In this document: positions 1-61,533 of the stretch, piece after piece
Position numbering within the stretch: position 1 is the first letter of the stretch
Layout: each line of letters opens with the position of its first letter
DNA from: a virus
Lineage: Duplodnaviria > Caudoviricetes
IMG/VR virus record: IMGVR_UViG_3300020436_000012
Coordinates: 1 to 61,533 of that record
Reading direction: 5' to 3' (one strand)
Length of the DNA: 61,533 bases
Position numbers and translations under genes: made by a program
Notes under the pieces: generated by a model
Seen by the model: only the letters and a program-made list of their open reading frames with translations
The model's database searches: none
Told to the model about the DNA's origin: nothing

Positions 1-21
1 TTTATATAGGATAATTGAATA

Positions 22-1296
22 ATGGCACCTCCTGTAGGGATTACAGCATTTAGAGTAAGAATTACAGAACCAGAATTGCTGGATAATTATGCTGATTTTT
101 TACGTGGAGTAAAAAGAGCTGGTAAGCCTGTTGTTGGAGGAAAGAGAAAAAGCAAACTACGCGGCGAAGCAGCTCAACAAGCAATAGAAACCGAACTAGG
201 TAGGTTTGTTAAAGCAACCGTTAGAGGGGGTAACGCTCGTCTTATTCCAGATTTTGAGATTAACGCAGCAGAAATATCTACACCTTTGGCTGCAGCTCTT
301 GGGTTAGAAGACGTAACAGAAATAGAAGCAAAAGCAACTCGCGGGGGAGATAAGGGAGCGACTGTTGGACAAGCCTCTCCTTTTGCTTTTGAAGACGGAA
401 AACCCGTAGGATCACTATCTTTAACAGAAGCAATAAAAACAGCAGCAAGACAAGCTGACCCAGGAATAGATATTGAAGATAGAAGAGGGGTAATAAGAGC
501 CGCTAGAAAAGCTTTAGGAGTTGCTCCTAAATTTTTTGATTTAATTAAGGAAAATGATCCCGATTTATTTATGCGGTTTTATCGTAAAGCAAAACTTCTA
601 CAAATCTCTAAGTTTACAAAAAGTAAAAATGGAAATGCTCTTACGTCGGTTGATGTAATAAATATATCATTTCCTTTAAATAAATTTACTGCTCCCCAAC
701 CTTTCACTATGGAAATAACCGATCCCGCCGCTCTTGTTTTAAAATTAACCGAATCTTTTGAAAAACAGTTAATTAATAGTTTATTAGATACTGCTCCAGC
801 AATAGCAACAAGTTCAACAGAAGATTTTGTGGATCAACTACAAGCATTACCAGGTAAAGCAAAAGTAAGAGGTACAGCAGCAGGTGTTGAATTTGACATG
901 ATAATGGAATACCCATCAGGTGCTAGTATTCCGATGACAACAGGTAGAGTTAGGGGGTCACGTAAGCGTAAAGGTAAAAGACAAAGAGCTATGCAACCCA
1001 CTATCACTAGTGCGCAACTTACTGCTTCAGTGCAACGATCTTTGTTTGCTCGTATGCCAAAAGGACCTGCAAAAGGACCTCCTTTAAGTGAAGAAATTTT
1101 AACTAACAGAACTGGACGATTTGTTAAAAGTGTTTTTACTCAAATTAGAGGAAACTTAATTAGGTATTATTATAATCCTATTTATCAAGTTCACGAAGAC
1201 ACTGGAAGAGCACCTAGTGATACGATAGAGGGCAGTATAAGAAATATAACACAAAGACAGGTCGGGAGACAATTTAACATTCTGAAAGGATTTTGA
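22..1296 (+). CDS. Tail completion/neck protein (T5 p143-like), N-terminally extended
   Basis: C-terminal LTNRTGRFVKSV...YYYNPIYQVHE...PSDTIEGSIR resembles T5-like tail completion proteins; lies directly upstream of terminator and tube genes. Confidence 0.65.
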   Translation: MAPPVGITAFRVRITEPELLDNYADFLRGVKRAGKPVVGGKRKSKLRGEAAQQAIETELGRFVKATVRGGNARLIPDFEINAAEISTPLAAALGLEDVTEIEAKATRGGDKGATVGQASPFAFEDGKPVGSLSLTEAIKTAARQADPGIDIEDRRGVIRAARKALGVAPKFFDLIKENDPDLFMRFYRKAKLLQISKFTKSKNGNALTSVDVINISFPLNKFTAPQPFTMEITDPAALVLKLTESFEKQLINSLLDTAPAIATSSTEDFVDQLQALPGKAKVRGTAAGVEFDMIMEYPSGASIPMTTGRVRGSRKRKGKRQRAMQPTITSAQLTASVQRSLFARMPKGPAKGPPLSEEILTNRTGRFVKSVFTQIRGNLIRYYYNPIYQVHEDTGRAPSDTIEGSIRNITQRQVGRQFNILKGF

Positions 1297-1328
1297 TTAC
1301 ATTTTTATTGGATGTAAAAAAATAAGGA

Positions 1329-1357
1329 TTGCAGATACTAGTAGGGTCTGTTATACT
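1329..1357 (+). promoter_or_regulatory. Sigma70-like promoter for the tail operon
   Basis: TTGCAG-17 nt-TATACT with extended TG and A-rich upstream tract, in the intergenic gap. Confidence 0.6.
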
Positions 1358-1382
1358 CAATAATAGACTAGGGAAAAAATAA

Positions 1383-1835
1383 ATGGCAAATAGTCGAAGA
1401 AGAGAAATCGTAAATTTCCTTGTCACACAACTGAAGTCAATAGACAAACAAGCTTCTGGATTTGATTCAAATTATACATACAATTTCGATCTATCAAATA
1501 ACGTTTTCAGAAGATTAAAGTTTATAGATGAGGTTAATGATTTTCCGTCTTTATACGTAACTGCGGGAATTGAGACTAGAAATTATAATACCCAAAGTTT
1601 TACTACAGCAAATCTTCCTTTAGTTATTCGTTGTTATGTAAAACAAGAAGAGTCTCAAGATGGTCTGGAAAATATAATTGATGATGTGGAACACGTTATA
1701 TATGGTATAGGATCACAGGCTGATAAAGGAATTTTACAACTCGATATTACCAGTATATCAACAGACGAAGGATTATTAGAGCCTTACGGTATCGGAGAAG
1801 TTAATCTAACTGTTATATACGAATTAGAAGAATAA
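1383..1835 (+). CDS. Tail terminator protein (T5 p142-like)
   Basis: 150 aa, RRLKFIDEVNDFPSL and SISTDEGLLEPYGIGE motifs, immediately upstream of tube gene. Confidence 0.75.
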   Translation: MANSRRREIVNFLVTQLKSIDKQASGFDSNYTYNFDLSNNVFRRLKFIDEVNDFPSLYVTAGIETRNYNTQSFTTANLPLVIRCYVKQEESQDGLENIIDDVEHVIYGIGSQADKGILQLDITSISTDEGLLEPYGIGEVNLTVIYELEE

Positions 1836-1852
1836 TTAAAGGAGCTTAAAAA

Positions 1853-3160
1853 ATGGCTGCATCGCTAAATTTACAAAGAAATACAAAAGTTTTTTACTCC
1901 ACCGTCGATCTTAACGGTGGGGCTGCGGCTACTGCAATGAGTCCCGCTAATACCTACGAAGTAGAAGTTTTAGCAGGATTTGCTTTTAGTCAGTCTGCAG
2001 CGACTCAAGACATTACATCGCTCGAAAGTGGTTTAACACCGGATCGTTCTACACAGAGGTTCAATACAGCTATTAACCCGGTTGATTGGAATTTCCAGTG
2101 TTATTTAAAACCCACACGAGCCACTGGAGTAACAGGAGCCGCAACTACCAACCAGCACGAAAGTGGTAACGCATTACCAGTCGCTGACTGGTTCTTATGG
2201 CAAGCACTGTTAAGTGCTACGTCCCCCGCTACAGGCACACAATTACAAAGTGCTTGGCAAGGAACTGCCGCAACTACCATTTCAAAATGGGAGAACCGTA
2301 ATCGTGCTGCTTCTGCAAACGTTGCTGCTTGTAATCCAAACTTTGCTACTGCAACAGAAAACCATCTTTATATGAAAGTCGATAACGTTGTTTATCAGTT
2401 GGCTAACGCCGCTGTTAACCAAGTGTCTATTGATGCCGCTATCGATGGAATTGCTACCTCAACTTGGACTGGTTTTGCTACCAACCTTGTAGAGCTTACA
2501 GGAGCACCAAGAAACGTTGCTATTAACGTCTTCGGGGGTGTTCTAAACAACGGTACTACTGTTGGTGCCGCATCTTCAATTGATATTTTTAAGACTAACG
2601 GTTCTACAGTAAATACCTCTAAGTTCCATCCTTGGAACTCTTACAATGTTGCAAGTACAGCTACTAGCGCAGAGTTTATTAAAAACCGTTTATCTACAAT
2701 TGATATTGTAGATGGGTCTGGAGGTACAGATCCTGCTAAACACACCTTCCCCGTTACTGGACTAACATTCGATATTAATAATAACATTACATATCTAACG
2801 GCGGAAGAGCTAGCTTCTCTTAACCAGCCAATCACTCAGTTTACTGGAGTTCAATCCATCTCTGGTTCGATTAGTGCTTACTTGAGAAGTGGCGGAGATG
2901 CTGCTGATAACTCAGCAACCTTCTTACGCAATATTGTTTCTAACACAGCTACTCAAACAGCTCAAGGCGCACAAGCAAACCTTAAGATTGGTGGTGCAAC
3001 AGCTCCTTACTTTGCTATTGATATGCAAGCGACTCAGTTCAGCTTCCCAACACATACTATTGAAGATGTTATTGGAATTAGTGCTGAATTCTTGGCGCAA
3101 GAAACAACAGCACAAAAAGGTGCAGGAGCAAACGTAACTTTTGTTACTCAAGCCGCGTAA
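1853..3160 (+). CDS. Major tail tube protein (T5 pb6-like)
   Basis: N-terminus SLNLQRNTKVFYSTV...QRFNTAINPVDWNF matches the T5 pb6 pattern; AAGGAG RBS. Confidence 0.85.
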   Translation: MAASLNLQRNTKVFYSTVDLNGGAAATAMSPANTYEVEVLAGFAFSQSAATQDITSLESGLTPDRSTQRFNTAINPVDWNFQCYLKPTRATGVTGAATTNQHESGNALPVADWFLWQALLSATSPATGTQLQSAWQGTAATTISKWENRNRAASANVAACNPNFATATENHLYMKVDNVVYQLANAAVNQVSIDAAIDGIATSTWTGFATNLVELTGAPRNVAINVFGGVLNNGTTVGAASSIDIFKTNGSTVNTSKFHPWNSYNVASTATSAEFIKNRLSTIDIVDGSGGTDPAKHTFPVTGLTFDINNNITYLTAEELASLNQPITQFTGVQSISGSISAYLRSGGDAADNSATFLRNIVSNTATQTAQGAQANLKIGGATAPYFAIDMQATQFSFPTHTIEDVIGISAEFLAQETTAQKGAGANVTFVTQAA

Positions 3161-3200
3161 TAAAATAATTTCTAAAGAGGGGTTAGAAAAAAATTCATGT

Positions 3201-3279
3201 GGGTGTTCATCGTGTTAACAATGTATCTAGCTTATCCCCTCGGCTGGATTCAAGTTGAAATCGGTGGACACCCTTTTTA
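3201..3279 (+). terminator. Long G-U-rich hairpin with U-tract (terminator/attenuator or processing site)
   Basis: GGGTGTTCATCG (3201-3212) pairs with CGGTGGACACCC (3262-3273); inner stem ATCTAGC/GCTGGAT; followed by TTTTTAT. Confidence 0.65.
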
Positions 3280-3300
3280 TTTATGAAAGGAGAGGGGAAA

Positions 3301-3771
3301 ATGAGCAAGATCGCATCCCTAATGGCAACTGAAACAGTTGTCGACGTTGAATTCCCAGATATTGAGGGATTCATAATTAGTTTAGTATATTTAAACAGAG
3401 AGGATTTGGTTAAAATTAGAAATCAAAGTCTAACTTTTAAGTTTAATAAAAGAACTCGGCAAAGAGAAGAAGAAATTGATAATGATAAGTTTCTAGCTGC
3501 TTATACAGAAAAGGCAATTAAAAACTGGAAAGGGCTTAAAGTTAAACATCTTCCGATGCTTTTACCTGTTGATATTAGTTCAATGGATTCAGAAGAGAAT
3601 ATTGAGTATTCTGTAGAAGAAGCCCGTGATTTGGTAACTAATTCTACTATTTTTGATCAGTTTATTACTGATACAATGAACGAGTTTGAACAATTTTCAA
3701 TCACTAAAAAGGAAACCGACGAAAAAAACTCACAAACTACCTCCGTAGCCAGTTCCAAAACGGGGGGATGA
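3301..3771 (+). CDS. Tail assembly chaperone (G-like)
   Basis: Between tube and tape measure genes; start moved to ATG 3301 behind GGAGAGGGG RBS; slippery heptamer near the end. Confidence 0.8.
   Translation: MSKIASLMATETVVDVEFPDIEGFIISLVYLNREDLVKIRNQSLTFKFNKRTRQREEEIDNDKFLAAYTEKAIKNWKGLKVKHLPMLLPVDISSMDSEENIEYSVEEARDLVTNSTIFDQFITDTMNEFEQFSITKKETDEKNSQTTSVASSKTGG
3723..3729 (+). other. Programmed -1 ribosomal frameshift site A AAA AAC
   Basis: In-frame X XXY YYZ heptamer; the -1 frame reads KLTNYLRSQFQNGG with no stop into ORF 3768-4082. Confidence 0.75.
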
Positions 3772-4082
3772 GCCAAGAGCAGTATCTCTTAATGTGCGAA
3801 CAAATGGGTTGGGAACCCAATCCAGAAGAGATGCCGCTAGAACCAAAAGATTTATCTTATGAAGCACAAGTTGCTTTAACTTTGTTTCAAGTGCTACCTG
3901 ATAAGATAGAAGGCATGAATGGAGTTTGGTTAGGAAAAGATTTTGCCGGTCTTGGAGACATTATGGAACTATATGGAATTGAAGGTAATAGAGATGCCTT
4001 TAATTTACTTTTGCATATAATAGCAGAAGCTTCTAAATTCTACGAACAACAACGCAAAGTTCAACAAGCGAGAAAAGGTTAA
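3768..4082 (+). CDS. Tail assembly chaperone C-terminal part (T of the G-T fusion)
   Basis: -1 frame relative to preceding gene; abuts tape measure start. Confidence 0.75.
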   Translation: MSQEQYLLMCEQMGWEPNPEEMPLEPKDLSYEAQVALTLFQVLPDKIEGMNGVWLGKDFAGLGDIMELYGIEGNRDAFNLLLHIIAEASKFYEQQRKVQQARKG

Positions 4083-7000
4083 TGGCGAAAAAAACCAAAG
4101 TACAGATTGCAGTCGAGACTACAGGAAGTAAAAAAGCAGCCAAAGAGATAGAATCTGTTGGCCGCCAACAAACTCGTCTGGGTCAAGCTAGCGCTTCTGC
4201 TGGTAGAGAATTCTCTGCTCAAGCATCAGGTTTAGGCGGTCTTGTTTCTGCATATGCGGGAGCGGCTGCTACTATCTTTGCTCTTTCCGCAGCTTTTGAC
4301 GCCTTAAATAGAGCAGCAAGAGCTGAACAAACTCTTGCCGGAGTTAACGCTTTAGCTGCAGGTATCGGGGAAAGCGGCCCTGAAGTTCTAAGCATGATTC
4401 AAAGAATCACTAAAGGACAGTTGTCACTAGTTCAAGCAGCGGAGCTTGCTAACTTAGCTTTGTCCTCTGGTTTTAGCACTGAACAATTAGAAGGTTTTAC
4501 GGATGTTGCTATGAGAGCTTCTAGAGCATTAGGTAGAGACTTAACAGATTCATTCCAACGCCTTGTTCGAGGTGCTGTTAAGTTAGAGCCAGAACTTTTA
4601 GACGAATTAGGTATTTTCACTAGAATTGAGCCTGCTGCAGAAGCTTATGCTGCTTCTGTGGGTAAAGTCGCGAGTCAATTATCGAGATTTGAAAAAAGAC
4701 AGGCTTTTGCTAACGCAGTTTCAGAAGAGGGTGCAAGAAAGTATGCAGATATTGATATTGAAGCAGATACTGCCGCACAATCTCTTGAAAAATTAGCTGC
4801 TACGGTTAGTGATTTGGCAACTAATATCGGTGGGGTAATAGCTAGAGCACTTGCTCCCTTTGCAGAAATATTAACTTCACCTATTGCCGCAATTGGTTTG
4901 ATGGGCGTTTTAATTAAGACAGTTTTTGGAACAGCTTTGAGAGAAGCTACTCAGCGCCTAACCTCGTTTAACGCCAACCTTAGAACCTCTACAGACAATT
5001 TACAAGATAATTTAAGTAGCACTAAACGAATAGGACAGGCTAACTTAGAATTTTCAGAAGGCATGAAAGGGGTAACACTAAACGTAGCCAGAGCGTCTGC
5101 CGCAAACGAGGCTGAATTTAAGTCTTTAACCAAAAAAGCTAAAGCTCAGACAATTACAACAGCAGAAACTCGTAGATACAATCAAATAATAGAGCAAGAA
5201 ATTGCTGCGTTGAATAGAGAAAAAGCAGCCCTAGAAAATAGCGGTAAAGCGACAGCAGCTAAGACGGCTAGAATTGGGGTTCTTGAGAGAAGAGTAAAAC
5301 AATTTACCATTGCACAAACCGCCGCAAATGCAAGACTAAAAGCGTTCGGTCCAGTAGCAAAAGCCGCAGGGGCTGCTGCTATTGGTTTTGGTAAAGCAGT
5401 GGCATCTGCTGGTAAAATTGCATTAAGAGCTTTAGGCATTATTTCAATGATTGTTACTACTTTGTCTATTCTAATTACTGTAGGCGCAACAGTTTTAGAC
5501 GCTTTTGGTTGGTTAGATATTGTAGTTGAAAAAACCCAAAAAACAGTGCGATTTCTTAAAGAGCTTCTCAGCATTACAAAAGAATTTAATCAAGCGGGAC
5601 GGGGTATTGAATCTGTCGTGGAGAATATTGATATACCGGACACATTAACAGGTAAAGGAATTAGGCCTGATGGAAGGATAGGTAAAAGAAACCGTAAAAG
5701 ATCTGCAGATTCTATCAGAGATGCAGTGGAAGAAACCGTAAAAGCTGCTCCAGCAGCAGGGTTTGCTAGCGCTGACGAGTTTGTAAAAGCTTTTGAAAAA
5801 CAACTAGGTATACGAAGCGACTCAGTAACTGCCCTAGCTAGAAAGTTGTTTAAGAAAATAGGACAAGAATCTCAAGGTACTATGCGTGGTCGTACACTTT
5901 TTGCAGAGGCCGGTGGGATGACTTTAAAAGCAGCTGACAAAGTGTTAGAGGCAAGACGAGGAGAGTTACGCGTTACAAACGATATACTTAAAAATGAGAG
6001 TTTAAGCTTACAAAAGCTAGGAGCAAGATTTGCTTCAGCAAAAGAATATAATGGATTAACAGAAGAAGATAAAGAAAGACTGGAGAAACGAGATAAAGCT
6101 CAATTAAGCATTTTACAATCTCAACAACTTCAAGTTAATTTTCTACAAGCGTTACGCAGTGGCTCCGCTACCATAGAACAGCTTGAACAAAAACGTGGAG
6201 CAATATTAGCTAAAATTAAAAACTTATTGAAAGAAGGTGGTGACACAAATAAAGAGACAGCAAAAATCCTTCAAAAAGATTTAGATAATTTAAATGAAAA
6301 TGCAGAGGTTCAGATTGCAATTTTAAAAACAAGAAAACAAATTCAAGAAACTTTCTCTGCCCAAATTAAAGCCGCCGATCAACTTGGTAAAATGAATATT
6401 TTAACCTTAGAGGGTGATAAAGCCTCTTTTAAGATAGCAGTAAGCAAAAAAGAGCAGTCAGCTGCGCAACTAACAAATTTACAACAGCAATTTGCTGCAG
6501 GTAAAGAGTTTTTAGATGTTGAAAGAGGACGTAGAGATATAGGCAGAGAACTTACGGATATTGAAAAACAACGAGCTGCTTTAGCTCGTACAGCAGAGTT
6601 AGCTATTGTAGGACAATTCCAAGCTATTGTAGAACAAAGTCAAAAACTAAAAGATAATTTAGACAAACAAACTTTGGCATATAAAAATCAAATTACTCTT
6701 TTAAAACAACAAAATGCTTTACAGTCAGCAGATCGGTCGCTTAAACTAAGTGAACAAAGACTTAAAACAGAGCAAAAATCTCTTGCGAATAGTGTAAAAA
6801 CTCTTCAAGTTGAGAGAGCTTTGGCTAAGGCACGAGCGGAAGGAGCTGATTTAGATAGGCAGGGACGCAATAAGAGAGCAACTGATATTGCGGCTGAGTT
6901 TGGTGATTTGTTAAGTCCACAAAGACAGAGAGCACTAGAACTTAGAATCGCTAGGAGTGATTTAGAAGCTTTACGGAAGACAGTAGAAGCCCAAAAAGCT

Positions 7001-8698
7001 ACTATAAGAGATAGAGCAGCACTAGAAAAAACTTCTCTCGAAAAACAACAGAAAGAATTACAAGCACAATTAGGTGGAGAAGGGGGTGGCTTAATAGCAA
7101 AAAGATTTGCTGCGCAAAGAGCTCTTGATCTAGCAAAAATTAAAGCTGATCAGGAAACCCGAGAATTAACGGCTAACCAGCTTGAAGCACAGGTAAAATT
7201 ACTTGATAAGCAACTAGACGGTTTCAGAGGACACGTTGAAGGGTTAGCCCGTATTTTGGCAGCTGACAGAATTGAAAGACAGCTTATGATGTCAAAACCA
7301 GGCGAGTTTGCGCAAGGGGGTAGAACTGTTGCACAAGAAAGAAAGTTTAGACTTGATCAACAAATGGAAGGCGTTGCAACAGAGATAAATAACATAATAG
7401 CGAAGATTGGTGGTCAAGGAGGTGGACTTACTAACCTTCTTAATACTATTAGGACCCGATCAGACGAGATTTTTAAACTACAACAAAAGAATGTTGGGGG
7501 TAAAACGGATGCTGCTGAGGCTGACGCACGTCTCAAAGCACAAGAAGCTCTCAATGACATACTTGAGAAAATAAAAAATAACGCAACCATCACAGCCACT
7601 GAAATTCAAAAATTAGATAATAAACTCAAAGAAGCTGGAATTAGCACCGCAAACTTAGCGGCTAAATTTGCAGATGCGGATAACGAAATGTTGCAAATTG
7701 CTAAAGATGTTGCTTCCTCTTTATCTGGTGGAATTGCTCAAGGACTACGAGATTTAAATGATGCCTTACTAGAGGGCACACTAACAATGGAGAACTTTAA
7801 AGAAGGATTTAAAGAAACCTTTATAAATATTGCAAAAGATATTCAAGGAAAAATATTTGAAAGAACTGTAGTCAAACCTGTAGAAAGCTTTATCAATGAA
7901 AAAGTGTTAGGAGCTTTTGGTTTTGCTCCAGATAAAAAGATTGAAGATGCTTTGGTTACCTCTACTGGCGGAACAGCCATGCTAGTAACTATGGCTCCGA
8001 GCGCTACATCTGTTGATCCTACTGAAATACTTAAAAAGCAATGTGATGCTGCCTCAGTAAAAGTTGATAATTTAGGAACGTCTTCAGACACAGGAGGAAA
8101 CTTCTTGATGGATATGTTTGGTAAAATTGGAGATGTCTTAGGTGATTTTGGAAGTGCTTTGTTAGAGGCAGGACAAGGAGTATTTGATTTTGTTGGAAGT
8201 CTATTCCAAGGGATTAGTGGTCTCGGTGGCGGTGGCGGCGGTGGCTTCTTTGGCAGCATCTTTAAAGGCTTTGGAAGCTTCTTTGGTAATATCTTTGGAG
8301 GAGGTGCAAGTGTAGCACCGACAGTAGGTGTTCCTGTTTCTCCTTCTATTCTACCTCCTGTTACAATGTTTGCAGCACGCGGAGGTTTAGTCAAAAGAAT
8401 GGCAGCAGGTGGGATGTTAAGAGATAGAATTCCTGCTATGTTAGAGCCAGGTGAATTTGTGATTCGTAAACCAATGGCAAAAGCTATTGGAGGGCCAGCG
8501 CTAAATGCAATGAACGCTCACGGAGCTATGGGCGGTCCTCAGAATGTAGTGGTTAACATGCATAACGAAGGAACTGCCCAAGAAACCTCAGAACAGCCTA
8601 GTGTCCAAGTTAGCCCCGAAACAATCATTGTAGATATTGTCACTAGGGATTTGAAAAACAACGGTCCAATTAGACAAGGAATTAGGAAATCACTATAA
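4082..8698 (+). CDS. Tape measure protein
   Basis: 1538 aa, Ala-rich coiled coil; T5 pb2-like N-terminus (REFSAQASGLGGLVSAYAGAAA, EPELLDELGI); C-terminal FAARGG...IPAMLEPGEFV. Confidence 0.92.
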   Translation: MAKKTKVQIAVETTGSKKAAKEIESVGRQQTRLGQASASAGREFSAQASGLGGLVSAYAGAAATIFALSAAFDALNRAARAEQTLAGVNALAAGIGESGPEVLSMIQRITKGQLSLVQAAELANLALSSGFSTEQLEGFTDVAMRASRALGRDLTDSFQRLVRGAVKLEPELLDELGIFTRIEPAAEAYAASVGKVASQLSRFEKRQAFANAVSEEGARKYADIDIEADTAAQSLEKLAATVSDLATNIGGVIARALAPFAEILTSPIAAIGLMGVLIKTVFGTALREATQRLTSFNANLRTSTDNLQDNLSSTKRIGQANLEFSEGMKGVTLNVARASAANEAEFKSLTKKAKAQTITTAETRRYNQIIEQEIAALNREKAALENSGKATAAKTARIGVLERRVKQFTIAQTAANARLKAFGPVAKAAGAAAIGFGKAVASAGKIALRALGIISMIVTTLSILITVGATVLDAFGWLDIVVEKTQKTVRFLKELLSITKEFNQAGRGIESVVENIDIPDTLTGKGIRPDGRIGKRNRKRSADSIRDAVEETVKAAPAAGFASADEFVKAFEKQLGIRSDSVTALARKLFKKIGQESQGTMRGRTLFAEAGGMTLKAADKVLEARRGELRVTNDILKNESLSLQKLGARFASAKEYNGLTEEDKERLEKRDKAQLSILQSQQLQVNFLQALRSGSATIEQLEQKRGAILAKIKNLLKEGGDTNKETAKILQKDLDNLNENAEVQIAILKTRKQIQETFSAQIKAADQLGKMNILTLEGDKASFKIAVSKKEQSAAQLTNLQQQFAAGKEFLDVERGRRDIGRELTDIEKQRAALARTAELAIVGQFQAIVEQSQKLKDNLDKQTLAYKNQITLLKQQNALQSADRSLKLSEQRLKTEQKSLANSVKTLQVERALAKARAEGADLDRQGRNKRATDIAAEFGDLLSPQRQRALELRIARSDLEALRKTVEAQKATIRDRAALEKTSLEKQQKELQAQLGGEGGGLIAKRFAAQRALDLAKIKADQETRELTANQLEAQVKLLDKQLDGFRGHVEGLARILAADRIERQLMMSKPGEFAQGGRTVAQERKFRLDQQMEGVATEINNIIAKIGGQGGGLTNLLNTIRTRSDEIFKLQQKNVGGKTDAAEADARLKAQEALNDILEKIKNNATITATEIQKLDNKLKEAGISTANLAAKFADADNEMLQIAKDVASSLSGGIAQGLRDLNDALLEGTLTMENFKEGFKETFINIAKDIQGKIFERTVVKPVESFINEKVLGAFGFAPDKKIEDALVTSTGGTAMLVTMAPSATSVDPTEILKKQCDAASVKVDNLGTSSDTGGNFLMDMFGKIGDVLGDFGSALLEAGQGVFDFVGSLFQGISGLGGGGGGGFFGSIFKGFGSFFGNIFGGGASVAPTVGVPVSPSILPPVTMFAARGGLVKRMAAGGMLRDRIPAMLEPGEFVIRKPMAKAIGGPALNAMNAHGAMGGPQNVVVNMHNEGTAQETSEQPSVQVSPETIIVDIVTRDLKNNGPIRQGIRKSL

Positions 8699-10335
8699 TG
8701 GCTACTTATCCCTCAGACGCAACAATTACAACAACTAGCTTTACCACTGTAGGTACCACTAACTATTCAAACACAGGAACTGTTAGAGAATTTAATCTAT
8801 CAACCACTGTAGAACATGTTGGTGAGGTAGTTGCGACAGTAGATGGAGTTATTCAAGATACTTCCACATATGTTACCTCTAATAGTGGTAATTCTATCAC
8901 TTTTGTGACGGCTCCAGACGCAACAGCTCTTGCTCTAAAAGTAATAACTCTTCCCTCTAGGTATAGAACAACTCGTGTTTTTCCTCAAGTTAGGTATGTA
9001 GACTATAATAACGCAGCAGCAGATATTCAAACCATAAACTCAAACGCTTACATAATCAATGGAGAAATACAAAACTTTCCTACACCTACACAAACCCAAG
9101 TTAATTCTAAAAACGATTTACTAGTAACAGTTTCTGGTGTTGAACAAACGCAAGATGCTTATGTTTTTCCCGCTTCTAACACAGAACCAGAAACTACTAC
9201 AGGCTCTATTTCACGAAATTTAGGTTCTGGCGGTATTACTATTGGACAATCTGCTGATACTATCTTGTTGTTAAATTTTGGAAAAAACTTCACTGATGAA
9301 AGTATCAAAGCTAGAGGAGCTGCTACAGTTTCTGGAGTAACACTAAGTAGTACTAAAAAGTATGGAAACTCTGCGGCTGCTTTTAACGCGGGAACTGACG
9401 TTATTAGTTTTACAGACAGTGATGATTTTTCTTACACAGGCTCTTTTAGTATAGAATGTTTCGCGAGGTTTGAAGACGCAAGTGCGGCTAACACTATATT
9501 TTCTCATCGCACAGATGATAATAACTTTGTTAAACTAAGTAGAATGGCTAATAATAAAATTCAGTGGACCGTAAAAGAAAGTGGCTCAACAGTTGCAGAT
9601 TTACAAGGTGGATCTATTAGTGCTGATACATTTGTTCATGTAGCTATTACTCACGACAGAAGTGAAGCACACTCAAGACTTTTTGTTAATGGGACAATGG
9701 TTCAAGAAGACAACGCCGTCAACTATTCGATAACTCCTACTGGAACTTTTGATATAGGCAGAATAAACACAACTAGTGCTGCTACTAGAGAAAATTTAAA
9801 AGGTTTCATAGACTCTTTTAGGTTTGTAAATGAGACAAGAATTTATGATAGGACTTTTGTGGTGCCTAGAACAGAACTCACTCGTATACATACTCCTTTG
9901 CAATCAAATGATACACTAGTAATAAGACATTTTGATAGTACCACTGAAACGTTTGATAGATTTACTTCTATGGCAGATAGAAAACCAGATAAAGGATTTT
10001 CAACTTCTACAGAGTTTGATGTAGTCCAGTTCACTTCTCAGGCTGGATATGAAAAACGTAGTTTAAGAAGTCGTCGTTCTAAACGTGATTTTGATATTTC
10101 ATATACTAACATATCAGGAGTGGAAAAACACGCAATTGAACAATTTTACAGGGCTAGAAATGGCGCATTTGAAACTTTCACTTTTGACTTGACACACATC
10201 AATGAAATTGGTAATATACAAGCAAGGTTTGATGGTCCTTTAGGAATTACTCACGTATTTTCTGATGCTTCAAATACTAGTCTACAAAATAATTATTACA
10301 CAGTGAAGTTTAATTTAAAAGAGGTTTACGACTGA
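8698..10335 (+). CDS. Distal tail protein (lambda gpM/DUF2460-like C-terminus) with LamG-like insert
   Basis: C-terminal QAGYEKRSLR...EQFYRARNGAFETFTF; central FSIECF...FVHVAIT...RLFVNG...GFIDSFRF LamG signature. Confidence 0.7.
   Translation: MATYPSDATITTTSFTTVGTTNYSNTGTVREFNLSTTVEHVGEVVATVDGVIQDTSTYVTSNSGNSITFVTAPDATALALKVITLPSRYRTTRVFPQVRYVDYNNAAADIQTINSNAYIINGEIQNFPTPTQTQVNSKNDLLVTVSGVEQTQDAYVFPASNTEPETTTGSISRNLGSGGITIGQSADTILLLNFGKNFTDESIKARGAATVSGVTLSSTKKYGNSAAAFNAGTDVISFTDSDDFSYTGSFSIECFARFEDASAANTIFSHRTDDNNFVKLSRMANNKIQWTVKESGSTVADLQGGSISADTFVHVAITHDRSEAHSRLFVNGTMVQEDNAVNYSITPTGTFDIGRINTTSAATRENLKGFIDSFRFVNETRIYDRTFVVPRTELTRIHTPLQSNDTLVIRHFDSTTETFDRFTSMADRKPDKGFSTSTEFDVVQFTSQAGYEKRSLRSRRSKRDFDISYTNISGVEKHAIEQFYRARNGAFETFTFDLTHINEIGNIQARFDGPLGITHVFSDASNTSLQNNYYTVKFNLKEVYD
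10189..10217 (+). promoter_or_regulatory. Gene-internal sigma70-like promoter upstream of the gpL-J block
   Basis: TTGACA-17 nt-TAATAT with TG extension. Confidence 0.5.
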
Positions 10336-12323
10336 TGACTACCCGCACATATGATTTCATCTTGACAGTTACGCAACCAGATGTAATCGCTGTAGGAGAT
10401 ACCATTCTTAGTAATGTAACAGCAACTAGCGGAGAAGTGGTAGGTGTTGATGCTGCTAATGCTAACATCAAAGTTAAAGTAGCTAATGTAAATCAAGAAT
10501 TTGTAGTTGGAGAAAATGCAAGGTCAGTATTTAACCTAGTAGCTTCAAACGCTATTTCTGTTGCTTACAGTAATAGTTCTTCAACCACTGTAAATGGTAA
10601 TGCTTTTATAATTAATGGAGCAACAAATACTTTTTCTTTGCCTTCTGAAGCCTTATCTTTGAGCAATGTTACTTTAGATAATTTTGATGTATTTATAAAT
10701 AATAGAATTATACCTAAACAAAACATTAATTTTCCTAGTGCAACTTTAGGAGATACAGGGTTTGATATTAATCCTATCTCTCCAGTAACTTCTGGAACTA
10801 CTTTTACAAAAAAAGGGTTAAGAGAGTCTCTCACTAATAACCCACAAAGAGTTGCGACTCTTTTAAGTGATTTAATACTGCCGACTATTGACGCTTCAAT
10901 AGTAGCAGACGAAACTACCGAATTTGAGTATGAAATTAATTATGATAATTGGATTTCTGCTAACGCTTTTGCTGTGGATGTTAGAGTAGACACTGGAAAT
11001 AATGAAACTATCCCTTTTACTGCTGCTGCTTTTAGTGAGCAGAAAAATGGTGCTAATTTTGCCATTACCAATATAATAAACTCTAACTATATTAGAGAAA
11101 GAAATGCTTTCGTTCAAAATCCTGTTGTTAGATTATATAGTATATATTACCCAGGTGAGTGGTACAAGCCCAATGAAGTAGGCAACCCAACAAATGATGG
11201 AGAGGGTAGAAGATGGCCTGACGGATTCCCTCTTAGGTTTGCAGAAGTTAGAGGAGACTTAAATGCTGATGTAACTTATAATGTAGAATTTGGAGGAGTT
11301 AACTATACTCCTATGCCTATTAATAGTGGAGGTTTAGAAATAGACTCGTCAGGTAAAATCAATGAAATAAGTATTGACATATCTAACTTTGATGGTTTAA
11401 TTACTCAAATAGCTGAAAATCCAGATTTAGTAGGTAATAACACTTCTAACGCGTGTTTTGCTGTCGTTAATGGTGAGGTGGTGACGGGCATTGACCCAAG
11501 AACGATTCCAACCGGAGCAACTTATGCAGAATCAGAGCATGCAACAGTTTTAGCAGCACAAAGAACAAAAGGTTTAAATTTTAACCAATCAGTTAGAGAC
11601 TCTTATGGGGTAGATAATGCTTCATTCACTATATCTACTACAGCAGACGTAGGCGGGGAGTGGAAAAGAGAAAAAATGGATTCTCGTGACCTGTTAGGCG
11701 CGGTAGTAGAAATTAGATCTACTTTTGCTAACTTTTTAGATTACTGGCCAGAGTATGCTAGGGTAGATGCGGCTTTTGCAAACGTGATCGAAGTTAGTAC
11801 TGCATTACCTTATAGAGTTGGGGACAACGTAAAAAGTAGAAGTAACAGTTTTATAGCAACTATAGATGCAATAGAAGAAAATAGGTTCATATTTACAAAT
11901 GCTGCATTAGAAATAACAGTAGGAGACCCGTTATTAATTGAAAATATTGATAGTGATGATGAGGCATATATAGAAGATGTATTTAAGATTGACTCTTTGT
12001 CTGGGTTAGACGAAAAAGTTGCCACTTTTTCTTTAACAAGTTGGTTACAATTCTTTAAACTTAGGGTTCCAAAAAGAAAGTATTATAAAAATACTTGTCA
12101 GTGGATTTATAAAGGAGAAGAGTGTCAGTATCCTGGCCCTGCAGGAGGCACCATCCCTGGGACTAGTTTAAGCGCAAACTCAAACCCGATTGCTGCGAAT
12201 AACCAAATCGCAGGAAGTGTTCAAGGAGATGAGTGTGGTAAAAGTTTTGAATCTTGTCAGATTAGAAATAACACTATTCATTTTGGAGGCTTTCCCGGCA
12301 CTGGTAGAACTATTCCTAAGTAA
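10335..12323 (+). CDS. Minor tail protein L-like (hub, Fe-S Cys motif), enlarged
   Basis: C-terminal CQWIYKGEECQY...DECGKSFESCQIR...HFGGFPG is the lambda gpL four-Cys motif. Confidence 0.85.
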   Translation: MTTRTYDFILTVTQPDVIAVGDTILSNVTATSGEVVGVDAANANIKVKVANVNQEFVVGENARSVFNLVASNAISVAYSNSSSTTVNGNAFIINGATNTFSLPSEALSLSNVTLDNFDVFINNRIIPKQNINFPSATLGDTGFDINPISPVTSGTTFTKKGLRESLTNNPQRVATLLSDLILPTIDASIVADETTEFEYEINYDNWISANAFAVDVRVDTGNNETIPFTAAAFSEQKNGANFAITNIINSNYIRERNAFVQNPVVRLYSIYYPGEWYKPNEVGNPTNDGEGRRWPDGFPLRFAEVRGDLNADVTYNVEFGGVNYTPMPINSGGLEIDSSGKINEISIDISNFDGLITQIAENPDLVGNNTSNACFAVVNGEVVTGIDPRTIPTGATYAESEHATVLAAQRTKGLNFNQSVRDSYGVDNASFTISTTADVGGEWKREKMDSRDLLGAVVEIRSTFANFLDYWPEYARVDAAFANVIEVSTALPYRVGDNVKSRSNSFIATIDAIEENRFIFTNAALEITVGDPLLIENIDSDDEAYIEDVFKIDSLSGLDEKVATFSLTSWLQFFKLRVPKRKYYKNTCQWIYKGEECQYPGPAGGTIPGTSLSANSNPIAANNQIAGSVQGDECGKSFESCQIRNNTIHFGGFPGTGRTIPK

Positions 12324-12742
12324 TGACAGATTATATAAAATATTTAGGTATAAAACACAATTATCAAAGTATAAATTGTATTACCTTAATTGAAAAAATT
12401 TATAAAGAAGAATTAAAATCTGATGTTTTTAAAAGCTTATGGGCACATTTAAACTTATCAGAAGGTAAACCCATAGAGGGTAGTAGGTGGAAGTTTAAAA
12501 TAACTTTAGAAAAAATACAAGAGTGGATTGTGGTAAACGCACAAGAGATTAAAATAACAGATATTCAAGAATATGATGTAATAATATTTAAATCTAAAAA
12601 AAATAGACCAATTCATTTTGGAATGTATATAGGAGAAAATAAATTTATTCACGTTGAAGAGGACTCTTCATCTATGATTTCGTCCTTAAACCAAACATGG
12701 AGAGAACAACTGCACAGTATATATAGACGTAAAGAGGGGTAA
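12323..12742 (+). CDS. NlpC/P60 family peptidase (gpK C-domain-like), copy 1
   Basis: NCITL Cys, DVIIF, IHFGMYIG His, FIH. Confidence 0.75.
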   Translation: MTDYIKYLGIKHNYQSINCITLIEKIYKEELKSDVFKSLWAHLNLSEGKPIEGSRWKFKITLEKIQEWIVVNAQEIKITDIQEYDVIIFKSKKNRPIHFGMYIGENKFIHVEEDSSSMISSLNQTWREQLHSIYRRKEG

Positions 12743-12743
12743 A

Positions 12744-13196
12744 ATGTGGTATGAAAAATATAAAGGATTTCCTTATAAACATTTAGGGAATTGTCCAAAA
12801 ACAGGAATAGATTGTTTAAATTTAATTAGGTTAGTATATAGAGATGAAAAAAATATTACAATTCCTTATTCAACCCAAGATTTTTGTAACATTGTAGATC
12901 AAGATTGGTATAATAAAATAGACACTAATCCTTTTTTACAATTTAAAAACTCTAAGCTAGGATGGGAAGAAGTATCATTAGATAAAGTTTTACCTTTTGA
13001 TGTAGCAATAATGAGTATTGGCTCTACAAATAAAATAAATCATTGCGCTTTATTAGTAGAAAAAAATAAACTTTTACAAACAATGATAAATAGAATTTCT
13101 TGGATATCTCCTTATGGAAATTACTATAAACAATACACTTTAGGACTTTTTAGGTGGAAAGGATTATCAGATGACTTTGTTTTCAACATTAATTGA
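12744..13196 (+). CDS. NlpC/P60 family peptidase, copy 2
   Basis: YKGFPY...GIDCLNL Cys, NHCAL His, third position Q. Confidence 0.8.
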   Translation: MWYEKYKGFPYKHLGNCPKTGIDCLNLIRLVYRDEKNITIPYSTQDFCNIVDQDWYNKIDTNPFLQFKNSKLGWEEVSLDKVLPFDVAIMSIGSTNKINHCALLVEKNKLLQTMINRISWISPYGNYYKQYTLGLFRWKGLSDDFVFNIN

Positions 13197-13539
13197 CGCC
13201 ATGGGAAAGCACGCACAAGCTGAGTACCCTAAAGAGTGTTGCGGCATTATTACAAAAGATTTTAAATATGTACCTGCTAAAAACATAAGTCCTTTGCCTA
13301 AAGAAACTTTTATTCTTGACCCAGAAATATTATGGGAATATGAAGACAACTGCTGGGGCATATTTCATTCCCATCCAGGAGAAGAAAACCCTATACCTAG
13401 TGAAGAGGACAAACAAGGAGCAGTATTTGAAGAATTTAAATTTATTGTAGGATTTAATAATAAATTTTATATCTATTGGTTTGAAAAAAAGATAGACGCA
13501 ATTAAATTTGACGAATTTAAGGAAGATTATTTAAAGTGA
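13171..13539 (+). CDS. JAB/MPN metallo-isopeptidase (gpK N-domain-like), stand-alone
   Basis: YPKECCGII and FHSHP...PSEED JAMM motif. Confidence 0.88.
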   Translation: MTLFSTLIDAMGKHAQAEYPKECCGIITKDFKYVPAKNISPLPKETFILDPEILWEYEDNCWGIFHSHPGEENPIPSEEDKQGAVFEEFKFIVGFNNKFYIYWFEKKIDAIKFDEFKEDYLK

Positions 13540-14207
13540 AAATTACGCTAGAATTTCATCGTTCTTTGTTGAAATACACTGATGGAGTAAAAACCCACAC
13601 AATAACTTGTGATGATTTTTCCTCTTTAGTTTCTGGTATTTCACATTTATTTCCAAATCTTGGAAACTATATTAAAAGAGTACGATCAGCAGAACTTTTA
13701 GAAAATTTATGTTTATTAGATAAAAATAAAAAGTTGATTAGATCTGAAGTATATGAATTTAATACTTTTAAAGAAAATCATTCAACATTGTTTATAGTTC
13801 CCATGATGGCAGGAGCTGGAGGTAAAAAAGGATCATTTTTACAAATTGCTATCGGCGTTGCACTAATTGCTGCTTCTTTTGCTTTTCCGCAATTAGCTGC
13901 CTTTGAACTTATGGGGACAACTCTTGGAAAAATGATGTTATCGACAGGTATAAACATGGTGTTAGGAGGAATAATGGGTCTGATGACAGAAACTCCTAAA
14001 CCTCCAGAAAAACAAATATCAGATAACCAAGAAAGAATAGACAATAATATGTTTTCTGGTCTTCAGAATACTACCTCAAGTCAAAACAATGTGCCTGTTA
14101 ATTATGGGGCACCTAGAGTATCTGGACAATTAGTGAGCGGATTTGTAAAAAGCTTAAACCACGGAAAGGGTGATCTTATAAAAGTATCTGAGAGCTTTGG
14201 GGCATGA
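13536..14207 (+). CDS. Tail assembly protein I-like (Ubl N-domain), copy 1
   Basis: IVPMMAGAGG followed by hydrophobic helices and FSGLQNT...VPVNYG, the gpI pattern. Confidence 0.8.
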   Translation: MKITLEFHRSLLKYTDGVKTHTITCDDFSSLVSGISHLFPNLGNYIKRVRSAELLENLCLLDKNKKLIRSEVYEFNTFKENHSTLFIVPMMAGAGGKKGSFLQIAIGVALIAASFAFPQLAAFELMGTTLGKMMLSTGINMVLGGIMGLMTETPKPPEKQISDNQERIDNNMFSGLQNTTSSQNNVPVNYGAPRVSGQLVSGFVKSLNHGKGDLIKVSESFGA

Positions 14208-14914
14208 TTACTTTAGTTATACATTCTAATCTAAAACCATATTTTAAAGATAAAAGAGAGTTATATATCAGTTGTAATGACTATCATTCTTTATTAAGTT
14301 TTATGATAAACTCTTTTCCAGAGTTTAACACGTTATTAAAAAAACTAAAAACTAATTTTAACAGAGACTTCTTTATTTTGGACAAAAATAAAAAAAGAGT
14401 TAACTTAGCAGACGTACAAGCTAATAAGAAATTAGAAAAAGATGCTGTTTACTATTTAGTGCCTTCTTTAATCGGTGCTGGAGGAAAAGGTGGTTTTATG
14501 CAGATAGCTCTTGGTGTCGCTATTATGGCACTGGCTTTTTACATGGCCCCCGCTGTGGTAGGAGCGATGGGGCCTACAATGGGAATGGGTACAACAGCTT
14601 TTACGGTAGGAACAATGGCGGTTACTTATACTAATATAGCAATGTTTGGAGCTTCAATGGCTTTACAAGGAATAATGAGTATAGTACAGAAACCCCCAAA
14701 TAGAGCACAACCAGGCGGTTCTACTTTTAATGACGATGGATCAAAAACTCAAAATAGTTTGTTTACTGGTTTAAATAATACTATCGAAGTAGGGTTTCCT
14801 GTTGGGATGAATTATGGAGCGACTAGAATTGGGGGGCAAATGATAAGTGGATTTGTAAAAAGTTTGAATCATGGTAAAAATGATATAATCAAAGTTTCGG
14901 AGAGTTTTGCATAA
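14204..14914 (+). CDS. Tail assembly protein I-like (Ubl N-domain), copy 2
   Basis: LVPSLIGAGG, FTGLNNT...PVGMNYG; C-terminus nearly identical to copy 1. Confidence 0.8.
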   Translation: MITLVIHSNLKPYFKDKRELYISCNDYHSLLSFMINSFPEFNTLLKKLKTNFNRDFFILDKNKKRVNLADVQANKKLEKDAVYYLVPSLIGAGGKGGFMQIALGVAIMALAFYMAPAVVGAMGPTMGMGTTAFTVGTMAVTYTNIAMFGASMALQGIMSIVQKPPNRAQPGGSTFNDDGSKTQNSLFTGLNNTIEVGFPVGMNYGATRIGGQMISGFVKSLNHGKNDIIKVSESFA

Positions 14915-17900
14915 TGAGTGTATATAAAAAATATACCAATGTTAGTGGAGGGTCTGTCCCTATCATATCTGGAAGCAAAGGAGGCTGTTTTCCAGCAGGA
15001 TCTTTAGTGTCTACTCCCCGTGGAGAAATACCTATTGAAGACATAAAACTTAATGATAAAGTATATTGTTTTGATGATAACGATAAGCGTTGGGTATCTT
15101 TTGTAGAAAAGACTTGGGAGCATGTTCCTTCTGAAACAGTAGGTTATATATTAACTATTACTCACGAAAAAGGTAAATTGCGGGTTACAGATAATCATTA
15201 TTTGTATGATGAAAACAATGAATATAAAGAAGCTAAAGACTGGAAAGTTGGAGAATATTTAACTTCAGAGGACAACGATTTTAGTAAGATTTTATCAATT
15301 AAGAGTGAAGATTATTTAAACGAGACAGTATATAATTTAACAGTTAATACTTATCACAACTACATTTGTCAAGGAATTCGCCTGTCTAATAAAGGCGGAG
15401 GAGGAAAAGGAGGGGGCGGAGCGCGTGCGGCTGCAACAGAATCTCCAAATACTTTATTTTCTACCGACATTTTGTTTTTAACTGTTGCGTTGGGTGAAGG
15501 CCCTATTTATAGAATTAATCCTAATGGTCCCCAAGATATTGAGATTAACGAAGGAGCTATTGATGACTTAATTAATATTGATGGAGACGGAGAAGAGAAC
15601 AACGAAGTATTTAAAACTTTAACAACTACAGGAACTCTAACTCAAGAGCCTTTAGCTGTGTTTGGTGCTGAGACTATCACTCCTCAAAATTTAAATAACC
15701 CTGTAAGTTTAAAAAATGGTAATGTGGAAGGTATTCCAAAAGCGTCAGTTACTTTACAAAATACTAGCGCAAAAGATTGGGACAAGATAAGATTTAACTT
15801 TGTTATTCAAGGACTTCAAAAATCTGATGGAAATGGTAACGTTACAGGTTCTAGTGTTTCTATTACTATTCAAGTTTTTGATCGAACAGGTACGACTTTA
15901 ATCGCTGAATTAGGAGAAGATAGTAGAACAATTAGCGGAAAAACTAACACGAGATTTAAATTTCAAAGAGATATTTTAATTCCAGAAGCTTCTAGATCGC
16001 TTGATGGATATAAATTTACGATTGAGAAAACTTCTTCTGATAGTGATTCTAATAGAACGCAAGACAACGTTCAGTTTATTGGATGGGATGAGATAGAGTT
16101 TGATGATATGGCATATCCTAGAACTTCTTTAATTGGTTATGCTATCAAATCTTTTAATGAGCATGAAGGTAGAGTTCCTACATTTACCTCTTTAATAAAA
16201 GGGCTTTTAGTAAAAGTTCCCTCTAATTATAATCAACCTATTTTATCTAATGGAGAAATAGATTGGAGAGAATTAGAAATTCCCGAAACAGGCACTTCGA
16301 CTATTGGTGGAGAATCAACACAAATTGGATATACGCAAAAAGGATATCAATTACAAACTACAGTAGAAGGTGTAGCTGAAAAGAAAATTAGTCTCATTAG
16401 TGGTAGCGCAGGCACTGGCTATGCCTCAGATGCTACTCCTTCTGTTACTATTTCAGGAGGAGGAGGTAGTGGCGGTGCTGCTACTGCAAATATAGGAACT
16501 AACAAAGTCTCTAGTTTTACTTTAACAAATGCGGGTAGTGGGTATACCTCTGCTCCTACGGTAACAGTTGCAGCCCCAGCGGCGGTAACCTTTAATGGAG
16601 CTTCCGCAGTTAATGATAGCTCTGATACTATAACAATTACAGGACATCCTTTTGCTACAGGAGATCAAGCAACTTACAGCGCTGGTGGAGGTACTGCTAT
16701 TTCTGGAACAGGTGTTAGTACTGCGTCTGGAGGGGTGTTCATCATTAGTGTTGATGCTAATACGGTAAAACTAGCAACCAGTTCGGTAAACTCACTCTCA
16801 GGAACTGCTATTGATATAACATCAGGATCTGGGTCTAGCCACACACTAACTGGCATGACAGCTACCGCTACGGCTACACTAACTACAGAACAATTTAATG
16901 CAAACCCGATAATTTATCAAGGTGTTTGGGACGGCACTTTTGTATACTCTTGGACTCAAAACCCGATTTGGATTGTTTATGATATTTTAACAAACCGAAC
17001 TTATGGTCTAGGAATAGATGAAGAAAATATAGATAAGTTTATGTTTTATAAAGTTGCACAATATTGTGATGCCTGTGATTTTACTACAGGCGCTTTTATT
17101 GGGGTGTCTGGTTTTGCAGACGGAACTTTTAGACATAAACCTAGAGGATTATTTACTACTGTTAGAGAAATACTTGTAGGACTAGATAGAGGTGTTCAAG
17201 TAAAAGAACGTAGATTTATGAATGATATTAGTATACAAGAAGATGTTCAAGTGATGGATACTATTAATAAACTCACTTCAACATTTAGAGGACTATTATA
17301 CTACGCAGGAGGTAAAATTACATTAAATATTGATATACCAGAAGATACTCCTGTTGCTGTTTTTAATGACGCTAATATTAGAAAAGACACTTTAAAATTC
17401 TCAGGCACTAAAGAAAGTGATATTATAACAGGAGTAGACGTATCTTATATTGAACCTGCGAATCACTTTAAAAGAGAAGTGGTAAGAATTGATGATCAGG
17501 AAGCTTTAAGAGATAGAAATCAGATAGAAAATATTCAAACAGTTGATTTAGCTGGGGTCACTCGTAGAAGTCAGGCATCTAGATATGGACAATATTTAAT
17601 TGCTTCTTCTAAATATTTAAGAAGACAAGTAGAGTTTCAGTGTGGGGTAGATGCCCTTAATCTAGTCGTCGGAGACATTATAACTGTCGCTACTAAGCAA
17701 GGGGGAATTGCTTATGGATTCGGAGGAAAAGTAGCTGCAGATTCTCAAATAACAGGTGGTGGTGTAGCAAATGCTAATATTCTTTTAGAACATTTTACTA
17801 GCCCTGCTATTACTGCTAGCACTTTTACTGGTAATACTAATCCTCTCGCAGTGAGAATAATTGGTATGGAATCTGATAGAATTGACTACTATTTAGTAGA

Positions 17901-20900
17901 TAACGTTTCTTTTACTGCGAACGCTACAGGTAATGCAGACTCAGGCATAGACTTAATAGAGATTGAAACTATAGCAAGATATAACTATAGTACAAAAGCT
18001 TTTGTGAACGGGAGAGACTTTTTAGCTAATAATGTTCCTAAAAAAGGAGACCTTTGGACTTTTGGAGAAACTGGAGGTGACCCAGATAATTTTTATACCG
18101 CTCAGAATGATCGGCTTTTTAAAATTACCACTATATCAAGAGGAACAGAAGAAGACGTGACTATAACGGGAATTGAGTATATTTCTAACGTATATGTTGA
18201 CTCTGATTCTCTAATTGCTTATGTGCCTGTTAGATATGATGACACCGTGTCTAGTTTGACCCCTCCTCCTTCTCCAGAACTTAATTTATCTTCTAGGCCT
18301 AGAGAGTTAGGGGATGGTTCTGTTACAAACGACTTGTTAGTTGATGTATTTACTGATCAAACAGGGTACCCTCTTTTTGTAGAGACTGATTTATCAATCG
18401 CTAGACCTGATTTTAATTTTACTCCATACTTAACTTCCAATGCAAATACAGGAGCAACAACCTTTACTGCATCTAATGTTTCTCCCTTAGCTAATGGGGA
18501 AGTATCTATCTTGTCAGGTAAAAACGGTTTTAAAACAAACACAGGAGAAATAAAACTACTAGTGGACGCAGTGACAAATCCTGATGTAACAGATACTTCC
18601 AATGGAAATGTGCAATTTAGTATTAAATCTTTAAATCTAGCTTTTGATATTAATCAAATGAAACACGTTTTAGAAGTTAATGATGGTGGTGGAGCTGTCG
18701 CTAACGTTTTAAAAGGTTTCGATAGAGTTTCTTTTGACTTAAACCAAAAACTTACTACAGGAACAGGATTATTAGGTTTTGTTGATCATGGCACTAGACT
18801 CACCCAATATAGTGCTAATATTGTTGCTCATTCGACAACAATGGATGCAGGAACAATAAAAATACAAAATGAACACTCTGGAGAATCAACGCTACTTGAT
18901 CAACTTCCTACTCCTCCGTTTTTTGTTTCTATTAATCAACTGGTAGATACTAGGTTTATGGATAATAGGTCTTTATATATTTCTGGTAGTAGTTTTACTG
19001 AAATACACAGTAATGTCCTTACAGGAAATTTAACATCTAGTTCAAGCTTTATACAACCTTTAGTAAGAGGTGCTCCTTTTAAAGAAGCAGTGAGAGTGTT
19101 CATAGATGGAATAGAAAAAACTACAGGAGACTGGAATTTTACTAGCTCGGCCAACGATTCAATAACTGTTCCCGGACTAAGCACCGAAGCTACAATTAGA
19201 GTAGAGGCAGAGCATTATACTGTTCCTGCAGTCGAGCCAGGGGATAATTTACAGTTTCATTCTGGAAATGTTTATTCTATAGTTAACGCGTCATATTCTA
19301 CAGACAGCGCCGATTTTAACGCATCGTTAACAGCTAATAGTATGTATAGGGTAACTTTAGGTTCTAAATTACGTTCTAACACAAGAGGAACTGTAGCTGT
19401 TAATATTAGTCCTGATCCTATAGGAACAACTAATAATGTTGTTGGTAGAAGTTTTACTTTTGATTATAACAAAACACTATTCCCAGGTACGTTCTCCCTA
19501 TCTAATAATGCTATTTATTCTGTGTTAACTCCAACAACTTTTGACGGATTTCAAATTCCTAACGATAGACTAGTAAGAGATATTGATCCCGGACTTTATG
19601 TATTAAGAGCGCAAAACGTTAACCAAGCAGGTAGAAGAAGTCCTATTGTGACCGAATCTATTTTAATTAATGAAATACCTATCCAAAGAGTAGAAAATTT
19701 ACTTATTACAGAGTCTTTATATATTGAACAGTCTGTTGGTGCTGTAACAAGAGTAACAGTAGAATTTGATCATCTTCAAAACCAAAGTGTTACTGACTAC
19801 GAACTCTCTTATAAGTTAGGAGGTACTGCCGCAGACCTAACCTCTTTTAATACAGTTAAGCTTCCCGCTACTGGGGTGGATACTGACGGTAAAATGAGAT
19901 TTACTATTAACAATGTTGATCGTGGACTAACCTCTAGTGTTAATAATATAACAGTGCGAGTTACTGCTTTAAATAAATCAATTAAAGGAGTAACCTTTGA
20001 AAAAAGCCAACCCATTTTAGGTAAACAAATACCTCCACAAAATATTCAAAACTTTAGTGTTTCTCAATTAGGAGAAAATATTCACTTATTCTGGGCGTAT
20101 GTTACTAATGCAGACGGCTCGTTGATTGACCCAGATTTAAGAGATATTGTTATTAAAAGAACACAAGGTATAGTGCAACCTGCTGATTTTGCTTCTGCTT
20201 TTGTTAATGCACCAGAGTTTATTGTAGTTAGTTCTGGGTCGACCAGGAAAGTGGCTGCTATTGACACGTTTGGAACATTTACTTATTTAGCTAAAACTCG
20301 TGATACTAGTGGTAACTTAAGCACAGATGTAGTTGGTGTAACTTTTACCTCAGTAAAATTAGCCGAGTTGTTCTTATTACAGTCTTATAGTGAAGATAAT
20401 CCAGGAGGTAACGTCATAACAGGAGTGCCTCTAACTAACCGTGCCGAATTTAACTTTCCAAGTTTGGCAAATTCAAATACGGCAGGTATTTCGATAGCTG
20501 CACAACCTACTTCGTTAGTTGATAATGCTAACGGTACTGCTGTAGGATTTTCTGTGATAAGTGGTAGTCCTACAGATATTTTAGCTACAGGAAGTCAATC
20601 AATATATCAAACACAAGTAAGAGATATAGGCGCTTTAACATCTGTTAGTTTAACTGCTAACATACAAGGCACAGCAACTACCTCTACAGACTGGAATACT
20701 CTACACCGAGATATAGCCACAGGAGTTACAGAAGTTAGTAGTGACAACACCATACTGAAAGATACAGGATTAGGCGGTTCTGAGGGAGTAGGCACAGTTC
20801 TTGGATTTGGTAACACTGTTGCAGCGATCCATACCGCTGACATCCCAAACCAGACCCTAGTGAGTGGTGGAGCCACCGGAAATGTTTTTGCGATTTGGAA

Positions 20901-22119
20901 TGACGGACAGTATTCAACTACGTTTTCAGACGGAGCAGGAGTTAAATCAATCACCGCGATAACACAAGCAGAGCCAGGTATTATAACTGTATCTGCTGAT
21001 CACTTTTTAGCAGCAACCACTCCCGCAACAAGAAGTATTATACATGACGTAATAGGTATGACACAATTAAATAGTAGAGAAGTTTATGTAACTAGAAGCA
21101 CCTCAAATACTACTCTTCAACTATTTAATTATACAGCTAAATCTGGTGTTACTATTTCAGCAGTCACAAAAGCAAACCCTGCAGTTGTAACTGCCTCTGG
21201 TCATGGTCTGAGCGATGGAGACAAAATAATTATTCAAGGGGTAGTGGGCATGACTGAACTAAACGGTCTTGTTTTCACTGTCGCTAATAAAACTACAAAT
21301 ACTTTTGAGCTTTCAGGAACAAATAGCAGTTCTTTCACTACTTACTCCTCTGGGGGTGTAGTTCACGAAGCTATTAATACTTCATCAGGACACTCAGCCT
21401 ACTCTAGTGGAGGGGTTGTAGACTTAGGAGACTATTCTAATGCTAATTCTTACGCTTTAATTGCTAGTGTGATTGCCGCAGATCAAATTAAATTAGGAAA
21501 AGTATACCACGCTAACGGGGCATCAACAGGAGCTAATGCATTTGCCAACTTGACAACTGTTGCGAGTTCATATAAACTAGTAGATCTAAATCAGTTTGCT
21601 GACTCTTCTTCTGCGGCGACCACATTCTTAGGAGATTCTAGTGCTTTGTCAAGGGTTACAGAAATTAGAACTTCTGAGTCTGACCCGTTTTTTGCTAATG
21701 GTAATGTAAATATTAGTACGTTTACTGGAACTTCTGATGATAGATTCACTACTTTTAGTACTGGATCAAGATTAGCTAGATTTTTCCAAATCAGAGAAAT
21801 TATAACAAACGCAAAACCAACTGAAACTAATTTTACGTTAGACACTTTTGAATATACGGTAGATAAACCAACTCAAGAGTTTAGAACTAGAGTTACTTTT
21901 GCAGGAACTAGCGATACTGGAGGAAATACTGCAGTAGACTATTCTTCTGCCGGATTTATTGAACCCCCGTTTATAACTATGACCCCTGTGGGAGCAATAG
22001 GAAAAATTGCAACAGTTATAGGCTCAACAAATACAGGAGCAAATATTAATGTCGTTAACTCATCTGATCAAGCACCTTCTACAGGTGTAGTGTTAGATTT
22101 TGTGGCACAAGGAATTTAA
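14914..22119 (+). CDS. Central tail fibre/tip attachment protein J-like with N-terminal Hint domain
   Basis: 2401 aa; LGEGPI, YPRTSLIG, GLLVKVPSNY, WDGTFVYSWTQNPIW, GVTRRSQASR gpJ motifs; FN3-like segments. Confidence 0.9.
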   Translation: MSVYKKYTNVSGGSVPIISGSKGGCFPAGSLVSTPRGEIPIEDIKLNDKVYCFDDNDKRWVSFVEKTWEHVPSETVGYILTITHEKGKLRVTDNHYLYDENNEYKEAKDWKVGEYLTSEDNDFSKILSIKSEDYLNETVYNLTVNTYHNYICQGIRLSNKGGGGKGGGGARAAATESPNTLFSTDILFLTVALGEGPIYRINPNGPQDIEINEGAIDDLINIDGDGEENNEVFKTLTTTGTLTQEPLAVFGAETITPQNLNNPVSLKNGNVEGIPKASVTLQNTSAKDWDKIRFNFVIQGLQKSDGNGNVTGSSVSITIQVFDRTGTTLIAELGEDSRTISGKTNTRFKFQRDILIPEASRSLDGYKFTIEKTSSDSDSNRTQDNVQFIGWDEIEFDDMAYPRTSLIGYAIKSFNEHEGRVPTFTSLIKGLLVKVPSNYNQPILSNGEIDWRELEIPETGTSTIGGESTQIGYTQKGYQLQTTVEGVAEKKISLISGSAGTGYASDATPSVTISGGGGSGGAATANIGTNKVSSFTLTNAGSGYTSAPTVTVAAPAAVTFNGASAVNDSSDTITITGHPFATGDQATYSAGGGTAISGTGVSTASGGVFIISVDANTVKLATSSVNSLSGTAIDITSGSGSSHTLTGMTATATATLTTEQFNANPIIYQGVWDGTFVYSWTQNPIWIVYDILTNRTYGLGIDEENIDKFMFYKVAQYCDACDFTTGAFIGVSGFADGTFRHKPRGLFTTVREILVGLDRGVQVKERRFMNDISIQEDVQVMDTINKLTSTFRGLLYYAGGKITLNIDIPEDTPVAVFNDANIRKDTLKFSGTKESDIITGVDVSYIEPANHFKREVVRIDDQEALRDRNQIENIQTVDLAGVTRRSQASRYGQYLIASSKYLRRQVEFQCGVDALNLVVGDIITVATKQGGIAYGFGGKVAADSQITGGGVANANILLEHFTSPAITASTFTGNTNPLAVRIIGMESDRIDYYLVDNVSFTANATGNADSGIDLIEIETIARYNYSTKAFVNGRDFLANNVPKKGDLWTFGETGGDPDNFYTAQNDRLFKITTISRGTEEDVTITGIEYISNVYVDSDSLIAYVPVRYDDTVSSLTPPPSPELNLSSRPRELGDGSVTNDLLVDVFTDQTGYPLFVETDLSIARPDFNFTPYLTSNANTGATTFTASNVSPLANGEVSILSGKNGFKTNTGEIKLLVDAVTNPDVTDTSNGNVQFSIKSLNLAFDINQMKHVLEVNDGGGAVANVLKGFDRVSFDLNQKLTTGTGLLGFVDHGTRLTQYSANIVAHSTTMDAGTIKIQNEHSGESTLLDQLPTPPFFVSINQLVDTRFMDNRSLYISGSSFTEIHSNVLTGNLTSSSSFIQPLVRGAPFKEAVRVFIDGIEKTTGDWNFTSSANDSITVPGLSTEATIRVEAEHYTVPAVEPGDNLQFHSGNVYSIVNASYSTDSADFNASLTANSMYRVTLGSKLRSNTRGTVAVNISPDPIGTTNNVVGRSFTFDYNKTLFPGTFSLSNNAIYSVLTPTTFDGFQIPNDRLVRDIDPGLYVLRAQNVNQAGRRSPIVTESILINEIPIQRVENLLITESLYIEQSVGAVTRVTVEFDHLQNQSVTDYELSYKLGGTAADLTSFNTVKLPATGVDTDGKMRFTINNVDRGLTSSVNNITVRVTALNKSIKGVTFEKSQPILGKQIPPQNIQNFSVSQLGENIHLFWAYVTNADGSLIDPDLRDIVIKRTQGIVQPADFASAFVNAPEFIVVSSGSTRKVAAIDTFGTFTYLAKTRDTSGNLSTDVVGVTFTSVKLAELFLLQSYSEDNPGGNVITGVPLTNRAEFNFPSLANSNTAGISIAAQPTSLVDNANGTAVGFSVISGSPTDILATGSQSIYQTQVRDIGALTSVSLTANIQGTATTSTDWNTLHRDIATGVTEVSSDNTILKDTGLGGSEGVGTVLGFGNTVAAIHTADIPNQTLVSGGATGNVFAIWNDGQYSTTFSDGAGVKSITAITQAEPGIITVSADHFLAATTPATRSIIHDVIGMTQLNSREVYVTRSTSNTTLQLFNYTAKSGVTISAVTKANPAVVTASGHGLSDGDKIIIQGVVGMTELNGLVFTVANKTTNTFELSGTNSSSFTTYSSGGVVHEAINTSSGHSAYSSGGVVDLGDYSNANSYALIASVIAADQIKLGKVYHANGASTGANAFANLTTVASSYKLVDLNQFADSSSAATTFLGDSSALSRVTEIRTSESDPFFANGNVNISTFTGTSDDRFTTFSTGSRLARFFQIREIITNAKPTETNFTLDTFEYTVDKPTQEFRTRVTFAGTSDTGGNTAVDYSSAGFIEPPFITMTPVGAIGKIATVIGSTNTGANINVVNSSDQAPSTGVVLDFVAQGI
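14986..15390 (+). other. Hint (intein-like/BIL) domain, 135 aa, no homing endonuclease
   Basis: Starts CFPAGSLV, has VTDNH block B, ends VYNLTV..HNY...RLSN; next residue is Lys. Confidence 0.88.
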
Positions 22120-22132
22120 AGGAGATTAAAAA

Positions 22133-23173
22133 ATGGCTACAGGCACATCAAATACGTTTGTTTTAACGACTGCATCAACAGCGTTATCAACTTCGAGAAC
22201 TCATATAAATGGAAGTTTGCAATCATTAGCCCAGAACTTCTATTCATCAGTACCCCCTGCGGCATCTAACTTTACGGATGATGGGGCTGCCCAAGTTGCT
22301 TTTACAGATTCTAGGACATACGGTCTGTTGTACTATGATGCAGGTAGAAAAGCACTTTACGTTAATAGTGATACCGCAGATAAAAAAGGTGCTGAAGGAC
22401 CTGGAGGTAACTTTACCAGAGTTGGAATAGGTTCTAGATACGAAGATAATATTATTGGTGCAACAGCAAACATTGGTTCATACCAAATTGGAGAGTTAGT
22501 AGCGGTTTTTGGGTCAACAGCTGCGTCATCAACTCCTTCAAATATTAGGCTAATGATAAAAGGAGCAAACTCAGCCTCCAACTTCACGGATGTAGGTATA
22601 CCTCCAACAAACGGAGTTACTTCAACAATGTTAGTGGACAACGCTGTTACGACAGCAAAAGTAACAGATAGAAATATTAGCAACGTAAAGATTACTGCAG
22701 CTTCTATATCAATACATGAATTAGATAATTTTGTGGAAACAGCACTAACACCTACTGGAGTTATTTCTGGATATGGAGGAAGTTCTGCACCTAGTGGTTA
22801 TTTATTGTGTGATGGGGCAGCTATTGCTCGTACAGGAGTTAATGCTAACCTATTTTCCACTGTGGGAACAGCTTTTGGAACAGGAAATGGAAATAATACG
22901 TTTAACGTGCCAGATTTAAGAGATAGGATGTTACTAGGTAAAGGCTCTAATAACAGTACTTTGGGTGCTCAAACACCTCAAATGCCGGGCAGTGCTACTA
23001 AACCTTCAGAGTCTACTTCAATTGCTGCACACTCTTTAACTACAGCAACCTTTGCTACTTCAGCAAAAGACTCTTCACAATCAACAGCAGTAACTGCCGT
23101 CGCGGATCACGCCGCTATTACGCCTAACATGATATTCCCTACATCTGTAGTGAATTTTATTATAAAACTTTAA
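22133..23173 (+). CDS. Tail fibre protein with tail collar domain
   Basis: PTGVISGYGGSSAPSGYLLCDG...FNVPDLRDR and terminal VNFIIK. Confidence 0.85.
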   Translation: MATGTSNTFVLTTASTALSTSRTHINGSLQSLAQNFYSSVPPAASNFTDDGAAQVAFTDSRTYGLLYYDAGRKALYVNSDTADKKGAEGPGGNFTRVGIGSRYEDNIIGATANIGSYQIGELVAVFGSTAASSTPSNIRLMIKGANSASNFTDVGIPPTNGVTSTMLVDNAVTTAKVTDRNISNVKITAASISIHELDNFVETALTPTGVISGYGGSSAPSGYLLCDGAAIARTGVNANLFSTVGTAFGTGNGNNTFNVPDLRDRMLLGKGSNNSTLGAQTPQMPGSATKPSESTSIAAHSLTTATFATSAKDSSQSTAVTAVADHAAITPNMIFPTSVVNFIIKL

Positions 23174-23183
23174 GGAGAGAATA

Positions 23184-23645
23184 ATGGAGATTATTAAATT
23201 TAATGCCTTTGACATAGAAGGCAAATTAGTGTATGCTAGTTATAGAAAATTTGAACGAGGGGAAAAAGGGGAACAAGTCGAAAGAAGTTTGCCTTTTGAT
23301 AAATTTATTGAATTAGAACCAAAGTTAGGAGAAATACTAGCTGGTTCTTGTTATTCAGTTTATTTAGAAGAATCTCCCTCTATGAATGTTTATGAAAAGA
23401 AATTTTTAGACGATACACCTAATACAGAATTAACAGAAGAAGAGATTACATATTTTAAAGACTTAGCTAAAAGAGCTTGTGTAGACGAAGAATGGGATGA
23501 TTTATTAAAACCACCCTCCGTGGATGAACAAGTAGAAGACTTTATTAAAGAGTTTTTTGAAGACGGGGAAGATGAAGGTGTCGAACAAAAAGATTACCTA
23601 GAAGAATTTTTCAAGGAGTTAGAAGTAGAAGACTCCGATAATTAG
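23184..23645 (+). CDS. Hypothetical acidic protein (possible fibre chaperone)
   Basis: AAGGAG RBS; very acidic C-terminus; between two fibre genes. Confidence 0.55.
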   Translation: MEIIKFNAFDIEGKLVYASYRKFERGEKGEQVERSLPFDKFIELEPKLGEILAGSCYSVYLEESPSMNVYEKKFLDDTPNTELTEEEITYFKDLAKRACVDEEWDDLLKPPSVDEQVEDFIKEFFEDGEDEGVEQKDYLEEFFKELEVEDSDN

Positions 23646-23656
23646 GAGAACCTCAT

Positions 23657-25510
23657 ATGGTTACAAAAATTAGTAGTACCGTTATCGGAGCTAATGCTTT
23701 AGGATCAGCAGGTATTGGCAGTAATGTTATCATAGCTAGGCACCTAGCTAATAATGCTGTTCAGAGTAGGCATCTTGGTGCGGGTGCAAACGCGTCTGTT
23801 GTTTCAGAAAACGTAGTAGCGTTACAAGCTAACCTAACAGCAAATATAGACGTAGTACAAGATAACGTAGCTGCTATTCTTGACGCAACCACTGATTTAA
23901 ATATTGGAAGTGGTCAATACTTTTTTGATAAATCTGCAAGGTCCTTTAGCTTAGATAATACTAACCCTGCGGCTTCTTCTTTAACTTTAGGAACTCCTGC
24001 TAACGTTATCATCAACTACGGGATACAAAATAATGGTGGTAACGTCATAATTGGACATGGTGACATTACCACAGCGACCCCACACAGATTAGATGTAAGA
24101 GGAACCGCTAATACTGGCGCTCTTTCCGCAACTTCTTTTATAGTCCCTAACGATGGGGATATTGGTTCTACCGGAGCCACTGATGCTATTCAAATTGCAT
24201 CTGATGGTGTAGTTACATTTAAAGACGATATTAAAATTAAAGATGGAGGCACCATAGGAACTGCTACCGATGCCGCTGCTATTACGATAGCTGCTGCTGG
24301 AGCAGTTACTTTTAGTGATAGAAGCGTCCATAGTTCAGGTATTACTGTTGCTGATGGAGGTCAAATTGGTAGTACGACGACAGCCGCTGCTTTAACAATA
24401 GCGGGAGGCGGTGCCGTTACCACGTCAGGTGATTTAATTGTAACAGGTGATTTAACAGTTAGTGGTGATACTGTTCAACAAGATGTTACTAATTTACTTG
24501 TAGAAGATAGAATTATAATGGTTGCTTCTGGGGCTAACGGAACTCCAAGCTTAGATACAGGAGTTATGTTAGGTCGTGGGAATCAAAATAATGTATTTAT
24601 TGGTTATGATGAGTCTGTAAATAAAGTAGTATTAGCGCATACTTTAGCACCTCCTAGTAATACAGAGGTTCATGCAACAAGTGCAGCTAATTTAGACGCT
24701 CGTGCAATTACCGCGTCAAATGTTACACTTTCACACGATAATAGTGTTATTATTCCAAATGATGGTAATATAGGTAGTGTAGGCGCTCTTGATGCTATAC
24801 AAATTAATTCTGATGGTATAGTTACTTTTAAAGATGACATTAAAATTAAAGATACAGGCACTATTGGGACAGCTACTACTGCTGCAGCGATAACTCTAGC
24901 AGCAGATGGAGGAGCTACTTTTGCAGACGATCTGTCTGTCTCAGGAGCTTCAACAGTAACAGGACGATCAGTAGTAGGAACAGGATTAGGTATAGTAGGT
25001 AACACAGCTCCTGAGAACAACTCGTTTAGTATTGGGCAGCCTGCTAATGTTACAATAAGGACACATGCAGCTGGGTTGTCGTCTGGTAATATAATTGTTG
25101 GTGACGCTACAGCTACTTCTGGATTTAATTTAGATGTTAGAGGTTCAGCTAATGTTGGGGTGTTCTTTACTCGAGAAATTGACCCTCTAGCTAATGACCA
25201 CGCAACCTTTGTTAGACTAAACGCAAACTTAAACGTGGTACAAGATAACGTAGCAGCTGCGTCAGGCACTACTCTCTCACCCCAACACAATGTAATTACT
25301 ACAGTAGCTGGAGCAAATGCTTATGGAATAGGAGCTTCAGTAACTGCTATTGATAGAATAGAAGTTGTGCTAAGTGGTATAAGACAGACTAGGCAGTTTG
25401 GAGGATCAGATAATGATTTTGTAATTCCTAGTGCTGGAGTGGTACAGTTTGTAGAACCTGCGGCTAATATTCCTGCAGGACTAAGATTAATGATTAGACG
25501 ATGGGCGTAA
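23657..25510 (+). CDS. Putative tail fibre/virion structural protein with internal repeats
   Basis: Gly/Ala/Thr-rich beta repeats; duplicated PNDGxIGS...TFKDDIKIKD and VVQDNVAA modules. Confidence 0.7.
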   Translation: MVTKISSTVIGANALGSAGIGSNVIIARHLANNAVQSRHLGAGANASVVSENVVALQANLTANIDVVQDNVAAILDATTDLNIGSGQYFFDKSARSFSLDNTNPAASSLTLGTPANVIINYGIQNNGGNVIIGHGDITTATPHRLDVRGTANTGALSATSFIVPNDGDIGSTGATDAIQIASDGVVTFKDDIKIKDGGTIGTATDAAAITIAAAGAVTFSDRSVHSSGITVADGGQIGSTTTAAALTIAGGGAVTTSGDLIVTGDLTVSGDTVQQDVTNLLVEDRIIMVASGANGTPSLDTGVMLGRGNQNNVFIGYDESVNKVVLAHTLAPPSNTEVHATSAANLDARAITASNVTLSHDNSVIIPNDGNIGSVGALDAIQINSDGIVTFKDDIKIKDTGTIGTATTAAAITLAADGGATFADDLSVSGASTVTGRSVVGTGLGIVGNTAPENNSFSIGQPANVTIRTHAAGLSSGNIIVGDATATSGFNLDVRGSANVGVFFTREIDPLANDHATFVRLNANLNVVQDNVAAASGTTLSPQHNVITTVAGANAYGIGASVTAIDRIEVVLSGIRQTRQFGGSDNDFVIPSAGVVQFVEPAANIPAGLRLMIRRWA

Positions 25511-25511
25511 T

Positions 25512-26498
25512 GTGAAAAAAATAAGACAACTGACTACCGAGTTAACATTTAGATGTAATGCAAAATGCCCGGCTTGTCATAGAATAAAACCTCTTAGGGT
25601 AAATTTAAATGACCCTAAATATACTATTACATTAGATAATTTCCAAAAACTATTTTATCCCGAATTGCTCAAAAATTTAGAGTGGTTGGTCTTCAATGGT
25701 AATTTTGGAGACTCTGTTATGAATAAACAGTTTAGAGAAATTATAAGTTATGTTAAACAACATGACACGAAATTGTTAATACATACTAATGGAGGAATTC
25801 ATGATCACGATTATTGGACAGACGTAGGTAATATTTTAGATAAACTAGATATAATAAATTTTGATTTAGATGGGTTAGAAGACACTCACTCTAGATATAG
25901 AATTAATACCGACTTTAATACAGTTATTAGTAATGCTAAATCTGTTATTAATACTAATAGGGCAAGCGTGCATTGGAAATATATTGTATTTGATTATAAC
26001 CAACATCAAGTAGAAAAAGCTAAACAACTAGCGATAGATTATGGTTTTTCTACTTTTAGCACGGTTACTACAAATAGAGATTTTCATCCTCCAAAAGATG
26101 GAATTTATAGACATGTTAAAAGAAAAAAAGACTTATCAAAAATTCCTAAAAAGATTATTTGTTCTTGGGACGATTGGGGAAAGTGGTATATTTCTCCAGA
26201 AGGATTAGTCTTCAGATGTTGTTGGACAGGTGGACACTATTACGATAAAGATAATTCTAGATTTTACTATATGAAAGATCACGAACAACTGTTTAACGGT
26301 TTAGAAGTTCCAATAGAAAAGATTTTAAGTTATGATTATTGGAATAAATTGCAACAATTCCTACAAGGATATGATAGGAGTTTTAGTTTATGTAAGTCGC
26401 AATGTGGAAAAATAGTTAGTAGTAGAGAAAAAACTGAAGAAGACTTAAAGACAGGAGAAATTACTCTTTTTAACGCGTCAAATCAAATCGATAATTAA
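25512..26498 (+). CDS. Radical SAM protein with SPASM/twitch-like domain
   Basis: CNAKCPAC; HTNGG; C-terminal C...YISPEGLVFRCC...CKSQC. Confidence 0.9.
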   Translation: MKKIRQLTTELTFRCNAKCPACHRIKPLRVNLNDPKYTITLDNFQKLFYPELLKNLEWLVFNGNFGDSVMNKQFREIISYVKQHDTKLLIHTNGGIHDHDYWTDVGNILDKLDIINFDLDGLEDTHSRYRINTDFNTVISNAKSVINTNRASVHWKYIVFDYNQHQVEKAKQLAIDYGFSTFSTVTTNRDFHPPKDGIYRHVKRKKDLSKIPKKIICSWDDWGKWYISPEGLVFRCCWTGGHYYDKDNSRFYYMKDHEQLFNGLEVPIEKILSYDYWNKLQQFLQGYDRSFSLCKSQCGKIVSSREKTEEDLKTGEITLFNASNQIDN

Positions 26499-26544
26499 AA
26501 AAATAGGTTTAGCCCTGCTAATCAGGTAGCTAATTAAAATAAGA

Positions 26545-26574
26545 TTGGCTATTTAAAAATCTTTACTCTATAAT
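26545..26574 (+). promoter_or_regulatory. Sigma70-like promoter
   Basis: TTGGCT-18 nt-TATAAT in the intergenic gap. Confidence 0.5.
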
Positions 26575-26608
26575 GATATTATATTGTAGAATAAATAGGG
26601 AGTGTCAT

Positions 26609-27412
26609 ATGGAATATCAAGGTATTGAAATAGGAGACTGGGTATACGACGGTCCAAAAAGTTTCGTTATGAAACTTATGGATGCTTTTGGTACGCCTAA
26701 ATACATTGAAAAAAATCCAACAACTAACGAGGCTTATTCAGTCGTATTTAAAAATATTGACGGATTTGATTTTGTTCGTATTGTAGATTCAAACACAAAT
26801 AAATTACATCCTTATCCTGCAAAAATTTATGTAGAAGGCGGTTTGTATTTTAAAGTTCCTCACGAAATGGTTGGTGCTTTAAAAGATGCTTCTCCTACGA
26901 TTATGATTGATGAGTTAAATGGTTGGGTTATAGGTAAATGCGCAAGTTTATCAATAGCTGCTGCAACATTACAATTTGTAATTGATGCAGTTAATGGAAA
27001 TACTCCTCCTACTAGAGAAGAATATGATAGAAGATTAAAAAGAATTATAGATGACGGAGTTTTAGATCCTAAAATTAGCTGGTGGGAAGATAATCTAAAA
27101 GAAATGGGTGATGAAATGAAAACTTTTAAAGACGAAAACTTGACAGTAACAAAAGACGGACACACTGATGTTGCTTCTGCGAGTAGAGCTTGTAGACAAA
27201 TCACAGAAAACGTAGCGGATATATACAATGCTTTGCCCGCCGATGGGGAAGCATCATTGCCTAGTTGGTGGACTAATAAACTAGCAGTTAGTAATGCTTA
27301 TTTGGATTCTTTAAGAGATTATTTAGTACATAGTAGTGAAAGAGAAGAATCTTTAGCTATTAAAGAATGTACAGTGGAGATTAAATTAGACGATGCCCCT
27401 ACAAAAAGGTAA
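26609..27412 (+). CDS. Hypothetical two-domain protein
   Basis: Start moved to ATG 26609 behind GGGAG; no family recognised with confidence. Confidence 0.6.
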   Translation: MEYQGIEIGDWVYDGPKSFVMKLMDAFGTPKYIEKNPTTNEAYSVVFKNIDGFDFVRIVDSNTNKLHPYPAKIYVEGGLYFKVPHEMVGALKDASPTIMIDELNGWVIGKCASLSIAAATLQFVIDAVNGNTPPTREEYDRRLKRIIDDGVLDPKISWWEDNLKEMGDEMKTFKDENLTVTKDGHTDVASASRACRQITENVADIYNALPADGEASLPSWWTNKLAVSNAYLDSLRDYLVHSSEREESLAIKECTVEIKLDDAPTKR

Positions 27413-27596
27413 AAGTAAGAAAGTAATTTCTGCAAACATAAAAGAATTAACTAAAAAGAAGGGTGTAGGTAAATCTAGAAAAAAAGCTATTTCTACACTT
27501 GCAAAAAGGCGTGGAATCTCTCCGGCTAAGGCTCAGAGATTACAAGCCGTCGCGATCGCTCTAGGGAAATCCCGAAGATCGAGGAAACGTAAATAA
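27393..27596 (+). CDS. Small basic phage protein
   Basis: MPLQKGKSKKVISANIKEL...QAVAIAL pattern common in phages; GGAG RBS. Confidence 0.7.
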   Translation: MPLQKGKSKKVISANIKELTKKKGVGKSRKKAISTLAKRRGISPAKAQRLQAVAIALGKSRRSRKRK

Positions 27597-27618
27597 ATTT
27601 TAAAAGGAGAATAGACTA

Positions 27619-28350
27619 ATGGCAAATAAAGCTATTCATAAGGTAAGCCCTGAGCTAACAGATAATGCTCAGTTTAAAAGCGTTGAAGAGATTCCCACAA
27701 CAATTTTGGGTGCGGGAGATACTATCTTAGTTTATCCTGGCTCTTATGCTGACCCACGCACATCTAATGTTGCAGATGTATCAATTGTCGGTGTTGGTGA
27801 TAGAGATGATGTTGTCTTCGCTGGATTTTCAGTCCCTGATGCGACATCTCAAGGAGCAAATGTTGTTATTAAAAACGTAACAATTAATGCTGCTGGACTA
27901 ATTGTTGGTAATACAGAAGTTACAGTTAAGGTATTTGATTCCGTAATTAACGGAACGGATGGACCTGCTAGAAGCGCTGCTCTTGCTATCGCAAACGGAG
28001 CAGTCACCGCTGGAGTTACCGACTCTAATACTGCAGGTGCTGCTGGCGTAAACATGAACGCCGCAATTACTCTTGATCACTGTGAACTAGGAACTACTGT
28101 AGGACCGGGATACGGTGTTGTTCAACACTGTTCTGGCGCTGTAACGATGAGATATTGCACAATTGCTAGTGATACCGGTGCTCTTTCCAATGGTAACATG
28201 ACTCTTGAACATTGCACATTCACAGGAGCTAATAGTTATGTTACTTCAATTGCTGCTGGCCTCGCACCAACAATTACGGTTCGTGGATCTCATGCTGCTG
28301 CCGCTAACGCAGGTAATCACACGGAGACAGTTGTAGCTGCAATTTCGTAA
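27619..28350 (+). CDS. Short right-handed beta-helix (pectin-lyase-like fold) protein
   Basis: AGDTILVYPGSY cap motif, VVIKNVTI, TLEHCTF rungs; strong RBS. Confidence 0.65.
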   Translation: MANKAIHKVSPELTDNAQFKSVEEIPTTILGAGDTILVYPGSYADPRTSNVADVSIVGVGDRDDVVFAGFSVPDATSQGANVVIKNVTINAAGLIVGNTEVTVKVFDSVINGTDGPARSAALAIANGAVTAGVTDSNTAGAAGVNMNAAITLDHCELGTTVGPGYGVVQHCSGAVTMRYCTIASDTGALSNGNMTLEHCTFTGANSYVTSIAAGLAPTITVRGSHAAAANAGNHTETVVAAIS

Positions 28351-28364
28351 TAGGACTTAGTGGG

Positions 28365-28604
28365 GTGATTATATTTGAAAGAGAGCTTGTATTAGTTCAA
28401 GTTCTTTACTGGCTTCCAGACTATAATAACATATTGCAAGAATTCGTCTGGCAGACTTCTGATATTTCACCCCATTTTTCCAGAGTTCATAAGTTTTTAA
28501 ACTTCTGGCATGATAATATTGATGCTATAATACAAGAAGTTAATATTGCAAATACGAGCGGAAACTCGTATAATATTTCAAAAGGAGAAATTTACAATGG
28601 CTAG
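28365..28604 (+). CDS. usg: Usg-like family protein
   Basis: VLYWLPDY..ILQEFVWQ..D..P.F.R..KFL.FW matches the alphaproteobacterial Usg pattern. Confidence 0.75.
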   Translation: MIIFERELVLVQVLYWLPDYNNILQEFVWQTSDISPHFSRVHKFLNFWHDNIDAIIQEVNIANTSGNSYNISKGEIYNG

Positions 28605-28848
28605 AAAAGTAATTGGATTTGACGTTACTGGCACACCTGAGAACTACAAAAACGCAGGGTCTGTTGATAAGGCAGCGATGGGTGGTTCCTCTTCAAAAGG
28701 TAATTATAACCAGCCAGGTGCCGTCGGTAAAAATGCCATGATGAAAGCTGCTAAAGGATATATTGATGCCGATGGCTCAATGGGTGAAAACTCTCCCTCT
28801 GCAGAAAATGGCGGCGCCCCTGTTAAGGGACGCGGATATAGCAAATAA
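28597..28848 (+). CDS. Hypothetical Gly-rich small protein
   Basis: ATG 28597 behind AAGGAG. Confidence 0.6.
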   Translation: MARKVIGFDVTGTPENYKNAGSVDKAAMGGSSSKGNYNQPGAVGKNAMMKAAKGYIDADGSMGENSPSAENGGAPVKGRGYSK

Positions 28849-28859
28849 GGAGATCTAAT

Positions 28860-29096
28860 ATGGTTGCTAAACCTGGAGGTCTTGGTAATAATGAGATTGT
28901 TCAAATCGGCAGTAACCGGTATGGAGACATTGCGCCAGACGTTAAAAGAGTTGAGAAAGTTAAGGCTAGATATTTAGCTGGGGACAGCATTTTGTCTAAG
29001 CTCAAAGCTGTTTATAATGGTGAAGGTGTTAGAGTAGGTGAAACCCCTAGAAGAACTCTTGACTATGGAGCACCCTCTAAAGATAAAAATCCTTAA
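28860..29096 (+). CDS. Hypothetical small protein
   Basis: AAGGAG RBS, 78 aa. Confidence 0.6.
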   Translation: MVAKPGGLGNNEIVQIGSNRYGDIAPDVKRVEKVKARYLAGDSILSKLKAVYNGEGVRVGETPRRTLDYGAPSKDKNP

Positions 29097-29261
29097 ATGG
29101 CATATCTTACACCATCTTTTTTAAGAGAATCTCGTCATGCAAAAGTAACCAAAAAAGGAAGATATTTGCGTGATGGAGGATATAAAAAGAGAAAAACTAG
29201 ATCACCAAAAGTAAAAGTATTTAAAAAAGGAAGATTTATTCCTAAAGAATATTCATTCTAA
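29097..29261 (+). CDS. Hypothetical 54-aa highly basic protein (absent from ORF track)
   Basis: MAYLTPSFLRESRHAKVTKKGRYLRDGGYKKRKTRSPKVKVFKKGRFIPKEYSF; starts right after previous stop, ends at terminator. Confidence 0.55.
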   Translation: MAYLTPSFLRESRHAKVTKKGRYLRDGGYKKRKTRSPKVKVFKKGRFIPKEYSF

Positions 29262-29264
29262 AAC

Positions 29265-29293
29265 AAAAGCCCTCAATCTTCTTGAGGGCTTTT
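29265..29293. terminator. Bidirectional rho-independent terminator at the strand convergence
   Basis: AAAAGCCCTCAA-tcttc-TTGAGGGCTTTT perfect inverted repeat with T-tracts on both strands. Confidence 0.85.
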
Positions 29294-29854
29294 TTCTATC
29301 ATATTGATTAACCATTTATTGTGAGGTTCACAAACATATACGTCTGCCTTACTGGTTTTTAAAACTTTGTTATATATTTCAGCCCTAGTTTCTATATCTA
29401 CACTTAAAAATACTAAGTCTTCGTGTTCTAGTTTAGAGTAATCAAAATCGTTCCCATCCATATGTAATATAGTAATTTTGTTTTCAACATTAGCGGCTTT
29501 AATTAAAAGATTTCCAATTTTTACACATCTTTCATCATAGTCTAGTCCAATAAGATTAATATAAGGGTATTGTTTGTGTATATCAAATAAACTATAAGGA
29601 TATAGACCCGATCCTACAAGTATTAAAGTTTTACATTCTTTAAATTTATATCTTTTCTTTTTTGTTTTTAGAGTTCTTGCTATCCAAGCATCTTTTTCGC
29701 ACAATTCAAACCCAAGGCTAAAGTCATTTTGTTCTTTAAAGTACTGTATCCAAGTCCACTCATTATTTTCAATACCTTTTTGCCAATTAATTTTTTCGTC
29801 TTTTAATTTTTTAATTGTATTCGAGGAGAATTTTAGCTGTTTTTCTTGTGCCAT
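29273..29854 (-). CDS. Class I SAM-dependent enzyme, nicotianamine synthase/CntL-like
   Basis: LILVGSGLYPYS motif I, IGLDYD motif II, HMDG; GSGxxPxS/T is typical of NAS-like proteins. Confidence 0.6.
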   Translation of the reverse strand: MAQEKQLKFSSNTIKKLKDEKINWQKGIENNEWTWIQYFKEQNDFSLGFELCEKDAWIARTLKTKKKRYKFKECKTLILVGSGLYPYSLFDIHKQYPYINLIGLDYDERCVKIGNLLIKAANVENKITILHMDGNDFDYSKLEHEDLVFLSVDIETRAEIYNKVLKTSKADVYVCEPHNKWLINMIEKSPQED

Positions 29855-30941
29855 CTAAATCAAACTCACAATTCTTTGGAAACTCATCATACTCATTTAG
29901 TATCTCTCTTATGTATTTAGAAATATTTTTTAAGTCTCTTACAGAACACACCTTAAACAGATCATAAGGTTTCATAACATAACTACGAACAAACTGTTCG
30001 ACCTTACCTCCATCTTCTCTTGGAATGATAATACTAGGAGTTCTACTAGAGAGTATCTCCATTGTACTGTTGTAACCCCCATAAGTAATAAACATAGTAG
30101 AAGACTCTATCAATCTAGATAAATTAGGAATGTAATCTACGGCTAATATATTACTTTTTTTGCGAATCCCTATTTTATCTTTCAGCTTTTTATTAGCCAT
30201 AAGGACTATAAAATCTAATTCTGGAAATTCTTTTGCAGCTCTTAGTATATTAGAAAATATTGATAAGCTTTCTTCTTTATTAAGACCTACACTCACATAA
30301 ACTTTATTATTTAACCTTTTGTGTTTTTCTTGTTTGGGATCGGTAACGTAGCCTGTATATTCTATTTTTGACTCAATTTCTTTGTACAATAACGCTGGGT
30401 CATAAAAAGACAGAGAGTCTGGTAATAACGGCAATATTTTTGGGTCGCCGTGAATCAATATTTTATCTAAGTATTGATTAACTACTAGATTTTGTGTTTT
30501 TGCTACCCAGTCTTTTAATCCTTGCTCATGTGGCTCATCCCAAGGAAAATCCCTAATACTACATATAATTTTTATTCCTTTTGCTTTCGCTGCTTCAAAA
30601 AAAGAAAATAATTCAAATGCCCACTGATGTCTACAAAAAGGAAACCCTTCTGATACTATAACACTAATATTATTATCGTTTAAAAAATTCTTCCATCTCG
30701 CTATTCTTTTTATCACTAAAGGTTCTTTCATTAAAGCTTTAAAAATATTTGGCTCTGAATGGTCGTAGTCTTCTTCTTTAACTAGTGTGTATTCTTTTTT
30801 AATTCCCTTAATTTCTAGAGGAGGCTTAAATAAATGATTAACAATACAACAATCAGTAAATTTAGCTGTTTCTTCTGCAATATGTTTTATTCTCATACTA
30901 TGGCCTAGCCCGCTATAATATTGCGTCAGAAACAAAATCAT
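29811..30941 (-). CDS. GT-B glycosyltransferase (GT28 C-terminal/COG4671-like)
   Basis: GLGH, EGFPF, CSIRD, LIHGDP, YTGYV, GGYNSTME, IIIPR...EQ. Confidence 0.85.
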   Translation of the reverse strand: MILFLTQYYSGLGHSMRIKHIAEETAKFTDCCIVNHLFKPPLEIKGIKKEYTLVKEEDYDHSEPNIFKALMKEPLVIKRIARWKNFLNDNNISVIVSEGFPFCRHQWAFELFSFFEAAKAKGIKIICSIRDFPWDEPHEQGLKDWVAKTQNLVVNQYLDKILIHGDPKILPLLPDSLSFYDPALLYKEIESKIEYTGYVTDPKQEKHKRLNNKVYVSVGLNKEESLSIFSNILRAAKEFPELDFIVLMANKKLKDKIGIRKKSNILAVDYIPNLSRLIESSTMFITYGGYNSTMEILSSRTPSIIIPREDGGKVEQFVRSYVMKPYDLFKVCSVRDLKNISKYIREILNEYDEFPKNCEFDLDGTRKTAKILLEYN

Positions 30942-31615
30942 TCGCTGACAAATTCCTTAATCATTGGAAAAATAGGTTCAATAGCCTGAGCACACGCACG
31001 AGCTACTTCCATATGTTCTTTTTGCGTACCGTGCCCACTACGTAGCTCAACGTAATGCACCCACGATCTAAGAGTACCATTCATATAAATTCTACTTTCT
31101 ATGTTACCCTCTGGAAGCACCGCTCTAGCTTGTTCTTTAGCAATCCCATTTTCGATAGCCCAACGATATACTTTTTGCGCACGCTCAATTACAGTAAGCT
31201 GTTTATGGTGCCAAGTTTCTTTTATTCCAGTATCGTCAGTTTCTACACTATTTTGTCTATTTTTAGTATCTTGAAGTCTTGCTTCTCTTGTTGTAAAGTC
31301 TAAATCTTTAGTGGGATCAGCATACCTTTGGCTAAACTCTTGAAAAGAGAATGAGCGATGTCTTAAAATTTGTCTTGCAATATCCCTAGTAGTTTCAATT
31401 TCTAAACAAACACTAGCCATCTCTAAAGGAGACCAATGTCCGTGTTTAATTAAATAACGAATTAGCTTTTCACTTGTTTCGTTATTCATTTGGTTATCGG
31501 GGTTAGATACTCTTGCACAATATGCTACAACATCTTGTACAGTGTCTAACCCAATAAATGCTTGTTCTGGTGTTTGTGAATATGATATTAATCTTACGTT
31601 CATAATCTTAGCCAA
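30938..31615 (-). CDS. thyX: FAD-dependent thymidylate synthase
   Basis: HGHWSPLE; RQILRHRSFSFQEFSQRY. Confidence 0.97.
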   Translation of the reverse strand: MAKIMNVRLISYSQTPEQAFIGLDTVQDVVAYCARVSNPDNQMNNETSEKLIRYLIKHGHWSPLEMASVCLEIETTRDIARQILRHRSFSFQEFSQRYADPTKDLDFTTREARLQDTKNRQNSVETDDTGIKETWHHKQLTVIERAQKVYRWAIENGIAKEQARAVLPEGNIESRIYMNGTLRSWVHYVELRSGHGTQKEHMEVARACAQAIEPIFPMIKEFVSE

Positions 31616-31824
31616 GTCCTTAATCTCTTATTTAAATCTCTTAGTTCTTTAGTCATATATATTATAGCAAATAACATTGCATTACCAAGTAATACAAAAA
31701 ATAGTTGTGATAAAGTAAAACTATCAATAAAAAACAAATAAATTTCTATCAATATAAATTCTATATTTATTTTAAGTAACCAAAATATAGGATCTTTTAG
31801 TTTATCTAGTACCACTACTACCAA
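31600..31824 (-). CDS. Small hydrophobic hypothetical protein
   Basis: Fills the dut-thyX gap; hydrophobic; start uncertain. Confidence 0.35.
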   Translation of the reverse strand: MVVVVLDKLKDPIFWLLKINIEFILIEIYLFFIDSFTLSQLFFVLLGNAMLFAIIYMTKELRDLNKRLRTWLRL

Positions 31825-32398
31825 ATCCCCCTCTATTAATAATTAATTCTTCTGTATCATTTTCACTAAGAGACACAGTTTCTCTTTTTGGTTTTTTTAC
31901 TAAACCTCGTTTTTTTACTTTTTCTTCTTGTACCCACGGGTGCGCATTAGATAGTATCACTGTCTGTTCTATAGCATCTACATATTCAAAAGATACTTGG
32001 GGCACTGGTCTAAAACATGCTTGTGCTATTCTGTCTCCTGGAGATATAGTAAAAGTCCTGTTTCCCGAATTATAAAGTATAATTTTTACTTCATTTCTGT
32101 AAGCAAAATCAACTGTTCCGGGACTGTTAACTATCATTATACCATTTTTATGAGCTAATCCGCTTCTAGGTCTAATTTGTATTTCCCAAAAAGGATTATC
32201 TATTTGAAAGTATAATCCTGTTCCTACAGTATCTCTACAATTAGGTTCTAATACTATTTCTTCTAGTTCACAAGCTCTTAAATCATACCCAGCATCAAAA
32301 GGATACTGTTGTTGTAGATTCCAAGTAATACCTAATTTTTCTTCTAATTCTTTAGCGAGTTCACTTTTTTCTATTTTTACACTAAGATGTTGAGACAC
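31802..32398 (-). CDS. dut: Trimeric dUTPase
   Basis: DAGYDL, RPRSGLA, GTVDFAYRNE, GDRIAQ, RGGFGSSG; extra linker before motif V. Confidence 0.95.
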   Translation of the reverse strand: MSQHLSVKIEKSELAKELEEKLGITWNLQQQYPFDAGYDLRACELEEIVLEPNCRDTVGTGLYFQIDNPFWEIQIRPRSGLAHKNGIMIVNSPGTVDFAYRNEVKIILYNSGNRTFTISPGDRIAQACFRPVPQVSFEYVDAIEQTVILSNAHPWVQEEKVKKRGLVKKPKRETVSLSENDTEELIINRGGFGSSGTR

Positions 32399-33236
32399 CT
32401 TGCAACTCCTCCCAAGCTTCTTGACCGTGTTTACCTGCTGTTATTGCTAGTTCGTTATGTTTTTTTAAGGTGATAAGTTTTTCGTTTCGTAACAAAATTT
32501 CTTTACTCTCGTTTAAGTTTTTTAAGAATTTTGATTTTGCAGGTTTGATAGGTAGAGAATCTAGTAAGTTATCAAGAGTTTTATATTCTCTTGCCAGTGT
32601 TTGAGCACGTTTAGGGCCAATACCTTCTACTCCCATAATATTATCACTCTTATCCCCTTCAATTATTCTTGATAACATGTATTCTTCTGGTGTGACTTGA
32701 TAATCCTCAATGAGAGTGTCTATAGTTATTTCTTTTCTAGAAAACATGTTAAATATAGACACTTCGTTATTAATTAATTGAAACAAATCTCTATCACTTG
32801 AAATTACCCATGTGTGTTCATAAGAAGGAGAAATATTATTACACAAATACGCAATAATATCATCAGCTTCTATACCTCTAAATTTGTAATTTTCAAAAGG
32901 GATTAGGTCAGGTATGACGTTTAAACAAGAGAAAAATTTATCAAATTTTTCTACGGTTTCTGGGTCTGTTGGTTTTTTTCTATTTGCTTTGTAGGTAGTA
33001 AGAAGGTCGTTTCTGTAATAACTTCTTCCAAAATCAAAACAAACTATCGTTCTTTGAGCTTGATAGCTCTTAGATAAGCTTTCAACGGTTCTTATAAAAT
33101 CCTCTGTAAAGTTATCTACGTTTTTTCTTTGTAGCCATCTAAATGCTAAATTGTTAGCATCTACTAGTAATAAATTAGTGGCTGCAGCAGAGGCGTTTTC
33201 TACCTCTACTAAATCATTCCACGCTTTAGTATTCAT
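32382..33236 (-). CDS. D15: 5'-3' exonuclease/flap endonuclease (T5 D15-like)
   Basis: LLVDANNLAFR, YKANR, GIEADD, SSDRD, GDKSDNIMGVEGIGPKRA. Confidence 0.95.
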   Translation of the reverse strand: MNTKAWNDLVEVENASAAATNLLLVDANNLAFRWLQRKNVDNFTEDFIRTVESLSKSYQAQRTIVCFDFGRSYYRNDLLTTYKANRKKPTDPETVEKFDKFFSCLNVIPDLIPFENYKFRGIEADDIIAYLCNNISPSYEHTWVISSDRDLFQLINNEVSIFNMFSRKEITIDTLIEDYQVTPEEYMLSRIIEGDKSDNIMGVEGIGPKRAQTLAREYKTLDNLLDSLPIKPAKSKFLKNLNESKEILLRNEKLITLKKHNELAITAGKHGQEAWEELQGVSTS

Positions 33237-33260
33237 AATATTTCCTTTCTGTATTTATAT

Positions 33261-33289
33261 ATTATAGCAATATATAAACATAGAGTCAA
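33261..33289 (-). promoter_or_regulatory. Sigma70-like promoter for D15
   Basis: TTGACT-17 nt-TATAAT with TG extension. Confidence 0.75.
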
Positions 33290-33301
33290 ATAATATTATT
33301 C

Positions 33302-34309
33302 TTATGTTGCTTTTCTACTCAAATCTAAAGTCACGCAGTGGAAACCGCCACTGATAATTCTGTCATGTCTTAGCTCTAGAGGAATAGCTTCAATTTTATG
33401 TTTCTTAAGTTTTTGTATTAACTGTTTTTGTTTTCTATCTACTATTGCTAAATTTGGATTCACACTCAAAAGATTTAATCCAATCCATGCACTTGCTCCC
33501 CAAGGAAGCTCTGTTTTATTGCTAGCACTATAACATTCATCTATCCATATCTTGTCCCATGATTTAAATAACTTCGGTTCATTTTCTTGAGTTACTCGAC
33601 TAGCATTATATAAAACTAACCCTTCTCTCAAAGGGATAATTGTACTATCTAGGTGTGCATATGAATATAAATTATGTAAAATATGTACTTTTTTGTCCAT
33701 AAGAATATCTTGTAACCATTGACCCCCTAACTCGTTTCCTGTATTACTTACTTGATAAAGAATATCATTGTTTATTCTCATACAGTTAGCAGCTTCAAAC
33801 ATGGGTTCTTTATTTAAAAGAGTTGGTTTTCTATCTATATCATCAGTTTGATAATTTTCTTCTTTATAACTTGGGGTTGGAGCTTTAACCCATTTATAAC
33901 CGTCTTTCCATTTTTTAGTAAAAATATCTTTATATGCTTGAGTTTCATTTTTTCTATCAATTAACGGAGATGGGGTTTCTATTATAGTATTCCCAACAAT
34001 TAAAGTTAAGTCTCTAGGACAATGATAATGGTATTCTGGTTTTTTAGTCGGGTCTGGTCTATGAACTTTTACTCCTAAACTTTTTAAAGTATTACTTAGT
34101 GTATCTAAGTCTTCTTCTTGTTCTTCTACTAACCAAGCCGGAAAAAGACCTGAAGATGTTAATATTTCTTTTTCAGTATACGTTGGATACATACAACTCA
34201 TTAAACTTTTATTAGGTTTAGGTATTTTACTTCCTATTGCTGATCCTACTATAACTTCTTCTAATTGATCCCATTCATTATTGCAAGTCATTGTATATCT
34301 ACTCTGCAA
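33302..34309 (-). CDS. Amidinotransferase (glycine/inosamine-phosphate amidinotransferase family)
   Basis: NEWDQLEEVIVG, CPRD, FEAAN, AHLDST, SGGFHCVT catalytic Cys. Confidence 0.92.
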   Translation of the reverse strand: MQSRYTMTCNNEWDQLEEVIVGSAIGSKIPKPNKSLMSCMYPTYTEKEILTSSGLFPAWLVEEQEEDLDTLSNTLKSLGVKVHRPDPTKKPEYHYHCPRDLTLIVGNTIIETPSPLIDRKNETQAYKDIFTKKWKDGYKWVKAPTPSYKEENYQTDDIDRKPTLLNKEPMFEAANCMRINNDILYQVSNTGNELGGQWLQDILMDKKVHILHNLYSYAHLDSTIIPLREGLVLYNASRVTQENEPKLFKSWDKIWIDECYSASNKTELPWGASAWIGLNLLSVNPNLAIVDRKQKQLIQKLKKHKIEAIPLELRHDRIISGGFHCVTLDLSRKAT

Positions 34310-34313
34310 ATTG

Positions 34314-35174
34314 TTAACATATATATTTGTCCCTAATTAATTCTGAGATACATACCCTATTAGTTTCGTTTCCTCTGTTATATTCTGCCCACTCATCTCC
34401 GCCTATACCAAATAGTACACAATCTGTAGGTTCTAGGTTATTTTCTCTGCAAACTTTATAATGTGCTTTACCATACTTATCCCAGTTATAATCTGGAGAA
34501 AATTTATTCATATACTCTATTCCTATTCCCAAACTCATACTATTTACCATGTTTACAGAATTTAAGATATCAATTGAATCATCTGTGTCTTCTTTTTCAA
34601 ACCTAATACCAAGACGCAAATTTTCAGCACCATAAAATGCTTTTGATAAAGAAAAAGTTATCATATCAATACATTTATGAGATAGATCAACATTAATATT
34701 TTTTGTGCAAGGGAGATAAGCGAAATCTAAAAGAACAGGAAGGTTCATAGCGTCACAGGTAGTAAGGATACCAGGTAAAGTTGGGTGTTGTTTTCCGTAA
34801 TCACTGAAAGGTACAGACATTATTATGGCATCATTCTCTGTAATTTCAGTATCGTTTAAATAGCCCCAGTTTATATTTTTTTTAAAGCACGCGCTATGAT
34901 ACATAAACTCACCCCTAAAGAATAAAAATCTTTTATTTCTATGTCTCCAGTGAAAGGTATCAAAAGAGTGTGCAGTACCGTTACAGGTTTTTACGTTTTT
35001 AAATAAGTGTAAATTTTTTAAGTTATTATTTTTACTGGCAACAATCCATTTTTTGAATGTTTCGATAAATTTTTCTTTTATATTTTTATCATAAAGGTTA
35101 TCTACTATATCAAAAGTGTATAACCATTCTATTATTTCTAAATCTGGTATCGCTTTTGCCCCTCTTAAATCCAT
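34314..35174 (-). CDS. Compact fold-type I PLP-dependent enzyme
   Basis: VLLDFAY and FSLSKAF...LRLG (PLP lysine). Confidence 0.8.
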   Translation of the reverse strand: MDLRGAKAIPDLEIIEWLYTFDIVDNLYDKNIKEKFIETFKKWIVASKNNNLKNLHLFKNVKTCNGTAHSFDTFHWRHRNKRFLFFRGEFMYHSACFKKNINWGYLNDTEITENDAIIMSVPFSDYGKQHPTLPGILTTCDAMNLPVLLDFAYLPCTKNINVDLSHKCIDMITFSLSKAFYGAENLRLGIRFEKEDTDDSIDILNSVNMVNSMSLGIGIEYMNKFSPDYNWDKYGKAHYKVCRENNLEPTDCVLFGIGGDEWAEYNRGNETNRVCISELIRDKYIC

Positions 35175-35692
35175 TAGTAAAATCCTGAAACTTGTAGAGT
35201 AACCTTATTACGCAGTCCTGCGTTTGAAGATAAGTGTAATACTTGATTATTAAATACATACCCTGTATTCTTTTTCCAATGAGTAATAACTTCGTCGTCA
35301 AATTGTAAAAATTGCCCATTTTCCCAATCAGTTAAAAACATGTTAGCCCTAACTTTTTCTTCTTTTCTGTTTGGAAATTTTTTAGTAATTTGATAAAACA
35401 TATCTCTGTGCCACGGAATTATGTTACCCGGTTTTTGTAAAATTGCTGATACAGTTGCCACTTCCATATTTAATTGTTCTTCGAGTTCTTTAAAATCCAC
35501 ATCATCTTTTGTAAAAAACTTTTGATAAATAGTGGTGTTTTCTAAACACAAAGTATCAGGAAAACCTTCATCGTGTAAATCCGCTTGTTCTGATTTTTGG
35601 TGCTGTATACACGAACAACGATAGTTTTCCCAATCTACTGATAAATAAGGAGCAGTGTCAATATTAATTTTTTTAAAGTCAAATATTTTCAT
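35174..35692 (-). CDS. 2OG-Fe(II)/cupin oxygenase (Asp/Asn beta-hydroxylase-like)
   Basis: PGNIIPWHRD (HxD) and VLHLSSNAG...TLQVSG. Confidence 0.75.
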   Translation of the reverse strand: MKIFDFKKINIDTAPYLSVDWENYRCSCIQHQKSEQADLHDEGFPDTLCLENTTIYQKFFTKDDVDFKELEEQLNMEVATVSAILQKPGNIIPWHRDMFYQITKKFPNRKEEKVRANMFLTDWENGQFLQFDDEVITHWKKNTGYVFNNQVLHLSSNAGLRNKVTLQVSGFY

Positions 35693-36857
35693 TTGTTAAT
35701 CCTAATAAATAATTTTCCACGCTTTTTATTCTGGTTTCAAAGTGTTTATGGTTATGCTCTAATATGTGTTTAATCTTACTATTAAACTCTTGTAGCTCAT
35801 CTAAACTTTTATTACACAGTTTTTCTACTTCTATCATTACTTTTATAAATCTTTTGTCAAGATCGTCTTCAGCATCATAACTTTCGTCAATAAAGGGATG
35901 AAACGTTTTATAGCCCATTTTTTGTAGACCTTTTAGTGTATTTAATTGTCCCATCACTATAAAAGGTTTTTTCCACCACATGGGTCGTAAAGATTTTTCC
36001 GTAATATATAATTTTCCTACAAAAAAAGACTTATAGTACGCTTCTAAAACCAAAGAAAAATAAGAATTGTTTTCTATTGATTCATTAAATATTTTTGTTT
36101 CTTTTACTCTATTGTCTAATAACTTACGAAACACAGAGGGTATAGGCTTGTCTGTAACATAACTAATTTTTTCAACAGATTGGTGGGAATAGTCTGCATA
36201 TTTTAATAAATTTCTTTTTTCTAAAGCGTTTATTGTAGCTTGTCTAAAATCATAATTTGAATTTGCACTATTATTAAGAATACAAAATTTTTTCTCTTTT
36301 GGTAAATTATTAATTTTGTAACCAGAAAGTATAGAAAGGCAGGAGGTTTCGTGATTAGTTCCTACTACTATTTTTACTTCTTTATCCTCCCAAAAAGGGT
36401 TGTTTACTAAAAATATTAATTTTTCTTTTGGAACTCCATTACTTATGAGTATGTTTTTAATATTAGAAAAAGATCCCTCAGTTATAGGTTCCCAGCCTAA
36501 ACAAATAAGAACATGACTTATTTTTTCAGAATCTTCATAATGAAAAAAAGGTTTTCTCGGGCCAAACCCTGTACTAGCAAAGTAACAAAAGTAATCAGCT
36601 GCCTCATTACTATAAAATTGTATTGGGTATATCGCTCTGTCATTAGGAGTAAGACTTTCTTTTTTTACAAATTCTACTCGGTTTTCTTTCCACATTTTCA
36701 TTAATGCGGAAGGGATTGTAAAAAATCCATGTTCTCTCTCATTAAAATGACTAATTTTATACCAGTTATTAAAATAAATAGAATCGTTTAAGTTAGGTAA
36801 AGGACCTTTATCATCAAAATTATCAAAGACTACTTTTAATTTCTTTAATCCAGTCAC
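35679..36857 (-). CDS. Hypothetical protein, putative glycosyltransferase-like
   Basis: FSLVLE...ITEKS...KPFIVMG...GYKTF...DESYD C-terminal motif; ITEK recalls the GT10 family. Confidence 0.5.
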   Translation of the reverse strand: MTGLKKLKVVFDNFDDKGPLPNLNDSIYFNNWYKISHFNEREHGFFTIPSALMKMWKENRVEFVKKESLTPNDRAIYPIQFYSNEAADYFCYFASTGFGPRKPFFHYEDSEKISHVLICLGWEPITEGSFSNIKNILISNGVPKEKLIFLVNNPFWEDKEVKIVVGTNHETSCLSILSGYKINNLPKEKKFCILNNSANSNYDFRQATINALEKRNLLKYADYSHQSVEKISYVTDKPIPSVFRKLLDNRVKETKIFNESIENNSYFSLVLEAYYKSFFVGKLYITEKSLRPMWWKKPFIVMGQLNTLKGLQKMGYKTFHPFIDESYDAEDDLDKRFIKVMIEVEKLCNKSLDELQEFNSKIKHILEHNHKHFETRIKSVENYLLGLTNENI

Positions 36858-37263
36858 TTAATATTCCCATTTTAAATTTACAATCAAAAACATTACACTC
36901 TATGTAATGTTCTATTTCTACTTCGTCGTCCCAACATACATAATCTTTAGACCTGTTCCATCTATAGATAACTAAAGGTTTCTTTTTCATAACTTCTGCT
37001 TCTCTTTGGGCTTGTCGCCAAAAGTTTAACAAATCAGAAGATGTCGCTGTAAGTAATCCATTCCAATTAACTTCTTTGTAGTGTTTACATTCAATACAAT
37101 AAGGCCACGCAGCAGTATCGTGAGGAGTCCAAAGGTCTCCCTTAAGGTACTCTAACGATCCGCTGAGTGGCATACGTTTAAATTCTATACCTAATTCTTT
37201 AGTTAAGTAATCTCTTATTTTAGCTTCATACGCAGAACCTTTAATTTTACTTTTGCTTGACAA
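36823..37263 (-). CDS. D14: Holliday junction resolvase-like nuclease (T5 D14-like)
   Basis: SKIKGSAYE, RMPLSG..KGD, IECK PD-(D/E)xK motif. Confidence 0.88.
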   Translation of the reverse strand: MSSKSKIKGSAYEAKIRDYLTKELGIEFKRMPLSGSLEYLKGDLWTPHDTAAWPYCIECKHYKEVNWNGLLTATSSDLLNFWRQAQREAEVMKKKPLVIYRWNRSKDYVCWDDEVEIEHYIECNVFDCKFKMGILSDWIKEIKSSL

Positions 37264-37278
37264 ATAATTTCTTCTTTC

Positions 37279-37989
37279 TTATATAACTCCCTGCTCTTTG
37301 AGCTGGTCTTTAGCTAATATGTAAGCTTTTACAATATCACTTCTTACAATATCATCACTAGAGAATTCTATTTTAGCAAATTGTGGCAAATGGTTCAAGA
37401 TTTTTATGAATTTTTTTAGCCCTTGCTTTTCGGTATCTCTTACAAAGTCTGTTTGATAAAAATCACCACAAAATAAAATTTTACAGTCTCTACCTATTCT
37501 AGTAATAACGGAGTCTAATTCATGGAAGTTAAGGTTTTGGCACTCATCAATAATAATTATTGAGTTGTCAAAAGTTACCCCTCTAATAAAAGAGGTGGGT
37601 AAAAATTCGACGGCTCCTTGAGTTTTTAATTTGTCATAAGCGTCTTTACAATCAAAAAGTTCTGCTGAAATTGACATATAAGGATCTTCATAGACTTCTA
37701 TTTTTTCTGTTTTGTCGCCTGGTAAATATCCTATATCTCTAGTAGGCACTACACTTCTTATAATATAAAGTTTGTTATAGTGCCTGTTAGACTTTTCTAA
37801 TATTTCTTCTAAAGCAAGATACATGGAAATAAATGTTTTCCCAGTTCCCGCACTTCCATGTAGTATTAAGCTTTTATTTTCTTTTTTATATGCTTCAAAA
37901 GCAAATTTCTGACTTGTTGTCAGCGGAGTTACTGTTATTAAATCGTCTAATTTAAGCCAGCGTGTTCCATTACTACCATTTTTACTCAC
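37279..37989 (-). CDS. phoH: PhoH family ATPase
   Basis: GSAGTGKT, GYLPGD, FIRGVTF, DECQN, TRIG, GDFYQTD, DIVRS. Confidence 0.95.
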   Translation of the reverse strand: MSKNGSNGTRWLKLDDLITVTPLTTSQKFAFEAYKKENKSLILHGSAGTGKTFISMYLALEEILEKSNRHYNKLYIIRSVVPTRDIGYLPGDKTEKIEVYEDPYMSISAELFDCKDAYDKLKTQGAVEFLPTSFIRGVTFDNSIIIIDECQNLNFHELDSVITRIGRDCKILFCGDFYQTDFVRDTEKQGLKKFIKILNHLPQFAKIEFSSDDIVRSDIVKAYILAKDQLKEQGVI

Positions 37990-38006
37990 TTTTATGTGAT
38001 TCTCCT

Positions 38007-39266
38007 TTAAGCCGCTTTTGCGTAGGCATCATCCCAAGAACCTGTAAGTCCTGCTACTTCATATTCAGTTACTCTGTTTTCAAAGAAATTAGTATGATCA
38101 GCACCGTTTAGAATCCATTCTAACCACGGTAAGGGATTCTCTTTAACTTTAAAATTAGGTTTTAATCCTAGTTGTAGTAGACGCCTGTCTGTAATATATC
38201 TAATATATTTTTTCACCTCACTAGAATCTAATCCTTCTATTTCTCCCATAGCATAGGCTAAATCAATAAACTTATCTTCTAGGTCTACTGCAACCCTTGA
38301 CATTTCATAAATTTCACTCTTAAATTTATCTCCAACTATTCTGGGGTGTTCAATACAATATTGTCTAAATACTTTAGACACGCCTTCTACGTGTATAGAT
38401 TCGTCTCGTATTGACCACTCTACAACCTTGCCCATACCTTTCATCTTTCCGGTTCTTTGAAAGTTAAGTAACATGACAAAAGAGGCAAATAAAGCAACAC
38501 CCTCATTAAAAACAGATTTTGCTAATGCTAGTCCTAGTCCTCTTTGTGACCCTATGTGAGAATCCATCATAAAATCTATTTTATCTGCCATTTCAGTATA
38601 TTCAAGAAAAGCATGATATTCAGAATCAGGTAGCCCAAGAGTTTCATTTAATAGAGCATAAGCTCTTTGATGTATTCCCTCTCTTGAGGCAAAAGATCCA
38701 AACATATTTCTAACTTCATTATTCTTAAATTTAGGAATAAACTGATCATAATAGTTTTGTCCTACTGCAACATCTGATTGTGTGAATAGTCTAAGGATAT
38801 TAGTTATATATTCTTTTTCTATTTCAGTGACTTTACCGTTTTTCCAATCAGTAACATCTTCTGATAAATCTAATTCGTCCTCAATCCAATGAACTTTTTC
38901 ATGTCTAGTGGTAATCTCTACAGCCCACGGGTATTGAAAAGGTTTATATGTTTTTGAGAACTGCATTAAACCTCCAGCTCTTTTTAGTAAAATGTTGTCT
39001 GATATTTTCATTAACTGGTCATACCCACCAATTCTCTCGTCATCCACAAATATTTGTGGCACTGAGTTTATTCTTTTTTGTTTAGCATTATTCTTACCAA
39101 GAGTTTCTTCTAAGTCATTAAGACTTTGATAGAACGCCAATCTTTCTTCTTCTTTGTCCATAAGTTGTTCCTCATAGTCGAAACCATGCTCATTTAACCA
39201 ATTTTTCGCCATTAAACAAAACGGACAGTCTGATTTACTTACAATTCTAATATTCATTTTTTTCAT
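38007..39266 (-). CDS. nrdB: Class Ia ribonucleotide reductase beta subunit with N-terminal glutaredoxin
   Basis: CPFC...SVPQIF...IGGY Grx domain; TQSD, REGIHQRAY, NEG, RDESIH, NFFE.RVTEY. Confidence 0.95.
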   Translation of the reverse strand: MKKMNIRIVSKSDCPFCLMAKNWLNEHGFDYEEQLMDKEEERLAFYQSLNDLEETLGKNNAKQKRINSVPQIFVDDERIGGYDQLMKISDNILLKRAGGLMQFSKTYKPFQYPWAVEITTRHEKVHWIEDELDLSEDVTDWKNGKVTEIEKEYITNILRLFTQSDVAVGQNYYDQFIPKFKNNEVRNMFGSFASREGIHQRAYALLNETLGLPDSEYHAFLEYTEMADKIDFMMDSHIGSQRGLGLALAKSVFNEGVALFASFVMLLNFQRTGKMKGMGKVVEWSIRDESIHVEGVSKVFRQYCIEHPRIVGDKFKSEIYEMSRVAVDLEDKFIDLAYAMGEIEGLDSSEVKKYIRYITDRRLLQLGLKPNFKVKENPLPWLEWILNGADHTNFFENRVTEYEVAGLTGSWDDAYAKAA

Positions 39267-41062
39267 CCTTCACAAGCAACACAAGAATCATCTTCTGTTG
39301 CTACATAATCTTGTAGTTGGTCTCTTTCAATTTTTTTAGAAACATTTTCCGCTCTTTGGGTAGTTTCTGTTCTCAAATAGTATAATCCTTTACACCCGTT
39401 TTTCCAAGCGTTATAATGTACTTTATGTACATAAGCTTTAGATGCTCCTGCTGGAAAAAAGACATTTAATGATTGTCCTTGACATAAATATTTCTGTCTT
39501 ACTCCTGCCTGTTCTACTATTTTTAGCTGATCTAGTTCTATTGCTGTTTTAAAAACCTCTTTTAGTTTATCACTAAGAAAATCTAGATGTTGAACAGAAC
39601 CTCCTCTTGTAATTATAGAGGTCCAAACTTTATCAGTATTTTGTCCTAATTTTTCTAATTCTTCTTCTAAGTAACTATTCTTAACTAAATGAGAACCAGC
39701 TCTAGTACGATGGGTGTAAGCGTTAGCTTTTAAAGGCTCAATAGAAGGAGAAGTATTAGCTAATATAGCACTATTTGCATTTGGTGCTATTGCTAACATA
39801 TGAGAGTTGCGTCTCCCTGTACCTTCCATATCTGGACACTCACCTCGTTCTTCCGCTAGTTTAATAGTTTCTTCTACCGCTTTTTGTTTTATAGTTTTAA
39901 AAATTGATTCATTTAACCGAGCGGCTTCTTTAGAACCAAAAGGTACACGATGTTTATGATAGTAAGCGTGTAATCCCATAGCTCCCAAACCTAGAGATCT
40001 TTCTTGTTGTGCTGAGTACCTAGCTCTACTAATTTCATCGTTAGCATTTTCAATAAAGAATTGAAGCACATTATCTAAAAATCTAATCAAGTCATTAATC
40101 ATTTGGGTGTTTACCCAATCATCATATTTTTCAATATTAACCGAAGATAAACAACAAACAGCTGTACGGTCTTCACTAGTGGGTAAATGTATTTCATTAC
40201 ATAAATTCGATCCGTTAAGTTTTAGTCCTTTATCTTTCATAGATTGAGGTAAAGCTCTGTTAGCTGTATCAATAAAGTTAAAATATGGTTCTCCTGTCCT
40301 AAATCTAATTTCTAATAGAGTTTCCCACAATTTTCTAGCTTTCATTGTATCTCTAACACTTCTGTCATTTGGGTCTAACAGATACCACTCCTCATCGTTA
40401 TCTACAGCTTTCATAAATTTATCAGTTAAATTTACTGCGTTATGTAGATTTAAACATTTACGGTTAATATCTCCTGTCGGGACTCTCATATTGATAAACT
40501 CAATAATATCTGGATGATCAATATCCATATACGCTGCATAAGACCCTTTTCTAGTTTTACCCTGTCTGTACGCAGTCATATCAGCATCTACTGTATGAAG
40601 AAAAGGCATTGGTCCAGGAGCCTTATCTGATACTGCCCTAACATCACTCCAGTGTCCTCCTACACCTCCACCTTTAACAGATAACCACCTAAGTTCTGAG
40701 CTATGATCTATTAGTCCTTCTAGAGAATCTGGTACATAAGTTAAAAAACAAGAAATAGGTAGCGCTTTTACTTTTTCTCCTGCTATAGGAGCATTAGAAA
40801 GTACTGGGGACGAATACATAAACCATCCACTAGATACATAATTATATATTCTTTGCGCAAGTGCTAAATCTCCGTAACAATAAGCAACCGCTGCACGAGC
40901 AAAAGCGTATTGCGGAGAGGGTTCATCTTCTCTACAATAGTAATCTTTTAATAATTTTCTTGCTTGATCTGTTAGGTTGTCGTCTTTACCAAGGTCAATT
41001 GTTATACCCAAATGGGTAATAGAATCCCTAGGAAATTCTAAAATTTCCGCTGTATTTTCCAT
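39263..41062 (-). CDS. nrdA: Class I ribonucleotide reductase alpha subunit (no ATP cone evident)
   Basis: PISCF, GGGVG, SNLCNEI, AIAPNA, GLYYLR, terminal CVACEG. Confidence 0.96.
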   Translation of the reverse strand: MENTAEILEFPRDSITHLGITIDLGKDDNLTDQARKLLKDYYCREDEPSPQYAFARAAVAYCYGDLALAQRIYNYVSSGWFMYSSPVLSNAPIAGEKVKALPISCFLTYVPDSLEGLIDHSSELRWLSVKGGGVGGHWSDVRAVSDKAPGPMPFLHTVDADMTAYRQGKTRKGSYAAYMDIDHPDIIEFINMRVPTGDINRKCLNLHNAVNLTDKFMKAVDNDEEWYLLDPNDRSVRDTMKARKLWETLLEIRFRTGEPYFNFIDTANRALPQSMKDKGLKLNGSNLCNEIHLPTSEDRTAVCCLSSVNIEKYDDWVNTQMINDLIRFLDNVLQFFIENANDEISRARYSAQQERSLGLGAMGLHAYYHKHRVPFGSKEAARLNESIFKTIKQKAVEETIKLAEERGECPDMEGTGRRNSHMLAIAPNANSAILANTSPSIEPLKANAYTHRTRAGSHLVKNSYLEEELEKLGQNTDKVWTSIITRGGSVQHLDFLSDKLKEVFKTAIELDQLKIVEQAGVRQKYLCQGQSLNVFFPAGASKAYVHKVHYNAWKNGCKGLYYLRTETTQRAENVSKKIERDQLQDYVATEDDSCVACEG

Positions 41063-41067
41063 AGTTT

Positions 41068-42912
41068 TTATCCTTCAATTTTACTAATGTTATTTTGTTT
41101 ATTTATAGATATTTTTTCTATCAGGGGATGGGTAAAATCGTGAGATATCAAAAAAACGTTCAAATCGTTTTCTTGTTGCAAGATTTCAATTAGTCTTTCT
41201 TTCCCTGCTTCGTCTAAAACCCCAGTTACTTCATCCAAAAATAAAAGATTAATATAACTGCCACCAAGCCTAGATAAAAGTTTTCGGATAGATAGTAAAA
41301 TTGAAGTTTGAATCCTACTAAACTCTCCTCCAGAAACGCTTTCAATTGTTGTTTCTTTTCCATGATTAAATATAATTATGTTTAATTTTTCTCCAGTTAG
41401 TCTAAATACTAGCTGAAATTGTCCGTCCGAAAATTCCGCTAAATATTCGTTTATGGTTTCTTCTAATTCTTTGGTGAGATTTTCTAGTTTAAATGCGACT
41501 ATGCCCGTCGTGCTAAAAGCTTTTCTTAAAATACTTAAATTTTGGCTTTTTGATTTAAGATTAATTATATCAGAATTAACCTCGTCTTGTCTATTTAAAA
41601 ATTGTGCTTTTTGTTCTGTTAGAGTATCTACTTTAGTATTGTGTATTTTAACTTGTTCATTATGTTCTACTACTTCTTGTCTTAAATCTTCTTGTTCTCT
41701 TATTTGAGTTTTTAAAGATTTTTCTTTTCTCTCAAGTTTTTCATAGTCTGGATATTTGTTAGGAATACTACTATCTATTAGTTGAGAAAGTTGCTCGAAT
41801 TTTTCAATTGTTTTTTGATTTTCGTTGTAAACATTAGTTTCTTCAGCAAATTTATCTTTTTCTTCTATCAGAACTTTAAGTTCATCACTTAATCTATTCA
41901 TTGTTTTATTTGACGAAAACAAATCTTCTTCTAGATTAGACTTCATTTGTACTGCATGGCTATTATCTATTGGTTGTCCACAAGCGTAACAACTATCAGC
42001 AGTATCTATAGCTTTAAGTTGTTTATTTAAGTTATCAATATGATTTTTTGTTTTTGCAACATTAACTTGAAGAGTTTCTAACTCTTCAAAAAGCGTAGGA
42101 TTTACTTCAGGAGATTTTAGTGACATATCAAATTTTAGAGCATCTCTGTCAGAAATTAACAAATTGTTTTTGTCTATTCTTTTACACTGATCTACATATT
42201 GTTTTAGCTCTGTCTGTATAAGACCTAATTCTTCTCTAAGAGCTTCATTAATTATAGGAACTTCTTTTAATTCACGTTTTTCCCCAATATTTGCTTCTTG
42301 TAAAAATCTTTCAATACTATTTAGTTCTCCGTCTGATTTATTTAATTCTTTTTCTACTTCAGAAATTTTTAACTTTAGTGTATCTCCAATAGCAATATAC
42401 TTTTCAAGCCCAAATAAATTTATTAAAAACTTTTTTCTATTTGTGTCTGTTGCTTTAATAAAATCTAATAAGTCTGTCGAGCTTTGATATGTTAATTGAG
42501 AAAATATTTCAAAGTCCATTCCCAAAACTTCAGCAACTTTTTTGTATGTATCTAAAACTTTGTGCTCAGTTAGATCAACAGTATTACTATTCGTGTTTTT
42601 ATAAAAATTAACTTTTCCTGATGCACCTGTCCTAGATACAGATATATTGTAGTCTACTTCGTCTACTTCAAAACTTAGTGACCCTGACCATGCTTTTCCA
42701 TTTCCATAACGGTTTAAGATATCGCCTTTTTTAATACCTTTAATATTCTTTCCGTATAATATTTCTTGAATAATTAGAGCGATTGTAGATTTCCCACTAC
42801 CGTTTGCCGCCGTTAGTTGTGCAATATTGTAAGAGTCTAGAGATAAATTATTATCATCTCCATAACTAAACATATTATTTATTGTTAATTCTTTTAATTT
42901 TATTTTAGACAT
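41068..42912 (-). CDS. D13: SbcC/Rad50-like recombination ATPase (T5 D13-like)
   Basis: NGSGKS, CYACGQ zinc hook, SGGE, FLDE, ISH. Confidence 0.95.
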   Translation of the reverse strand: MSKIKLKELTINNMFSYGDDNNLSLDSYNIAQLTAANGSGKSTIALIIQEILYGKNIKGIKKGDILNRYGNGKAWSGSLSFEVDEVDYNISVSRTGASGKVNFYKNTNSNTVDLTEHKVLDTYKKVAEVLGMDFEIFSQLTYQSSTDLLDFIKATDTNRKKFLINLFGLEKYIAIGDTLKLKISEVEKELNKSDGELNSIERFLQEANIGEKRELKEVPIINEALREELGLIQTELKQYVDQCKRIDKNNLLISDRDALKFDMSLKSPEVNPTLFEELETLQVNVAKTKNHIDNLNKQLKAIDTADSCYACGQPIDNSHAVQMKSNLEEDLFSSNKTMNRLSDELKVLIEEKDKFAEETNVYNENQKTIEKFEQLSQLIDSSIPNKYPDYEKLERKEKSLKTQIREQEDLRQEVVEHNEQVKIHNTKVDTLTEQKAQFLNRQDEVNSDIINLKSKSQNLSILRKAFSTTGIVAFKLENLTKELEETINEYLAEFSDGQFQLVFRLTGEKLNIIIFNHGKETTIESVSGGEFSRIQTSILLSIRKLLSRLGGSYINLLFLDEVTGVLDEAGKERLIEILQQENDLNVFLISHDFTHPLIEKISINKQNNISKIEG

Positions 42913-43882
42913 TTCTTATTTTCATATTTTCTGTTAAACTTTTGTAATTTTCCCAATCAATTGTTGGTAGTATTTTTTCAAACTTTATCTCATAGTTTTT
43001 AATAGCTTTGCTTATAACACTGTCCCAAGTTATAAAAGTTTGATGAGGATGTCCTACTTTTTCTCTATAATCTTTTAATATTCTGTCTTGGTGATTTTGC
43101 AATTTTTCCCAACCTGTTCTCTTAATTCTAGCAGGTAGATTAGGAAAAGCTTCATATAGAAAAGTATTATCTTTTTCTCCAGGTTGTGACCCGTCCCAGT
43201 TACTTGTATAATGCAAGAATATAGGTTCTAAGCTTGTAAAAGTAAAAAACTTTTTGTTAGCATTTATTGCATATTTTACTAGGTTTGGAGAGTCTTCCCA
43301 CCAACCCCACCCAAATATAGGATGTACATCTGGGTTATGCCCACTATAGATTAGGATTGTGTCATCGTCTACAAAATCAAATAAATGAGTTAAAGCCATT
43401 TGACTTAATGAGTGTGTAAATTGTCCATATTTTTCTGCTTTTACTAAGACACTATCAACAAATTTTTCTTCACCTAGTTTTACTACTTTATGTTCAATAT
43501 TTCTATCTTTACAATATTTTGCAGCATAAACTATATCAAAATCGTTTTGTCCCCCAAAAAGGCGAAGAGTAATAGCAGTAAAAGGAATACCTAATTGATA
43601 AAAAGCTTCTGCAGTAGCTTCACTATCAATTCCCCCACTTAGTGCGAGTGTGAATTTATAAGAAGAATAGGTGTGAGCAAATTTAGAAACTAGACCTGTT
43701 AAGTCGTTGTAAAAGGAAGCACTTCTATTTTTGTATTCTGGACAAGTAACTCTACAACCCAACACAGGAAGTTTTGTTGAGCATAAATACCCGTTTTTAG
43801 GTCGCATGTATGGTTGAGAGGTTGATTTAGATTGAAGATATTCCCAATAAACTCTATTTAACGAAAGATCAATATCTGACAT
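42905..43882 (-). CDS. PP-loop (adenine nucleotide alpha-hydrolase-like) protein
   Basis: LALSGGIDSE PP-loop; YAAKYC...IEHKVV; KRTGWE. Confidence 0.7.
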   Translation of the reverse strand: MSDIDLSLNRVYWEYLQSKSTSQPYMRPKNGYLCSTKLPVLGCRVTCPEYKNRSASFYNDLTGLVSKFAHTYSSYKFTLALSGGIDSEATAEAFYQLGIPFTAITLRLFGGQNDFDIVYAAKYCKDRNIEHKVVKLGEEKFVDSVLVKAEKYGQFTHSLSQMALTHLFDFVDDDTILIYSGHNPDVHPIFGWGWWEDSPNLVKYAINANKKFFTFTSLEPIFLHYTSNWDGSQPGEKDNTFLYEAFPNLPARIKRTGWEKLQNHQDRILKDYREKVGHPHQTFITWDSVISKAIKNYEIKFEKILPTIDWENYKSLTENMKIRNV

Positions 43883-44001
43883 TAATCTACAAACCCTTCA
43901 CCTTTTTTCCAATGATGTAGCCTGTGACAAAATACAACCCACATTAGTGAAAATAAAGTGTCTGATCTATATGTCCCGTTTTTTACTTTCAATTCATACA
44001 T
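43882..44001 (-). CDS. Hypothetical 39-aa protein (absent from ORF track)
   Basis: MYELKVKNGTYRSDTLFSLMWVVFCHRLHHWKKGEGFVD; overlaps D12 stop and shares TAATG with the next start. Confidence 0.6.
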   Translation of the reverse strand: MYELKVKNGTYRSDTLFSLMWVVFCHRLHHWKKGEGFVD

Positions 44002-44959
44002 TTAGATTTAACTCTAAAAATTCATCAATTATTGCTTTTGGGTTACCTGTTTTGATATGCTCTAAATATAAAGTTAGTTCTTCTACAATTGTTTTGTCCT
44101 TTAGATTTAATTTAGAGTCTTCGTTAGGTTTATATGCTATTTTTTTGTCTAAAAGTTTGGAATCTTTTACTTTACTTAGCTCGTCTAGATTACCTGTTAC
44201 TTCATAAATAACATGATCATACCCACCTTCTTCTAGGTTATCATTAACTTCAACTGTTCTTCTAACAAGTTTTGGCAAATTCAGAACTTTAAAGTCTACA
44301 CTATAGTTTTGATGATCTACATAATCAATCACATTTACCCCATACTTTTTTGTTTCATCTCTATCAAAAGTTACATTTAACGGGCTACCACAATAATAAG
44401 CAGGATAATCCAAGTAACGATGATTAAAGTGTATGTCACCGAGAAGTATGAGCGGCCAGGGACGAAGCTTTTCAAAATCGTATTCAGCCGTGATGTGAGG
44501 TGGTACTTCTCCACGGATGTGAGCAACCAGAATTTCATTTTCTTTATATTCTGGTAAGTTATCCGTTTGCATCTCTCCATACGGGAAGAAACAAAAGCCT
44601 TGGCCCCGTATACTCTCAGATCGGTTTTCTGTAATAAGAACCACGTTCGGATTTGTAATAGCGTGTAGTTCATGAAAATGCTCCAAAAATGTTTTGCCTT
44701 TACGAGTAGCTTCGTGATTTCCCGGAATTATATATGTCGGAATTGTGACTGAGTTTGCAAAACGCAAAAAAAGGCACACCTCATCTGGTTCGGGTTTTCT
44801 ATCGAAAACGTCACCAGACAAGATATGCACATCGCAGTCTTTTTCTAATTTATGTATTTCTTCAAAAAATAGCCTAAATCTATTAGCTTGCCACTCGTAA
44901 GGAACTTTTTTCTTGTGTAAGTTAATGTGCCAGTCAGCACTGTGTAAAATTTTAATCAT
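43994..44959 (-). CDS. D12: SbcD/Mre11-like metallophosphoesterase nuclease (T5 D12-like)
   Basis: SADWH, GDVFD, PGNHE, HIRGEVPPH, GDIH. Confidence 0.95.
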   Translation of the reverse strand: MIKILHSADWHINLHKKKVPYEWQANRFRLFFEEIHKLEKDCDVHILSGDVFDRKPEPDEVCLFLRFANSVTIPTYIIPGNHEATRKGKTFLEHFHELHAITNPNVVLITENRSESIRGQGFCFFPYGEMQTDNLPEYKENEILVAHIRGEVPPHITAEYDFEKLRPWPLILLGDIHFNHRYLDYPAYYCGSPLNVTFDRDETKKYGVNVIDYVDHQNYSVDFKVLNLPKLVRRTVEVNDNLEEGGYDHVIYEVTGNLDELSKVKDSKLLDKKIAYKPNEDSKLNLKDKTIVEELTLYLEHIKTGNPKAIIDEFLELNLNV

Positions 44960-44964
44960 CCTTT

Positions 44965-44993
44965 ATTTTAGCATTTTTTACTATGAATGTCAA
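44965..44993 (-). promoter_or_regulatory. Sigma70-like promoter, possibly giving a leaderless D12 mRNA
   Basis: TTGACA-17 nt-TAAAAT with TG; ATG begins 6 nt after the -10. Confidence 0.7.
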
Positions 44994-45006
44994 TGGCTAT
45001 TTTACT

Positions 45007-45963
45007 TTAATATCCGTTAGGGATAGCTACGTAGTGAATGAACAATACAATCCCTACACTAGCGCCTAACCCGATCATCATTTTAAAGAAATCACGAGTT
45101 ACCAACGGGAACACTTGCTTCATTGTTGTGTTTCTCACTGAGGCGATTGCTAGTTCGCGCCCTGTTAACAGACCTACGAACACCCATGTGGTTGACATTG
45201 GAATATCGTTTAATTCTTTGAAGAACCATAAACACAACCAATATACTAGGTCAATGATGGTAGCTGAACGAATATATCGAGTGCTTGTTTTTTCTAGAAC
45301 GATATTTTGAATTTTACCGCCTCGCTCTCTGAACATCCATCCTAGTCCTACAACAAATACGATGCTGATTAGAATCATCAAATCCCACGGAATTTGTCTT
45401 GGAAGGAATACAGCAATATTAGCCATATCATGTGATAACCAAGTCCACCATAAGAATCCTGTAGTACACCATTGACCTACTCGCCAATATGCTTTATACT
45501 TATCGCTGACAGGTTTTTTCTCGTCTAAGACTCTGGATACGATATGCCATATTGCATATGCCGCGACAGCCGCGACTGCATATCCCATCATAGATTTCAT
45601 TAGCATTTTTTCTAACACAAATGTTGATGCAAATGCTGATAGCACTAAGAAGGAAGTTGAAACTGGAACTCCTATTCTAGTTAGTAGCAACAACAAAGCC
45701 GGAGCCGTTGCATGATACCACTGAACTTCTTGCCACGGAATTTTATTTAGTCGGCCATATGAAATGTCTCCTCCACTTACATACCAACCATACCATAATG
45801 CCCATAACAAAACAGACGACGCGGCAAACCACATCGTCTTCCAATTAAATCTCTCGTTATTAGAAGCGATCCATGTGCCGAGAGTTTGCACAGAATCGTT
45901 TGCGATGACACTATAGGCAGCTAATAAAAAGCCAATTGTCATCCATATTGTTAGGTCGGTCAT
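45007..45963 (-). CDS. Polytopic membrane permease, PiT/PitA-like (putative phosphate transporter)
   Basis: Multiple hydrophobic segments; inverted-repeat motifs ANDSVQTLG/PVSTS and HDMANIA/PMSTT resemble PiT signatures. Confidence 0.7.
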   Translation of the reverse strand: MTDLTIWMTIGFLLAAYSVIANDSVQTLGTWIASNNERFNWKTMWFAASSVLLWALWYGWYVSGGDISYGRLNKIPWQEVQWYHATAPALLLLLTRIGVPVSTSFLVLSAFASTFVLEKMLMKSMMGYAVAAVAAYAIWHIVSRVLDEKKPVSDKYKAYWRVGQWCTTGFLWWTWLSHDMANIAVFLPRQIPWDLMILISIVFVVGLGWMFRERGGKIQNIVLEKTSTRYIRSATIIDLVYWLCLWFFKELNDIPMSTTWVFVGLLTGRELAIASVRNTTMKQVFPLVTRDFFKMMIGLGASVGIVLFIHYVAIPNGY

Positions 45964-46012
45964 ATTTTATACCTTTCAATTGTTGTTATGCAACCCTTTA
46001 GGTTACTTTTAG

Positions 46013-46046
46013 AGTATAACATAAATATGTTACAGTTTCATTACAA
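46013..46046 (-). promoter_or_regulatory. Pho box promoter for the permease
   Basis: TTGTAAT-gaaa-CTGTAAC located exactly 10 nt upstream of TATACT, with TG extension. Confidence 0.72.
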
Positions 46047-46090
46047 TTTCTGCCCCAAAAGAGTAATAGTAAAATCTTATTTTTTAAGTG

Positions 46091-46119
46091 TTGACGAAGA
46101 TCAAAAAGTATGCTACTAT
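46091..46119 (+). promoter_or_regulatory. Counter-oriented sigma70-like promoter
   Basis: TTGACG-17 nt-TACTAT with TG extension and AT-rich upstream; no + strand ORF follows. Confidence 0.6.
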
Positions 46120-46120
46120 T

Positions 46121-46253
46121 GGGGCATAGCTGGTAAACAACGTTAACACAGAGTGTAAAAGCTGTGGAACAAGGCTCGCACATTACACACATTGCTGTCT
46201 CGGAGAGACACAACGTAAGAACGTAGTTCTACAACGCCACGCCACCCGTGCGT
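46121..46253 (+). other. Non-coding structured element (candidate origin or ncRNA)
   Basis: GC-richer than flanks; hairpins TGTCTC-GGA-GAGACA and AGAAC-GTA-GTTCT. Confidence 0.4.
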
Positions 46254-47105
46254 CTAAAATTTCATTCCGTTTTGTTTCATCTCATTTGATACGTAATGGT
46301 TAGTAGGAGAACACATGTTACATAAAGGTTCTTCATCTGTCAAACACCATTCTATTATTTCTTCTTCAGTCATTTCTAAAGTAGCAGGTTGGATACTAGT
46401 ATAAGGTTTCCATTCTTCACTATCTTGTTGTCCCCAATGAGTTAGTCCATCTTTTAAATGTGCATGAACACTACATTTATATAATTTATTTTTATATAAA
46501 CCTTTACAATATTTCGCTTCACAAATATTATAACTATCTTTTATCTGATTAGCATTATAGGGATGAATACCTTTTTCATCTCTTTTATGATATAATTTCC
46601 AATAATTAGTTCTTGTAGTATCAATTAAGTGTATTAAACTGCCTTTACTATTTATTTTCCTATAATCATCCCCTAAATATTCTATACAATCTTCTAATAT
46701 TTTTTTTAATCGTTTCTGGTAGTTTGAATCTGAAAAGTGTACAGACACAAATATTTCGCTACGAGTTTCTTTAATCGCGTCCAATACATTAGTCTTTTTA
46801 TTCAAAATTAAACCATTTGTTCCTAAAACAACTCTCCATTTAGGAAAATTTTCTCTAACTAAGTATAACAATTCTGGAAGTTTTTTGTATAAAACAGGCT
46901 CTCCTCCTAAAATTTTTATTTTATCAAAAGGTATTTTACCTTGTTCCCATATGGGCATAATTTTTTTAGCCCAAGATTTAACACTATCTTGTAGCTCGTC
47001 CCAATCATGCTCTCCTTTTAGATAATCTGAATAACTATCACAAGCATAACACTTAAGATTACAAGTTTGATTTATTAATAACTCTAATTGATACCTATCT
47101 AACAT
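46254..47105 (-). CDS. Radical SAM protein
   Basis: CNLKCYAC, LGGEP, TNG, LYKC, CNMC. Confidence 0.9.
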   Translation of the reverse strand: MLDRYQLELLINQTCNLKCYACDSYSDYLKGEHDWDELQDSVKSWAKKIMPIWEQGKIPFDKIKILGGEPVLYKKLPELLYLVRENFPKWRVVLGTNGLILNKKTNVLDAIKETRSEIFVSVHFSDSNYQKRLKKILEDCIEYLGDDYRKINSKGSLIHLIDTTRTNYWKLYHKRDEKGIHPYNANQIKDSYNICEAKYCKGLYKNKLYKCSVHAHLKDGLTHWGQQDSEEWKPYTSIQPATLEMTEEEIIEWCLTDEEPLCNMCSPTNHYVSNEMKQNGMKF

Positions 47106-47113
47106 TACAAAAA

Positions 47114-47827
47114 TTATTTAAAGCTTTTCTTTTGCCACTTTTTTCTTCTATACCAATTTTTTCTGTCATTTCTCATATCTTCTCTTGTTTCGTGTGCTCT
47201 AGTAAGAACTCCTCCTTTTAAATTAGTAATTGTGTGTTTCCATTCTTGTCTTTTAAAAGGTATAACTTGAATCATAGGCGTGCCCTCTTTTAGATCAATA
47301 TGATGACCAACATCTAGCCCTGGAAATATACAAGGAAAGTTAACGGTATTAAAATATTCATCTGTGTCGACTATGCCAGATAAAGGTATGTAAGGCATGT
47401 CATGGCGGTTAAATAAGGGAGTAAATATACAAGAATATCCGGGAGAGGTTTCTATAATCCAAGGGTTATAAAATTTTATAACTCTAAACCCAGAAAAAGG
47501 TGCGCCGGGATATTGAGACACGTCATGATTCTCTACAATCGTATATTTAGATAATCTGTCTCTTTCTTCTTCTGATTTCCATAGAATTTGATTTTCAGTA
47601 TCAGAAATAATTGCTAATGTTAAATCAAAAGGTAAGGGTATAATATACCCTGCTGTCATAGCATCTAAAAAAGGTATACATCTTTTAACTGTTTGATAAT
47701 CTTCTCGTTCTGCTTTTGGAGATAAATGTTTCATCCAATCAGGCACACCTTTAGAAGCTGGAAAAGGACTTGGAATCTCCAAGCCCTCCCACTCTCTAAC
47801 TAAATGAAATTTTATGTTTACTGTCAT
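47114..47827 (-). CDS. Hypothetical protein (possibly dUTPase-like beta fold/DUF6065-related)
   Basis: KRCIPFLDAMTAGY, PWIIETSPGYS, SGIVDTD, EGTPMIQVIPFKR. Confidence 0.55.
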   Translation of the reverse strand: MTVNIKFHLVREWEGLEIPSPFPASKGVPDWMKHLSPKAEREDYQTVKRCIPFLDAMTAGYIIPLPFDLTLAIISDTENQILWKSEEERDRLSKYTIVENHDVSQYPGAPFSGFRVIKFYNPWIIETSPGYSCIFTPLFNRHDMPYIPLSGIVDTDEYFNTVNFPCIFPGLDVGHHIDLKEGTPMIQVIPFKRQEWKHTITNLKGGVLTRAHETREDMRNDRKNWYRRKKWQKKSFK

Positions 47828-48627
47828 TATTTTGGGACTACATTAAAGTCAATGATTTGTTTTACATTTCCTTCAAACGTATAGGTACCAATATGGTTTA
47901 ACTCAGTTTTAGGGTCTAACCATATTTCCCCGCCTAATTTTTGCCACAACCTACAAAACCTGTAGTCTTCTGACAAATATCTTCTATCTTCTTCATCAAT
48001 ATGAGTATCAAAAAAAGCGTAACAATATTTTGCGACTTTTTCATCAATGTTACTATCATTTTTATAATGAAGTTCTGGATACTCAAGCATCATTCTTTCA
48101 AAGACTTCTCTTTTTATACAAAAGAACCCTGTACTAGCGTCTAGTACCTCTACTAACCCGTTTTCGTACCTAATTCTTTTTTGTACTGGGTCTATAAATT
48201 TAAAGTTTAATGCATATTGAATAGGTAAAGCTTTTTTTGGATAGGCACCAGCAACTATATCTTTATCTGCAGATACAGCTCTCATAATCGCTTCTGGTTG
48301 CCACTCAATGTCTGCATCTAAAAAGAATAGATGAGTAGCTTCACTATCTAGAAACATAGCTACTAGAATATTTCTAGCTCTAGTTACAAGACTTTCATTT
48401 CTTAGAGTAGTTAGCCTAAAAGAACAAGGTATTTGTGACAGTGCTTGAGTAGTTTTAAACATGCTCAAAAAGAACTGATCTGTTATCATACCTCCATAAC
48501 AAGGAGTAGCGAAAAATATATTTTGCTTTTTCAAAAACTCATGATCAATAGGCGCTTCCTCGTCAAAATTTTGAGGAGTTTCTACGATTGACTCCTCTTC
48601 TACTACCATATCAGACAATTTTACCAT
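47827..48627 (-). CDS. GT-A fold glycosyltransferase-like protein
   Basis: ATPCYGG, ESLVTRARN, FLDADI (DxD), TGFFCIKREVF, SEDYRFC. Confidence 0.85.
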   Translation of the reverse strand: MVKLSDMVVEEESIVETPQNFDEEAPIDHEFLKKQNIFFATPCYGGMITDQFFLSMFKTTQALSQIPCSFRLTTLRNESLVTRARNILVAMFLDSEATHLFFLDADIEWQPEAIMRAVSADKDIVAGAYPKKALPIQYALNFKFIDPVQKRIRYENGLVEVLDASTGFFCIKREVFERMMLEYPELHYKNDSNIDEKVAKYCYAFFDTHIDEEDRRYLSEDYRFCRLWQKLGGEIWLDPKTELNHIGTYTFEGNVKQIIDFNVVPK

Positions 48628-49280
48628 TAGTCTAGATCCTCAACTCCCTCTACAATAGCTTCATCTCCTGCTTCTCCTGCGAAGTAAGCAGTGTTTTGTA
48701 CTAACCATTGTTTTTGTTCGTCATAGGTTTGGCGTTTATAGATACGATCAAGATCATACCCTTCTAGACCTTTTTCTGCTTCTGTTAAAGCTACGCTTGC
48801 TCTTGCAGGAATACAAGTATACTTTACATTTTGAGGCAGAGGTCCTGTTTTTTCTTTCTTAATGGTAATATCGTAACCTGTAGTATCGTCTGCAGGGTTA
48901 CCATACTCTGGATTTGACGCATAATCTACAATTTGTCTATATATTGTAGACCTTAAATCAAACAATTTAATTTTTCCATCCGATCTATCTAGAGCGTTAC
49001 AAACATAAGCGAATTGAGGCTTATCTGCAAAAATTGCTTCATCAAGTTCTTTGAATGGGTCGGGTTGTGTATCATCAAACTGTTCAGTCGCTCGACTAAA
49101 CCTCAGACACTCAACAGGCATTTTTTTACCTTCATTTGTTGTGATCCAGTAAACATACCTAGGCAATACATCTCCGATAAGTCTTACCTTAGTATCGCCA
49201 ATTTGTAAAGAAAGTCTTTCGACTTCTCTTCTTTGGGTGTTACCACCCGTGTTTCCTTTTGCTTTATCCCATGATACCAT
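48627..49280 (-). CDS. D11: T5 D11-like protein (putative ssDNA-binding)
   Basis: VRLIGDVLPRYVYW, GNPADDTTGYDI, KTGPLPQNVKY, acidic tail; synteny. Confidence 0.85.
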   Translation of the reverse strand: MVSWDKAKGNTGGNTQRREVERLSLQIGDTKVRLIGDVLPRYVYWITTNEGKKMPVECLRFSRATEQFDDTQPDPFKELDEAIFADKPQFAYVCNALDRSDGKIKLFDLRSTIYRQIVDYASNPEYGNPADDTTGYDITIKKEKTGPLPQNVKYTCIPARASVALTEAEKGLEGYDLDRIYKRQTYDEQKQWLVQNTAYFAGEAGDEAIVEGVEDLD

Positions 49281-49281
49281 A

Positions 49282-49824
49282 CTATTTTTCTCCTTTGTTT
49301 CGTATTAATTCTGGAACGAAAACTATTTTGTCTTCGATGGTTTTTATAAATGGATTATCAATTGCCCATATAATTTGTTCTTGTGTTAGAAATTTTTGAG
49401 GAATTCTTGCAGACAAATCGTCTGCGGGTCTCATTGCTAATAGAAATAAATATTCTAATTTTTTTCTAACAGGACAAATAGCGGTTAAAAAACTTCCATT
49501 TGTAAAATAACTTTGTTCATCTCTACACATATAATGAGAAATTACCTCTTTATATTCAAGAGTAATCATTATGTGATTGTTTCTTATAATTTTTGTGGGA
49601 ATACTACTTATGTGTAGATTTTTACATAGGCTATGTGTATTCTTAGCCATTAATGTATTATATCTTTTATATAGAGCATAAGTCAAGATTAATATACCTT
49701 CAGGGTGCCCCCCTGCTTCTTTTTTTAACTCGTACCAATTATAGTAAGTCTTACTTGACTTTCTTTTTTTGTCTATCTCTTTCATCCAATCATAGCTCAT
49801 AACTTCTTTGTCCATACCAATCAT
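49282..49824 (-). CDS. Conserved T5-like hypothetical protein
   Basis: Between D10 and D11 as in T5-like phages; start uncertain. Confidence 0.6.
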   Translation of the reverse strand: MIGMDKEVMSYDWMKEIDKKRKSSKTYYNWYELKKEAGGHPEGILILTYALYKRYNTLMAKNTHSLCKNLHISSIPTKIIRNNHIMITLEYKEVISHYMCRDEQSYFTNGSFLTAICPVRKKLEYLFLLAMRPADDLSARIPQKFLTQEQIIWAIDNPFIKTIEDKIVFVPELIRNKGEK

Positions 49825-51091
49825 ATCTAATTTTTTGTTGTTTTCCCACTATTGGTCCTTTTAACCAAAAGTCCACCACTAAAGGTCTTTGTTTATCAGG
49901 ATGCTCTCTTATTATTCTACCAATTCTTTGTTCTAACTTGATAGGGTTATTACTTGGACAAGTTAAAAATAGCGTATCTAATCTATGGCAACTTATACCT
50001 TCGTCAAATAATTTAGTACTTAATACACATCTATATTTGCTGCCTACATTTTCTAGTGTTTCTTTTCTTTCTTCTTCTTTTGTTGACCCTATCATTAATG
50101 CGCTATTCGGTATTAATTTACTAAGTTCTTTTAACATATCTAGTCTATCTGCTAATATTAAAGGACACCTACCATTAGCAATTTTTTCAATAGCTGTTTT
50201 CGCTATCAATTCTATGTAGTTTGTGTTTTTAGAAAGTTTATTTATTTGACGACTCCAATCTCTTTTAGGCTCAATTACTATAAAAGGAATGTCTGTTGAA
50301 ATTATTTCTATTTTAGGGTCTAATAATACTCTTGGATCTTTGGCAAAGGATTTAAAAGAAGTAAAATAATCATCTAAGTAAACATGTTTACCATCTTTTC
50401 TTTTTGGTGTAGCTGTGATAGCTATTTTTGCGCGACAATTCACAGAATTTACTGCTTGAGAAAACATATCTGCGGGGCATAAATGTGCCTCATCTACAAT
50501 CAATAAACTAAATTCATCATGTATTTGATCCATGTTGTTTAAAACGCTTTTGTAAATACCAACGGTTATATCTTCCACAGAATATAATCCATCACCAATT
50601 TTACCTATGTTTACAAAAGGTATTTGGTTTTCTAATTCTTCAATCCACTGTCTAAATAATAATTTTGTATGAACTAAAATTAAAGTTTTTTTCTCTGCCC
50701 TTGCAATTAAGTTGCAAGCTACATATGTTTTTCCCCAACCACAAGGTGCTTGAAATAGTCCACTTCTAACTCTATCACCTATTGAAAAAAACTCATCTAC
50801 CATAACTTGTTGTTCTGGTCTTAGCTGTCCACTAAAAGGGAAAGGCCCTGTCGCATCATCAAAGTTTCTTAAATCTTCATATTCTTCAAAGTCTAATTTT
50901 TTATATGAGTTACTTGGTACAGCGTATATTTCTTTGTCCTCATCGTGTTCGTAAGTAAATAATATTTCATCACCTACGTTATAAGTATACGCCTGTAAAA
51001 AAGAATCTAAATCTTCAATATCAGATTCTTTTATATATATTTTATCTGCTATAGTTGCGTGTTTTATTTTTATTTTTTTAAACGTACTCAT
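49790..51091 (-). CDS. D10: SF2 DNA helicase (T5 D10-like)
   Basis: APCGWGKT, DEAH, TATP, QRIGRI. Confidence 0.93.
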   Translation of the reverse strand: MSTFKKIKIKHATIADKIYIKESDIEDLDSFLQAYTYNVGDEILFTYEHDEDKEIYAVPSNSYKKLDFEEYEDLRNFDDATGPFPFSGQLRPEQQVMVDEFFSIGDRVRSGLFQAPCGWGKTYVACNLIARAEKKTLILVHTKLLFRQWIEELENQIPFVNIGKIGDGLYSVEDITVGIYKSVLNNMDQIHDEFSLLIVDEAHLCPADMFSQAVNSVNCRAKIAITATPKRKDGKHVYLDDYFTSFKSFAKDPRVLLDPKIEIISTDIPFIVIEPKRDWSRQINKLSKNTNYIELIAKTAIEKIANGRCPLILADRLDMLKELSKLIPNSALMIGSTKEEERKETLENVGSKYRCVLSTKLFDEGISCHRLDTLFLTCPSNNPIKLEQRIGRIIREHPDKQRPLVVDFWLKGPIVGKQQKIRYDWYGQRSYEL

Positions 51092-51869
51092 GTAATAATG
51101 CCATTCTTACGAACAACCCGTTTTTCATTTGTTCAAAATATTTTGCCCTAGGATCGTCATCAAACCACCTAGGTATTTCTTCGTTTCTAGGAAAGGGGTG
51201 CATTACTATAGCGTTATCAGGGATATGCTTAATGTGTTCTTTTCTCATAGAGTAACCACCTTCGCTACCTCTTTCTTTTTGTACTCTAGTTAAGTAGTAT
51301 ATGTCACTAGCAGGCCAAATACTTTTATCAAAAGTATCTGCATAGTGTTTAGTACAACTGTCCAAAGCTTTATCTAAACTGTGTACTGTTCTACCGTTTT
51401 CGATGTCTCCGACAAAAGTAATAGTTAAATCAGTGATTCTTTCAAATTTTTCCCAAATTGTATACAAATCTAGGAGTGTTTGAGTTGGGTGTTCTCCATT
51501 TCCGTCTCCTGCATTTATAATAGGAACAGAACTTATCTCTGCGGCTTTTTTTGCATCTCCAGCATTTTTACTTCTTAAAGCAATAATATCACAATAGTTA
51601 CCCATAGTAATAATAGTGTCTTCTAAATTCTCCCCTTTAGAAACACTACTATAATTTACGTCATTAATAGATATCACTTGTCCCCCAATTCTCCACATAG
51701 CTGAGGCAAAAGAAGAAGATGTCCTAGTAGAAGGTTCATAAAATAAATTACATAATATTAAATTTTTATTAGGACAATATATATCTCCAAGTTTAAACGA
51801 TGTCACTAAGTTAAAAAAATCTTTATAATTACCTAGGTCCCAATCATCAAGACTAACTAAGTGTTTCAC
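51078..51869 (-). CDS. pyrB: Aspartate carbamoyltransferase catalytic subunit (short form)
   Basis: FYEPSTRT, KGENLEDT, HPTQTLLD, GRTVHS, TRVQKER, MHPFPR. Confidence 0.95.
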   Translation of the reverse strand: MKHLVSLDDWDLGNYKDFFNLVTSFKLGDIYCPNKNLILCNLFYEPSTRTSSSFASAMWRIGGQVISINDVNYSSVSKGENLEDTIITMGNYCDIIALRSKNAGDAKKAAEISSVPIINAGDGNGEHPTQTLLDLYTIWEKFERITDLTITFVGDIENGRTVHSLDKALDSCTKHYADTFDKSIWPASDIYYLTRVQKERGSEGGYSMRKEHIKHIPDNAIVMHPFPRNEEIPRWFDDDPRAKYFEQMKNGLFVRMALLHEYV

Positions 51870-52228
51870 TATCTTTCGTCTCCAAGTAAGGCAACTCGGT
51901 CAATCTCTTCTCGTATTTTTGTAGCAGATATTTCTTCTATCTCATGTGAAAAAGATTCTTGCTCAATTTTGTAACCAACATCTCTTCCATATGTAATATT
52001 TACTATATTTGGAACATTCATCACTATGAAATCTTCTCCAGCTTTATATCCAGACATTTCTAAATCGTATACCATTTGTTGTCTGTTGTGGTGTTTTTCT
52101 CCAGTCTCGCGTACCATTATGACCACTTGGCCAGTTTTTGCGTGAGCACGTTTGAAAAGCTCTCTGTGTCCCTCATGCCAGGGTTGAAATCTTCCAAGCA
52201 TTTGTACAGTTGGTTTTGTTCTATCCAT
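51869..52228 (-). CDS. Cytidylyl/adenylyltransferase-like HxGH protein
   Basis: GRFQPWHEGH; ISATKIR. Confidence 0.85.
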   Translation of the reverse strand: MDRTKPTVQMLGRFQPWHEGHRELFKRAHAKTGQVVIMVRETGEKHHNRQQMVYDLEMSGYKAGEDFIVMNVPNIVNITYGRDVGYKIEQESFSHEIEEISATKIREEIDRVALLGDER

Positions 52229-52572
52229 TTTGTTATCCTTAAATCGTATTTTTGTGGTGGTTTAAATAGTTTATTTGTGTCTTCATATTCGCTTTTTTCT
52301 ACTGTATCCATCCAGATAAGTAAATCAGGAAAGAAAAAAGTTCTATATCCCGGTAAAGGTGCGATAAAAGCAGCAATACTCATAGGGTCTAACTCTGATA
52401 ATTTTCTCATTCTAAGAGCCTGTCTTTCTCTTCCTGACGAAGAAAAATCCCAATCATTATATATTTTTCTAACATCATCAGCATCCCAAAAGGGAACGCC
52501 AAAATGTTTTCCTAATTTTTCTCCCAACCAAGTCTTGCCGGAACCTGGCAGTCCCATAATTAATATTCTCAT
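52117..52572 (-). CDS. Adenylylsulfate-kinase-like P-loop kinase
   Basis: GLPGSGKT, DADDVR, DFSSSGRERQ, IAP. Confidence 0.8.
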   Translation of the reverse strand: MRILIMGLPGSGKTWLGEKLGKHFGVPFWDADDVRKIYNDWDFSSSGRERQALRMRKLSELDPMSIAAFIAPLPGYRTFFFPDLLIWMDTVEKSEYEDTNKLFKPPQKYDLRITKWIEQNQLYKCLEDFNPGMRDTESFSNVLTQKLAKWS

Positions 52573-53072
52573 AAGTGTATCGCAATCCTATTATGTTTTG
52601 AAAAAGAAAATTCTAAAGGATGCCAACGCTTATCAATATTTACAAGAGTTACATAGTAATTTTCTTCTATATTTATGTTATCGGTATTTATTTCAAAGGG
52701 GTAGCTAATTTCGTGTACCCAAATTAAATTTTCTTTTATCTTTTTTATCTTACAGCAAATTAAGTTAAACTTTTGTTTTATAGACAAATCATATATTTGA
52801 GCATTACTATCAACTCCCCACTTACACTTAGAATTTATCACTTCTCTTACGTTTCTACAAGTGTATTTAAAATGTACTTTTGTGTATTTTTTACTTAACA
52901 TCTGCACTTGTCTAAAAAAATAATCTCCTTGTAAATTTTTATCGTCTAAAACTTTCCACTGATAATCAGATTCATTTAGTTTTATTTCTATTTTACTAAC
53001 ATCAAATTTAATATCAAAAGGTTTTTCTTTTAAACCGTAAAAGGGAAATTCTATTCCTTTATACTTGCTCAT
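52569..53072 (-). CDS. Conserved T5-like hypothetical protein downstream of the polymerase
   Basis: IEFPFY, VLDDKNLQGDY; start moved to ATG 53072 (ATGA overlap with pol stop). Confidence 0.65.
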   Translation of the reverse strand: MSKYKGIEFPFYGLKEKPFDIKFDVSKIEIKLNESDYQWKVLDDKNLQGDYFFRQVQMLSKKYTKVHFKYTCRNVREVINSKCKWGVDSNAQIYDLSIKQKFNLICCKIKKIKENLIWVHEISYPFEINTDNINIEENYYVTLVNIDKRWHPLEFSFSKHNRIAIHL

Positions 53073-55327
53073 GAGTAGTCCGTTAAGTCTCCCCAACTAG
53101 GTCCTACTTCAAAGTCCATTCCTATAGGACACCCCTCGATAGAACATCCCCTATCTTTTTGAATAAACTCTTTGACTTTAATAATATAGTCATCTACTAA
53201 TTCATCTTTTACTTCTGCCACAATAGAGTCGTGCACAACGGTAAAAGGTATTATTTGATTTCCAATATTCTCTTTTTCTACCCAATTTAGTAGATCAATT
53301 ACTCCAAACAGATTAATATCAGAAGCCACACTTTGTACTAAAAAGTTAACCCCAGAACGAATAGCGTGTTTAGCTACTCCAGGGTTAGGAGATTGAGATT
53401 CTGGTAATCTTCTTTTTCTACCAAAAAAACTATAAATATAAGCATTGTTTTCTATAAAAGTATTACTGTTATCAATAAACTTTTTCAATTCTCTAGCTTC
53501 TTTAAAATATTTATTGATAAATATTCTAGCTTCTGCAGCCTGTACTTCAGCAGTTTCCGCAATTTTTGCAGGACCTGCTTGATACATAATACCAAAAGTA
53601 ATAGCTTTAGCATGTTGTCTCTTATCGGGATATTCATTTTTTACTTCATTAACTTCACAAGGAAGATTAAAAATTTGTTTAGCAATATAAGAATGAAAAT
53701 CTAATTTATCAATAAACGCTTTTTGTAAAAATCTATCTCCGGCAAGTGCTGCTGCATAATATACTTCTGCAGTTCCTAAGTCGCCTTGTACAATAGTAAA
53801 CCCCGGTCTAGCTTTAAACATTTTTTTAATGTCTTTGTTGTCTCGTGGGATGTTTTGATAGTTAAGAACTCCAGAGCTTGATAGTCTACCGCTTGTAGTT
53901 CCTTGAATATTAAACCCACTCCTGAGTCTATTATCTTTATCAATTCCTTTTAGAATATTTGCAATATAAGTACCTCTAAGTTTATTCTTTTCTCGCAAGT
54001 CTAGAACAGCTTCAGCTAGTGGGTGCCCCAATTCTTGTAGGACTTCTTTGTCAACAGACCACGCACCTGTGGCTGTTTTCTTTGTGGGTTTTAGCTTCAA
54101 GATTGTAAAAAATAATTCTCGTAATTGCATAGTGCTATTTGGGTTAAAGGTTTTTTCATATATTCTCTCAAATCTTTGAACTGCTTCGTGTAAGAATATC
54201 TCGTTCTGACACTCTTCAATATCAATAGCATAGTTTTCATCAAGAGACTCTAAAGCTTTAACATCAATAGGGCCACCATTATTTTCTAACTGCATTAATG
54301 CTTTTGTTGCTGGTCTAAGAATTTCTCCATATAACTTATTAAACCTTTGATTATTTTCTACTAGTGGCTTAAATTTATTATAAAGTTGAAAAGTTGCATC
54401 AGCATCTTTACAAGCATAAGGTCCTAATATGTCTTGAGGTAACATACCATAATTAAAATCTTCTAGTTTTATTTTATTTTTACGAGCAAAAGTTTTCTTG
54501 TAATCATCCAACTCACGTTCGTAATCTCCAAGATCTGTAAACCTTAATGCTAAAGGTTTGAGACCGTGTGTACCAACAGCTTCCTCTAAACAATAATGAA
54601 GAAGCATTGTGTCATCAAAACTAGGGAAGTCAAAACCATATTCATATTTTAAAAACCCCATATCGAACTTTGCATTATGAAAAACACAATGTGAGTTTCT
54701 AAAGATTTCATGAAGCTCACACTCTTCACTGTCCTCATCAAAAGAAGCTTCTACAACATCGTTTAGCACATATATGCCTTCATTAGCTTGAGTGCTTAAG
54801 GCAATACCAAGAACGTGTCCAGTTCTTGGAGAAAGGCTAGTAGTTTCAATGTCAACTACAATAGTATCTGCTTTTCTAAGTTTTTGTAAATAATCTTCAT
54901 AGTCGTATTCATTATCAATAATTCGATAATCTTTTTCCACTGTTTTTCCAAAATCTTCGTCAGATAGAATGTCTGGAATTTTATTAAACGCTTTTATAAT
55001 CTCATCTTCGTATTGTGGTTTAAAAACTATAAGGTTAGGATGCATTATTGGAAGATATTTTTTCTCTAAATGTACTCCATTATACTTAGTAATTCCAGTA
55101 ATTCCTGCTGTGTATTTTAACGATTCTGCGCCTATAGGACATATAAGTTTATAACTATCTAACACAGACATGTCCATGTCTATATCTTTTTTAAGAATTT
55201 TTTCTTTATTGTCTGAACATAAAAAGTGTATATCATATTTTTCAATGTCACTAGGTATATATTTTTTAATTACAGCATCTGCTGCTTTTTCTGCTTTTGA
55301 CGCAAAAACAAAACATGTTTCAGTCAT
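53069..55327 (-). CDS. pol: Family A DNA polymerase with 3'-5' exonuclease (T5-like)
   Basis: DIETT, HNAKFD, TSGRLSS, QNIPR, RQHAKAITFG, VHDSI; degenerate UDG-like N-terminus. Confidence 0.97.
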   Translation of the reverse strand: MTETCFVFASKAEKAADAVIKKYIPSDIEKYDIHFLCSDNKEKILKKDIDMDMSVLDSYKLICPIGAESLKYTAGITGITKYNGVHLEKKYLPIMHPNLIVFKPQYEDEIIKAFNKIPDILSDEDFGKTVEKDYRIIDNEYDYEDYLQKLRKADTIVVDIETTSLSPRTGHVLGIALSTQANEGIYVLNDVVEASFDEDSEECELHEIFRNSHCVFHNAKFDMGFLKYEYGFDFPSFDDTMLLHYCLEEAVGTHGLKPLALRFTDLGDYERELDDYKKTFARKNKIKLEDFNYGMLPQDILGPYACKDADATFQLYNKFKPLVENNQRFNKLYGEILRPATKALMQLENNGGPIDVKALESLDENYAIDIEECQNEIFLHEAVQRFERIYEKTFNPNSTMQLRELFFTILKLKPTKKTATGAWSVDKEVLQELGHPLAEAVLDLREKNKLRGTYIANILKGIDKDNRLRSGFNIQGTTSGRLSSSGVLNYQNIPRDNKDIKKMFKARPGFTIVQGDLGTAEVYYAAALAGDRFLQKAFIDKLDFHSYIAKQIFNLPCEVNEVKNEYPDKRQHAKAITFGIMYQAGPAKIAETAEVQAAEARIFINKYFKEARELKKFIDNSNTFIENNAYIYSFFGRKRRLPESQSPNPGVAKHAIRSGVNFLVQSVASDINLFGVIDLLNWVEKENIGNQIIPFTVVHDSIVAEVKDELVDDYIIKVKEFIQKDRGCSIEGCPIGMDFEVGPSWGDLTDYS

Positions 55328-56190
55328 TAATTTATTTCCTTTAATAAATGTTTAATTTCAGTTTGTAGCAGGTCTCCAGGGTCTTTTCCATAAGGTAATT
55401 CAATAATCTTAGATTGAATATCCACTTTTTCAACTAAGCTTTGTATTCTTTGGGCTGCCCTGCGTCCTGCATCGTCTCCGTCCATCATAATACTTACCTT
55501 TATAACTCCAAGTTTTTCTAACAATTCTACTTTTTTAGCGTTGAAGTTAGCTGTCCCAAAAATACAAACAGCATTTTCGTAACCTAAGTTCCACATGTTA
55601 ATTACATCGAACAGCCCTTCAACTAATATCAAGTGTTTTTTATCTTTTACTTTGTCTATGGGAAATAAAATATCACTTATTTGAGCGTTGTTAGGTTGTC
55701 GATAATATTTCGGTTTATCATTGTTAAACCTATTTCTTCCTTCTATAAATCTTAGTTTACCAAATTGTTTGATCGGAACGCAAATATAATCTTCAAACCC
55801 ATACTCTGTTGTATAAAACGCTTCAAAAAACTTTAGAGTTTCTGGTTTTATATTTCTAAAAGCGTCGTGCGCGTCTCTAAAGTTTTTGGGCATTGAAAAA
55901 TTTCCATACTCAATTTTTTGATTAAGTTTTTCTCTAAGTTTTCTAATTTTATAAGGCTGTTTACTTTCTAGTGGGAGTTTTGTTGCGATACCAATAGAAG
56001 ATAAAAACTTAGATGATCCGCCAGAAAAATCGCAAGCCCAACAATGAAATATATTACTATCTAAATTATATTGTAAGCTAGGATTAGTGTCTTCATGTAA
56101 TCCACTAGTGCAAGCTATTAGAAGTTCTGAAGGATTATTAGTTTTTTTGTATGATATACCTTTTTTATCTAATATTTCTACTAAGTCCAT
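55327..56190 (-). CDS. DNA primase
   Basis: C...HEDTNPS...HCWAC zinc finger; VEGLFD and DGDDAG TOPRIM motifs. Confidence 0.95.
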   Translation of the reverse strand: MDLVEILDKKGISYKKTNNPSELLIACTSGLHEDTNPSLQYNLDSNIFHCWACDFSGGSSKFLSSIGIATKLPLESKQPYKIRKLREKLNQKIEYGNFSMPKNFRDAHDAFRNIKPETLKFFEAFYTTEYGFEDYICVPIKQFGKLRFIEGRNRFNNDKPKYYRQPNNAQISDILFPIDKVKDKKHLILVEGLFDVINMWNLGYENAVCIFGTANFNAKKVELLEKLGVIKVSIMMDGDDAGRRAAQRIQSLVEKVDIQSKIIELPYGKDPGDLLQTEIKHLLKEIN

Positions 56191-57572
56191 TATAAATCTT
56201 TTCCTGTTTCTTTGCTACCATACATGGCAGCACTGTGTGGTTTTTCATTACTTATTTCACTGATATTAGGGTCAATTTTTACACACTCCCAGTCCATATA
56301 AACATCAAAACTCATGTGTTTACCGTTTCTCATTTTAGTTGTATGTATTGTGATTTTGTTTGATTGTTCTCGGTCTTCTCCTTGTTCTGCAGGAAAAAAG
56401 TTAAAACTTCTGTCTGCTGAGTCAAGAATACCTTTTGCAAACCTTGCTTCTCCTGTCGCATCAATTTGATAAGGGCTTAAGACTGTTAAATCATATTTTC
56501 TACTAACCCCTTTAAGAGCTTCTGCTAATACGATTTGTGTTTTCCAATCTTTAGAATCTTCGTGTTTGATAATATTGATATAGTCTACAATAGCCATATT
56601 GAACTTAGGATATTTATTTTCAAACATATTGCAGTAGTGATCAATTCTGTTTAAAGTTAGAGACTCATCATCAATGATAAATAGTCTATTGTCTTTTAGT
56701 GCAGGTTTCTCTATTTTTAAATAATGTTCAAACTTTTGAAAGTCTTTATTTTCTAATAGATTTTTGTATTGATTAGTTAGTTCTGCATCTGGCTTATAAA
56801 AAGTATCTATTTTAGATTTTGCAATAGACATTTTTTCTGACTCGGTAAGTTGGTTTCTAAATATATTTAAAAAAGGAACCCCACTAGTTATACTTACAAT
56901 CCTGTCATAAACTTCTTTATATCTCATTTCAATAGTAAAGAAAGCAACAGTGTTTCCTTGTAAAAATCGATTAACAGCCATATTTACACTTATAATAGAT
57001 TTTCCACTACCTCTTCTGCCACCAAGCATTACTAGTTCTTGGGAAGCAAAACCCCCATTAACTGCATCATACTCTGCACTTAACCCAGAAGGATAAATAA
57101 CAAAATCTGAATCATCAGGGAATAGTTCTAACTCTGCTACATCATATAATTCATCTGATATAGGTATGGCTTTGTTTAGATTTAGTAAGTGTCCTTGAAA
57201 TTTGTCCACTATTTCTACTTTTTCTAAATCATCTAAGTCATCTATAAATTTATCTAAAAATCCTATTGTTTCTTCTCTAATATAAAAATCTTGTAATTGA
57301 GATACTAAAAATTCGTCAGCAATGTCCTTATTAATATTTTCTTCGTTATATATCTCTGTCTCTACATACTCTTGAGTTGAAACATCTTTCTTTAGAACTA
57401 AAAATTCTTCTAAAGAGGGAATTCTCATGTTAGCTTTATAAAAGTTTTGAACTTTACTATACACAATAGAATTAGCGCCCCCAAAGTATGAGGGCACTAA
57501 TTTTGAATATAAATCGTGATTTTGTGTTTCTAGTAATCTTCTAAGAGTTACTTTTTGTAAGTCTAAACTCAT
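56190..57572 (-). CDS. D6: DnaB-like replicative helicase (T5 D6-like)
   Basis: GRRGSGKS, TIEM, VDYINI, SPYQID.TGEARFAKGILD, KMRN. Confidence 0.92.
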   Translation of the reverse strand: MSLDLQKVTLRRLLETQNHDLYSKLVPSYFGGANSIVYSKVQNFYKANMRIPSLEEFLVLKKDVSTQEYVETEIYNEENINKDIADEFLVSQLQDFYIREETIGFLDKFIDDLDDLEKVEIVDKFQGHLLNLNKAIPISDELYDVAELELFPDDSDFVIYPSGLSAEYDAVNGGFASQELVMLGGRRGSGKSIISVNMAVNRFLQGNTVAFFTIEMRYKEVYDRIVSITSGVPFLNIFRNQLTESEKMSIAKSKIDTFYKPDAELTNQYKNLLENKDFQKFEHYLKIEKPALKDNRLFIIDDESLTLNRIDHYCNMFENKYPKFNMAIVDYINIIKHEDSKDWKTQIVLAEALKGVSRKYDLTVLSPYQIDATGEARFAKGILDSADRSFNFFPAEQGEDREQSNKITIHTTKMRNGKHMSFDVYMDWECVKIDPNISEISNEKPHSAAMYGSKETGKDL

Positions 57573-58339
57573 ATTGTACTTCTTACTGGGTATAGATTAT
57601 TTCTCATTTCTGTCCTATAGTGTGCATAGTCTCCTTCAACATAAACACTATAATATTCTCTTCCTGTTTCTTCAATTATTGTTTCTACTTTGTTAATCAT
57701 GCGTTTAATGGCCATTTCCTTCCATTCTGATCCGTCGTCATATTCCCAATAAATATTCCAATGAATATCTTCTTTTCCTTCATAATCTTCTCCCCATTTT
57801 TTACGGGCTTCTTTCATTCCATGAAGTTCCACATATTTTCTTCTACGAGGTTGGCGATGATCATCAATCCAATCTTCATCATATACTGTTTTAACTTTAG
57901 CAAAACTATTAATTCCTGGGATAAATACTTTATCGCCTTTTGCAAATTTTACATCTAAATCTTGTACGACATGATCAACCGTAGCTTGTCCAGTTTTCTT
58001 TCTCGCACGAATAGGTATGCCCTTTTCAATAAGGACAGCTTTAATTCTTTGAGGTGTTAGAAATAATTGTTTTGCGATTGCGCTTTGACTTTCTCCTTCT
58101 TGATAGGATTTAACTATGCCTTCTTTTTCAGAATCAGTCAAAGTTTTAGCACGAGCTTTTTTCTTTAGCTCTGCGTGTCTAGCTTCTTTATCTTTAAAAT
58201 CTTGAATAATAGTATCAAGACGTTTTGTATTGTAAGCAATACCCAGATGTTCGCATATAGCTTTTTTAGTTTTATTTGCTTTTTGCATCCAGATAGCTTG
58301 TCTGATTTTTGTTTCAGAAATTTCTATTGTTTTTGCCAT
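57569..58339 (-). CDS. D5: T5 D5-like DNA-binding transcription regulator
   Basis: TKKAICEHLGIAYNTKRL and GESQSAIAK HTH segments; synteny. Confidence 0.8.
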   Translation of the reverse strand: MAKTIEISETKIRQAIWMQKANKTKKAICEHLGIAYNTKRLDTIIQDFKDKEARHAELKKKARAKTLTDSEKEGIVKSYQEGESQSAIAKQLFLTPQRIKAVLIEKGIPIRARKKTGQATVDHVVQDLDVKFAKGDKVFIPGINSFAKVKTVYDEDWIDDHRQPRRRKYVELHGMKEARKKWGEDYEGKEDIHWNIYWEYDDGSEWKEMAIKRMINKVETIIEETGREYYSVYVEGDYAHYRTEMRNNLYPVRSTI

Positions 58340-58359
58340 CTTTTCCTCTAATTTTTTTA

Positions 58360-58388
58360 ATTATAACATTAAGAAAACCTATTGTCAA
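58360..58388 (-). promoter_or_regulatory. Consensus sigma70 promoter for the D5-pol operon
   Basis: TTGACA-17 nt-TATAAT with TG extension. Confidence 0.85.
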
Positions 58389-58408
58389 TCGAAATGTTTT
58401 TTACTCAA

Positions 58409-58609
58409 CTACCAATGCCTAATTGCGTTGCCTATGATAGCAACGCAAGTTACAATGTGTAGAACTATCCAAAAAGTTCTAAACACTAATGCTTTCCTTA
58501 CATCTTTCTGTGGTATAGGTTGGTTTTTAGGTATATCTTCATCTGTTTCCCCTATGGGCATACCTACTGTTCTTGCCCATAGGTTTATCCATTTCCGCTG
58601 ACCGGTCAC
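58409..58609 (-). CDS. Small membrane protein
   Basis: One C-terminal hydrophobic segment; coupled to uvsE stop. Confidence 0.6.
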   Translation of the reverse strand: MTGQRKWINLWARTVGMPIGETDEDIPKNQPIPQKDVRKALVFRTFWIVLHIVTCVAIIGNAIRHW

Positions 58610-59679
58610 TGAAGCCTCTTAGTTATGAGAGACTCGCCCGCCATTTCTTCTTCTTCTTTGATATATTTCCAAAACTTAACAACAGCTTGTTCTTTGTTTT
58701 TAGCTTCTACATCAAAGTCTGCATATTCTAGCATAGGAATTGCTAAAGACATCAGTTCTTCGTCATAATATACGTCAGAGTGTGCGTTTACTTTCATCCA
58801 ATAATCTTCTCTATCTATAGGAAAAGATTGTGATTTGTGAAAGAGTGGCCGCCTACCTTTCCAAGTTTTTACAGCTTCTTTAAAATAATCATCATTTACA
58901 GTAAGATGTCTAACTTCGTCCCTAATTTTTCTGTTGACGACTTTGCCCTCTGAGTTTTTGACTTTTTCTGAGTCTCGCATCCTGTGACACGCGTAGTGGT
59001 GAATGTCGAGTGTGCATTTGATTGGAATTCTTTGTGCAAGTTCGAGCGTGTGTTCAATGTCGTATCCGTTGGGCTTATCTTCGTTCTCAACCGATAAAGC
59101 TTTTTGAGCGTAGTCTGATAAGTATTGGAAATTTGAGGCAAATCGTTTAATACCATCTATATGTTTTCCTCCATATAATCCTTGTAAGTGTATATTGACT
59201 GAAAAATCTTCAGGGGGTATCCCCATCGCTTTACCAATAAAGCAATGATACTCTATGTCTTTAATTGATTTTTCTACTACATCTTTATTATTGCTACCTA
59301 ACACAGTATATTGACCGGGGTGCATAGAAAGACGTATTTCGTTTGCAATAGCTACTTTACCTGCAATCTTTAGTTTTTCTATTATTAAACCAATAAAACC
59401 ATCATAGAACTCTTCTGCTTCTGGTAATGTATATACTGGAAGCATACCGGAAGTCATTCTATAACACTTAAAATTATCAGGCTGTTCCGCTAAATATTCT
59501 AAAATCCATTTTAGTTTATCTACATTGCGGGTAGCAGCTACTCTAGCTTTTGAATTGTCTTTTAAGAAAGACGTTTTTGTAGTTGCATTAGCATTAAATT
59601 TATTTGCTAAATCTTTATTATGAAACTGACAACATAATCCTAGTCGCCAAGTTTCTTTTGTTTTATTAAAATACTCCAT
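58606..59679 (-). CDS. uvsE: UV damage endonuclease
   Basis: RLGLCC, RLSMHPGQY, VENED, LDIHHY, AHSD, DVEAKNKE. Confidence 0.92.
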   Translation of the reverse strand: MEYFNKTKETWRLGLCCQFHNKDLANKFNANATTKTSFLKDNSKARVAATRNVDKLKWILEYLAEQPDNFKCYRMTSGMLPVYTLPEAEEFYDGFIGLIIEKLKIAGKVAIANEIRLSMHPGQYTVLGSNNKDVVEKSIKDIEYHCFIGKAMGIPPEDFSVNIHLQGLYGGKHIDGIKRFASNFQYLSDYAQKALSVENEDKPNGYDIEHTLELAQRIPIKCTLDIHHYACHRMRDSEKVKNSEGKVVNRKIRDEVRHLTVNDDYFKEAVKTWKGRRPLFHKSQSFPIDREDYWMKVNAHSDVYYDEELMSLAIPMLEYADFDVEAKNKEQAVVKFWKYIKEEEEMAGESLITKRLQ

Positions 59680-59690
59680 ATTTACTCCAT

Positions 59691-59738
59691 AAAAAAAGTC
59701 TTAGATTGTATTATAACAAACCTAAGACTTTATGTAAA
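59691..59738 (-). promoter_or_regulatory. uvsE promoter overlapped by an inverted repeat/terminator
   Basis: TTTACA-17 nt-TATAAT; AAAGTCTTAG/CTAAGACTTT arms flank the -10, followed by a T-run. Confidence 0.65.
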
Positions 59739-59761
59739 TATTTAATTGAAAATATTTATGA

Positions 59762-60073
59762 CTAATGAGTGATTAAGTGATCGTCCGTGAAATATAAGTC
59801 ATTCACAGCGTCCCTTATTAGCCCTGTTGGTGTGTAAACTAACGTAAATGTTTCGTGAAACACAGGGTCATTTCTAAATTGTTGTTCTAATTTAAAACTA
59901 GATCGGTAACTTAGTTGTAAATCTCCATATTCTTCTGAATTGGGGATAACACTTGGAAAAAATTTTTCTATTAAATGGTGTATATAAATAGTTTTATCTT
60001 TTTCTTCCAAGTCTAAAATTGTATCTAAAGTTCCATCATCTAGGTCAAATAGGTTTAATTCTTCATGAATCAT
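59762..60073 (-). CDS. Hypothetical acidic protein
   Basis: 103-aa ORF on the coding strand. Confidence 0.55.
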   Translation of the reverse strand: MIHEELNLFDLDDGTLDTILDLEEKDKTIYIHHLIEKFFPSVIPNSEEYGDLQLSYRSSFKLEQQFRNDPVFHETFTLVYTPTGLIRDAVNDLYFTDDHLITH

Positions 60074-60081
60074 AAATATAG

Positions 60082-60111
60082 GAAGTCACAGAGTAAAAAC
60101 TCTGCGACTTC
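60082..60111 (-). terminator. Hairpin downstream of D2
   Basis: GAAGTCGCAGAGT-loop-ACTCTGTGACTTC (G-U pair on the minus strand), followed by AT-rich sequence. Confidence 0.65.
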
Positions 60112-60140
60112 GTGCTACCAATGTAGCTATCCTTGTTGGA

Positions 60141-60824
60141 TTACTCGTCTACGCTCTTTGGAGTATAGTCGGAGCAGGCCAGACCGCGACGTGTAAGAAC
60201 AGTCTTAACACCTCGTACTGTCTTGCCAAAGTGATCAGCCAACTCTTCAACTGACTGGTCAAGCATATCGTCAATTCCCTCATAGGGATCAGACTTTACT
60301 GCCTTCTTCTCACGCTGTTCAGCTTTAAGACCCATGCTTAGGAGCTTACCGCGAACTGAGTTGACAGGCTTACCGATTGCGTCAGCAATATCTTCAAGAA
60401 AAGATCCGCCTTCGACCATTGAAGCAATTTCTGCTTCTTGCTCGGCAGTGTATGTCTTAGGAGTAACTTTCTTCTCAGCTGGTTTAATGTGTGCAGTCAT
60501 CTCAAGAGAGAGTGCTTTACCATTAATCTGGCGAGAAGTAAACTTCCCATCTGCAAAAGTAGCAGCAATTTCGTCAGCAGTATGTGAACCGCTGTTATCT
60601 TCGAGAAACTTAGCAAGAGCTTCTGTCTCATCCGCAGAAAAGACTGGAGCAGCGCCTGGCTTCTTAGGAACGTCATATCCTAGTTTACGGAGTTTTGCCG
60701 TAACGGAACGACGAGGGAACTCAAATTCTTCTACGAGCGATTCGATGATGTCTTCTGTGACACCACTTCCTGCTACGTCATTCATACGAGCTACCATTTC
60801 ATCTGTGTATTCAAACTTACTCAT
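60141..60824 (-). CDS. D2: T5 D2-like protein (tandem HTH-like repeats)
   Basis: RSVTAKLRKLGYDV and QINGKALSLEMT match T5 D2. Confidence 0.85.
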   Translation of the reverse strand: MSKFEYTDEMVARMNDVAGSGVTEDIIESLVEEFEFPRRSVTAKLRKLGYDVPKKPGAAPVFSADETEALAKFLEDNSGSHTADEIAATFADGKFTSRQINGKALSLEMTAHIKPAEKKVTPKTYTAEQEAEIASMVEGGSFLEDIADAIGKPVNSVRGKLLSMGLKAEQREKKAVKSDPYEGIDDMLDQSVEELADHFGKTVRGVKTVLTRRGLACSDYTPKSVDE

Positions 60825-60896
60825 TTTTATATTTCCCCTTCATTTTTAGTTTGGATTTAGTTAGAGAGTTATTTATCTCTCTGTAAGTTATGATTC

Positions 60897-60925
60897 ATTA
60901 TACGAGAAAATCTATTATGAAGCAA
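60897..60925 (-). promoter_or_regulatory. T5-type strong promoter for D2
   Basis: TTGCTT-17 nt-TATAAT with A/T-rich UP region. Confidence 0.8.
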
Positions 60926-60956
60926 GATAAAATTTAATGTATTTTCCTGCAAAGGT

Positions 60957-61532
60957 TTAGTTTTCTTCAATTCTTTTTGGTGTATTTTTTTCTTTAGCAT
61001 AAGCTATATGTTCTTTAAAAATAGAAAAGTCCTCATTTTCAAATAATCTATTTCTTTCTAAATAAGCTAATATAAAAGCTCTAACAGCGTTTTTTCTAGG
61101 GTGTTGAAACTTTAAATATTCTGAAAGTTTGTCAAATTCATCAGAATACTCATACCAGTCTTCAGAAAATAATTTAGGTACTTCTAAATTATAAATGTTA
61201 AAACCACAAAGATGAAGAGGCTTATGGTATACATTGTACCTATCTTTATTACCTAAACCTCTAGTATAGTATGATCTATCCGCCCACGCATGAATTATAG
61301 GAACATTTGTTTTTTCAAAATTTATAATCATTTTATGAGTAAAATAATGTGTAGATAAAGTTATTTTTTTACCTTCTACTAAAAAACTATGAAGTGTTTG
61401 TTTTTGTCCAGCATCAAAACTTTTTATTTGTTCTTCTATGTGTTCGTAAATATCTATCTTTGGATTTTTTTGTTGTAAATAATCACTTCCATATTTTTTT
61501 CTTAATCCTACCGTGCCGATTGAAATAAAATC
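60957..61532 (-). CDS. Hypothetical protein, 5'-truncated by the window edge
   Basis: The frame stays open upstream of ATG 61331 to the window end. Confidence 0.6.
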   Translation of the reverse strand, partial: DFISIGTVGLRKKYGSDYLQQKNPKIDIYEHIEEQIKSFDAGQKQTLHSFLVEGKKITLSTHYFTHKMIINFEKTNVPIIHAWADRSYYTRGLGNKDRYNVYHKPLHLCGFNIYNLEVPKLFSEDWYEYSDEFDKLSEYLKFQHPRKNAVRAFILAYLERNRLFENEDFSIFKEHIAYAKEKNTPKRIEEN

Positions 61533-61533
61533 A

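Follow-up and report, generated by a model that had tools for sequence, protein, structure and literature searches.

Tail-tip genes of an uncultured siphophage suggest a lambda-type maturation module with an optional BIL-type Hint domain in gpJ

Results

The window analysed here is the whole 61,533-nt stretch of IMG/VR record IMGVR_UViG_3300020436_000012, an uncultured phage (Caudoviricetes) record with a completeness of ~55%. Its tail-tip genes (two NlpC/P60, one JAB, two gpI, and then gpJ) all lie on the + strand, as does the gpL homologue ahead of them (10335–12323, Phage_tail_L 87.6 bits). NlpC/P60 paralog a (12323–12742, 139 aa, Pfam NLPC_P60 33.7 bits), one piece of a split gpK, is followed by paralog b (12744–13196, 150 aa, 39.3 bits) and a stand-alone JAB/JAMM metallopeptidase (13171–13539, 122 aa, Prok-JAB 44.5 bits). 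Pfam cut-offs were 23 bits for NLPC_P60, 25 for Prok-JAB, 27.7 for PT-HINT, and 29.7 for Hint. All features quoted in a first-pass annotation of the window were found in place when the sequence was re-inspected.

Both NlpC/P60 paralogs exceed the Pfam cut-off, i.e., they are family-level matches with the catalytic Cys and His, which were retained in all aligned copies (11/11 for paralog a and 12/12 for paralog b, 23/23 together). Two NlpC/P60 genes were also found in Hint-less relatives having a single gpI. The JAB peptidase carries the E...HxH...S..D motif, and its five metal/catalytic residues (E22, H66, H68, S77, D80) were invariant in 15/15 sequences, in agreement with the earlier description of the enzyme as intact.

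The two gpI copies, gpI-1 (13536–14207, + strand, 223 aa) and gpI-2 (14204–14914, + strand, 236 aa), both match PHROG 32 (tail assembly protein; E-values given as 1e-26 to 1e-28, and as 2e-26 for the gpI-2 gene) and are 37% identical to each other by alignment. gpI-1 consists of a ubiquitin-like (Ubl) domain (residues 1–91), a tail (V88–K97), two hydrophobic helices, and a C-terminal part resembling that of lambda gpI; residues 83–215 align with residues 86–218 of the latter (8IYK chain I, phmmer E 6.5e-14). AF2 modelled residues 1–90 of gpI-1 with a pLDDT of 93–98, and the best Foldseek matches of the model were CysO, MoaD, SAMP1, and ubiquitin (TM-target 0.6–0.7, probability up to 1.00). The N-domain of gpI-1 as modelled is a MoaD/ThiS-like beta-grasp, so that the fold check proposed for the gpI N-domains came out positive for this copy; for gpI-2 a beta-grasp N-domain is presumed from the identity to gpI-1.

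The gpI-1 junction IVPMMAGAGG/KKG (the slash marks the junction) spans residues 87–99 and includes the tail motif VPMMAGAGGK (13797–13826, + strand), which the interface model and its conservation predict to be the JAB docking/cleavage segment. The corresponding junction of gpI-2 is LVPSLIGAGG/KGG at residues 85–97, with the motif VPSLIGAGGK (14459–14488, + strand) located by sequence and motif scan. Among 102 aligned gpI relatives, G93 was invariant and P89 nearly so (gpI-1 numbering), and the PxhxG core was present in 100. The gpI copies of a pair were sisters of each other in four lineages, and gpI duplication is recurrent.

For the complex of JAB with gpI-1(1–112), a check likewise proposed in the first-pass annotation, the median ipSAE was 0.70 vs 0.02 for the best control, a value which was attained by 58/80 solved complexes and 2/110 mismatched pairs and which may reflect memorisation by the predictor, solved JAB–ubiquitin complexes being in existence; the input alignments were self-built. 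At least 84% of the contacts were common to the runs, and partner pLDDT was at least 75. On the JAB side, the modelled interface comprises E22, H66–P69, S77, and D80 and includes all five catalytic-motif residues; on the gpI-1 side, it comprises residues 86 and 88–97 of the tail as well as residues 8–10 and 54–67 of the Ubl body. The model hence places the VPxhxG-GG tail of gpI-1 in the JAB active site. The pairing of JAB with the gpI Ubl and cleavage at the Ubl C-terminal Gly were predicted in 2006, as set out in part of PMC1779556. In lambda, the gpI N-domain is unresolved in the structure and gpK is absent from virions.

The gpJ gene (14914–22119, + strand, 2401 aa) encodes a 24-aa leader (14914–14985), a BIL-type Hint domain of 135 aa (residues 25–159, 14986–15390), and a body starting at KGGGGKGGGG (15391–22119). 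In profile searches, the body matched FNIII-A_GpJ, Phage-tail_3, and PHROG 31 (central tail fiber J), i.e., the central tail fibre/host-specificity protein. The leader ends in VPIISGSKGG, after which Cys25 opens the Hint domain. In ORFs of at least 100 aa, the pattern [VILT]P.[ILVMF].G..G had four matches (mean 0.33 and maximum 3 in 300 shuffles), three of which were gpI-1, gpI-2, and gpJ, and the fourth an antisense ORF; the tail motif common to both gpI copies and gpJ exceeds chance. Its PxhxG core was present in 76/76 Hint-less gpJ relatives and in 44/45 Hint-bearing gpJ sequences. In all 76 Hint-less relatives listed, the leader is joined directly to the Gly-rich start (leader-GG-KGGGG), a distribution indicating that the leader is native to gpJ. 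Leaders were 13–26 aa long among the gpJ relatives compared (13–30 aa for the phage group as a whole), the length of the Gly run varied, and AF2 modelled the gpJ N-terminus with a mean pLDDT of 39.7.

The first-pass annotation had described similar junctions in the three proteins. The shared motif was borne out by its conservation, but the position of the junction was not, as the gpJ G/C junction lies one residue farther out than GG/K of gpI when the sequences are anchored on the Pro. When the profile of gpJ N-termini was compared with that of gpI in hhalign, the sole match was VPxIxGaxGG with ivPxIxGgGGk (P 0.0033), a short match of 11 columns with a probability of 9.7%. The leader also has no Ubl body, which is the other part of gpI-1 in contact with JAB in the model.

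The Hint region scored 31.4 bits against PT-HINT and 30.0 bits against Hint, both above cut-off (34.9 bits in another profile scoring), and its best match in a PDB sequence search was 2LWY, a bacterial intein-like domain (E 2.4e-4). The domain is 129–135 aa in size, with no endonuclease. C25, T92, N94, H95, N159, and the upstream G/C junction were retained in 45/45 Hint-bearing sequences; the terminus was HN in 36 and SN, as in the clade of the window, in 9. Like Class 1 mini-inteins, it has blocks A, B (TxxH), F, and G, Cys1, a terminal Asn, and precise presence/absence between alleles. It differs from them in that its site is a Gly linker instead of a conserved active site and in that residue +1 (K in 26/45, G in 19/45) was never Cys, Ser, or Thr (0/45), which makes canonical transesterification impossible. 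We take it to be a BIL domain of type A, not type B. The Hint fold, intein-like termini, absent +1 nucleophile, and non-housekeeping host protein agree with the definition of BIL domains drawn from part of PMC7664689.

At the leader/Gly-hinge junction, the domain was present in 44 and absent from 76 of the 120 gpJ relatives listed, and this sequence comparison indicates an optional insertion. In one contig, identity to the window was 93% over the Hint domain vs 84% over gpJ residues 1–400. Across related Hint loci, 77/80 lay at this gpJ junction; in the three exceptions, the domain lies inside Gly runs of proteins with large N-terminal parts, namely one TMP-like protein (L069) and two GP38-like adhesins (L080, L123). 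The gpJ Hint most likely removes itself, by two-end autocleavage or by nucleophile-free splicing via the +1 amine, and the conserved terminal Asn points to such self-excision.

The same data bear on a rather unlikely reading in which the domain is a selfish or neutral BIL-type mini-intein of phage tail poly-Gly linkers with no tie to the leader. It would splice via the +1 amine on the Gly thioester, and the leader would stay as a structural N-terminal strand; the likeness of leader and gpI would come from a strand plus Gly hinge design or a common non-catalytic partner, and JAB would act on gpI at most. Plain cleavage would split the L069, L080, and L123 proteins, which looks harmful and speaks for a selfish element or for splicing. 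The residues on either side of the Hint are Gly or Lys throughout, which should offer the least hindrance to nucleophile-free ligation, and the low hhalign probability also fits. Against it, the Hint domain was strongly conserved with few gains and losses (a 117-row tree required at least three changes), which is not the pattern of an element that is actively mobile, and the leader motif is the very segment of gpI modelled in the JAB groove. Lambda gpJ, moreover, presumably has no such leader and begins at a Gly/Lys-rich stretch. BIL domains without a +1 nucleophile also give mostly cleaved products, according to part of PMC7664689.

The number of gpI genes varied independently of the Hint domain: 39 of the 69 judgeable Hint-bearing loci had two gpI and 30 had one, and one locus (L039) combined the Hint with a single gpI and a single P60. 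Hint and gpI duplication are separate, optional add-ons and not parts of a single conjugation machine. The earlier assignment of the Hint to one cassette with its neighbours was hence contradicted, also by the 76 Hint-less relatives that keep the leader. A cross-linking role, suggested alongside, found no support, as ThiF/E1 (PF00899) gave no match in the 61.5-kb, ~55% complete record, with control genomes matching, and conjugation or cross-linking would have to proceed without visible machinery.

E1-free ligation would circumvent this by having the Hint turn the leader C-terminal Gly into a thioester (Hedgehog-like), as an acyl donor to Lys-rich N-termini exposed by JAB on gpI-1, gpI-2, or gpJ; if true, it would mean covalent links within the tail tip. 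G/C with an intact Cys1 and TxxH makes a Gly thioester chemically plausible, and Lys follows the Gly runs of gpI-1, gpI-2, and gpJ. We nevertheless regard this reading as the least probable of all, since no essential step can depend on the Hint when 76 of the 120 relatives listed build gpJ without it, the donor peptide is merely 13–26 aa, no acceptor motif, ligase, or ThiF/E1 was found in the record, and the terminal Asn favours self-excision.

Discussion

The locus compares most closely with the lambda K, I, and J genes (TAPK/TAPI/TAPJ) as described in part of Iyer, Burroughs and Aravind 2006 (PMC1779556). The order L, peptidase(s), I, J is the same, the JAB and NlpC/P60 activities (predicted here) adjoin gpI, and in gpI a ThiS/MoaD-like Ubl and its conserved Gly tail are followed by a Gly-rich linker and a homologous C-terminal part. 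Unlike in lambda, gpK is distributed over three genes including two NlpC/P60 paralogs, gpI is doubled, and the 2401-aa gpJ has a leader repeating the Ubl tail motif, followed by the Hint. The latter resembles the BIL domain of Clostridium thermocellum (2LWY) in its N-terminal Cys, TxxH, C-terminal Asn, lack of a +1 nucleophile, small size, and location in a variable surface/structural protein instead of a conserved enzyme; it differs from 2LWY-type BILs in being carried by the central tail fibre of a phage, in occupying one fixed site where a short leader meets a poly-Gly hinge, and in ending in Ser-Asn instead of His-Asn in the clade of the window.

The bacterial Bil system, which comprises a Ubl together with a JAB-type DUB and modifies the central tail fibre with this Ubl (10.1101/2023.09.04.556158, in part), shares with the phage locus a Ubl, a JAB-type peptidase, and the central tail fibre as the protein concerned. 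A counter-defence in which JAB, with or without Ubl decoys, strips or absorbs such conjugation would fit this target, and an anti-Bil role for phage DUB domains is already speculated upon in the Discussion of that source. It is improbable here: the modelled partner of JAB is a Ubl of the phage itself, and the window holds nothing Bil-specific. Bil is encoded by the host and depends on E1 and E2, whereas the phage record shows no E1, has its Ubl as a fusion with a structural protein, and carries the genes within the tail module.

We favour, with a probability of about 0.55, a lambda-type module for tail-tip assembly and maturation, belonging to an uncultured siphophage, together with a BIL-type Hint that excises itself. 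In this reading, gpK is split over three genes, one for JAB and two for NlpC/P60 peptidases that look active, and each gpI would run from a MoaD-like Ubl domain through the VPxhxG-GG tail and a Lys to two hydrophobic helices. JAB would dock on the gpI tail and clip off the Ubl domain, and the membrane-active C-terminal part of gpI would remain as a plug within the tip. Across the phage group, gpJ has a leader repeating the gpI tail motif and then a poly-Gly/Lys hinge. Less firmly, this leader may be a second type of JAB substrate or a docking peptide, and its removal would yield a lambda-like gpJ N-terminus. In about a third of the relatives listed, including the window, the Hint is inserted exactly in the gpJ hinge and would then remove itself.

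Multi-substrate maturation, as first proposed for this locus, is made reasonable by the motif common to gpI and the gpJ leader, which is real and conserved, together with the modelled Ubl fold of gpI-1 and the intact JAB; the Hint, included in that proposal, is not a part of it. As a tentative extension, a single JAB may process the two gpI proteins and the leader of gpJ, three substrates in all, via a portable 10-residue Ubl-tail signal; we consider this more likely than the leader acting as an E1-free thioester donor. The module is a variant of the known lambda kind and no new system.

Organization of the tail module

The genes for the tail of the window virus were read as most likely forming a module for tail-tip maturation of the lambda type that carries two additions independent of each other, namely a duplicated gpI and a Hint domain of the bacterial intein-like (BIL) type. 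What the analysis showed is the gene architecture, the protein folds, intact catalytic residues, a conserved motif, and the pattern of Hint presence and absence. All genes of this siphophage tail module lie on the + strand and encode, in order, the tape measure protein (4082–8698), a LamG-containing distal tail protein (8698–10335), gpL (10335–12323), two NlpC/P60 peptidases (NlpC/P60-a, 12323–12742; NlpC/P60-b, 12744–13196), a stand-alone Prok-JAB peptidase (13171–13539), two gpI paralogs (gpI-1, 13536–14207; gpI-2, 14204–14914), and the central tail fibre gpJ of 2401 aa (14914–22119). The gpJ protein begins with 24 residues ending in VPIISGSKGG, followed by the Hint domain (Cys25–Asn159), the stretch KGGGGKGGGG, and a body with FNIII-A_GpJ and Phage-tail_3 domains. 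The first-pass annotation had described a multi-substrate processing cassette of ubiquitin-like (Ubl) proteins and JAB; its observations were confirmed, each of the sequence strings it quoted being found in place, and its interpretation was borne out only in part.

The record is estimated to be about 55% complete. No close relative was found among cultured phages, and INPHARED contained no DNA match; the one Hint match in that collection was weak and, belonging to a Vibrio phage P-loop NTPase, was set aside as an unrelated intein context. JAB and Hint were each found once in the window record, with no second copy of either.

Between gpL and NlpC/P60-a, which abut in the window, relatives carry an additional gene-sized gap of about 1.1 kb, both in Hint-less loci (e.g., L036:3967–5093) and in L010 (2121–3320). 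Near its C-terminus, the tape measure protein (1538 aa) contains the run GLGGGGGGGFFGSIFKGFGSFFGNIFGGG (window position 8219 onward, residue 1380 onward), followed by a PAMLEPGEFV motif; the run is without the PxhxG motif described below. The lambda tape measure is described in the available text of PMC12617516 as being cut by an unknown protease within a Gly-rich C-terminal region. The GLGGGGGGGFFGSIFKGFGSFFGNIFGGG region of the window may be a site of maturation as well, resembling the cutting of lambda gpH to gpH*.

Fold and tail motif of gpI

Searches for gpI relatives were performed against 1.84 billion representatives and yielded 900 relatives at E-values of up to 0.001. Residues 1–90 of gpI-1 were modelled with AlphaFold2 at a pLDDT of 93–98 (102-sequence alignment), with elements in the order strand-helix-strand-helix-helix-strand-helix-strand; confidence fell at the Gly tail, after which two long hydrophobic helices follow. 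Foldseek against the PDB returned CysO, MoaD, SAMP1, MOCS2A, Urm1, and ubiquitin with probabilities of up to 1.00 and TM-scores on the target of 0.6–0.7, the E-values being no better than 5e-3 to 5e-2, as the query was the entire model of 223 residues. The beta-grasp fold expected for the gpI N-domain was thus present in gpI-1. Residues 83–215 matched lambda gpI (entry 8IYK, E-value 6.5e-14). Across the 102 aligned sequences, the Ubl domain ends in the consensus LVPxIxGGGGKxG, in which G93 is invariant and P89 nearly so; gpI-2 is 37% identical to gpI-1 and keeps the motif.

Longer gpI matches (P0149, P0153, and others) were considered as Hint-bearing or tandem gpI proteins and ruled out, as they carry C-terminal extensions instead. 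On an unrelated high-GC phage contig (L015:815–5275), an ORF of 1487 aa starts with about 150 residues ending in HGGGGGGGK and continues with hydrophobic helices 49% identical to residues 116–192 of gpI-2 and a further stretch of about 1200 residues; by sequence, it looks like a fusion of gpI and gpJ of the TAPI-TAPJ kind mentioned in the accessible part of PMC1779556.

Peptidases and the JAB–gpI complex model

The JAMM residues of JAB (E22, H66, H68, S77, and D80) were invariant in all 15 JAB sequences compared (window plus related contigs), and the catalytic Cys and His were kept in 23 of 23 aligned NlpC/P60 sequences comprising both paralogs, so that both kinds of peptidase look active. NlpC/P60-a and NlpC/P60-b share only about 20–23% identity; as both also occur in relatives with a single gpI and no Hint, the two-NlpC/P60 state is old and widespread in the group.

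A complex of JAB (15-row alignment) with residues 1–112 of gpI-1 (102-row alignment) was modelled with a median ipSAE of 0.70, compared to 0.02 for the best control; of 80 solved complexes, 58 reached the mark applied to this score, as did 2 of 110 mismatched pairs. Contacts were at least 84% identical between individual runs, with a pLDDT of at least 75 for the partner. On JAB, the modelled interface took in the full set of five JAMM residues and, on gpI-1, residues 86 and 88–97 (VPMMAGAGGK) together with patches on the Ubl body. Since JAB-ubiquitin complexes have been solved, this result may partly reflect likeness to known structures. The model supports binding of gpI-1 by JAB, and cleavage of gpI at its tail by JAB is inferred.

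The pairing agrees with a prediction from 2006, according to which the ThiS/MoaD-like domain of gpI (TAPI) has a conserved Gly at its C-terminus and is probably released by the JAB domain of gpK (TAPK) (PMC1779556, available text). In lambda cryo-EM structures, as far as the accessible sections describe them, gpI was resolved only from residue 101, 134, or 135 on (PMC11101478, PMC12617516, PMC10721106), its N-domain being left unresolved in PMC11101478 and PMC10721106. In the same sections, gpK was not found in the work of PMC12617516 and PMC10721106, and virion mass spectrometry in one of the three studies detected gpI and not gpK. Their available text makes no statement on gpI cleavage in either direction.

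The gpJ leader

A search with residues 1–330 of gpJ returned 174 relatives, 120 of which were listed; among these, 44 carried the Hint domain and 76 did not. In the listed Hint-less proteins, the same type of leader is joined directly to the Gly/Lys-rich start of the body, as in the relative P0117, in which M-A-R-N-Y-T-K-Y-H-N-T-L-I-P-V-I-T-G-S-K-G-G is followed by K-G-G-G-G. The PxhxG motif was present in all 76 Hint-less leaders and in 44 of 45 Hint-bearing leaders among the relatives listed (window counted). A profile of the 76 Hint-less N-termini aligned to the gpI profile (hhalign) with a single local match of 11 columns, VPxIxGaxGG to ivPxIxGgGGk (P 0.0033), for which the hhalign probability was just 9.7% because the match is so short. 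Among the real genes of the window, the leader/tail pattern was restricted to gpI-1, gpI-2, and gpJ. Judged from these alignments, the leader is native to gpJ and repeats the Ubl tail.

The segment common to gpI and the leader is the one placed in the JAB groove by the complex model, and the leader may accordingly be considered a candidate JAB substrate or docking peptide, although it is without the Ubl body that also contacts JAB in the model. No sign was seen that gpI tails and gpJ leaders co-vary in a lineage-specific manner. AlphaFold2 modelling of gpJ residues 1–330 from a shallow 8-row alignment gave a mean pLDDT of 39.7.

The Hint domain

In all 45 sequences, the Hint domain occupies a constant site, preceded by the first Gly run that follows the leader and succeeded by a [K/G]GGG stretch. 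The junction is G|C in 45/45, the length 129–135 residues, and Cys25, Thr92, Asn94, His95, and Asn159 are conserved throughout. The domain ends in His-Asn in 36 sequences and in Ser-Asn in nine, the latter making up the clade of the window. The +1 residue is Lys (26) or Gly (19) and never Cys, Ser, or Thr. The only solved structure with a sequence match was the bacterial intein-like domain 2LWY (E-value 2.4e-4). The Hint domain would excise itself, via either cleavage or nucleophile-free splicing. BIL domains are described in the available text of PMC7664689 as having no +1 nucleophile and yielding mainly N- and C-cleaved products; among its references is a study that, by its title, deals with ligation without nucleophilic side chains.

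A FastTree phylogeny of 117 gpJ bodies required at least three changes of the Hint state, only one of which was forced by well-supported branches; given so few changes, the domain is mostly vertically inherited. Between the window and one related contig, the Hint domain was 93% identical and gpJ residues 1–400 84%, which suggests that the domain is under constraint. The easiest reading of the long persistence of a non-splicing Hint domain, where Hint-less relatives keep an unbroken leader-hinge, is that the leader is dispensable in mature gpJ; it can be argued that such dispensability fits a natural processing site at the Hint junction.

Scanning IMG/VR with a Hint-only alignment confirmed 84 relatives, and 80 loci were retained. 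The domain lay at the gpJ leader junction in 77 of these loci, three of which (L093, L111, and L112) belong to subfamilies of gpJ whose leaders differ, and within Gly runs of other proteins in the remaining three (L069, in a tape-measure-like protein; L080 and L123, in Gly-rich proteins). The family appears to favour Gly runs in the tail proteins of phages. A Hint domain inside gpI was not found among the 80 Hint loci, 27 gpI-2 relatives, and 150 listed gpI-1 representatives.

The Hint of L069 (1697–5038) is of the same family (G|C ... VHN|F-GGG) and interrupts, at residue 269, an Ala/Lys-rich protein of 1114 aa with a GEFV motif like that of the window's tape measure C-terminus. In L080 (1979–3289) and L123 (86–1330), related Hints lie within poly-Gly runs of proteins of 415–437 aa; L080 matches the phage tail fibre adhesin GP38 (Pfam), and L123 resembles L080 by sequence only.

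Duplication of gpI

Gene content could be judged in 69 of the 80 Hint loci, with two gpI-like ORFs upstream of gpJ in 39 (including L090, which looks like a single split ORF) and one in 30; the latter state is found, e.g., in L039, which combines Hint with one gpI and one NlpC/P60. Each of the 11 Hint-less loci that could be judged had a single gpI, and all of them stemmed from one subclade. An association of Hint with gpI duplication was therefore discarded for want of power (Hint-less loci from a single subclade; about three Hint state changes). In the gpI tree, the two copies were sister to each other in four lineages (L010, L072, the L094 group, and the L122 group; support 96–99), so tandem duplication or homogenisation is recurrent; in the window's clade, gpI-1 and gpI-2 were not sisters. 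The available text of PMC12617516 describes the lambda gpI trimer as holding three of six tape measure C-termini, and it may be speculated by analogy that a second paralog changes the stoichiometry of gpI and tape measure C-termini.

The L094–L114 group has two gpI genes. Searching for the Ubl tail motif gave no match in the downstream one, and in the upstream one PxhxG is followed by GSG only. One of these paralogs may have lost its processing site.

Conjugation and defence

No ThiF/E1 was found in the window record (about 55% complete), and most of the listed gpJ relatives are without Hint; an essential conjugation or cross-linking chemistry is therefore unlikely. Cross-linking had been raised as a possibility in the first-pass annotation. 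An anti-Bil role of phage DUB domains has already been published as speculation (10.1101/2023.09.04.556158, available text).

A further, unexpected connection with ubiquitin is a match to the Pfam family E1_FCCH (52.9 bits, cut-off 29.5) at gpJ residues 2090–2152 (window 21181–21369), in the C-terminal receptor-binding part. The match, named after the FCCH domain of the ubiquitin-activating enzyme E1, is common to many of the gpJ relatives listed (precomputed annotation). In gpJ, it is a small module without an adenylation domain and probably only a structural fibre domain.

Implications

For the ubiquitin fold of gpI and the JAB domain of gpK, a role in the assembly of siphophage tails was predicted in 2006 and still awaits confirmation. 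None of the literature matches listed linked a Hint domain or intein to gpJ or the central tail fibre. The main value of this phage group is twofold. It offers a cleaner system for testing the Ubl-JAB prediction, with a small separate JAB, one or two Ubl substrates, a gpJ leader as candidate minimal JAB substrate, and, as a natural control, alleles with a putative self-cutting domain at the leader-hinge junction; should the leader serve as a signal for JAB, about 10 residues would suffice as recognition element for a prokaryotic DUB. For intein biology, it provides a family of Hint domains that is large, conserved, and nucleophile-free and that occupies a single fixed site in a virion protein.

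Follow-up and report, generated by a model that had tools for sequence, protein, structure and literature searches.

A Hint domain of the bacterial intein-like (BIL) kind sits near the N-terminus of the phage tail-tip protein encoded in the window, the 61,533-nucleotide stretch of viral DNA analysed here, and most likely removes itself from the precursor without canonical splicing. We put the probability of a self-excising BIL-type Hint of some kind at roughly 0.85; cleavage without ligation is the outcome we favour, at somewhat less than even odds. The open reading frame at 14914-22119 (+), whose start codon shares bases with the stop codon of the preceding reading frame, translates into a 2401-residue protein of the lambda gpJ type, as judged from its FNIII-A_GpJ and Phage-tail_3 domains and from its position downstream of gpL-, gpK- and gpI-like genes. 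All features given below lie on the same (+) strand. The precursor begins with a 24-residue leader, a putative propeptide (14914..14985) whose tail ends in Lys-Gly-Gly such that Gly24 is the -1 residue. This is followed by a 135-residue mini-Hint without an endonuclease insert (14986..15390, Cys25 to Ser158-Asn159), which Pfam, a PDB profile search, AF2 and Foldseek assign to the A-type BIL or PT-HINT kind, and then by Lys160 and the Gly/Lys-rich arm of the mature protein (15391..15435; two Lys-Gly4 units, then an Ala-rich stretch). The remainder is the gpJ-like tail-tip or central fibre body (15436..22119), recognised by Pfam and by homology to lambda J. The codons read directly are tgt for Cys25, the Hint Cys1 (14986-14988), tct for Ser158 (15385-15387), aat for Asn159 (15388-15390) and aaa for the +1 residue Lys160 (15391-15393). 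Together with the translation they bear out an earlier note on this DNA, which had described a Hint of 135 residues with Cys1, a penultimate Ser, a terminal Asn and Lys at +1. That note had also likened the region after the Hint to a gpJ N-terminus, and BLASTP agrees: lambda J, taken from its second residue, aligns to the protein starting at residue 164 (E 4e-10). The arm aligns with the first residues of lambda J, and the Pfam domains found further downstream are FNIII-A_GpJ (residues 281-391), Phage-tail_3 (782-928) and E1_FCCH-like (2090-2152).

What kind of Hint is this? Pfam searches with the 169-residue N-terminus returned PT-HINT (PF07591) at 35 bits against a cut-off of 27.7 (E 2e-8) and Hint at 33.3 against 29.7, while Intein_splicing, at 35.0, fell below its cut-off of 35.8. 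The PT-HINT match runs nearly end to end (profile positions 1-131 of 137), recurs in 23 of 23 relatives tested and gives the lowest best E-value among the families, 2.4e-15. A profile of the family searched against the PDB placed a bacterial intein-like domain, 2lwy_A, at the top (E 1.1e-19), with BIL2 (6tmm/6y75) second at ~1e-18 and the gp41-1 intein behind at 1e-13. The AF2 model is confident over residues 25-160, and its TM scores of 0.72-0.87 to BIL, intein and Hedgehog Hint structures in Foldseek, at a probability of 1.00, identify a Hint fold, a horseshoe of beta structure that brings the N and C termini together; for the BIL structures alone the TM values are 0.78-0.87. The predicted fold ranks the C. 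thermocellum BIL (2LWY) and Tetrahymena BIL2 (6Y75/6TMM) first and canonical inteins lower. Profile and fold searches both rank BIL structures first, in agreement with the earlier suggestion of a BIL-type Hint.

Invariant in the family, in Hint numbering, are C1, F2, V26, H46, T68, N70, H71, I102, V120 and N135. All 23 relatives compared keep Cys25 and Thr92-x-x-His95, which identify blocks A and B, and within block B the Thr, Asn and His are each invariant in 23 of 23 family members. The TxxH motif that the earlier note called intact is present and invariant, but two such strings exist: the conserved block B is by alignment Thr92-Asp-Asn-His95 (15187-15198), and T-I-T-H at residues 82-85 is not conserved and was rejected for this role. 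His148 serves as the block F landmark. At the C-terminal end the window has Ser158-Asn159 rather than the canonical His-Asn. The +1 residue is never Cys, Ser or Thr in the relatives (37 N-termini and 45 clusters), and it is Lys or Gly in every Hint-bearing one. Canonical splicing is excluded because there is no +1 nucleophile; assignment as a canonical class 1 intein was rejected, and the earlier description of a non-canonical Hint holds. The lack of a C-flanking nucleophile and the conserved C-terminal (His-)Asn are those of an A-type BIL, although the location is not: such domains lie in variable regions of bacterial proteins, often secreted ones or toxins, and here the host is a conserved phage tail-tip protein with a fixed site. 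By its sequence profile and predicted fold, the domain belongs to the BIL-type Hints without a +1 nucleophile. PT-HINT domains of polymorphic toxins release what lies C-terminal to them (the Pfam line says only 'Pretoxin HINT domain'), and the present domain differs from them in having no toxin module, a structural tail protein downstream, and an N-terminal position instead of one near the C-terminus. No second Hint or intein was matched in the window.

The relatives used for comparison are all metagenomic records; blastn and tblastn searches of the region against 50,697 phage records returned no match. The Hint is carried by 37 of 79 related N-termini and by 45 of 121 protein clusters at the same Gly-Lys junction, such that ~40% of related phages have it at the same spot. 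Hint-less alleles, which the earlier note had suggested looking for, do exist: they account for 42 of the 79 N-termini and read continuously across the site (...Gly-(Ala/Ser)-Lys-Gly-Gly-Lys-Gly-Gly...), as intein-less alleles would. Every Hint-bearing sequence has Gly at -1 (37/37 N-termini and 45/45 clusters) together with Cys1 and the terminal Asn. The +1 residue is Lys in 33 and Gly in 4 of these N-termini, and Lys in 26 and Gly in 19 of the clusters. A wider Hint subfamily of 288 domains has Lys at +1 in 191 and Cys, Ser or Thr together in 30, with His-Asn in 276. Among the relatives, whose Hints are 129-135 residues long, His-Asn is kept in 26/37 N-termini and 36/45 clusters, and the exchange of the penultimate His for Ser is found in the window's clade (11/37 and 9/45). 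The Hint site is fixed across clades sharing only 50-63% extein identity, Hint clades mirror extein clades, and an extein tree of 56 rows accounts for Hint presence with only 3 changes, where shuffling gives a mean of 18.7. To judge from these alignments and trees, Hint presence is old and vertically inherited. Within the window's clade, the dN/dS of the Hint (0.03-0.15) is similar to that of the adjacent extein and points to purifying selection. There was no sign of recent horizontal acquisition, with GC3 values of 0.207 for the Hint and 0.18-0.25 for its flanks. The idea that Lys at +1 co-evolved with the Hint in J was unsupported, as Lys stands at the same place in Hint-less alleles, even though most domains of the wider subfamily do have Lys at +1. 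In three J-like proteins, the N-terminus bears two Hints in tandem. For two of these proteins the copies are 53-54% identical to each other, yet each retains Cys1, block B and His-Asn. The same Hint type occurs in gpI-like proteins of other phages, where it divides the ubiquitin-like (Ubl) tail from TAPI-C (27 clusters), and elsewhere it separates a 690-residue N-terminal extension from the J body, with Thr before Cys1 and Arg after His-Asn.

A fundamental question is how does a Hint that lacks a +1 nucleophile leave its host protein? We hypothesize that the domain acts as a single-turnover self-processing module that bypasses canonical trans-esterification. Cys25 would attack the Gly24 carbonyl in an N-S acyl shift aided by Thr92 and His95 to form a Gly24 thioester, and Asn159 would then cyclise and cut the Asn159-Lys160 bond, giving a J body with an N-terminal Lys-Gly4 arm that would begin four residues before the point aligned with the lambda J start. 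Water would mainly resolve the thioester, and the short leader, or what the neighbouring JAB peptidase leaves of it, would be discarded. We infer that both junctions fire and that the thioester is resolved by hydrolysis rather than by an amine. Passages of two reviews describe cleaved products as the main outcome for BIL domains and note a tendency of the A-type towards C-terminal cleavage (PMC7664689; PMC5874633). The presence of the same Hint type between separable modules elsewhere (gpI Ubl and TAPI-C; the 690-residue extension and J) would also count for cleavage, as would the leader-free lambda J, which starts at the aligned position. Our proposal is that a non-splicing Hint may be tolerated at the N-terminus of J because the arm there would be trimmed anyway. 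Several observations count against a cleavage-only outcome. Cys1 and the leader motif are equally conserved in Hint-bearing and Hint-less alleles, whereas both could decay if only Asn cyclisation mattered. Cleavage alone would similarly render the upstream member of a tandem pair dispensable, and yet both diverged copies are intact. Moreover, Hint-less alleles translate leader and arm as one continuous chain, the arrangement that ligation would restore, and the penultimate Ser of the window's clade could slow Asn cyclisation.

An alternative hypothesis, possible but less probable than cleavage alone, is that the domain splices by aminolysis. In this A-type BIL route, the alpha-amine of Lys160 would attack the Gly24 thioester after the N-S shift and Asn159 cyclisation, and a peptide bond would rejoin leader and arm. 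The product would be equivalent to the Hint-less allele and the Hint would be a neutral or selfish passenger. Splicing of A-type BILs in the absence of a +1 nucleophile has reportedly been observed by Dassa et al. in 2004 and by Aranko et al. in 2013. The presence or absence of the domain at exactly one site with identical flanks (...Lys-Gly-Gly before, Lys-Gly-Gly-Gly... after) would follow from such a reaction, and the joint conservation of Cys1, terminal Asn and leader motif, the intact state of both diverged tandem Hints and the invariant Gly at -1, which would provide an unhindered thioester, also favour it. The legend of one review states that A-type BILs 'can splice completely' (PMC5874633). 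However, review passages name cleavage as the predominant BIL outcome (PMC7664689), and ligation seems pointless where the same Hint type, with Thr and Arg as flanking residues, lies between large modules. The absence of a homing endonuclease also counts against the splicing reading, and only ~3 inferred gain or loss events leave little sign of mobility.

The favoured cleavage reaction would release a leader that resembles the tails of Ubl domains encoded just upstream. Leader residues 15-24 (14956-14985) carry the motif hydrophobic-Pro-x-Ile-x-Gly-x-Lys-Gly-Gly, of which I18, G20 and G24 are invariant and P16 is conserved to at least 90% in 23 Hint-bearing relatives. In 10 Hint-less relatives the same motif has P14, I16, G18, K20 and G21 invariant. 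In the AF2 model, the leader has a pLDDT of ~34 and no fold. The adjacent gene encodes a gpI/TAPI-like protein (14204..14914; BLASTP to lambda gpI, E 3e-10) composed of an N-terminal Ubl beta-grasp, a hydrophobic stretch and TAPI-C, and the last strand and tail of its Ubl read Pro-x-h-h-Gly-Ala-Gly-Gly-Lys-Gly-Gly, the same motif as in the J leader. Residues 1-97 of this protein are modelled at a pLDDT of 82.9, and the best Foldseek matches of the Ubl are CysO, MoaD, SAMP1 and Urm1, with weak E-values (best 2.9e-3) and TM scores of 0.65-0.68. A paralogue of the same architecture and tail motif precedes it (13536..14207; phmmer matches across loci), and before that lies a stand-alone JAB/MPN metallopeptidase corresponding to a gpK-like part (13171..13539; Pfam Prok-JAB, E 1.6e-11). 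The module as a whole, with gpL-like and NlpC/P60 ORFs, the JAB ORF, two gpI-like genes and J, is that of lambda, in which I combines Ubl with TAPI-C and K combines JAB with NlpC/P60, and the gpI Ubl tail motif is common to lambda and the window. Unlike the window's J, lambda J has neither a leader nor a Hint.

E22, H66, H68, S77 and D80 (Glu, His-x-His, Ser, Asp) are invariant in 11 JAB sequences, and from the JAB motif we take these to be the catalytic residues. Every locus with at least 2 kb of upstream sequence has a JAB gene, whether Hint-bearing (25 of 25) or Hint-less (26 of 26), and the idea that the Hint replaces the JAB peptidase was rejected on this basis. Modelled as a complex, JAB and a Hint-less J N-terminus scored 0.71, the best of three controls scoring 0.00; that mark is reached by 58 of 80 solved complexes and by 2 of 110 mismatched pairs, counts that are only rough because our own alignments were used and Zn was included. 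The model runs agree in at least 81% of contacts with a partner pLDDT of at least 46, and modelled leader residues 13-22 touch E22, H66, H68, S77 and D80. From this model, the leader looks like a mimic of a Ubl tail that lodges in the phage JAB peptidase. Structures of JAMM enzymes bound to ubiquitin tails exist, and the model's pass may reflect likeness to them. The proposal that the Hint lies exactly at the JAB scissile bond was unsupported, as the catalytic contacts involve leader residues 17-19 of the Hint-less allele, equivalent to Ser19-Ser21 of the window and ~four residues before Cys25. Passages in Iyer et al. 2006 place the predicted JAB cut at the final Gly of the Ubl domain (PMC1779556), a prediction for which our literature search found no test, and the present locus would provide a second, independent pointer to the Gly tail of gpI-like Ubl domains as a processing site.

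Could the Gly24 thioester instead be passed to a lysine, as the earlier note had suggested? The other suggestion of that note, an autocleaving timer of assembly, is speculative. In a reaction like that of BUBL or BIL2, which we regard as improbable here, the epsilon-amine of Lys160, Lys165 or a lysine of another tail protein would take the thioester; the Gly-Gly-ended leader would become isopeptide-linked without E1 or E2, and the neighbouring JAB would be the peptidase or isopeptidase. The precedent is Tetrahymena BIL2, which according to passages of its description makes an isopeptide at Lys-epsilon and attaches a Ubl with no E1, E2 or E3 (PMC8616854) and which is among the top structural and sequence matches of the window's Hint. 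Across the wider subfamily Lys occupies +1 more often than any other residue, the leader shares its motif with the gpI Ubl tails and lies in the JAB cleft of the model, and gpI-like proteins of other phages place the same Hint behind a complete Ubl domain in a Ubl-BIL architecture. However, the N-terminal flank of the J Hint is only 24 residues long, has no Ubl fold and shares with the gpI Ubl only its tail motif. The presence of Lys at the +1-equivalent place in Hint-less alleles and of Gly at +1 in 19 of 45 Hint-bearing clusters counts against transfer and leaves Lys160 a candidate nucleophile only. At similarly long odds, the tail-tip module would run its own E1/E2-free Ubl-like chemistry, in which a Hint thioester on a Ubl-type tail is passed to lysine and JAB trims or deconjugates the product. 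In the window this tail may be the J leader, and in other phages the complete gpI Ubl domain, with a Lys-Gly4 lysine or one of another tail protein as acceptor. Such chemistry would explain what the Ubl and JAB components of lambda-type tail assembly do, a long-standing puzzle. It is very unlikely that the Hint is catalytically dead or very slow and has been retained as an N-terminal structural domain after the His-to-Ser change disabled C-terminal cleavage in the clade: Ser158 fits this idea and purifying selection would also be expected of a structural domain, but Cys1, the block B Thr, Asn and His and the terminal Asn are invariant even in the window's clade, close Hint-less relatives indicate that the Hint is dispensable for the tail, and some active inteins lack the penultimate His.

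Comparison with known systems places the domain closest to the C. thermocellum A-type BIL, its best profile match over the whole domain (target-normalised TM 0.87), with which it shares a mini-Hint, Cys1, the block B His, His-Asn in most relatives and the lack of a +1 nucleophile. It differs in residing at a fixed site of a conserved phage structural protein with Hint-less alleles, whereas review passages describe BILs in variable regions of bacterial proteins (PMC5874633), and in having Ser-Asn in the window's clade and flanks of Gly-Gly and Lys-Gly3-4. BIL2 of the Tetrahymena thermophila BUBL locus is the top Foldseek match (E 5e-10, TM 0.72/0.82), at ~20% sequence identity, and is likewise a Hint, but lies between two Ubl domains rather than between a 24-residue leader and a tail-tip protein. 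Class 1 mini-inteins (gp41-1, cyanophage-like, 6QAZ) share the fold, blocks A, B, F and G, the terminal Asn, precise insertion and intein-less alleles. They match more weakly than BILs do; the Lys or Gly at +1 of the present Hint makes trans-esterification impossible, and its site is a low-complexity linker instead of a conserved active site.

A search of open-access articles without their supplementary files turned up no account of a Hint in proteins of the gpJ or gpI type. For BIL-type Hints, passages of reviews and of the BIL2 paper point above all to variable bacterial proteins, to the precursors of toxins and to a polyubiquitin-like locus of a ciliate (PMC8616854; PMC5874633). Here, one occupies a fixed, polymorphic site of an essential phage structural protein, four residues beyond a motif that gpI-type Ubl domains have too and beside a JAB gene, and the Hint-bearing and Hint-less alleles form a natural set with which to study the effect of a non-splicing Hint on the protein that carries it. 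Should the domain simply cleave, the locus would be a tidy but modest addition to BIL biology. These compact Hints of 129-135 residues with Gly/Lys flanks might serve as self-cleaving or ligating tags; the Hint of the window has a mass of 15 kDa.

The window is an uncultured virus record of 61.5 kb (CheckV completeness 55%, ~34% G+C), and its plus strand encodes a J-like protein of 2401 aa (14914-22119) whose gene context, judged by gene order and domain matches, is that of a lambda-type tail-tip module. The order is a long ORF, DUF2460/Laminin_G, Phage_tail_L, two NlpC/P60 ORFs, Prok-JAB, ORFs of 223 and 236 aa, and the J-like gene. The 1538-aa ORF at 4082-8698 has no Pfam match; it precedes the genes for the gpM- and gpL-like proteins, a place where we would expect the tape measure protein. 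The equivalent of gpK (12323-13539) is divided into three ORFs, namely two with Pfam NlpC/P60 matches (12323-12742 and 12744-13196) and a stand-alone Prok-JAB (13171-13539, Pfam). Directly upstream of J are tandem paralogous gpI/TAPI-like genes (13536-14207 and 14204-14914). When loci with 2 kb or more of upstream sequence are compared, two gpI-like ORFs occur in 14 of 25 that bear a Hint domain and a single one in 26 of 26 that do not.

Pfam places a Hint-type domain at aa 21-161 of the J-like protein, followed by FNIII-A_GpJ (aa 281-391) and Phage-tail_3 (aa 782-928). The 169-aa N-terminus scores 35 bits against PT-HINT (cut-off 27.7), 33.3 bits against the Hint family (cut-off 29.7) and 35.0 bits against Intein_splicing (cut-off 35.8). 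Translation gives a leader of 24 residues ending in Lys-Gly-Gly, Cys25 as the first Hint residue (14986-14988), Ser158-Asn159 as its end (15385-15390), and then Lys160 at +1 and two Lys-Gly4 units. The earlier note had read the Cys, the Ser-Asn end and the +1 Lys exactly to the residue; for its TxxH motif, the block B that is conserved in the alignment is Thr92-Asp-Asn-His95, and not a T-I-T-H string ten residues before it. A domain scan of the window found no further Hints, and the GC3 of the domain (0.207) is close to that of its flanks. A distal match to E1_FCCH (PF16190, E 3.9e-14; aa 2090-2152, window 21181-21369), the FCCH domain of the ubiquitin-activating enzyme E1, recurs in many relatives with and without a Hint and is probably no more than a small beta-barrel unit within the distal fibre.

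A family profile built from 23 Hint members, all of which match PT-HINT in Pfam (23/23), was run against the PDB. The top match is 2lwy_A, a 'bacterial intein-like domain' (E 1.1e-19), followed by 6tmm/6y75 (E ~1e-18), the gp41-1 intein (E 1e-13) and, below it, other inteins. The AF2 model of the J N-terminus (mean pLDDT 78.5) is confident for the Hint and below 50 for the leader and Gly arm; its closest folds are the same two bacterial intein-like (BIL) structures (target-normalised TM 0.78-0.87), with DnaB, gp41-1 and other mini-inteins ranking behind both. According to the CASP14 paper, 6Y75/6TMM is BIL2 from the BUBL locus of Tetrahymena, and BIL2 forms a Lys-epsilon isopeptide and conjugates a ubiquitin-like (Ubl) domain without the usual enzymes (PMC8616854). 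The BIL-type Hint domain is already known, as are the missing +1 nucleophile and the two non-canonical outcomes. Searches of open journals, without supplements, found no published description of BIL-type Hints in tail proteins of the gpJ and gpI types, of a fixed Hint site with Hint-less alleles in such proteins, or of a Ubl-tail-like leader of J.

Scanning viral contigs with the J region after the Hint yielded 80 loci, and 78 of these plus the window gave 79 readable N-termini (L079 and L081, which lack an anchor, were left out). The Hint is present in 37 and absent from 42, where the reading frame runs uninterrupted through the same point; the Hint-less relatives that the earlier note had suggested looking for thus exist. 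All 37 Hint-bearing N-termini share Gly at -1, Cys1 and the terminal Asn, and the +1 residue is Lys in 33 and Gly in four. The Asn is preceded by His in 26 of them and by Ser in the other 11, the Ser form being that of the window's clade. In the protein database, a set that overlaps the N-termini so that the counts are not additive, the Hint is found in 45 of the 121 J-like clusters, a count that includes the query, with Gly at -1 in 45/45, penultimate His in 36 and Ser in nine, and either Lys (26) or Gly (19) at +1; Cys, Ser or Thr at +1 was seen in none of the 45. The 24 distinct Hints form seven or eight lineages of 29-46% mutual identity, and the next 300 aa of J in relatives are 50-63% identical to the window. 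A tree of this 300-aa extein stretch was built from the N-termini that continue for 250 aa or more (78 of 79, giving 56 distinct rows). On it, only three changes are needed to account for the presence of the Hint (bootstrap range 2-3) against a shuffled mean of 18.7, none of 500 shuffles being as low, and the extein clades coincide with the Hint clusters. For these two reasons the Hint in J is old and mostly vertically inherited. It is under purifying selection, with pairwise dN/dS of 0.03-0.15 for Hints of the window's clade and of 0.11-0.34 for those of another, values similar to those of the adjoining 135 J codons, and it is dispensable in sister alleles.

A Hint-only profile searched against 1.84 billion representative proteins gave 48,837 matches at E ≤0.001, 288 of them at E ≤1e-30. 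Junctions were read in 151 sequences, the best 150 proteins and the window's own, re-scored locally; their scan gave 288 full-length domains in 138 proteins, a sample in which whole-protein score ranking favours multi-Hint proteins. Gly stands at -1 in 174 of these domains and His-Asn closes 276, while +1 is Lys in 191, Gly in 24, Ala in 17, Cys in 16, Ser in 10 and Thr in four. Because Lys occupies 191 of 288 positions, it is the rule of the subfamily at +1 and no peculiarity of the window. Three J-like proteins (P0129, P0138 and P0149) carry a tandem pair of Hints at the N-terminus, with a spacer of 7-10 residues made up of Gly and a single Lys. Identity within the three pairs is 53%, 54% and 79%, and Cys1, block B and His-Asn are retained in each copy. 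Apparently bacterial proteins of the P0139 type (P0139, P0122, P0123 and others) carry three to five tandem BIL Hints joined by Lys-Gly or Lys-Gly3, with a hydrophobic N-terminus in front and a membrane stretch and Tim44-like domain behind. Some subfamily proteins have a late Hint, like pre-toxin architectures.

How, then, would the Gly thioester be resolved? The J Hint is shown to have an intact fold with the residues for N-S acyl shift and Asn cyclisation, and to be without a residue able to perform trans-esterification. We infer that it fires at both ends, so that the freed J body would begin with a Lys-Gly4 arm. Our best guess, at a probability of roughly 0.45, is resolution by water; it is favoured because reviews report mainly cleaved products for BIL domains (PMC7664689, PMC5874633), because the same Hint type sits between separable modules elsewhere, and because lambda J, which has no such leader, starts at this point, its beginning aligning with window residue 164. 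Resolution by the new alpha-amine of the freed J N-terminus is possible but doubtful, and would fit the conserved Cys1 and leader, the Gly at -1 and the diverged tandem Hints that are both intact. Transfer to a Lys side chain, as the earlier note proposed, has the BIL2 precedent and the common +1 Lys of the subfamily behind it; however, many alleles have Gly in place of that Lys and the leader is not a Ubl, so that this route appears unlikely. That the domain is dead and only structural is improbable.

The leader does resemble the tail of a Ubl. The N-terminal 97 aa of P0270, a gpI-like ORF adjoining J whose alignment to lambda gpI has an E value of 3e-10, give a beta-grasp model (pLDDT 82.9) whose best structural matches form a coherent list of CysO, MoaD, SAMP1 and Urm1 (TM 0.59-0.68), with weak E values (best 2.9e-3). 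The last strand and tail of the gpI-like Ubl carry the motif hydrophobic-Pro-x-h-h-Gly-(Ala/Gly)-Gly-Gly-Lys, also found in lambda gpI and in every locus examined; Iyer et al. 2006 predicted that the last Gly of the Ubl is where the gpK JAB cleaves gpI (PMC1779556). This motif recurs at the end of the J leader. In the alignment, alleles with the Hint conserve P16, I18 and G20, and ten Hint-less alleles show no variation at the equivalent P14, I16, G18, K20 and G21. The window's JAB has a Glu, His-x-His, Ser and Asp invariant in 11 sequences, which we take to be the JAMM catalytic residues. A complex model that pairs JAB with the N-terminal 40 aa of a Hint-less J (the JAB and J of L046, a Hint-less type, heading the two alignments) scored 0.71, and the best of three controls 0.00; of 80 solved complexes 58 reach this mark, as do 2 of 110 mismatched pairs, a calibration that is only rough since own alignments were used and a Zn ion was included. 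At least 81% of contacts agree between runs, with partner pLDDT of at least 46. In L046 the model places residues 13-22 of the leader against a set of JAB residues including all five invariant ones, and residues 17-19 are nearest H66, S77 and D80. JAMM enzymes with ubiquitin tails have solved structures, and the score may reflect likeness to these complexes and not a genuine interaction. Read literally, the model suggests that JAB would treat the leader as a Ubl tail; a cut by JAB would in that case lie about four residues N-terminal to Cys25 and thus outside the Hint junction.

The same Hint also occurs in gpI-type proteins. In the gpI-like P0264 (439 aa) it follows a Ubl tail and a Gly run and precedes a Gly4-Lys linker and the TAPI-C part, an architecture that resembles the ciliate BUBL locus. 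With the C-terminal part of P0264 as query, 32 close proteins were examined: PT-HINT is present in 27, of 434-455 aa, and absent from five, of 291-299 aa, and the site is continuous in all four Hint-less proteins read (P0294 left out). Hints are therefore found in both J-like and gpI-like proteins, and non-splicing-type Hints are recurrent in lambda-type tail-tip proteins of uncultured phages. One such phage, L087, has a module of gpM-like, gpL-like, JAB+NlpC/P60, gpI with Hint (L087 5001-6317) and J-like genes, and its J-like protein (L087 6321-11312) has an N-terminal extension of 690 aa, after which comes a further Hint at aa 688-821, flanked by Thr before Cys and by Arg after His-Asn.

Follow-up and report, generated by a model that had tools for sequence, protein, structure and literature searches.

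A phage-borne four-gene cassette between D14- and D15-like genes as a possible module for guanidino-group tailoring of a sugar

Four adjacent genes of an uncultured marine, T5-like tailed phage (Caudoviricetes; IMG/VR record IMGVR_UViG_3300020436_000012, the whole analysed 61,533-nt stretch of which we call the window) encode an amidinotransferase, an aminotransferase-like PLP enzyme, a putative 2-oxoglutarate/Fe(II) oxygenase and a predicted glycosyltransferase, and they tend to be inherited together. According to our preferred reading, to which we assign a probability of about 0.5, they form an optional mobile tailoring module that would install a guanidino group at a hydroxylated carbon of a sugar or sugar-like polyol and couple this to a glycosyl transfer. 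A guanidino sugar built in this way would be positively charged. The first-pass annotation of this DNA had interpreted the genes along similar lines, on the model of streptidine synthesis, and our results partly support it.

The cassette consists of four minus-strand ORFs, each overlapping or nearly abutting its neighbour (Table 1). The first 35 nt of X_392 are shared with the 3′ end of the D14-like gene, and the X_392/OXY_172 and OXY_172/PLP_286 overlaps are 14 nt and 1 nt, respectively. With TTG 34309 as the start of ADT_335 the gap to PLP_286 is 4 nt, but ATG 34291, which leaves 22 nt, is more likely the start, because Met7 of ADT_335 is where both its homologues and the alignment with StrB1 start. 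The tight coupling noted in the first-pass annotation was thus reproduced, with a last gap that is probably wider. The plus strand of the region contains only short nested ORFs and the GC content is uniform (0.27-0.33) over the cassette and its flanks. None of the four cassette proteins had a Pfam match in the search of the window proteins. The 65-nt intergenic gap between ADT_335 and D15 contains the top promoter-like site of positions 31500-38500 (11/12 with an extended -10, a consensus match only), and promoter-like sites overall were not enriched (40 found vs 32.6 ± 5.3 in shuffles).

Table 1. Positions of the cassette genes and associated features in the window
Feature	Position	Strand	Description
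X_392	35679-36857	-	predicted GT-B fold glycosyltransferase; cassette gene 1
OXY_172	35174-35692	-	small putative 2-oxoglutarate/Fe(II) oxygenase
PLP_286	34314-35174	-	compact fold-type-I, class I/II aminotransferase-like PLP enzyme
ADT_335	33302-34309	-	StrB1-type L-arginine-dependent amidinotransferase; likely start ATG 34291
D14-like PDDEXK nuclease	36823-37263	-	Pfam PDDEXK_15 8e-28; upstream boundary of the insertion
D15 flap endonuclease	32382-33236	-	Pfam 5_3_exonuc_N + 5_3_exonuc; downstream boundary of the insertion
Promoter-like site	33261-33289	-	TTGACT-17-TATAAT with TG; between cassette end and D15
Radical SAM protein, 283 aa	46254-47105	-	Pfam Radical_SAM 2e-9; likely fifth component

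The claim that the genes are inserted where T5 has D14 beside D15 also held. In Escherichia phage T5_ev219 the synteny comparison shows the end of D14 meeting the start of the flap endonuclease gene directly, and D14 and D15 are 59-102 nt apart in most cassette-free relatives. The D15 protein studied here is 37-39 % identical to T5-like flap endonucleases. At the D14/D15 and PhoH/D14 junctions of related phages we observed a SpeD-like gene with a divergent pentein, MazG, glutaredoxin and tandem X paralogues.

By sequence comparison, ADT_335 is a full-length homologue of StrB1. In phmmer searches of the PDB its residues 7-333 aligned with residues 4-340 of StrB1 (1bwd) at an E-value of 2e-82, and the other matches were SxtG (2.6e-41), HsvA (1e-38) and AGAT (1e-35). 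Cys325, in a G-G-F-H-C motif near the C-terminus, aligns with the StrB1 motif, and His219 and Asp221 (H-x-D-S-T) and Asp100 (P-R-D) are identical in StrB1, where we take the equivalent residues to be catalytic; all four are found in 9/9 phage sequences. The same nine sequences have Glu172 (F-E-A-A-N) at a position occupied by Asp in StrB1 and SxtG, which retains the carboxylate of the F-D-A-A motif on a longer side chain. The protein belongs to PHROG 25854, annotated as function unknown, and its phage homologues have been annotated in print as 'glycine amidinotransferase'.

PLP_286 is predicted to adopt the class I/II aminotransferase fold. Its AlphaFold2 model (pLDDT 91.0, pTM 0.90) matched HisC and CobD at 1e-11 in Foldseek, and VIA-align recovered 50 class I/II enzymes with Z-scores of 19-21.5 over 264-280 of the 286 residues; RohP, Plu4, MppP, GntC and MppQ were tied with generic aminotransferases at the top of this list. 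The invariant residues are D150 (L-D-x-A-Y), S175, S177 and K178 (S-x-S-K), R187, R267 and R273, with the Schiff-base lysine K178 and the pyridine-binding aspartate D150 present in all 40 family sequences. The profile of PLP_286 places D-x-A-Y and S-x-S-K onto the motifs of the aminotransferase 3if2 (E 0.0027). PF00155 did not match PLP_286 itself at E 0.01, and a homologue (L134:3477-4397) scored 26.6 against a cutoff of 19.7.

Regarding OXY_172, we consider it a putative small 2OG/Fe(II) oxygenase with remote ties to PF05118 and PhyH. In an alignment of 37 sequences H95 is kept in 36 and R96, D97, H153, Q167 and S169 in all; H95, D97 and H153 show the His-x-Asp...His pattern of an iron-binding triad, the positions of which are also aligned in the homologue from cyanophage S-SCSM2R. 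The rule for the 2-oxoglutarate carboxylate is a basic residue plus Ser/Thr about 10 residues past the distal His, and in the alignment rows position 163 is K or R and position 165 is T or S (A in one row). The hhalign probability of the match to the annotated 2OG-Fe(II) oxygenase of S-SCSM2R, whose gene adjoins the ADT gene of that phage, was 97.7 %. PF05118 was detected in 14/37 family members, always below threshold, and OXY_172 itself is above no Pfam cutoff; 46 remote relatives included 13 with PF05118 (one above cutoff), five with PhyH (one above cutoff) and one with 2OG-FeII_Oxy_3.

No match to X_392 was found in Pfam, PHROG or NCBIfam. Fold comparison of its AlphaFold2 model (pLDDT 86.5, pTM 0.88) confirmed the predicted GT-B arrangement of two Rossmann-like domains. 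The top Foldseek matches were GT-B enzymes (GT10 fucosyltransferase, TreT, GtfC and T4 beta-glucosyltransferase; probability 0.9-0.98), and VIA-align gave GT-B in 50/50 among the matches listed (Z 8.5-11.5, residues ~3-392 aligned), tied across all GT-B classes. GT10 enzymes were thus among the top structural matches, yet there was no Pfam match, and the nearest named ESM Atlas clusters carry PF00852 with scores of only 0.78-0.79. Residues E272, E287, K288, H320, E325, D328 and R336 are invariant across the family, and their E...T-E-K pattern presumably resembles the GT10 motif. Taken with the StrB1 homology, the fold of PLP_286 and the motif and remote matches of OXY_172, these results bear out the enzyme classes named in the first-pass annotation, including its GT-like label for the 392-aa protein, and the catalytic motifs described there as intact are invariant family-wide.

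The association of the four genes far exceeds chance in three anchored censuses. Anchoring on ADT gave 20 viral loci, 16 with at least 1 kb upstream and four with at most 42 nt; all 16 of the former have PLP and OXY (in L006 OXY is cut by the contig end). Anchoring on FEN gave 129 relatives, of which 80 were kept, 38 of these dropped for less than 5 kb upstream, and 42 counted. All four genes were found in 13 of the 42, OXY, PLP and ADT in four, PLP, ADT and X in two, OXY, PLP and X in one, X only in one, and a divergent ADT only in three; the cassette is optional in related phages, because the remaining 18 loci have none of its genes. Finally, anchoring on PLP gave 93 relatives, and in the 80 viral loci kept we found OXY in 71, ADT in 66 and X in 59. 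T5-like markers are present in only 1/80 of these loci, so the module moves between phage types. The neighbourhood is thus conserved across viral loci, which was the check proposed in the first-pass annotation, and the lack of co-conservation that would have refuted its reading was not seen. ADT is missing from 14 of the 80 loci, 12 of which retain OXY, PLP and X, and the T5-like phage locus L134 likewise has OXY, PLP and X and no ADT, which is consistent with ADT acting as the final step. Moreover, two chromosomal contigs of Bdellovibrionota carry all four genes, with PLP on the opposite strand, flanked by UvrC, SpoIID, a ComM-like ATPase and an XerC/D-type recombinase at an even GC content of ~54 %.

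The four genes are co-conserved, but the cassette is probably not the whole system. A radical SAM gene located 9.4 kb away in the present phage is likely a fifth component; its product matches L200:6911-7774 (BLASTP 1e-26 over 272 residues), and most versions of the module in other phages have a homologous gene between ADT and X. The family was found in 45-46 of the 80 PLP-anchored loci. We infer its membership rather than observe it because the gene is physically separate from the cassette.

To place the phage enzymes among cellular relatives we used a quick ADT tree with SH-aLRT support, in which CP220 forms a very long branch. A split with a support of 96 grouped the 18 T5-like ADTs with those of loci L026, L028 and L027. 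The closest cellular ADTs are located in nucleotide-amino-sugar clusters. The ADT gene of L027 neighbours Gmd (above the NCBIfam cutoff), an Fcl-like enzyme, a DegT aminotransferase and NodU-like carbamoyltransferases; that of L060 lies in a nucleotide-sugar cluster with an X-like GT-B, a nucleotide-sugar dehydrogenase, an epimerase/dehydratase, a DegT fragment and two GT2 genes. OXY is absent from both clusters, which encode NAD-dependent sugar oxidoreductases, whereas the modules of the phages and of L026/L028 encode OXY but none of these oxidoreductases; this complementarity, seen in few lineages, is consistent with OXY making the keto group. The aminotransferase slot is occupied by a class I/II enzyme here and by a half-size DegT enzyme in S-SCSM2R and L060, and hhalign showed no relation between PLP_286 and a half-size DegT enzyme. 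Other cellular StrB1-like ADTs are found in amino-acid contexts (ATP-grasp ligases, SbnA/B-like pairs, NRPS-like genes), and therefore family membership does not fix the acceptor.

From the enzyme classes, the catalytic residues and the co-inheritance we infer the following substrate, order of steps and product. The substrate would be a sugar or a polyol resembling one, probably activated by a nucleotide or phosphate group; a sugar is suggested because X_392 is a predicted glycosyltransferase and the nearest cellular ADTs lie in nucleotide-amino-sugar clusters. OXY_172, with Fe(II), 2-oxoglutarate and O2, would oxidise a C-H beside a hydroxyl to give a keto group, which PLP_286 would turn into an amine through the Lys178 Schiff base and an amino acid donor. 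Cys325 of ADT_335 would then accept the amidino group of L-arginine and hand it to the amine, giving a cationic guanidino group and ornithine, and X_392 would glycosylate an acceptor, with the nucleotide-linked sugar as donor. The radical SAM enzyme probably contributes an additional tailoring step. The streptidine logic proposed in the first-pass annotation is the best fit, because loci without ADT keep OXY-PLP-X and the nearest cellular ADTs lie in amino-sugar contexts; the analogy breaks down at PLP_286, which is class I/II and not DegT/StsC. Some points count against a sugar pathway: class I/II aminotransferases act mostly on amino acids, AspH-, PhyH- and P4H-like oxygenases frequently use amino acids or proteins, and the phage ADT differs from StrB1 by Glu for Asp at one active-site position.

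It is unlikely, in our opinion, that the product is instead a small metabolite derived from arginine or lysine, or a modified guanidino amino acid. In that case the oxygenase would hydroxylate arginine, homoarginine or a related compound, the PLP enzyme would transaminate, cyclise or eliminate, ADT would make or remake the guanidino group, and the GT-B protein would glycosylate the product or do something else. Such a route would suit the carboxylate-type arginine R273 kept in the class I/II fold of PLP_286, the arginine-modifying enzymes tied at the top of its fold list, the AspH- and PhyH-type families indicated by OXY relatives and the amino-acid or peptide contexts of several cellular StrB1-like ADTs; 2OG oxygenases using homoarginine are the topic of PMC11018352. 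However, the GT-B gene is co-conserved (59/80 PLP-anchored loci), a DegT-type sugar aminotransferase occupies the same slot in other lineages, and no ligase, NRPS or exporter was found in the phage cassettes examined. Moreover, nucleotide-sugar clusters surround both the sister of the ADT from the cyanophage and those cellular ADTs that the best-supported split places with the phage enzymes.

Modification of a protein or peptide, e.g. a virion or host-surface protein, seems quite improbable. Here the oxygenases would hydroxylate residues, the GT-B enzyme would glycosylate and ADT would guanidinylate a lysine- or ornithine-type side chain, in line with the AspH-, P4H- and PhyH-like oxygenases, the O-glycosyltransferases (GtfC, Gtf3, SdgB, OGT, POGLUT) among the fold matches of X_392 and the SPASM- and twitch-type radical SAM enzymes in related cassettes. 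The virion proteome of S-SCSM2R, in the part of its description available to us, has another amidinotransferase (ORF266) and a prolyl hydroxylase-like protein. However, it is hard to see what an aminotransferase would do to protein side chains, we noticed no precursor peptide gene, and the GT-B matches, tied across all classes, do not single out protein glycosyltransferases. StrB1-type enzymes are also known for small-molecule acceptors. Lastly, the varied cargo at the two junctions and the published 'glycine amidinotransferase' label would fit four unrelated auxiliary genes in a shared insertion hot spot, with ADT alone making guanidinoacetate or similar, but this is highly implausible given the co-occurrence in three independent anchorings, including phage types without T5 markers, the altered gene order in Bdellovibrionota chromosomes and the similarity of ADT_335 to StrB1 (2e-82), far closer than its similarity to glycine amidinotransferase (1e-35).

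Among the known systems closest to our preferred sugar-tailoring pathway is streptidine synthesis in Streptomyces griseus, in which a carbinol is oxidised, transaminated and then amidinated from arginine. The proposed logic follows this order, and ADT_335 is homologous to StrB1 over its full length with Cys, His and Asp positions kept. In contrast, the cassette is phage-borne, one active-site Asp is replaced by Glu, and the proposed oxidising and aminating enzymes are a 2OG/Fe(II) oxygenase and a class I/II-fold protein, respectively; an inositol dehydrogenase, a DegT/StsC-type aminotransferase and a kinase were found neither in the window cassette nor in the related cassettes scanned. The cassette would thus work like the streptidine pathway but is not a member of it. 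Aminoglycosides are tailored by the KanJ 2OG dioxygenase, the radical SAM enzymes BtrN/DesII and GT-B transferases. The same classes (2OG oxygenase, radical SAM, aminotransferase, GT-B) recur here, a likeness at the level of enzyme class, whereas the cassette has no cyclitol or 2-deoxystreptamine synthesis genes.

The L027 and L060 clusters of uncultured bacteria, known from genes alone, share with the phage a StrB1-like ADT (43-44 % identical to the phage enzyme) with an aminotransferase beside it and, in L060, the X-like GT-B. They differ in their Gmd, Fcl-like or nucleotide-sugar dehydrogenase enzymes with DegT aminotransferases, in having no relative of OXY or PLP_286, and in extra carbamoyltransferases or GT2. 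Among phages, Synechococcus phage S-SCSM2R (ORF308-309) has an ADT homologue of 39 % identity with an OXY homologue directly upstream, but a half-size DegT enzyme in place of PLP_286. The ADT homologues of Campylobacter phages CP220/CPt10 are 26-30 % identical, and no relation to OXY was found for the 173-aa protein upstream of the CP220 ADT. Glycosyltransferase and radical SAM genes lie nearby. In the available parts of the publications these clusters appear as annotation only, as 'antibiotic synthesis genes' or 'possible glycine amidinotransferase'. Finally, X_392 shares its predicted GT-B fold with the T4 DNA glucosyltransferases (beta-GT Z 11.2, alpha-GT Z 10.7), and the cassette is set among DNA metabolism genes, but dozens of other GT-B enzymes score as well as the T4 matches. 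The window encodes ThyX, and no base hydroxymethylase was seen among the window ORFs scanned, the contig covering ~55 % of a genome and several of its ORFs lacking a family. That Bdellovibrionota carry this module too speaks against a target peculiar to phage DNA.

The X_392, OXY_172, PLP_286 and ADT_335 genes, coding for a predicted GT-B glycosyltransferase, a putative 2OG/Fe(II) oxygenase, an aminotransferase-like PLP enzyme and a StrB1-type amidinotransferase, are linked, as three censuses anchored differently on ADT, on the flap endonuclease and on PLP confirmed the conservation of this neighbourhood across viral metagenomes. ORF calls recovered all four on the minus strand at D14/D15 with the coordinates of the first-pass annotation. 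Overlaps of 35, 14 and 1 nt join D14-like/X, X/OXY and OXY/PLP. The gap between PLP and ADT is 4 nt with an ADT start at TTG 34309 and 22 nt with ATG 34291, the latter being more likely because Met7 is where every homologue and the StrB1 alignment start. The 65-nt gap between the cassette end and D15 contains the best promoter-like site of the region; promoter-like sites overall were not enriched. The replication region is T5-like (SbcC-like ATPase, ribonucleotide reductase, PhoH, D14-like nuclease, flap endonuclease D15, dUTPase, ThyX, family A polymerase, primase and helicase), and in Escherichia phage T5_ev219 the flap endonuclease starts at the end of D14, therefore the insertion between genes adjacent in T5, as first proposed, is real. 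This IMG/VR contig of 61,533 bases is estimated to represent ~55 % of a genome. It also encodes a 2401-aa tail protein (14914-22119, plus strand) with an N-terminal Hint/intein-like segment (residues ~21-161) and FNIII-A_GpJ, Phage-tail_3 and E1_FCCH-like domains, and a UvdE-type UV damage endonuclease (58606-59679, minus strand; Pfam 7e-38).

Coordinates of the cassette genes, their flanks and an accessory gene of the nearest relative
Feature	Sequence	Coordinates	Strand	Remark
D14-like gene	window	36823-37263	-	cassette's flank on X side
X_392	window	35679-36857	-	ORF
OXY_172	window	35174-35692	-	ORF
PLP_286	window	34314-35174	-	ORF
ADT_335	window	33302-34309	-	ORF
D15 flap endonuclease	window	32382-33236	-	cassette's flank on ADT side
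220-230 aa accessory family member	L003	7370-8032		five other loci too

The Pfam scan at E 0.01 gave no match for any of the four proteins. PHROGs and NCBIfam scans were of no help for X, OXY or PLP; ADT matched an unnamed PHROG only. ADT_335 matched StrB1 (PDB 1bwd), which is the inosamine-phosphate amidinotransferase in streptomycin synthesis, over its full length with E 2e-82, while SxtG, HsvA and glycine amidinotransferase were far weaker (1e-35 to 3e-41). In nine phage ADTs, Cys in the G-G-F-H-C motif, His and Asp in H-L-D-S-T and Asp in P-R-D are invariant, whereas at one acidic position the phage enzymes have Glu and StrB1 has Asp.

Single-sequence searches of the PDB with PLP, OXY and X gave chance-level matches only, and profile searches of PDB sequences with X and OXY gave none. 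The predicted structure of PLP_286 (pLDDT 91) aligned 264-280 of its 286 residues with 50 class I/II aminotransferase-fold enzymes (Z 19-21.5). The best Foldseek matches were HisC and CobD, but generic aminotransferases, C-S lyases and the arginine-modifying RohP, Plu4, MppP and GntC tie with one another, and therefore no substrate can be read from the fold. In 40 PLP sequences the lysine in S-x-S-K, the aspartate in D-x-A-Y and two C-terminal arginines never vary, and one homologue exceeds the Pfam cutoff for PF00155.

Conserved in the OXY family alignment are H-R-D, a distal His and a K/R-x-T/S pair. OXY_172 is a homologue of the protein annotated as 2OG-Fe(II) oxygenase that adjoins the amidinotransferase of Synechococcus phage S-SCSM2R (hhalign probability 97.7 %). 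PF05118 was reached below threshold in 14 of 37 members; among 46 remote relatives it was found in 13, PhyH in five and 2OG-FeII_Oxy_3 in one, with one relative each above the Pfam cutoff for PF05118 and PhyH. Gp085 of Campylobacter phage CP220 was ruled out as an OXY homologue (hhalign probability 0.1 %).

X_392 is a GT-B glycosyltransferase by its predicted fold (pLDDT 86.5), all 50 matches listed by VIA-align being GT-B enzymes with Z 8.5-11.5. Top Foldseek matches were GT10 fucosyltransferases, TreT, GtfC and T4 beta-glucosyltransferase; the GT10 affinity is only a lead, and the T4 DNA glucosyltransferases tie no more strongly with X_392 than other GT-B enzymes do. The first-pass classes are thus borne out: amidinotransferase by the StrB1 match and the invariant residues, PLP enzyme, now of class I/II fold, by the model and invariant motifs, and 'GT-like' by the predicted fold; motifs and remote homology likewise argue for the Fe(II) oxygenase class of OXY_172. 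The window contains another GT-B glycosyltransferase, GT28/MGT-like (376 aa; 29811-30941, minus strand), after ThyX. It gave no tblastn match in cultured phage records and is independent of the cassette, since it is kept in T5-like relatives including 11 of 18 cassette-free loci.

Of the 20 viral loci in the ADT-anchored census, 16 had 1 kb or more of upstream sequence and four had at most 42 nt. PLP and OXY were present in all 16 of the former, OXY being cut by the contig end in one. The flap-endonuclease-anchored census was blind to the cassette; out of 129 relatives 80 were kept, 38 of these were dropped for having less than 5 kb upstream and 42 were counted. All four genes occurred in 13 loci, OXY, PLP and ADT in four, and OXY, PLP and X in one. 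Two loci had PLP, ADT and X, one truncated at the locus edge, the other with a PhyH-like dioxygenase replacing OXY. X alone was found in one, a very divergent ADT alone in three, each beside a SpeD-like gene, and no cassette gene in 18, where the D14-D15 spacing is mostly 59-102 nt, with a maximum of 796 nt in L132. The SpeD-like S-adenosylmethionine decarboxylase lies directly 5′ of the ADT-like protein (E ~1e-17 to the ADT profile) in L119 (4037-5414), L124 (2603-3980) and L120, with MazG and glutaredoxin after the latter in the same hot spot, possibly a polyamine-type pairing distinct from the cassette. In L114 (655-4216) we observed three tandem X-like GT-B paralogues without OXY, PLP and ADT.

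The PLP-anchored census kept 80 of 93 relatives, with OXY in 71, ADT in 66 and X in 59, usually in the order OXY-PLP-ADT-(radical SAM)-X. T5-like markers were seen in a single one of these 80 loci, and some of the contigs are longer than 200 kb, therefore the module is optional in the T5-like group and common to several phage types. It is widespread, with 171 protein clusters of PLP_286 and 698 representative proteins of the wider OXY superfamily (including distant oxygenases outside the module). A nucleotide search of 50,697 phage records with the cassette gave no match, nor did tblastn of X_392 against phage records. Parts of each of the four genes are matched with 92-100 % identity by short contigs from three RNA libraries (two studies); DNA carry-over is possible and such contigs cannot show transcripts.

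Most module versions have, between ADT and X, a gene for a radical SAM enzyme, whose family is found in 45-46 of the 80 PLP-anchored loci. A full-length homologue (BLASTP 1e-26 over 272 residues to L200:6911-7774) lies in the window at 46254-47105 on the minus strand, thus the module is probably split in this phage. On the same strand, 46254-48627 forms a second small enzyme cluster, in which this radical SAM protein (283 aa) is accompanied by a 237-aa DUF6065 protein and a 266-aa protein weakly like Anp1 (GT-A type); neither of these two has relatives in the 80 PLP-anchored loci. A weakly P4H-like 249-aa protein is present in 54 of these loci (matches of L200:3765-4514 with E 0.03-0.06), and a PhyH-like dioxygenase in nine related cassette loci. 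Other genes of related cassettes code for SPASM- and B12-type radical SAM enzymes, DUF6071 and a cytidylyltransferase-cupin fusion, the latter in L010 (3291-3950), where a single 219-aa protein encoded directly 3′ of ADT joins a cytidylyltransferase-like domain to a mannose-6-phosphate-isomerase-type cupin. No relation was found between L200:6911-7774 and L240:7724-8548.

A family of 220-230 aa, found in six loci and located between PLP and ADT in the nearest relative of the window, has the invariant motifs C-G-x-S-x-S-Y-G-T, S-G-N and N-H-L. The likeness to SGNH hydrolases is one of motifs only, and the hydrolase identity was rejected, as the family had no Pfam or PDB sequence match and no relation to L240:5849-6481. 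The window also contains a short carbamoyltransferase (263 aa) followed by a 119-aa cytidylyl/adenylyltransferase-like protein (51078-52228, minus strand), possibly a pyrimidine or nucleotide auxiliary pair. Ornithine recycling by the former (51078-51869) was dropped, as it is of the PyrB-like aspartate type (TIGR00670 241.8, cutoff 236.95).

We scanned one genome per prokaryotic species for the ADT family and obtained 326 relatives, of which 79 loci with 39-47 % identity were kept. Among these, OXY, PLP and X profiles were all matched in two Bdellovibrionota contigs only (L026 and L028), in the order OXY-ADT, then PLP on the opposite strand, then X. The module is thus kept across rearrangement and the virus-cell divide, which argues that it is one functional unit. 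The flanks encode UvrC, SpoIID, a ComM-like ATPase and a XerC/D-type recombinase, with an even GC of ~54 %. The tyrosine recombinase of L026 is at 2716-3678, and the ComM-like ATPase is also a few kb from the module copy; given the nearby recombinase, a small integrated island may carry the module. Patterns of the PLP family had matched cellular genomes 29 times with no match confirmed, but the ADT scan then revealed this family in L026 and L028, so this blank reflects a limit of the patterns.

In a quick tree of 99 ADTs (SH-aLRT support only; three short rows and two duplicates left out), 18 T5-like ADTs were grouped with L026, L028 and L027, a locus of an uncultured bacterium, by one split (SH-aLRT 96), and L060, also a locus of an uncultured bacterium, paired with the cyanophage ADT. 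The L027 ADT neighbours Gmd, a Fcl-like enzyme, a DegT aminotransferase and NodU-like carbamoyltransferases; that of L060 neighbours an X-like GT-B, a nucleotide-sugar dehydrogenase, an epimerase/dehydratase, a DegT fragment and two GT2 proteins. These clusters have NAD-dependent sugar oxidoreductases and lack OXY, whereas the phage and Bdellovibrionota modules have OXY and lack those enzymes.

The module most likely oxidises, transaminates, amidinates and transfers its substrate, probably a sugar. OXY would supply a keto group, PLP would transaminate it to an amine, ADT would convert the amine to a guanidino group and X_392 would transfer the sugar. The complementarity of OXY and NAD-dependent enzymes, seen in few lineages, fits the first step, and amination is marked as a needed step by the unrelated enzymes that fill this slot in different lineages. 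ADT was absent within 5 kb in 14 of the 80 PLP-anchored loci, 12 of which retain OXY and PLP together with X, the last often in two copies, and locus L134 of a T5-like phage also has these three without ADT; L240 is an example of a natural version lacking ADT, and L200 of one bearing it. Thus the amine would be a viable end point and amidination a last, add-on step. Tree position and the nucleotide-sugar contexts of the L027 and L060 ADTs support the sugar as substrate, as far as sequences can tell.

Class I/II aminotransferases and AspH/PhyH/P4H-like oxygenases, however, usually act on amino acids or proteins, and for this reason two rivals were kept. A pathway to an amino-acid metabolite is unlikely, despite the arginine-modifying PLP enzymes tied at the top of the PLP_286 fold list and despite other cellular StrB1-like ADTs, which adjoin ATP-grasp ligases, SbnA/B-like pairs, decarboxylases or NRPS-like genes. 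Protein modification, which shares the argument from usual substrates, seems very unlikely. That the genes are coincidental neighbours with no shared function is disfavoured by the censuses and most improbable.

X_392 could act on the host envelope, the virion, DNA or a small molecule. The first-pass idea of a route to a guanidinylated, positively charged moiety is supported in its enzyme logic, as far as sequence, fold and context reach. It is quite unlikely that the cationic guanidino sugar is put on the phage's own DNA or virion in the early phase, and no base hydroxymethylase was seen among the scanned ORFs of the window (about half a genome). If true, a charge-bearing modification dependent on an amidinotransferase would be seen for the first time on a viral macromolecule and would serve to escape host nucleases or receptors, and the copies in predatory Bdellovibrionota would point to a common trick for survival inside another cell.

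Guanidino sugars are rare in nature and mainly known from streptomycin-type antibiotics. If the sugar reading holds, several aquatic phage lineages can turn a sugar hydroxyl into a guanidino group by a compact pathway, with an oxygenase standing in for the usual NAD-dependent enzymes. A phage-made cationic sugar could alter host surfaces, virions or DNA and thereby adsorption, defence evasion or competition, and such small self-contained enzymes would be of use for enzymatic guanidino-sugar synthesis. Our full-text literature search found no paper characterising such a phage module. The S-SCSM2R ADT homologue is listed under 'antibiotic synthesis genes', without experiments (PMC12801897), a 'putative glycine amidinotransferase' is noted within a radical SAM cluster of the Campylobacter phages CP220 and CPt10 (PMC2853527), and a marine auxiliary-gene survey names amidinotransferase in its reference list only (PMC11360552). 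Streptidine-like guanidinylation coupled to glycosyl transfer, to which sequence, fold and context point here, is a known kind of chemistry, here in a new variant and in a phage setting for which no description was found in print.
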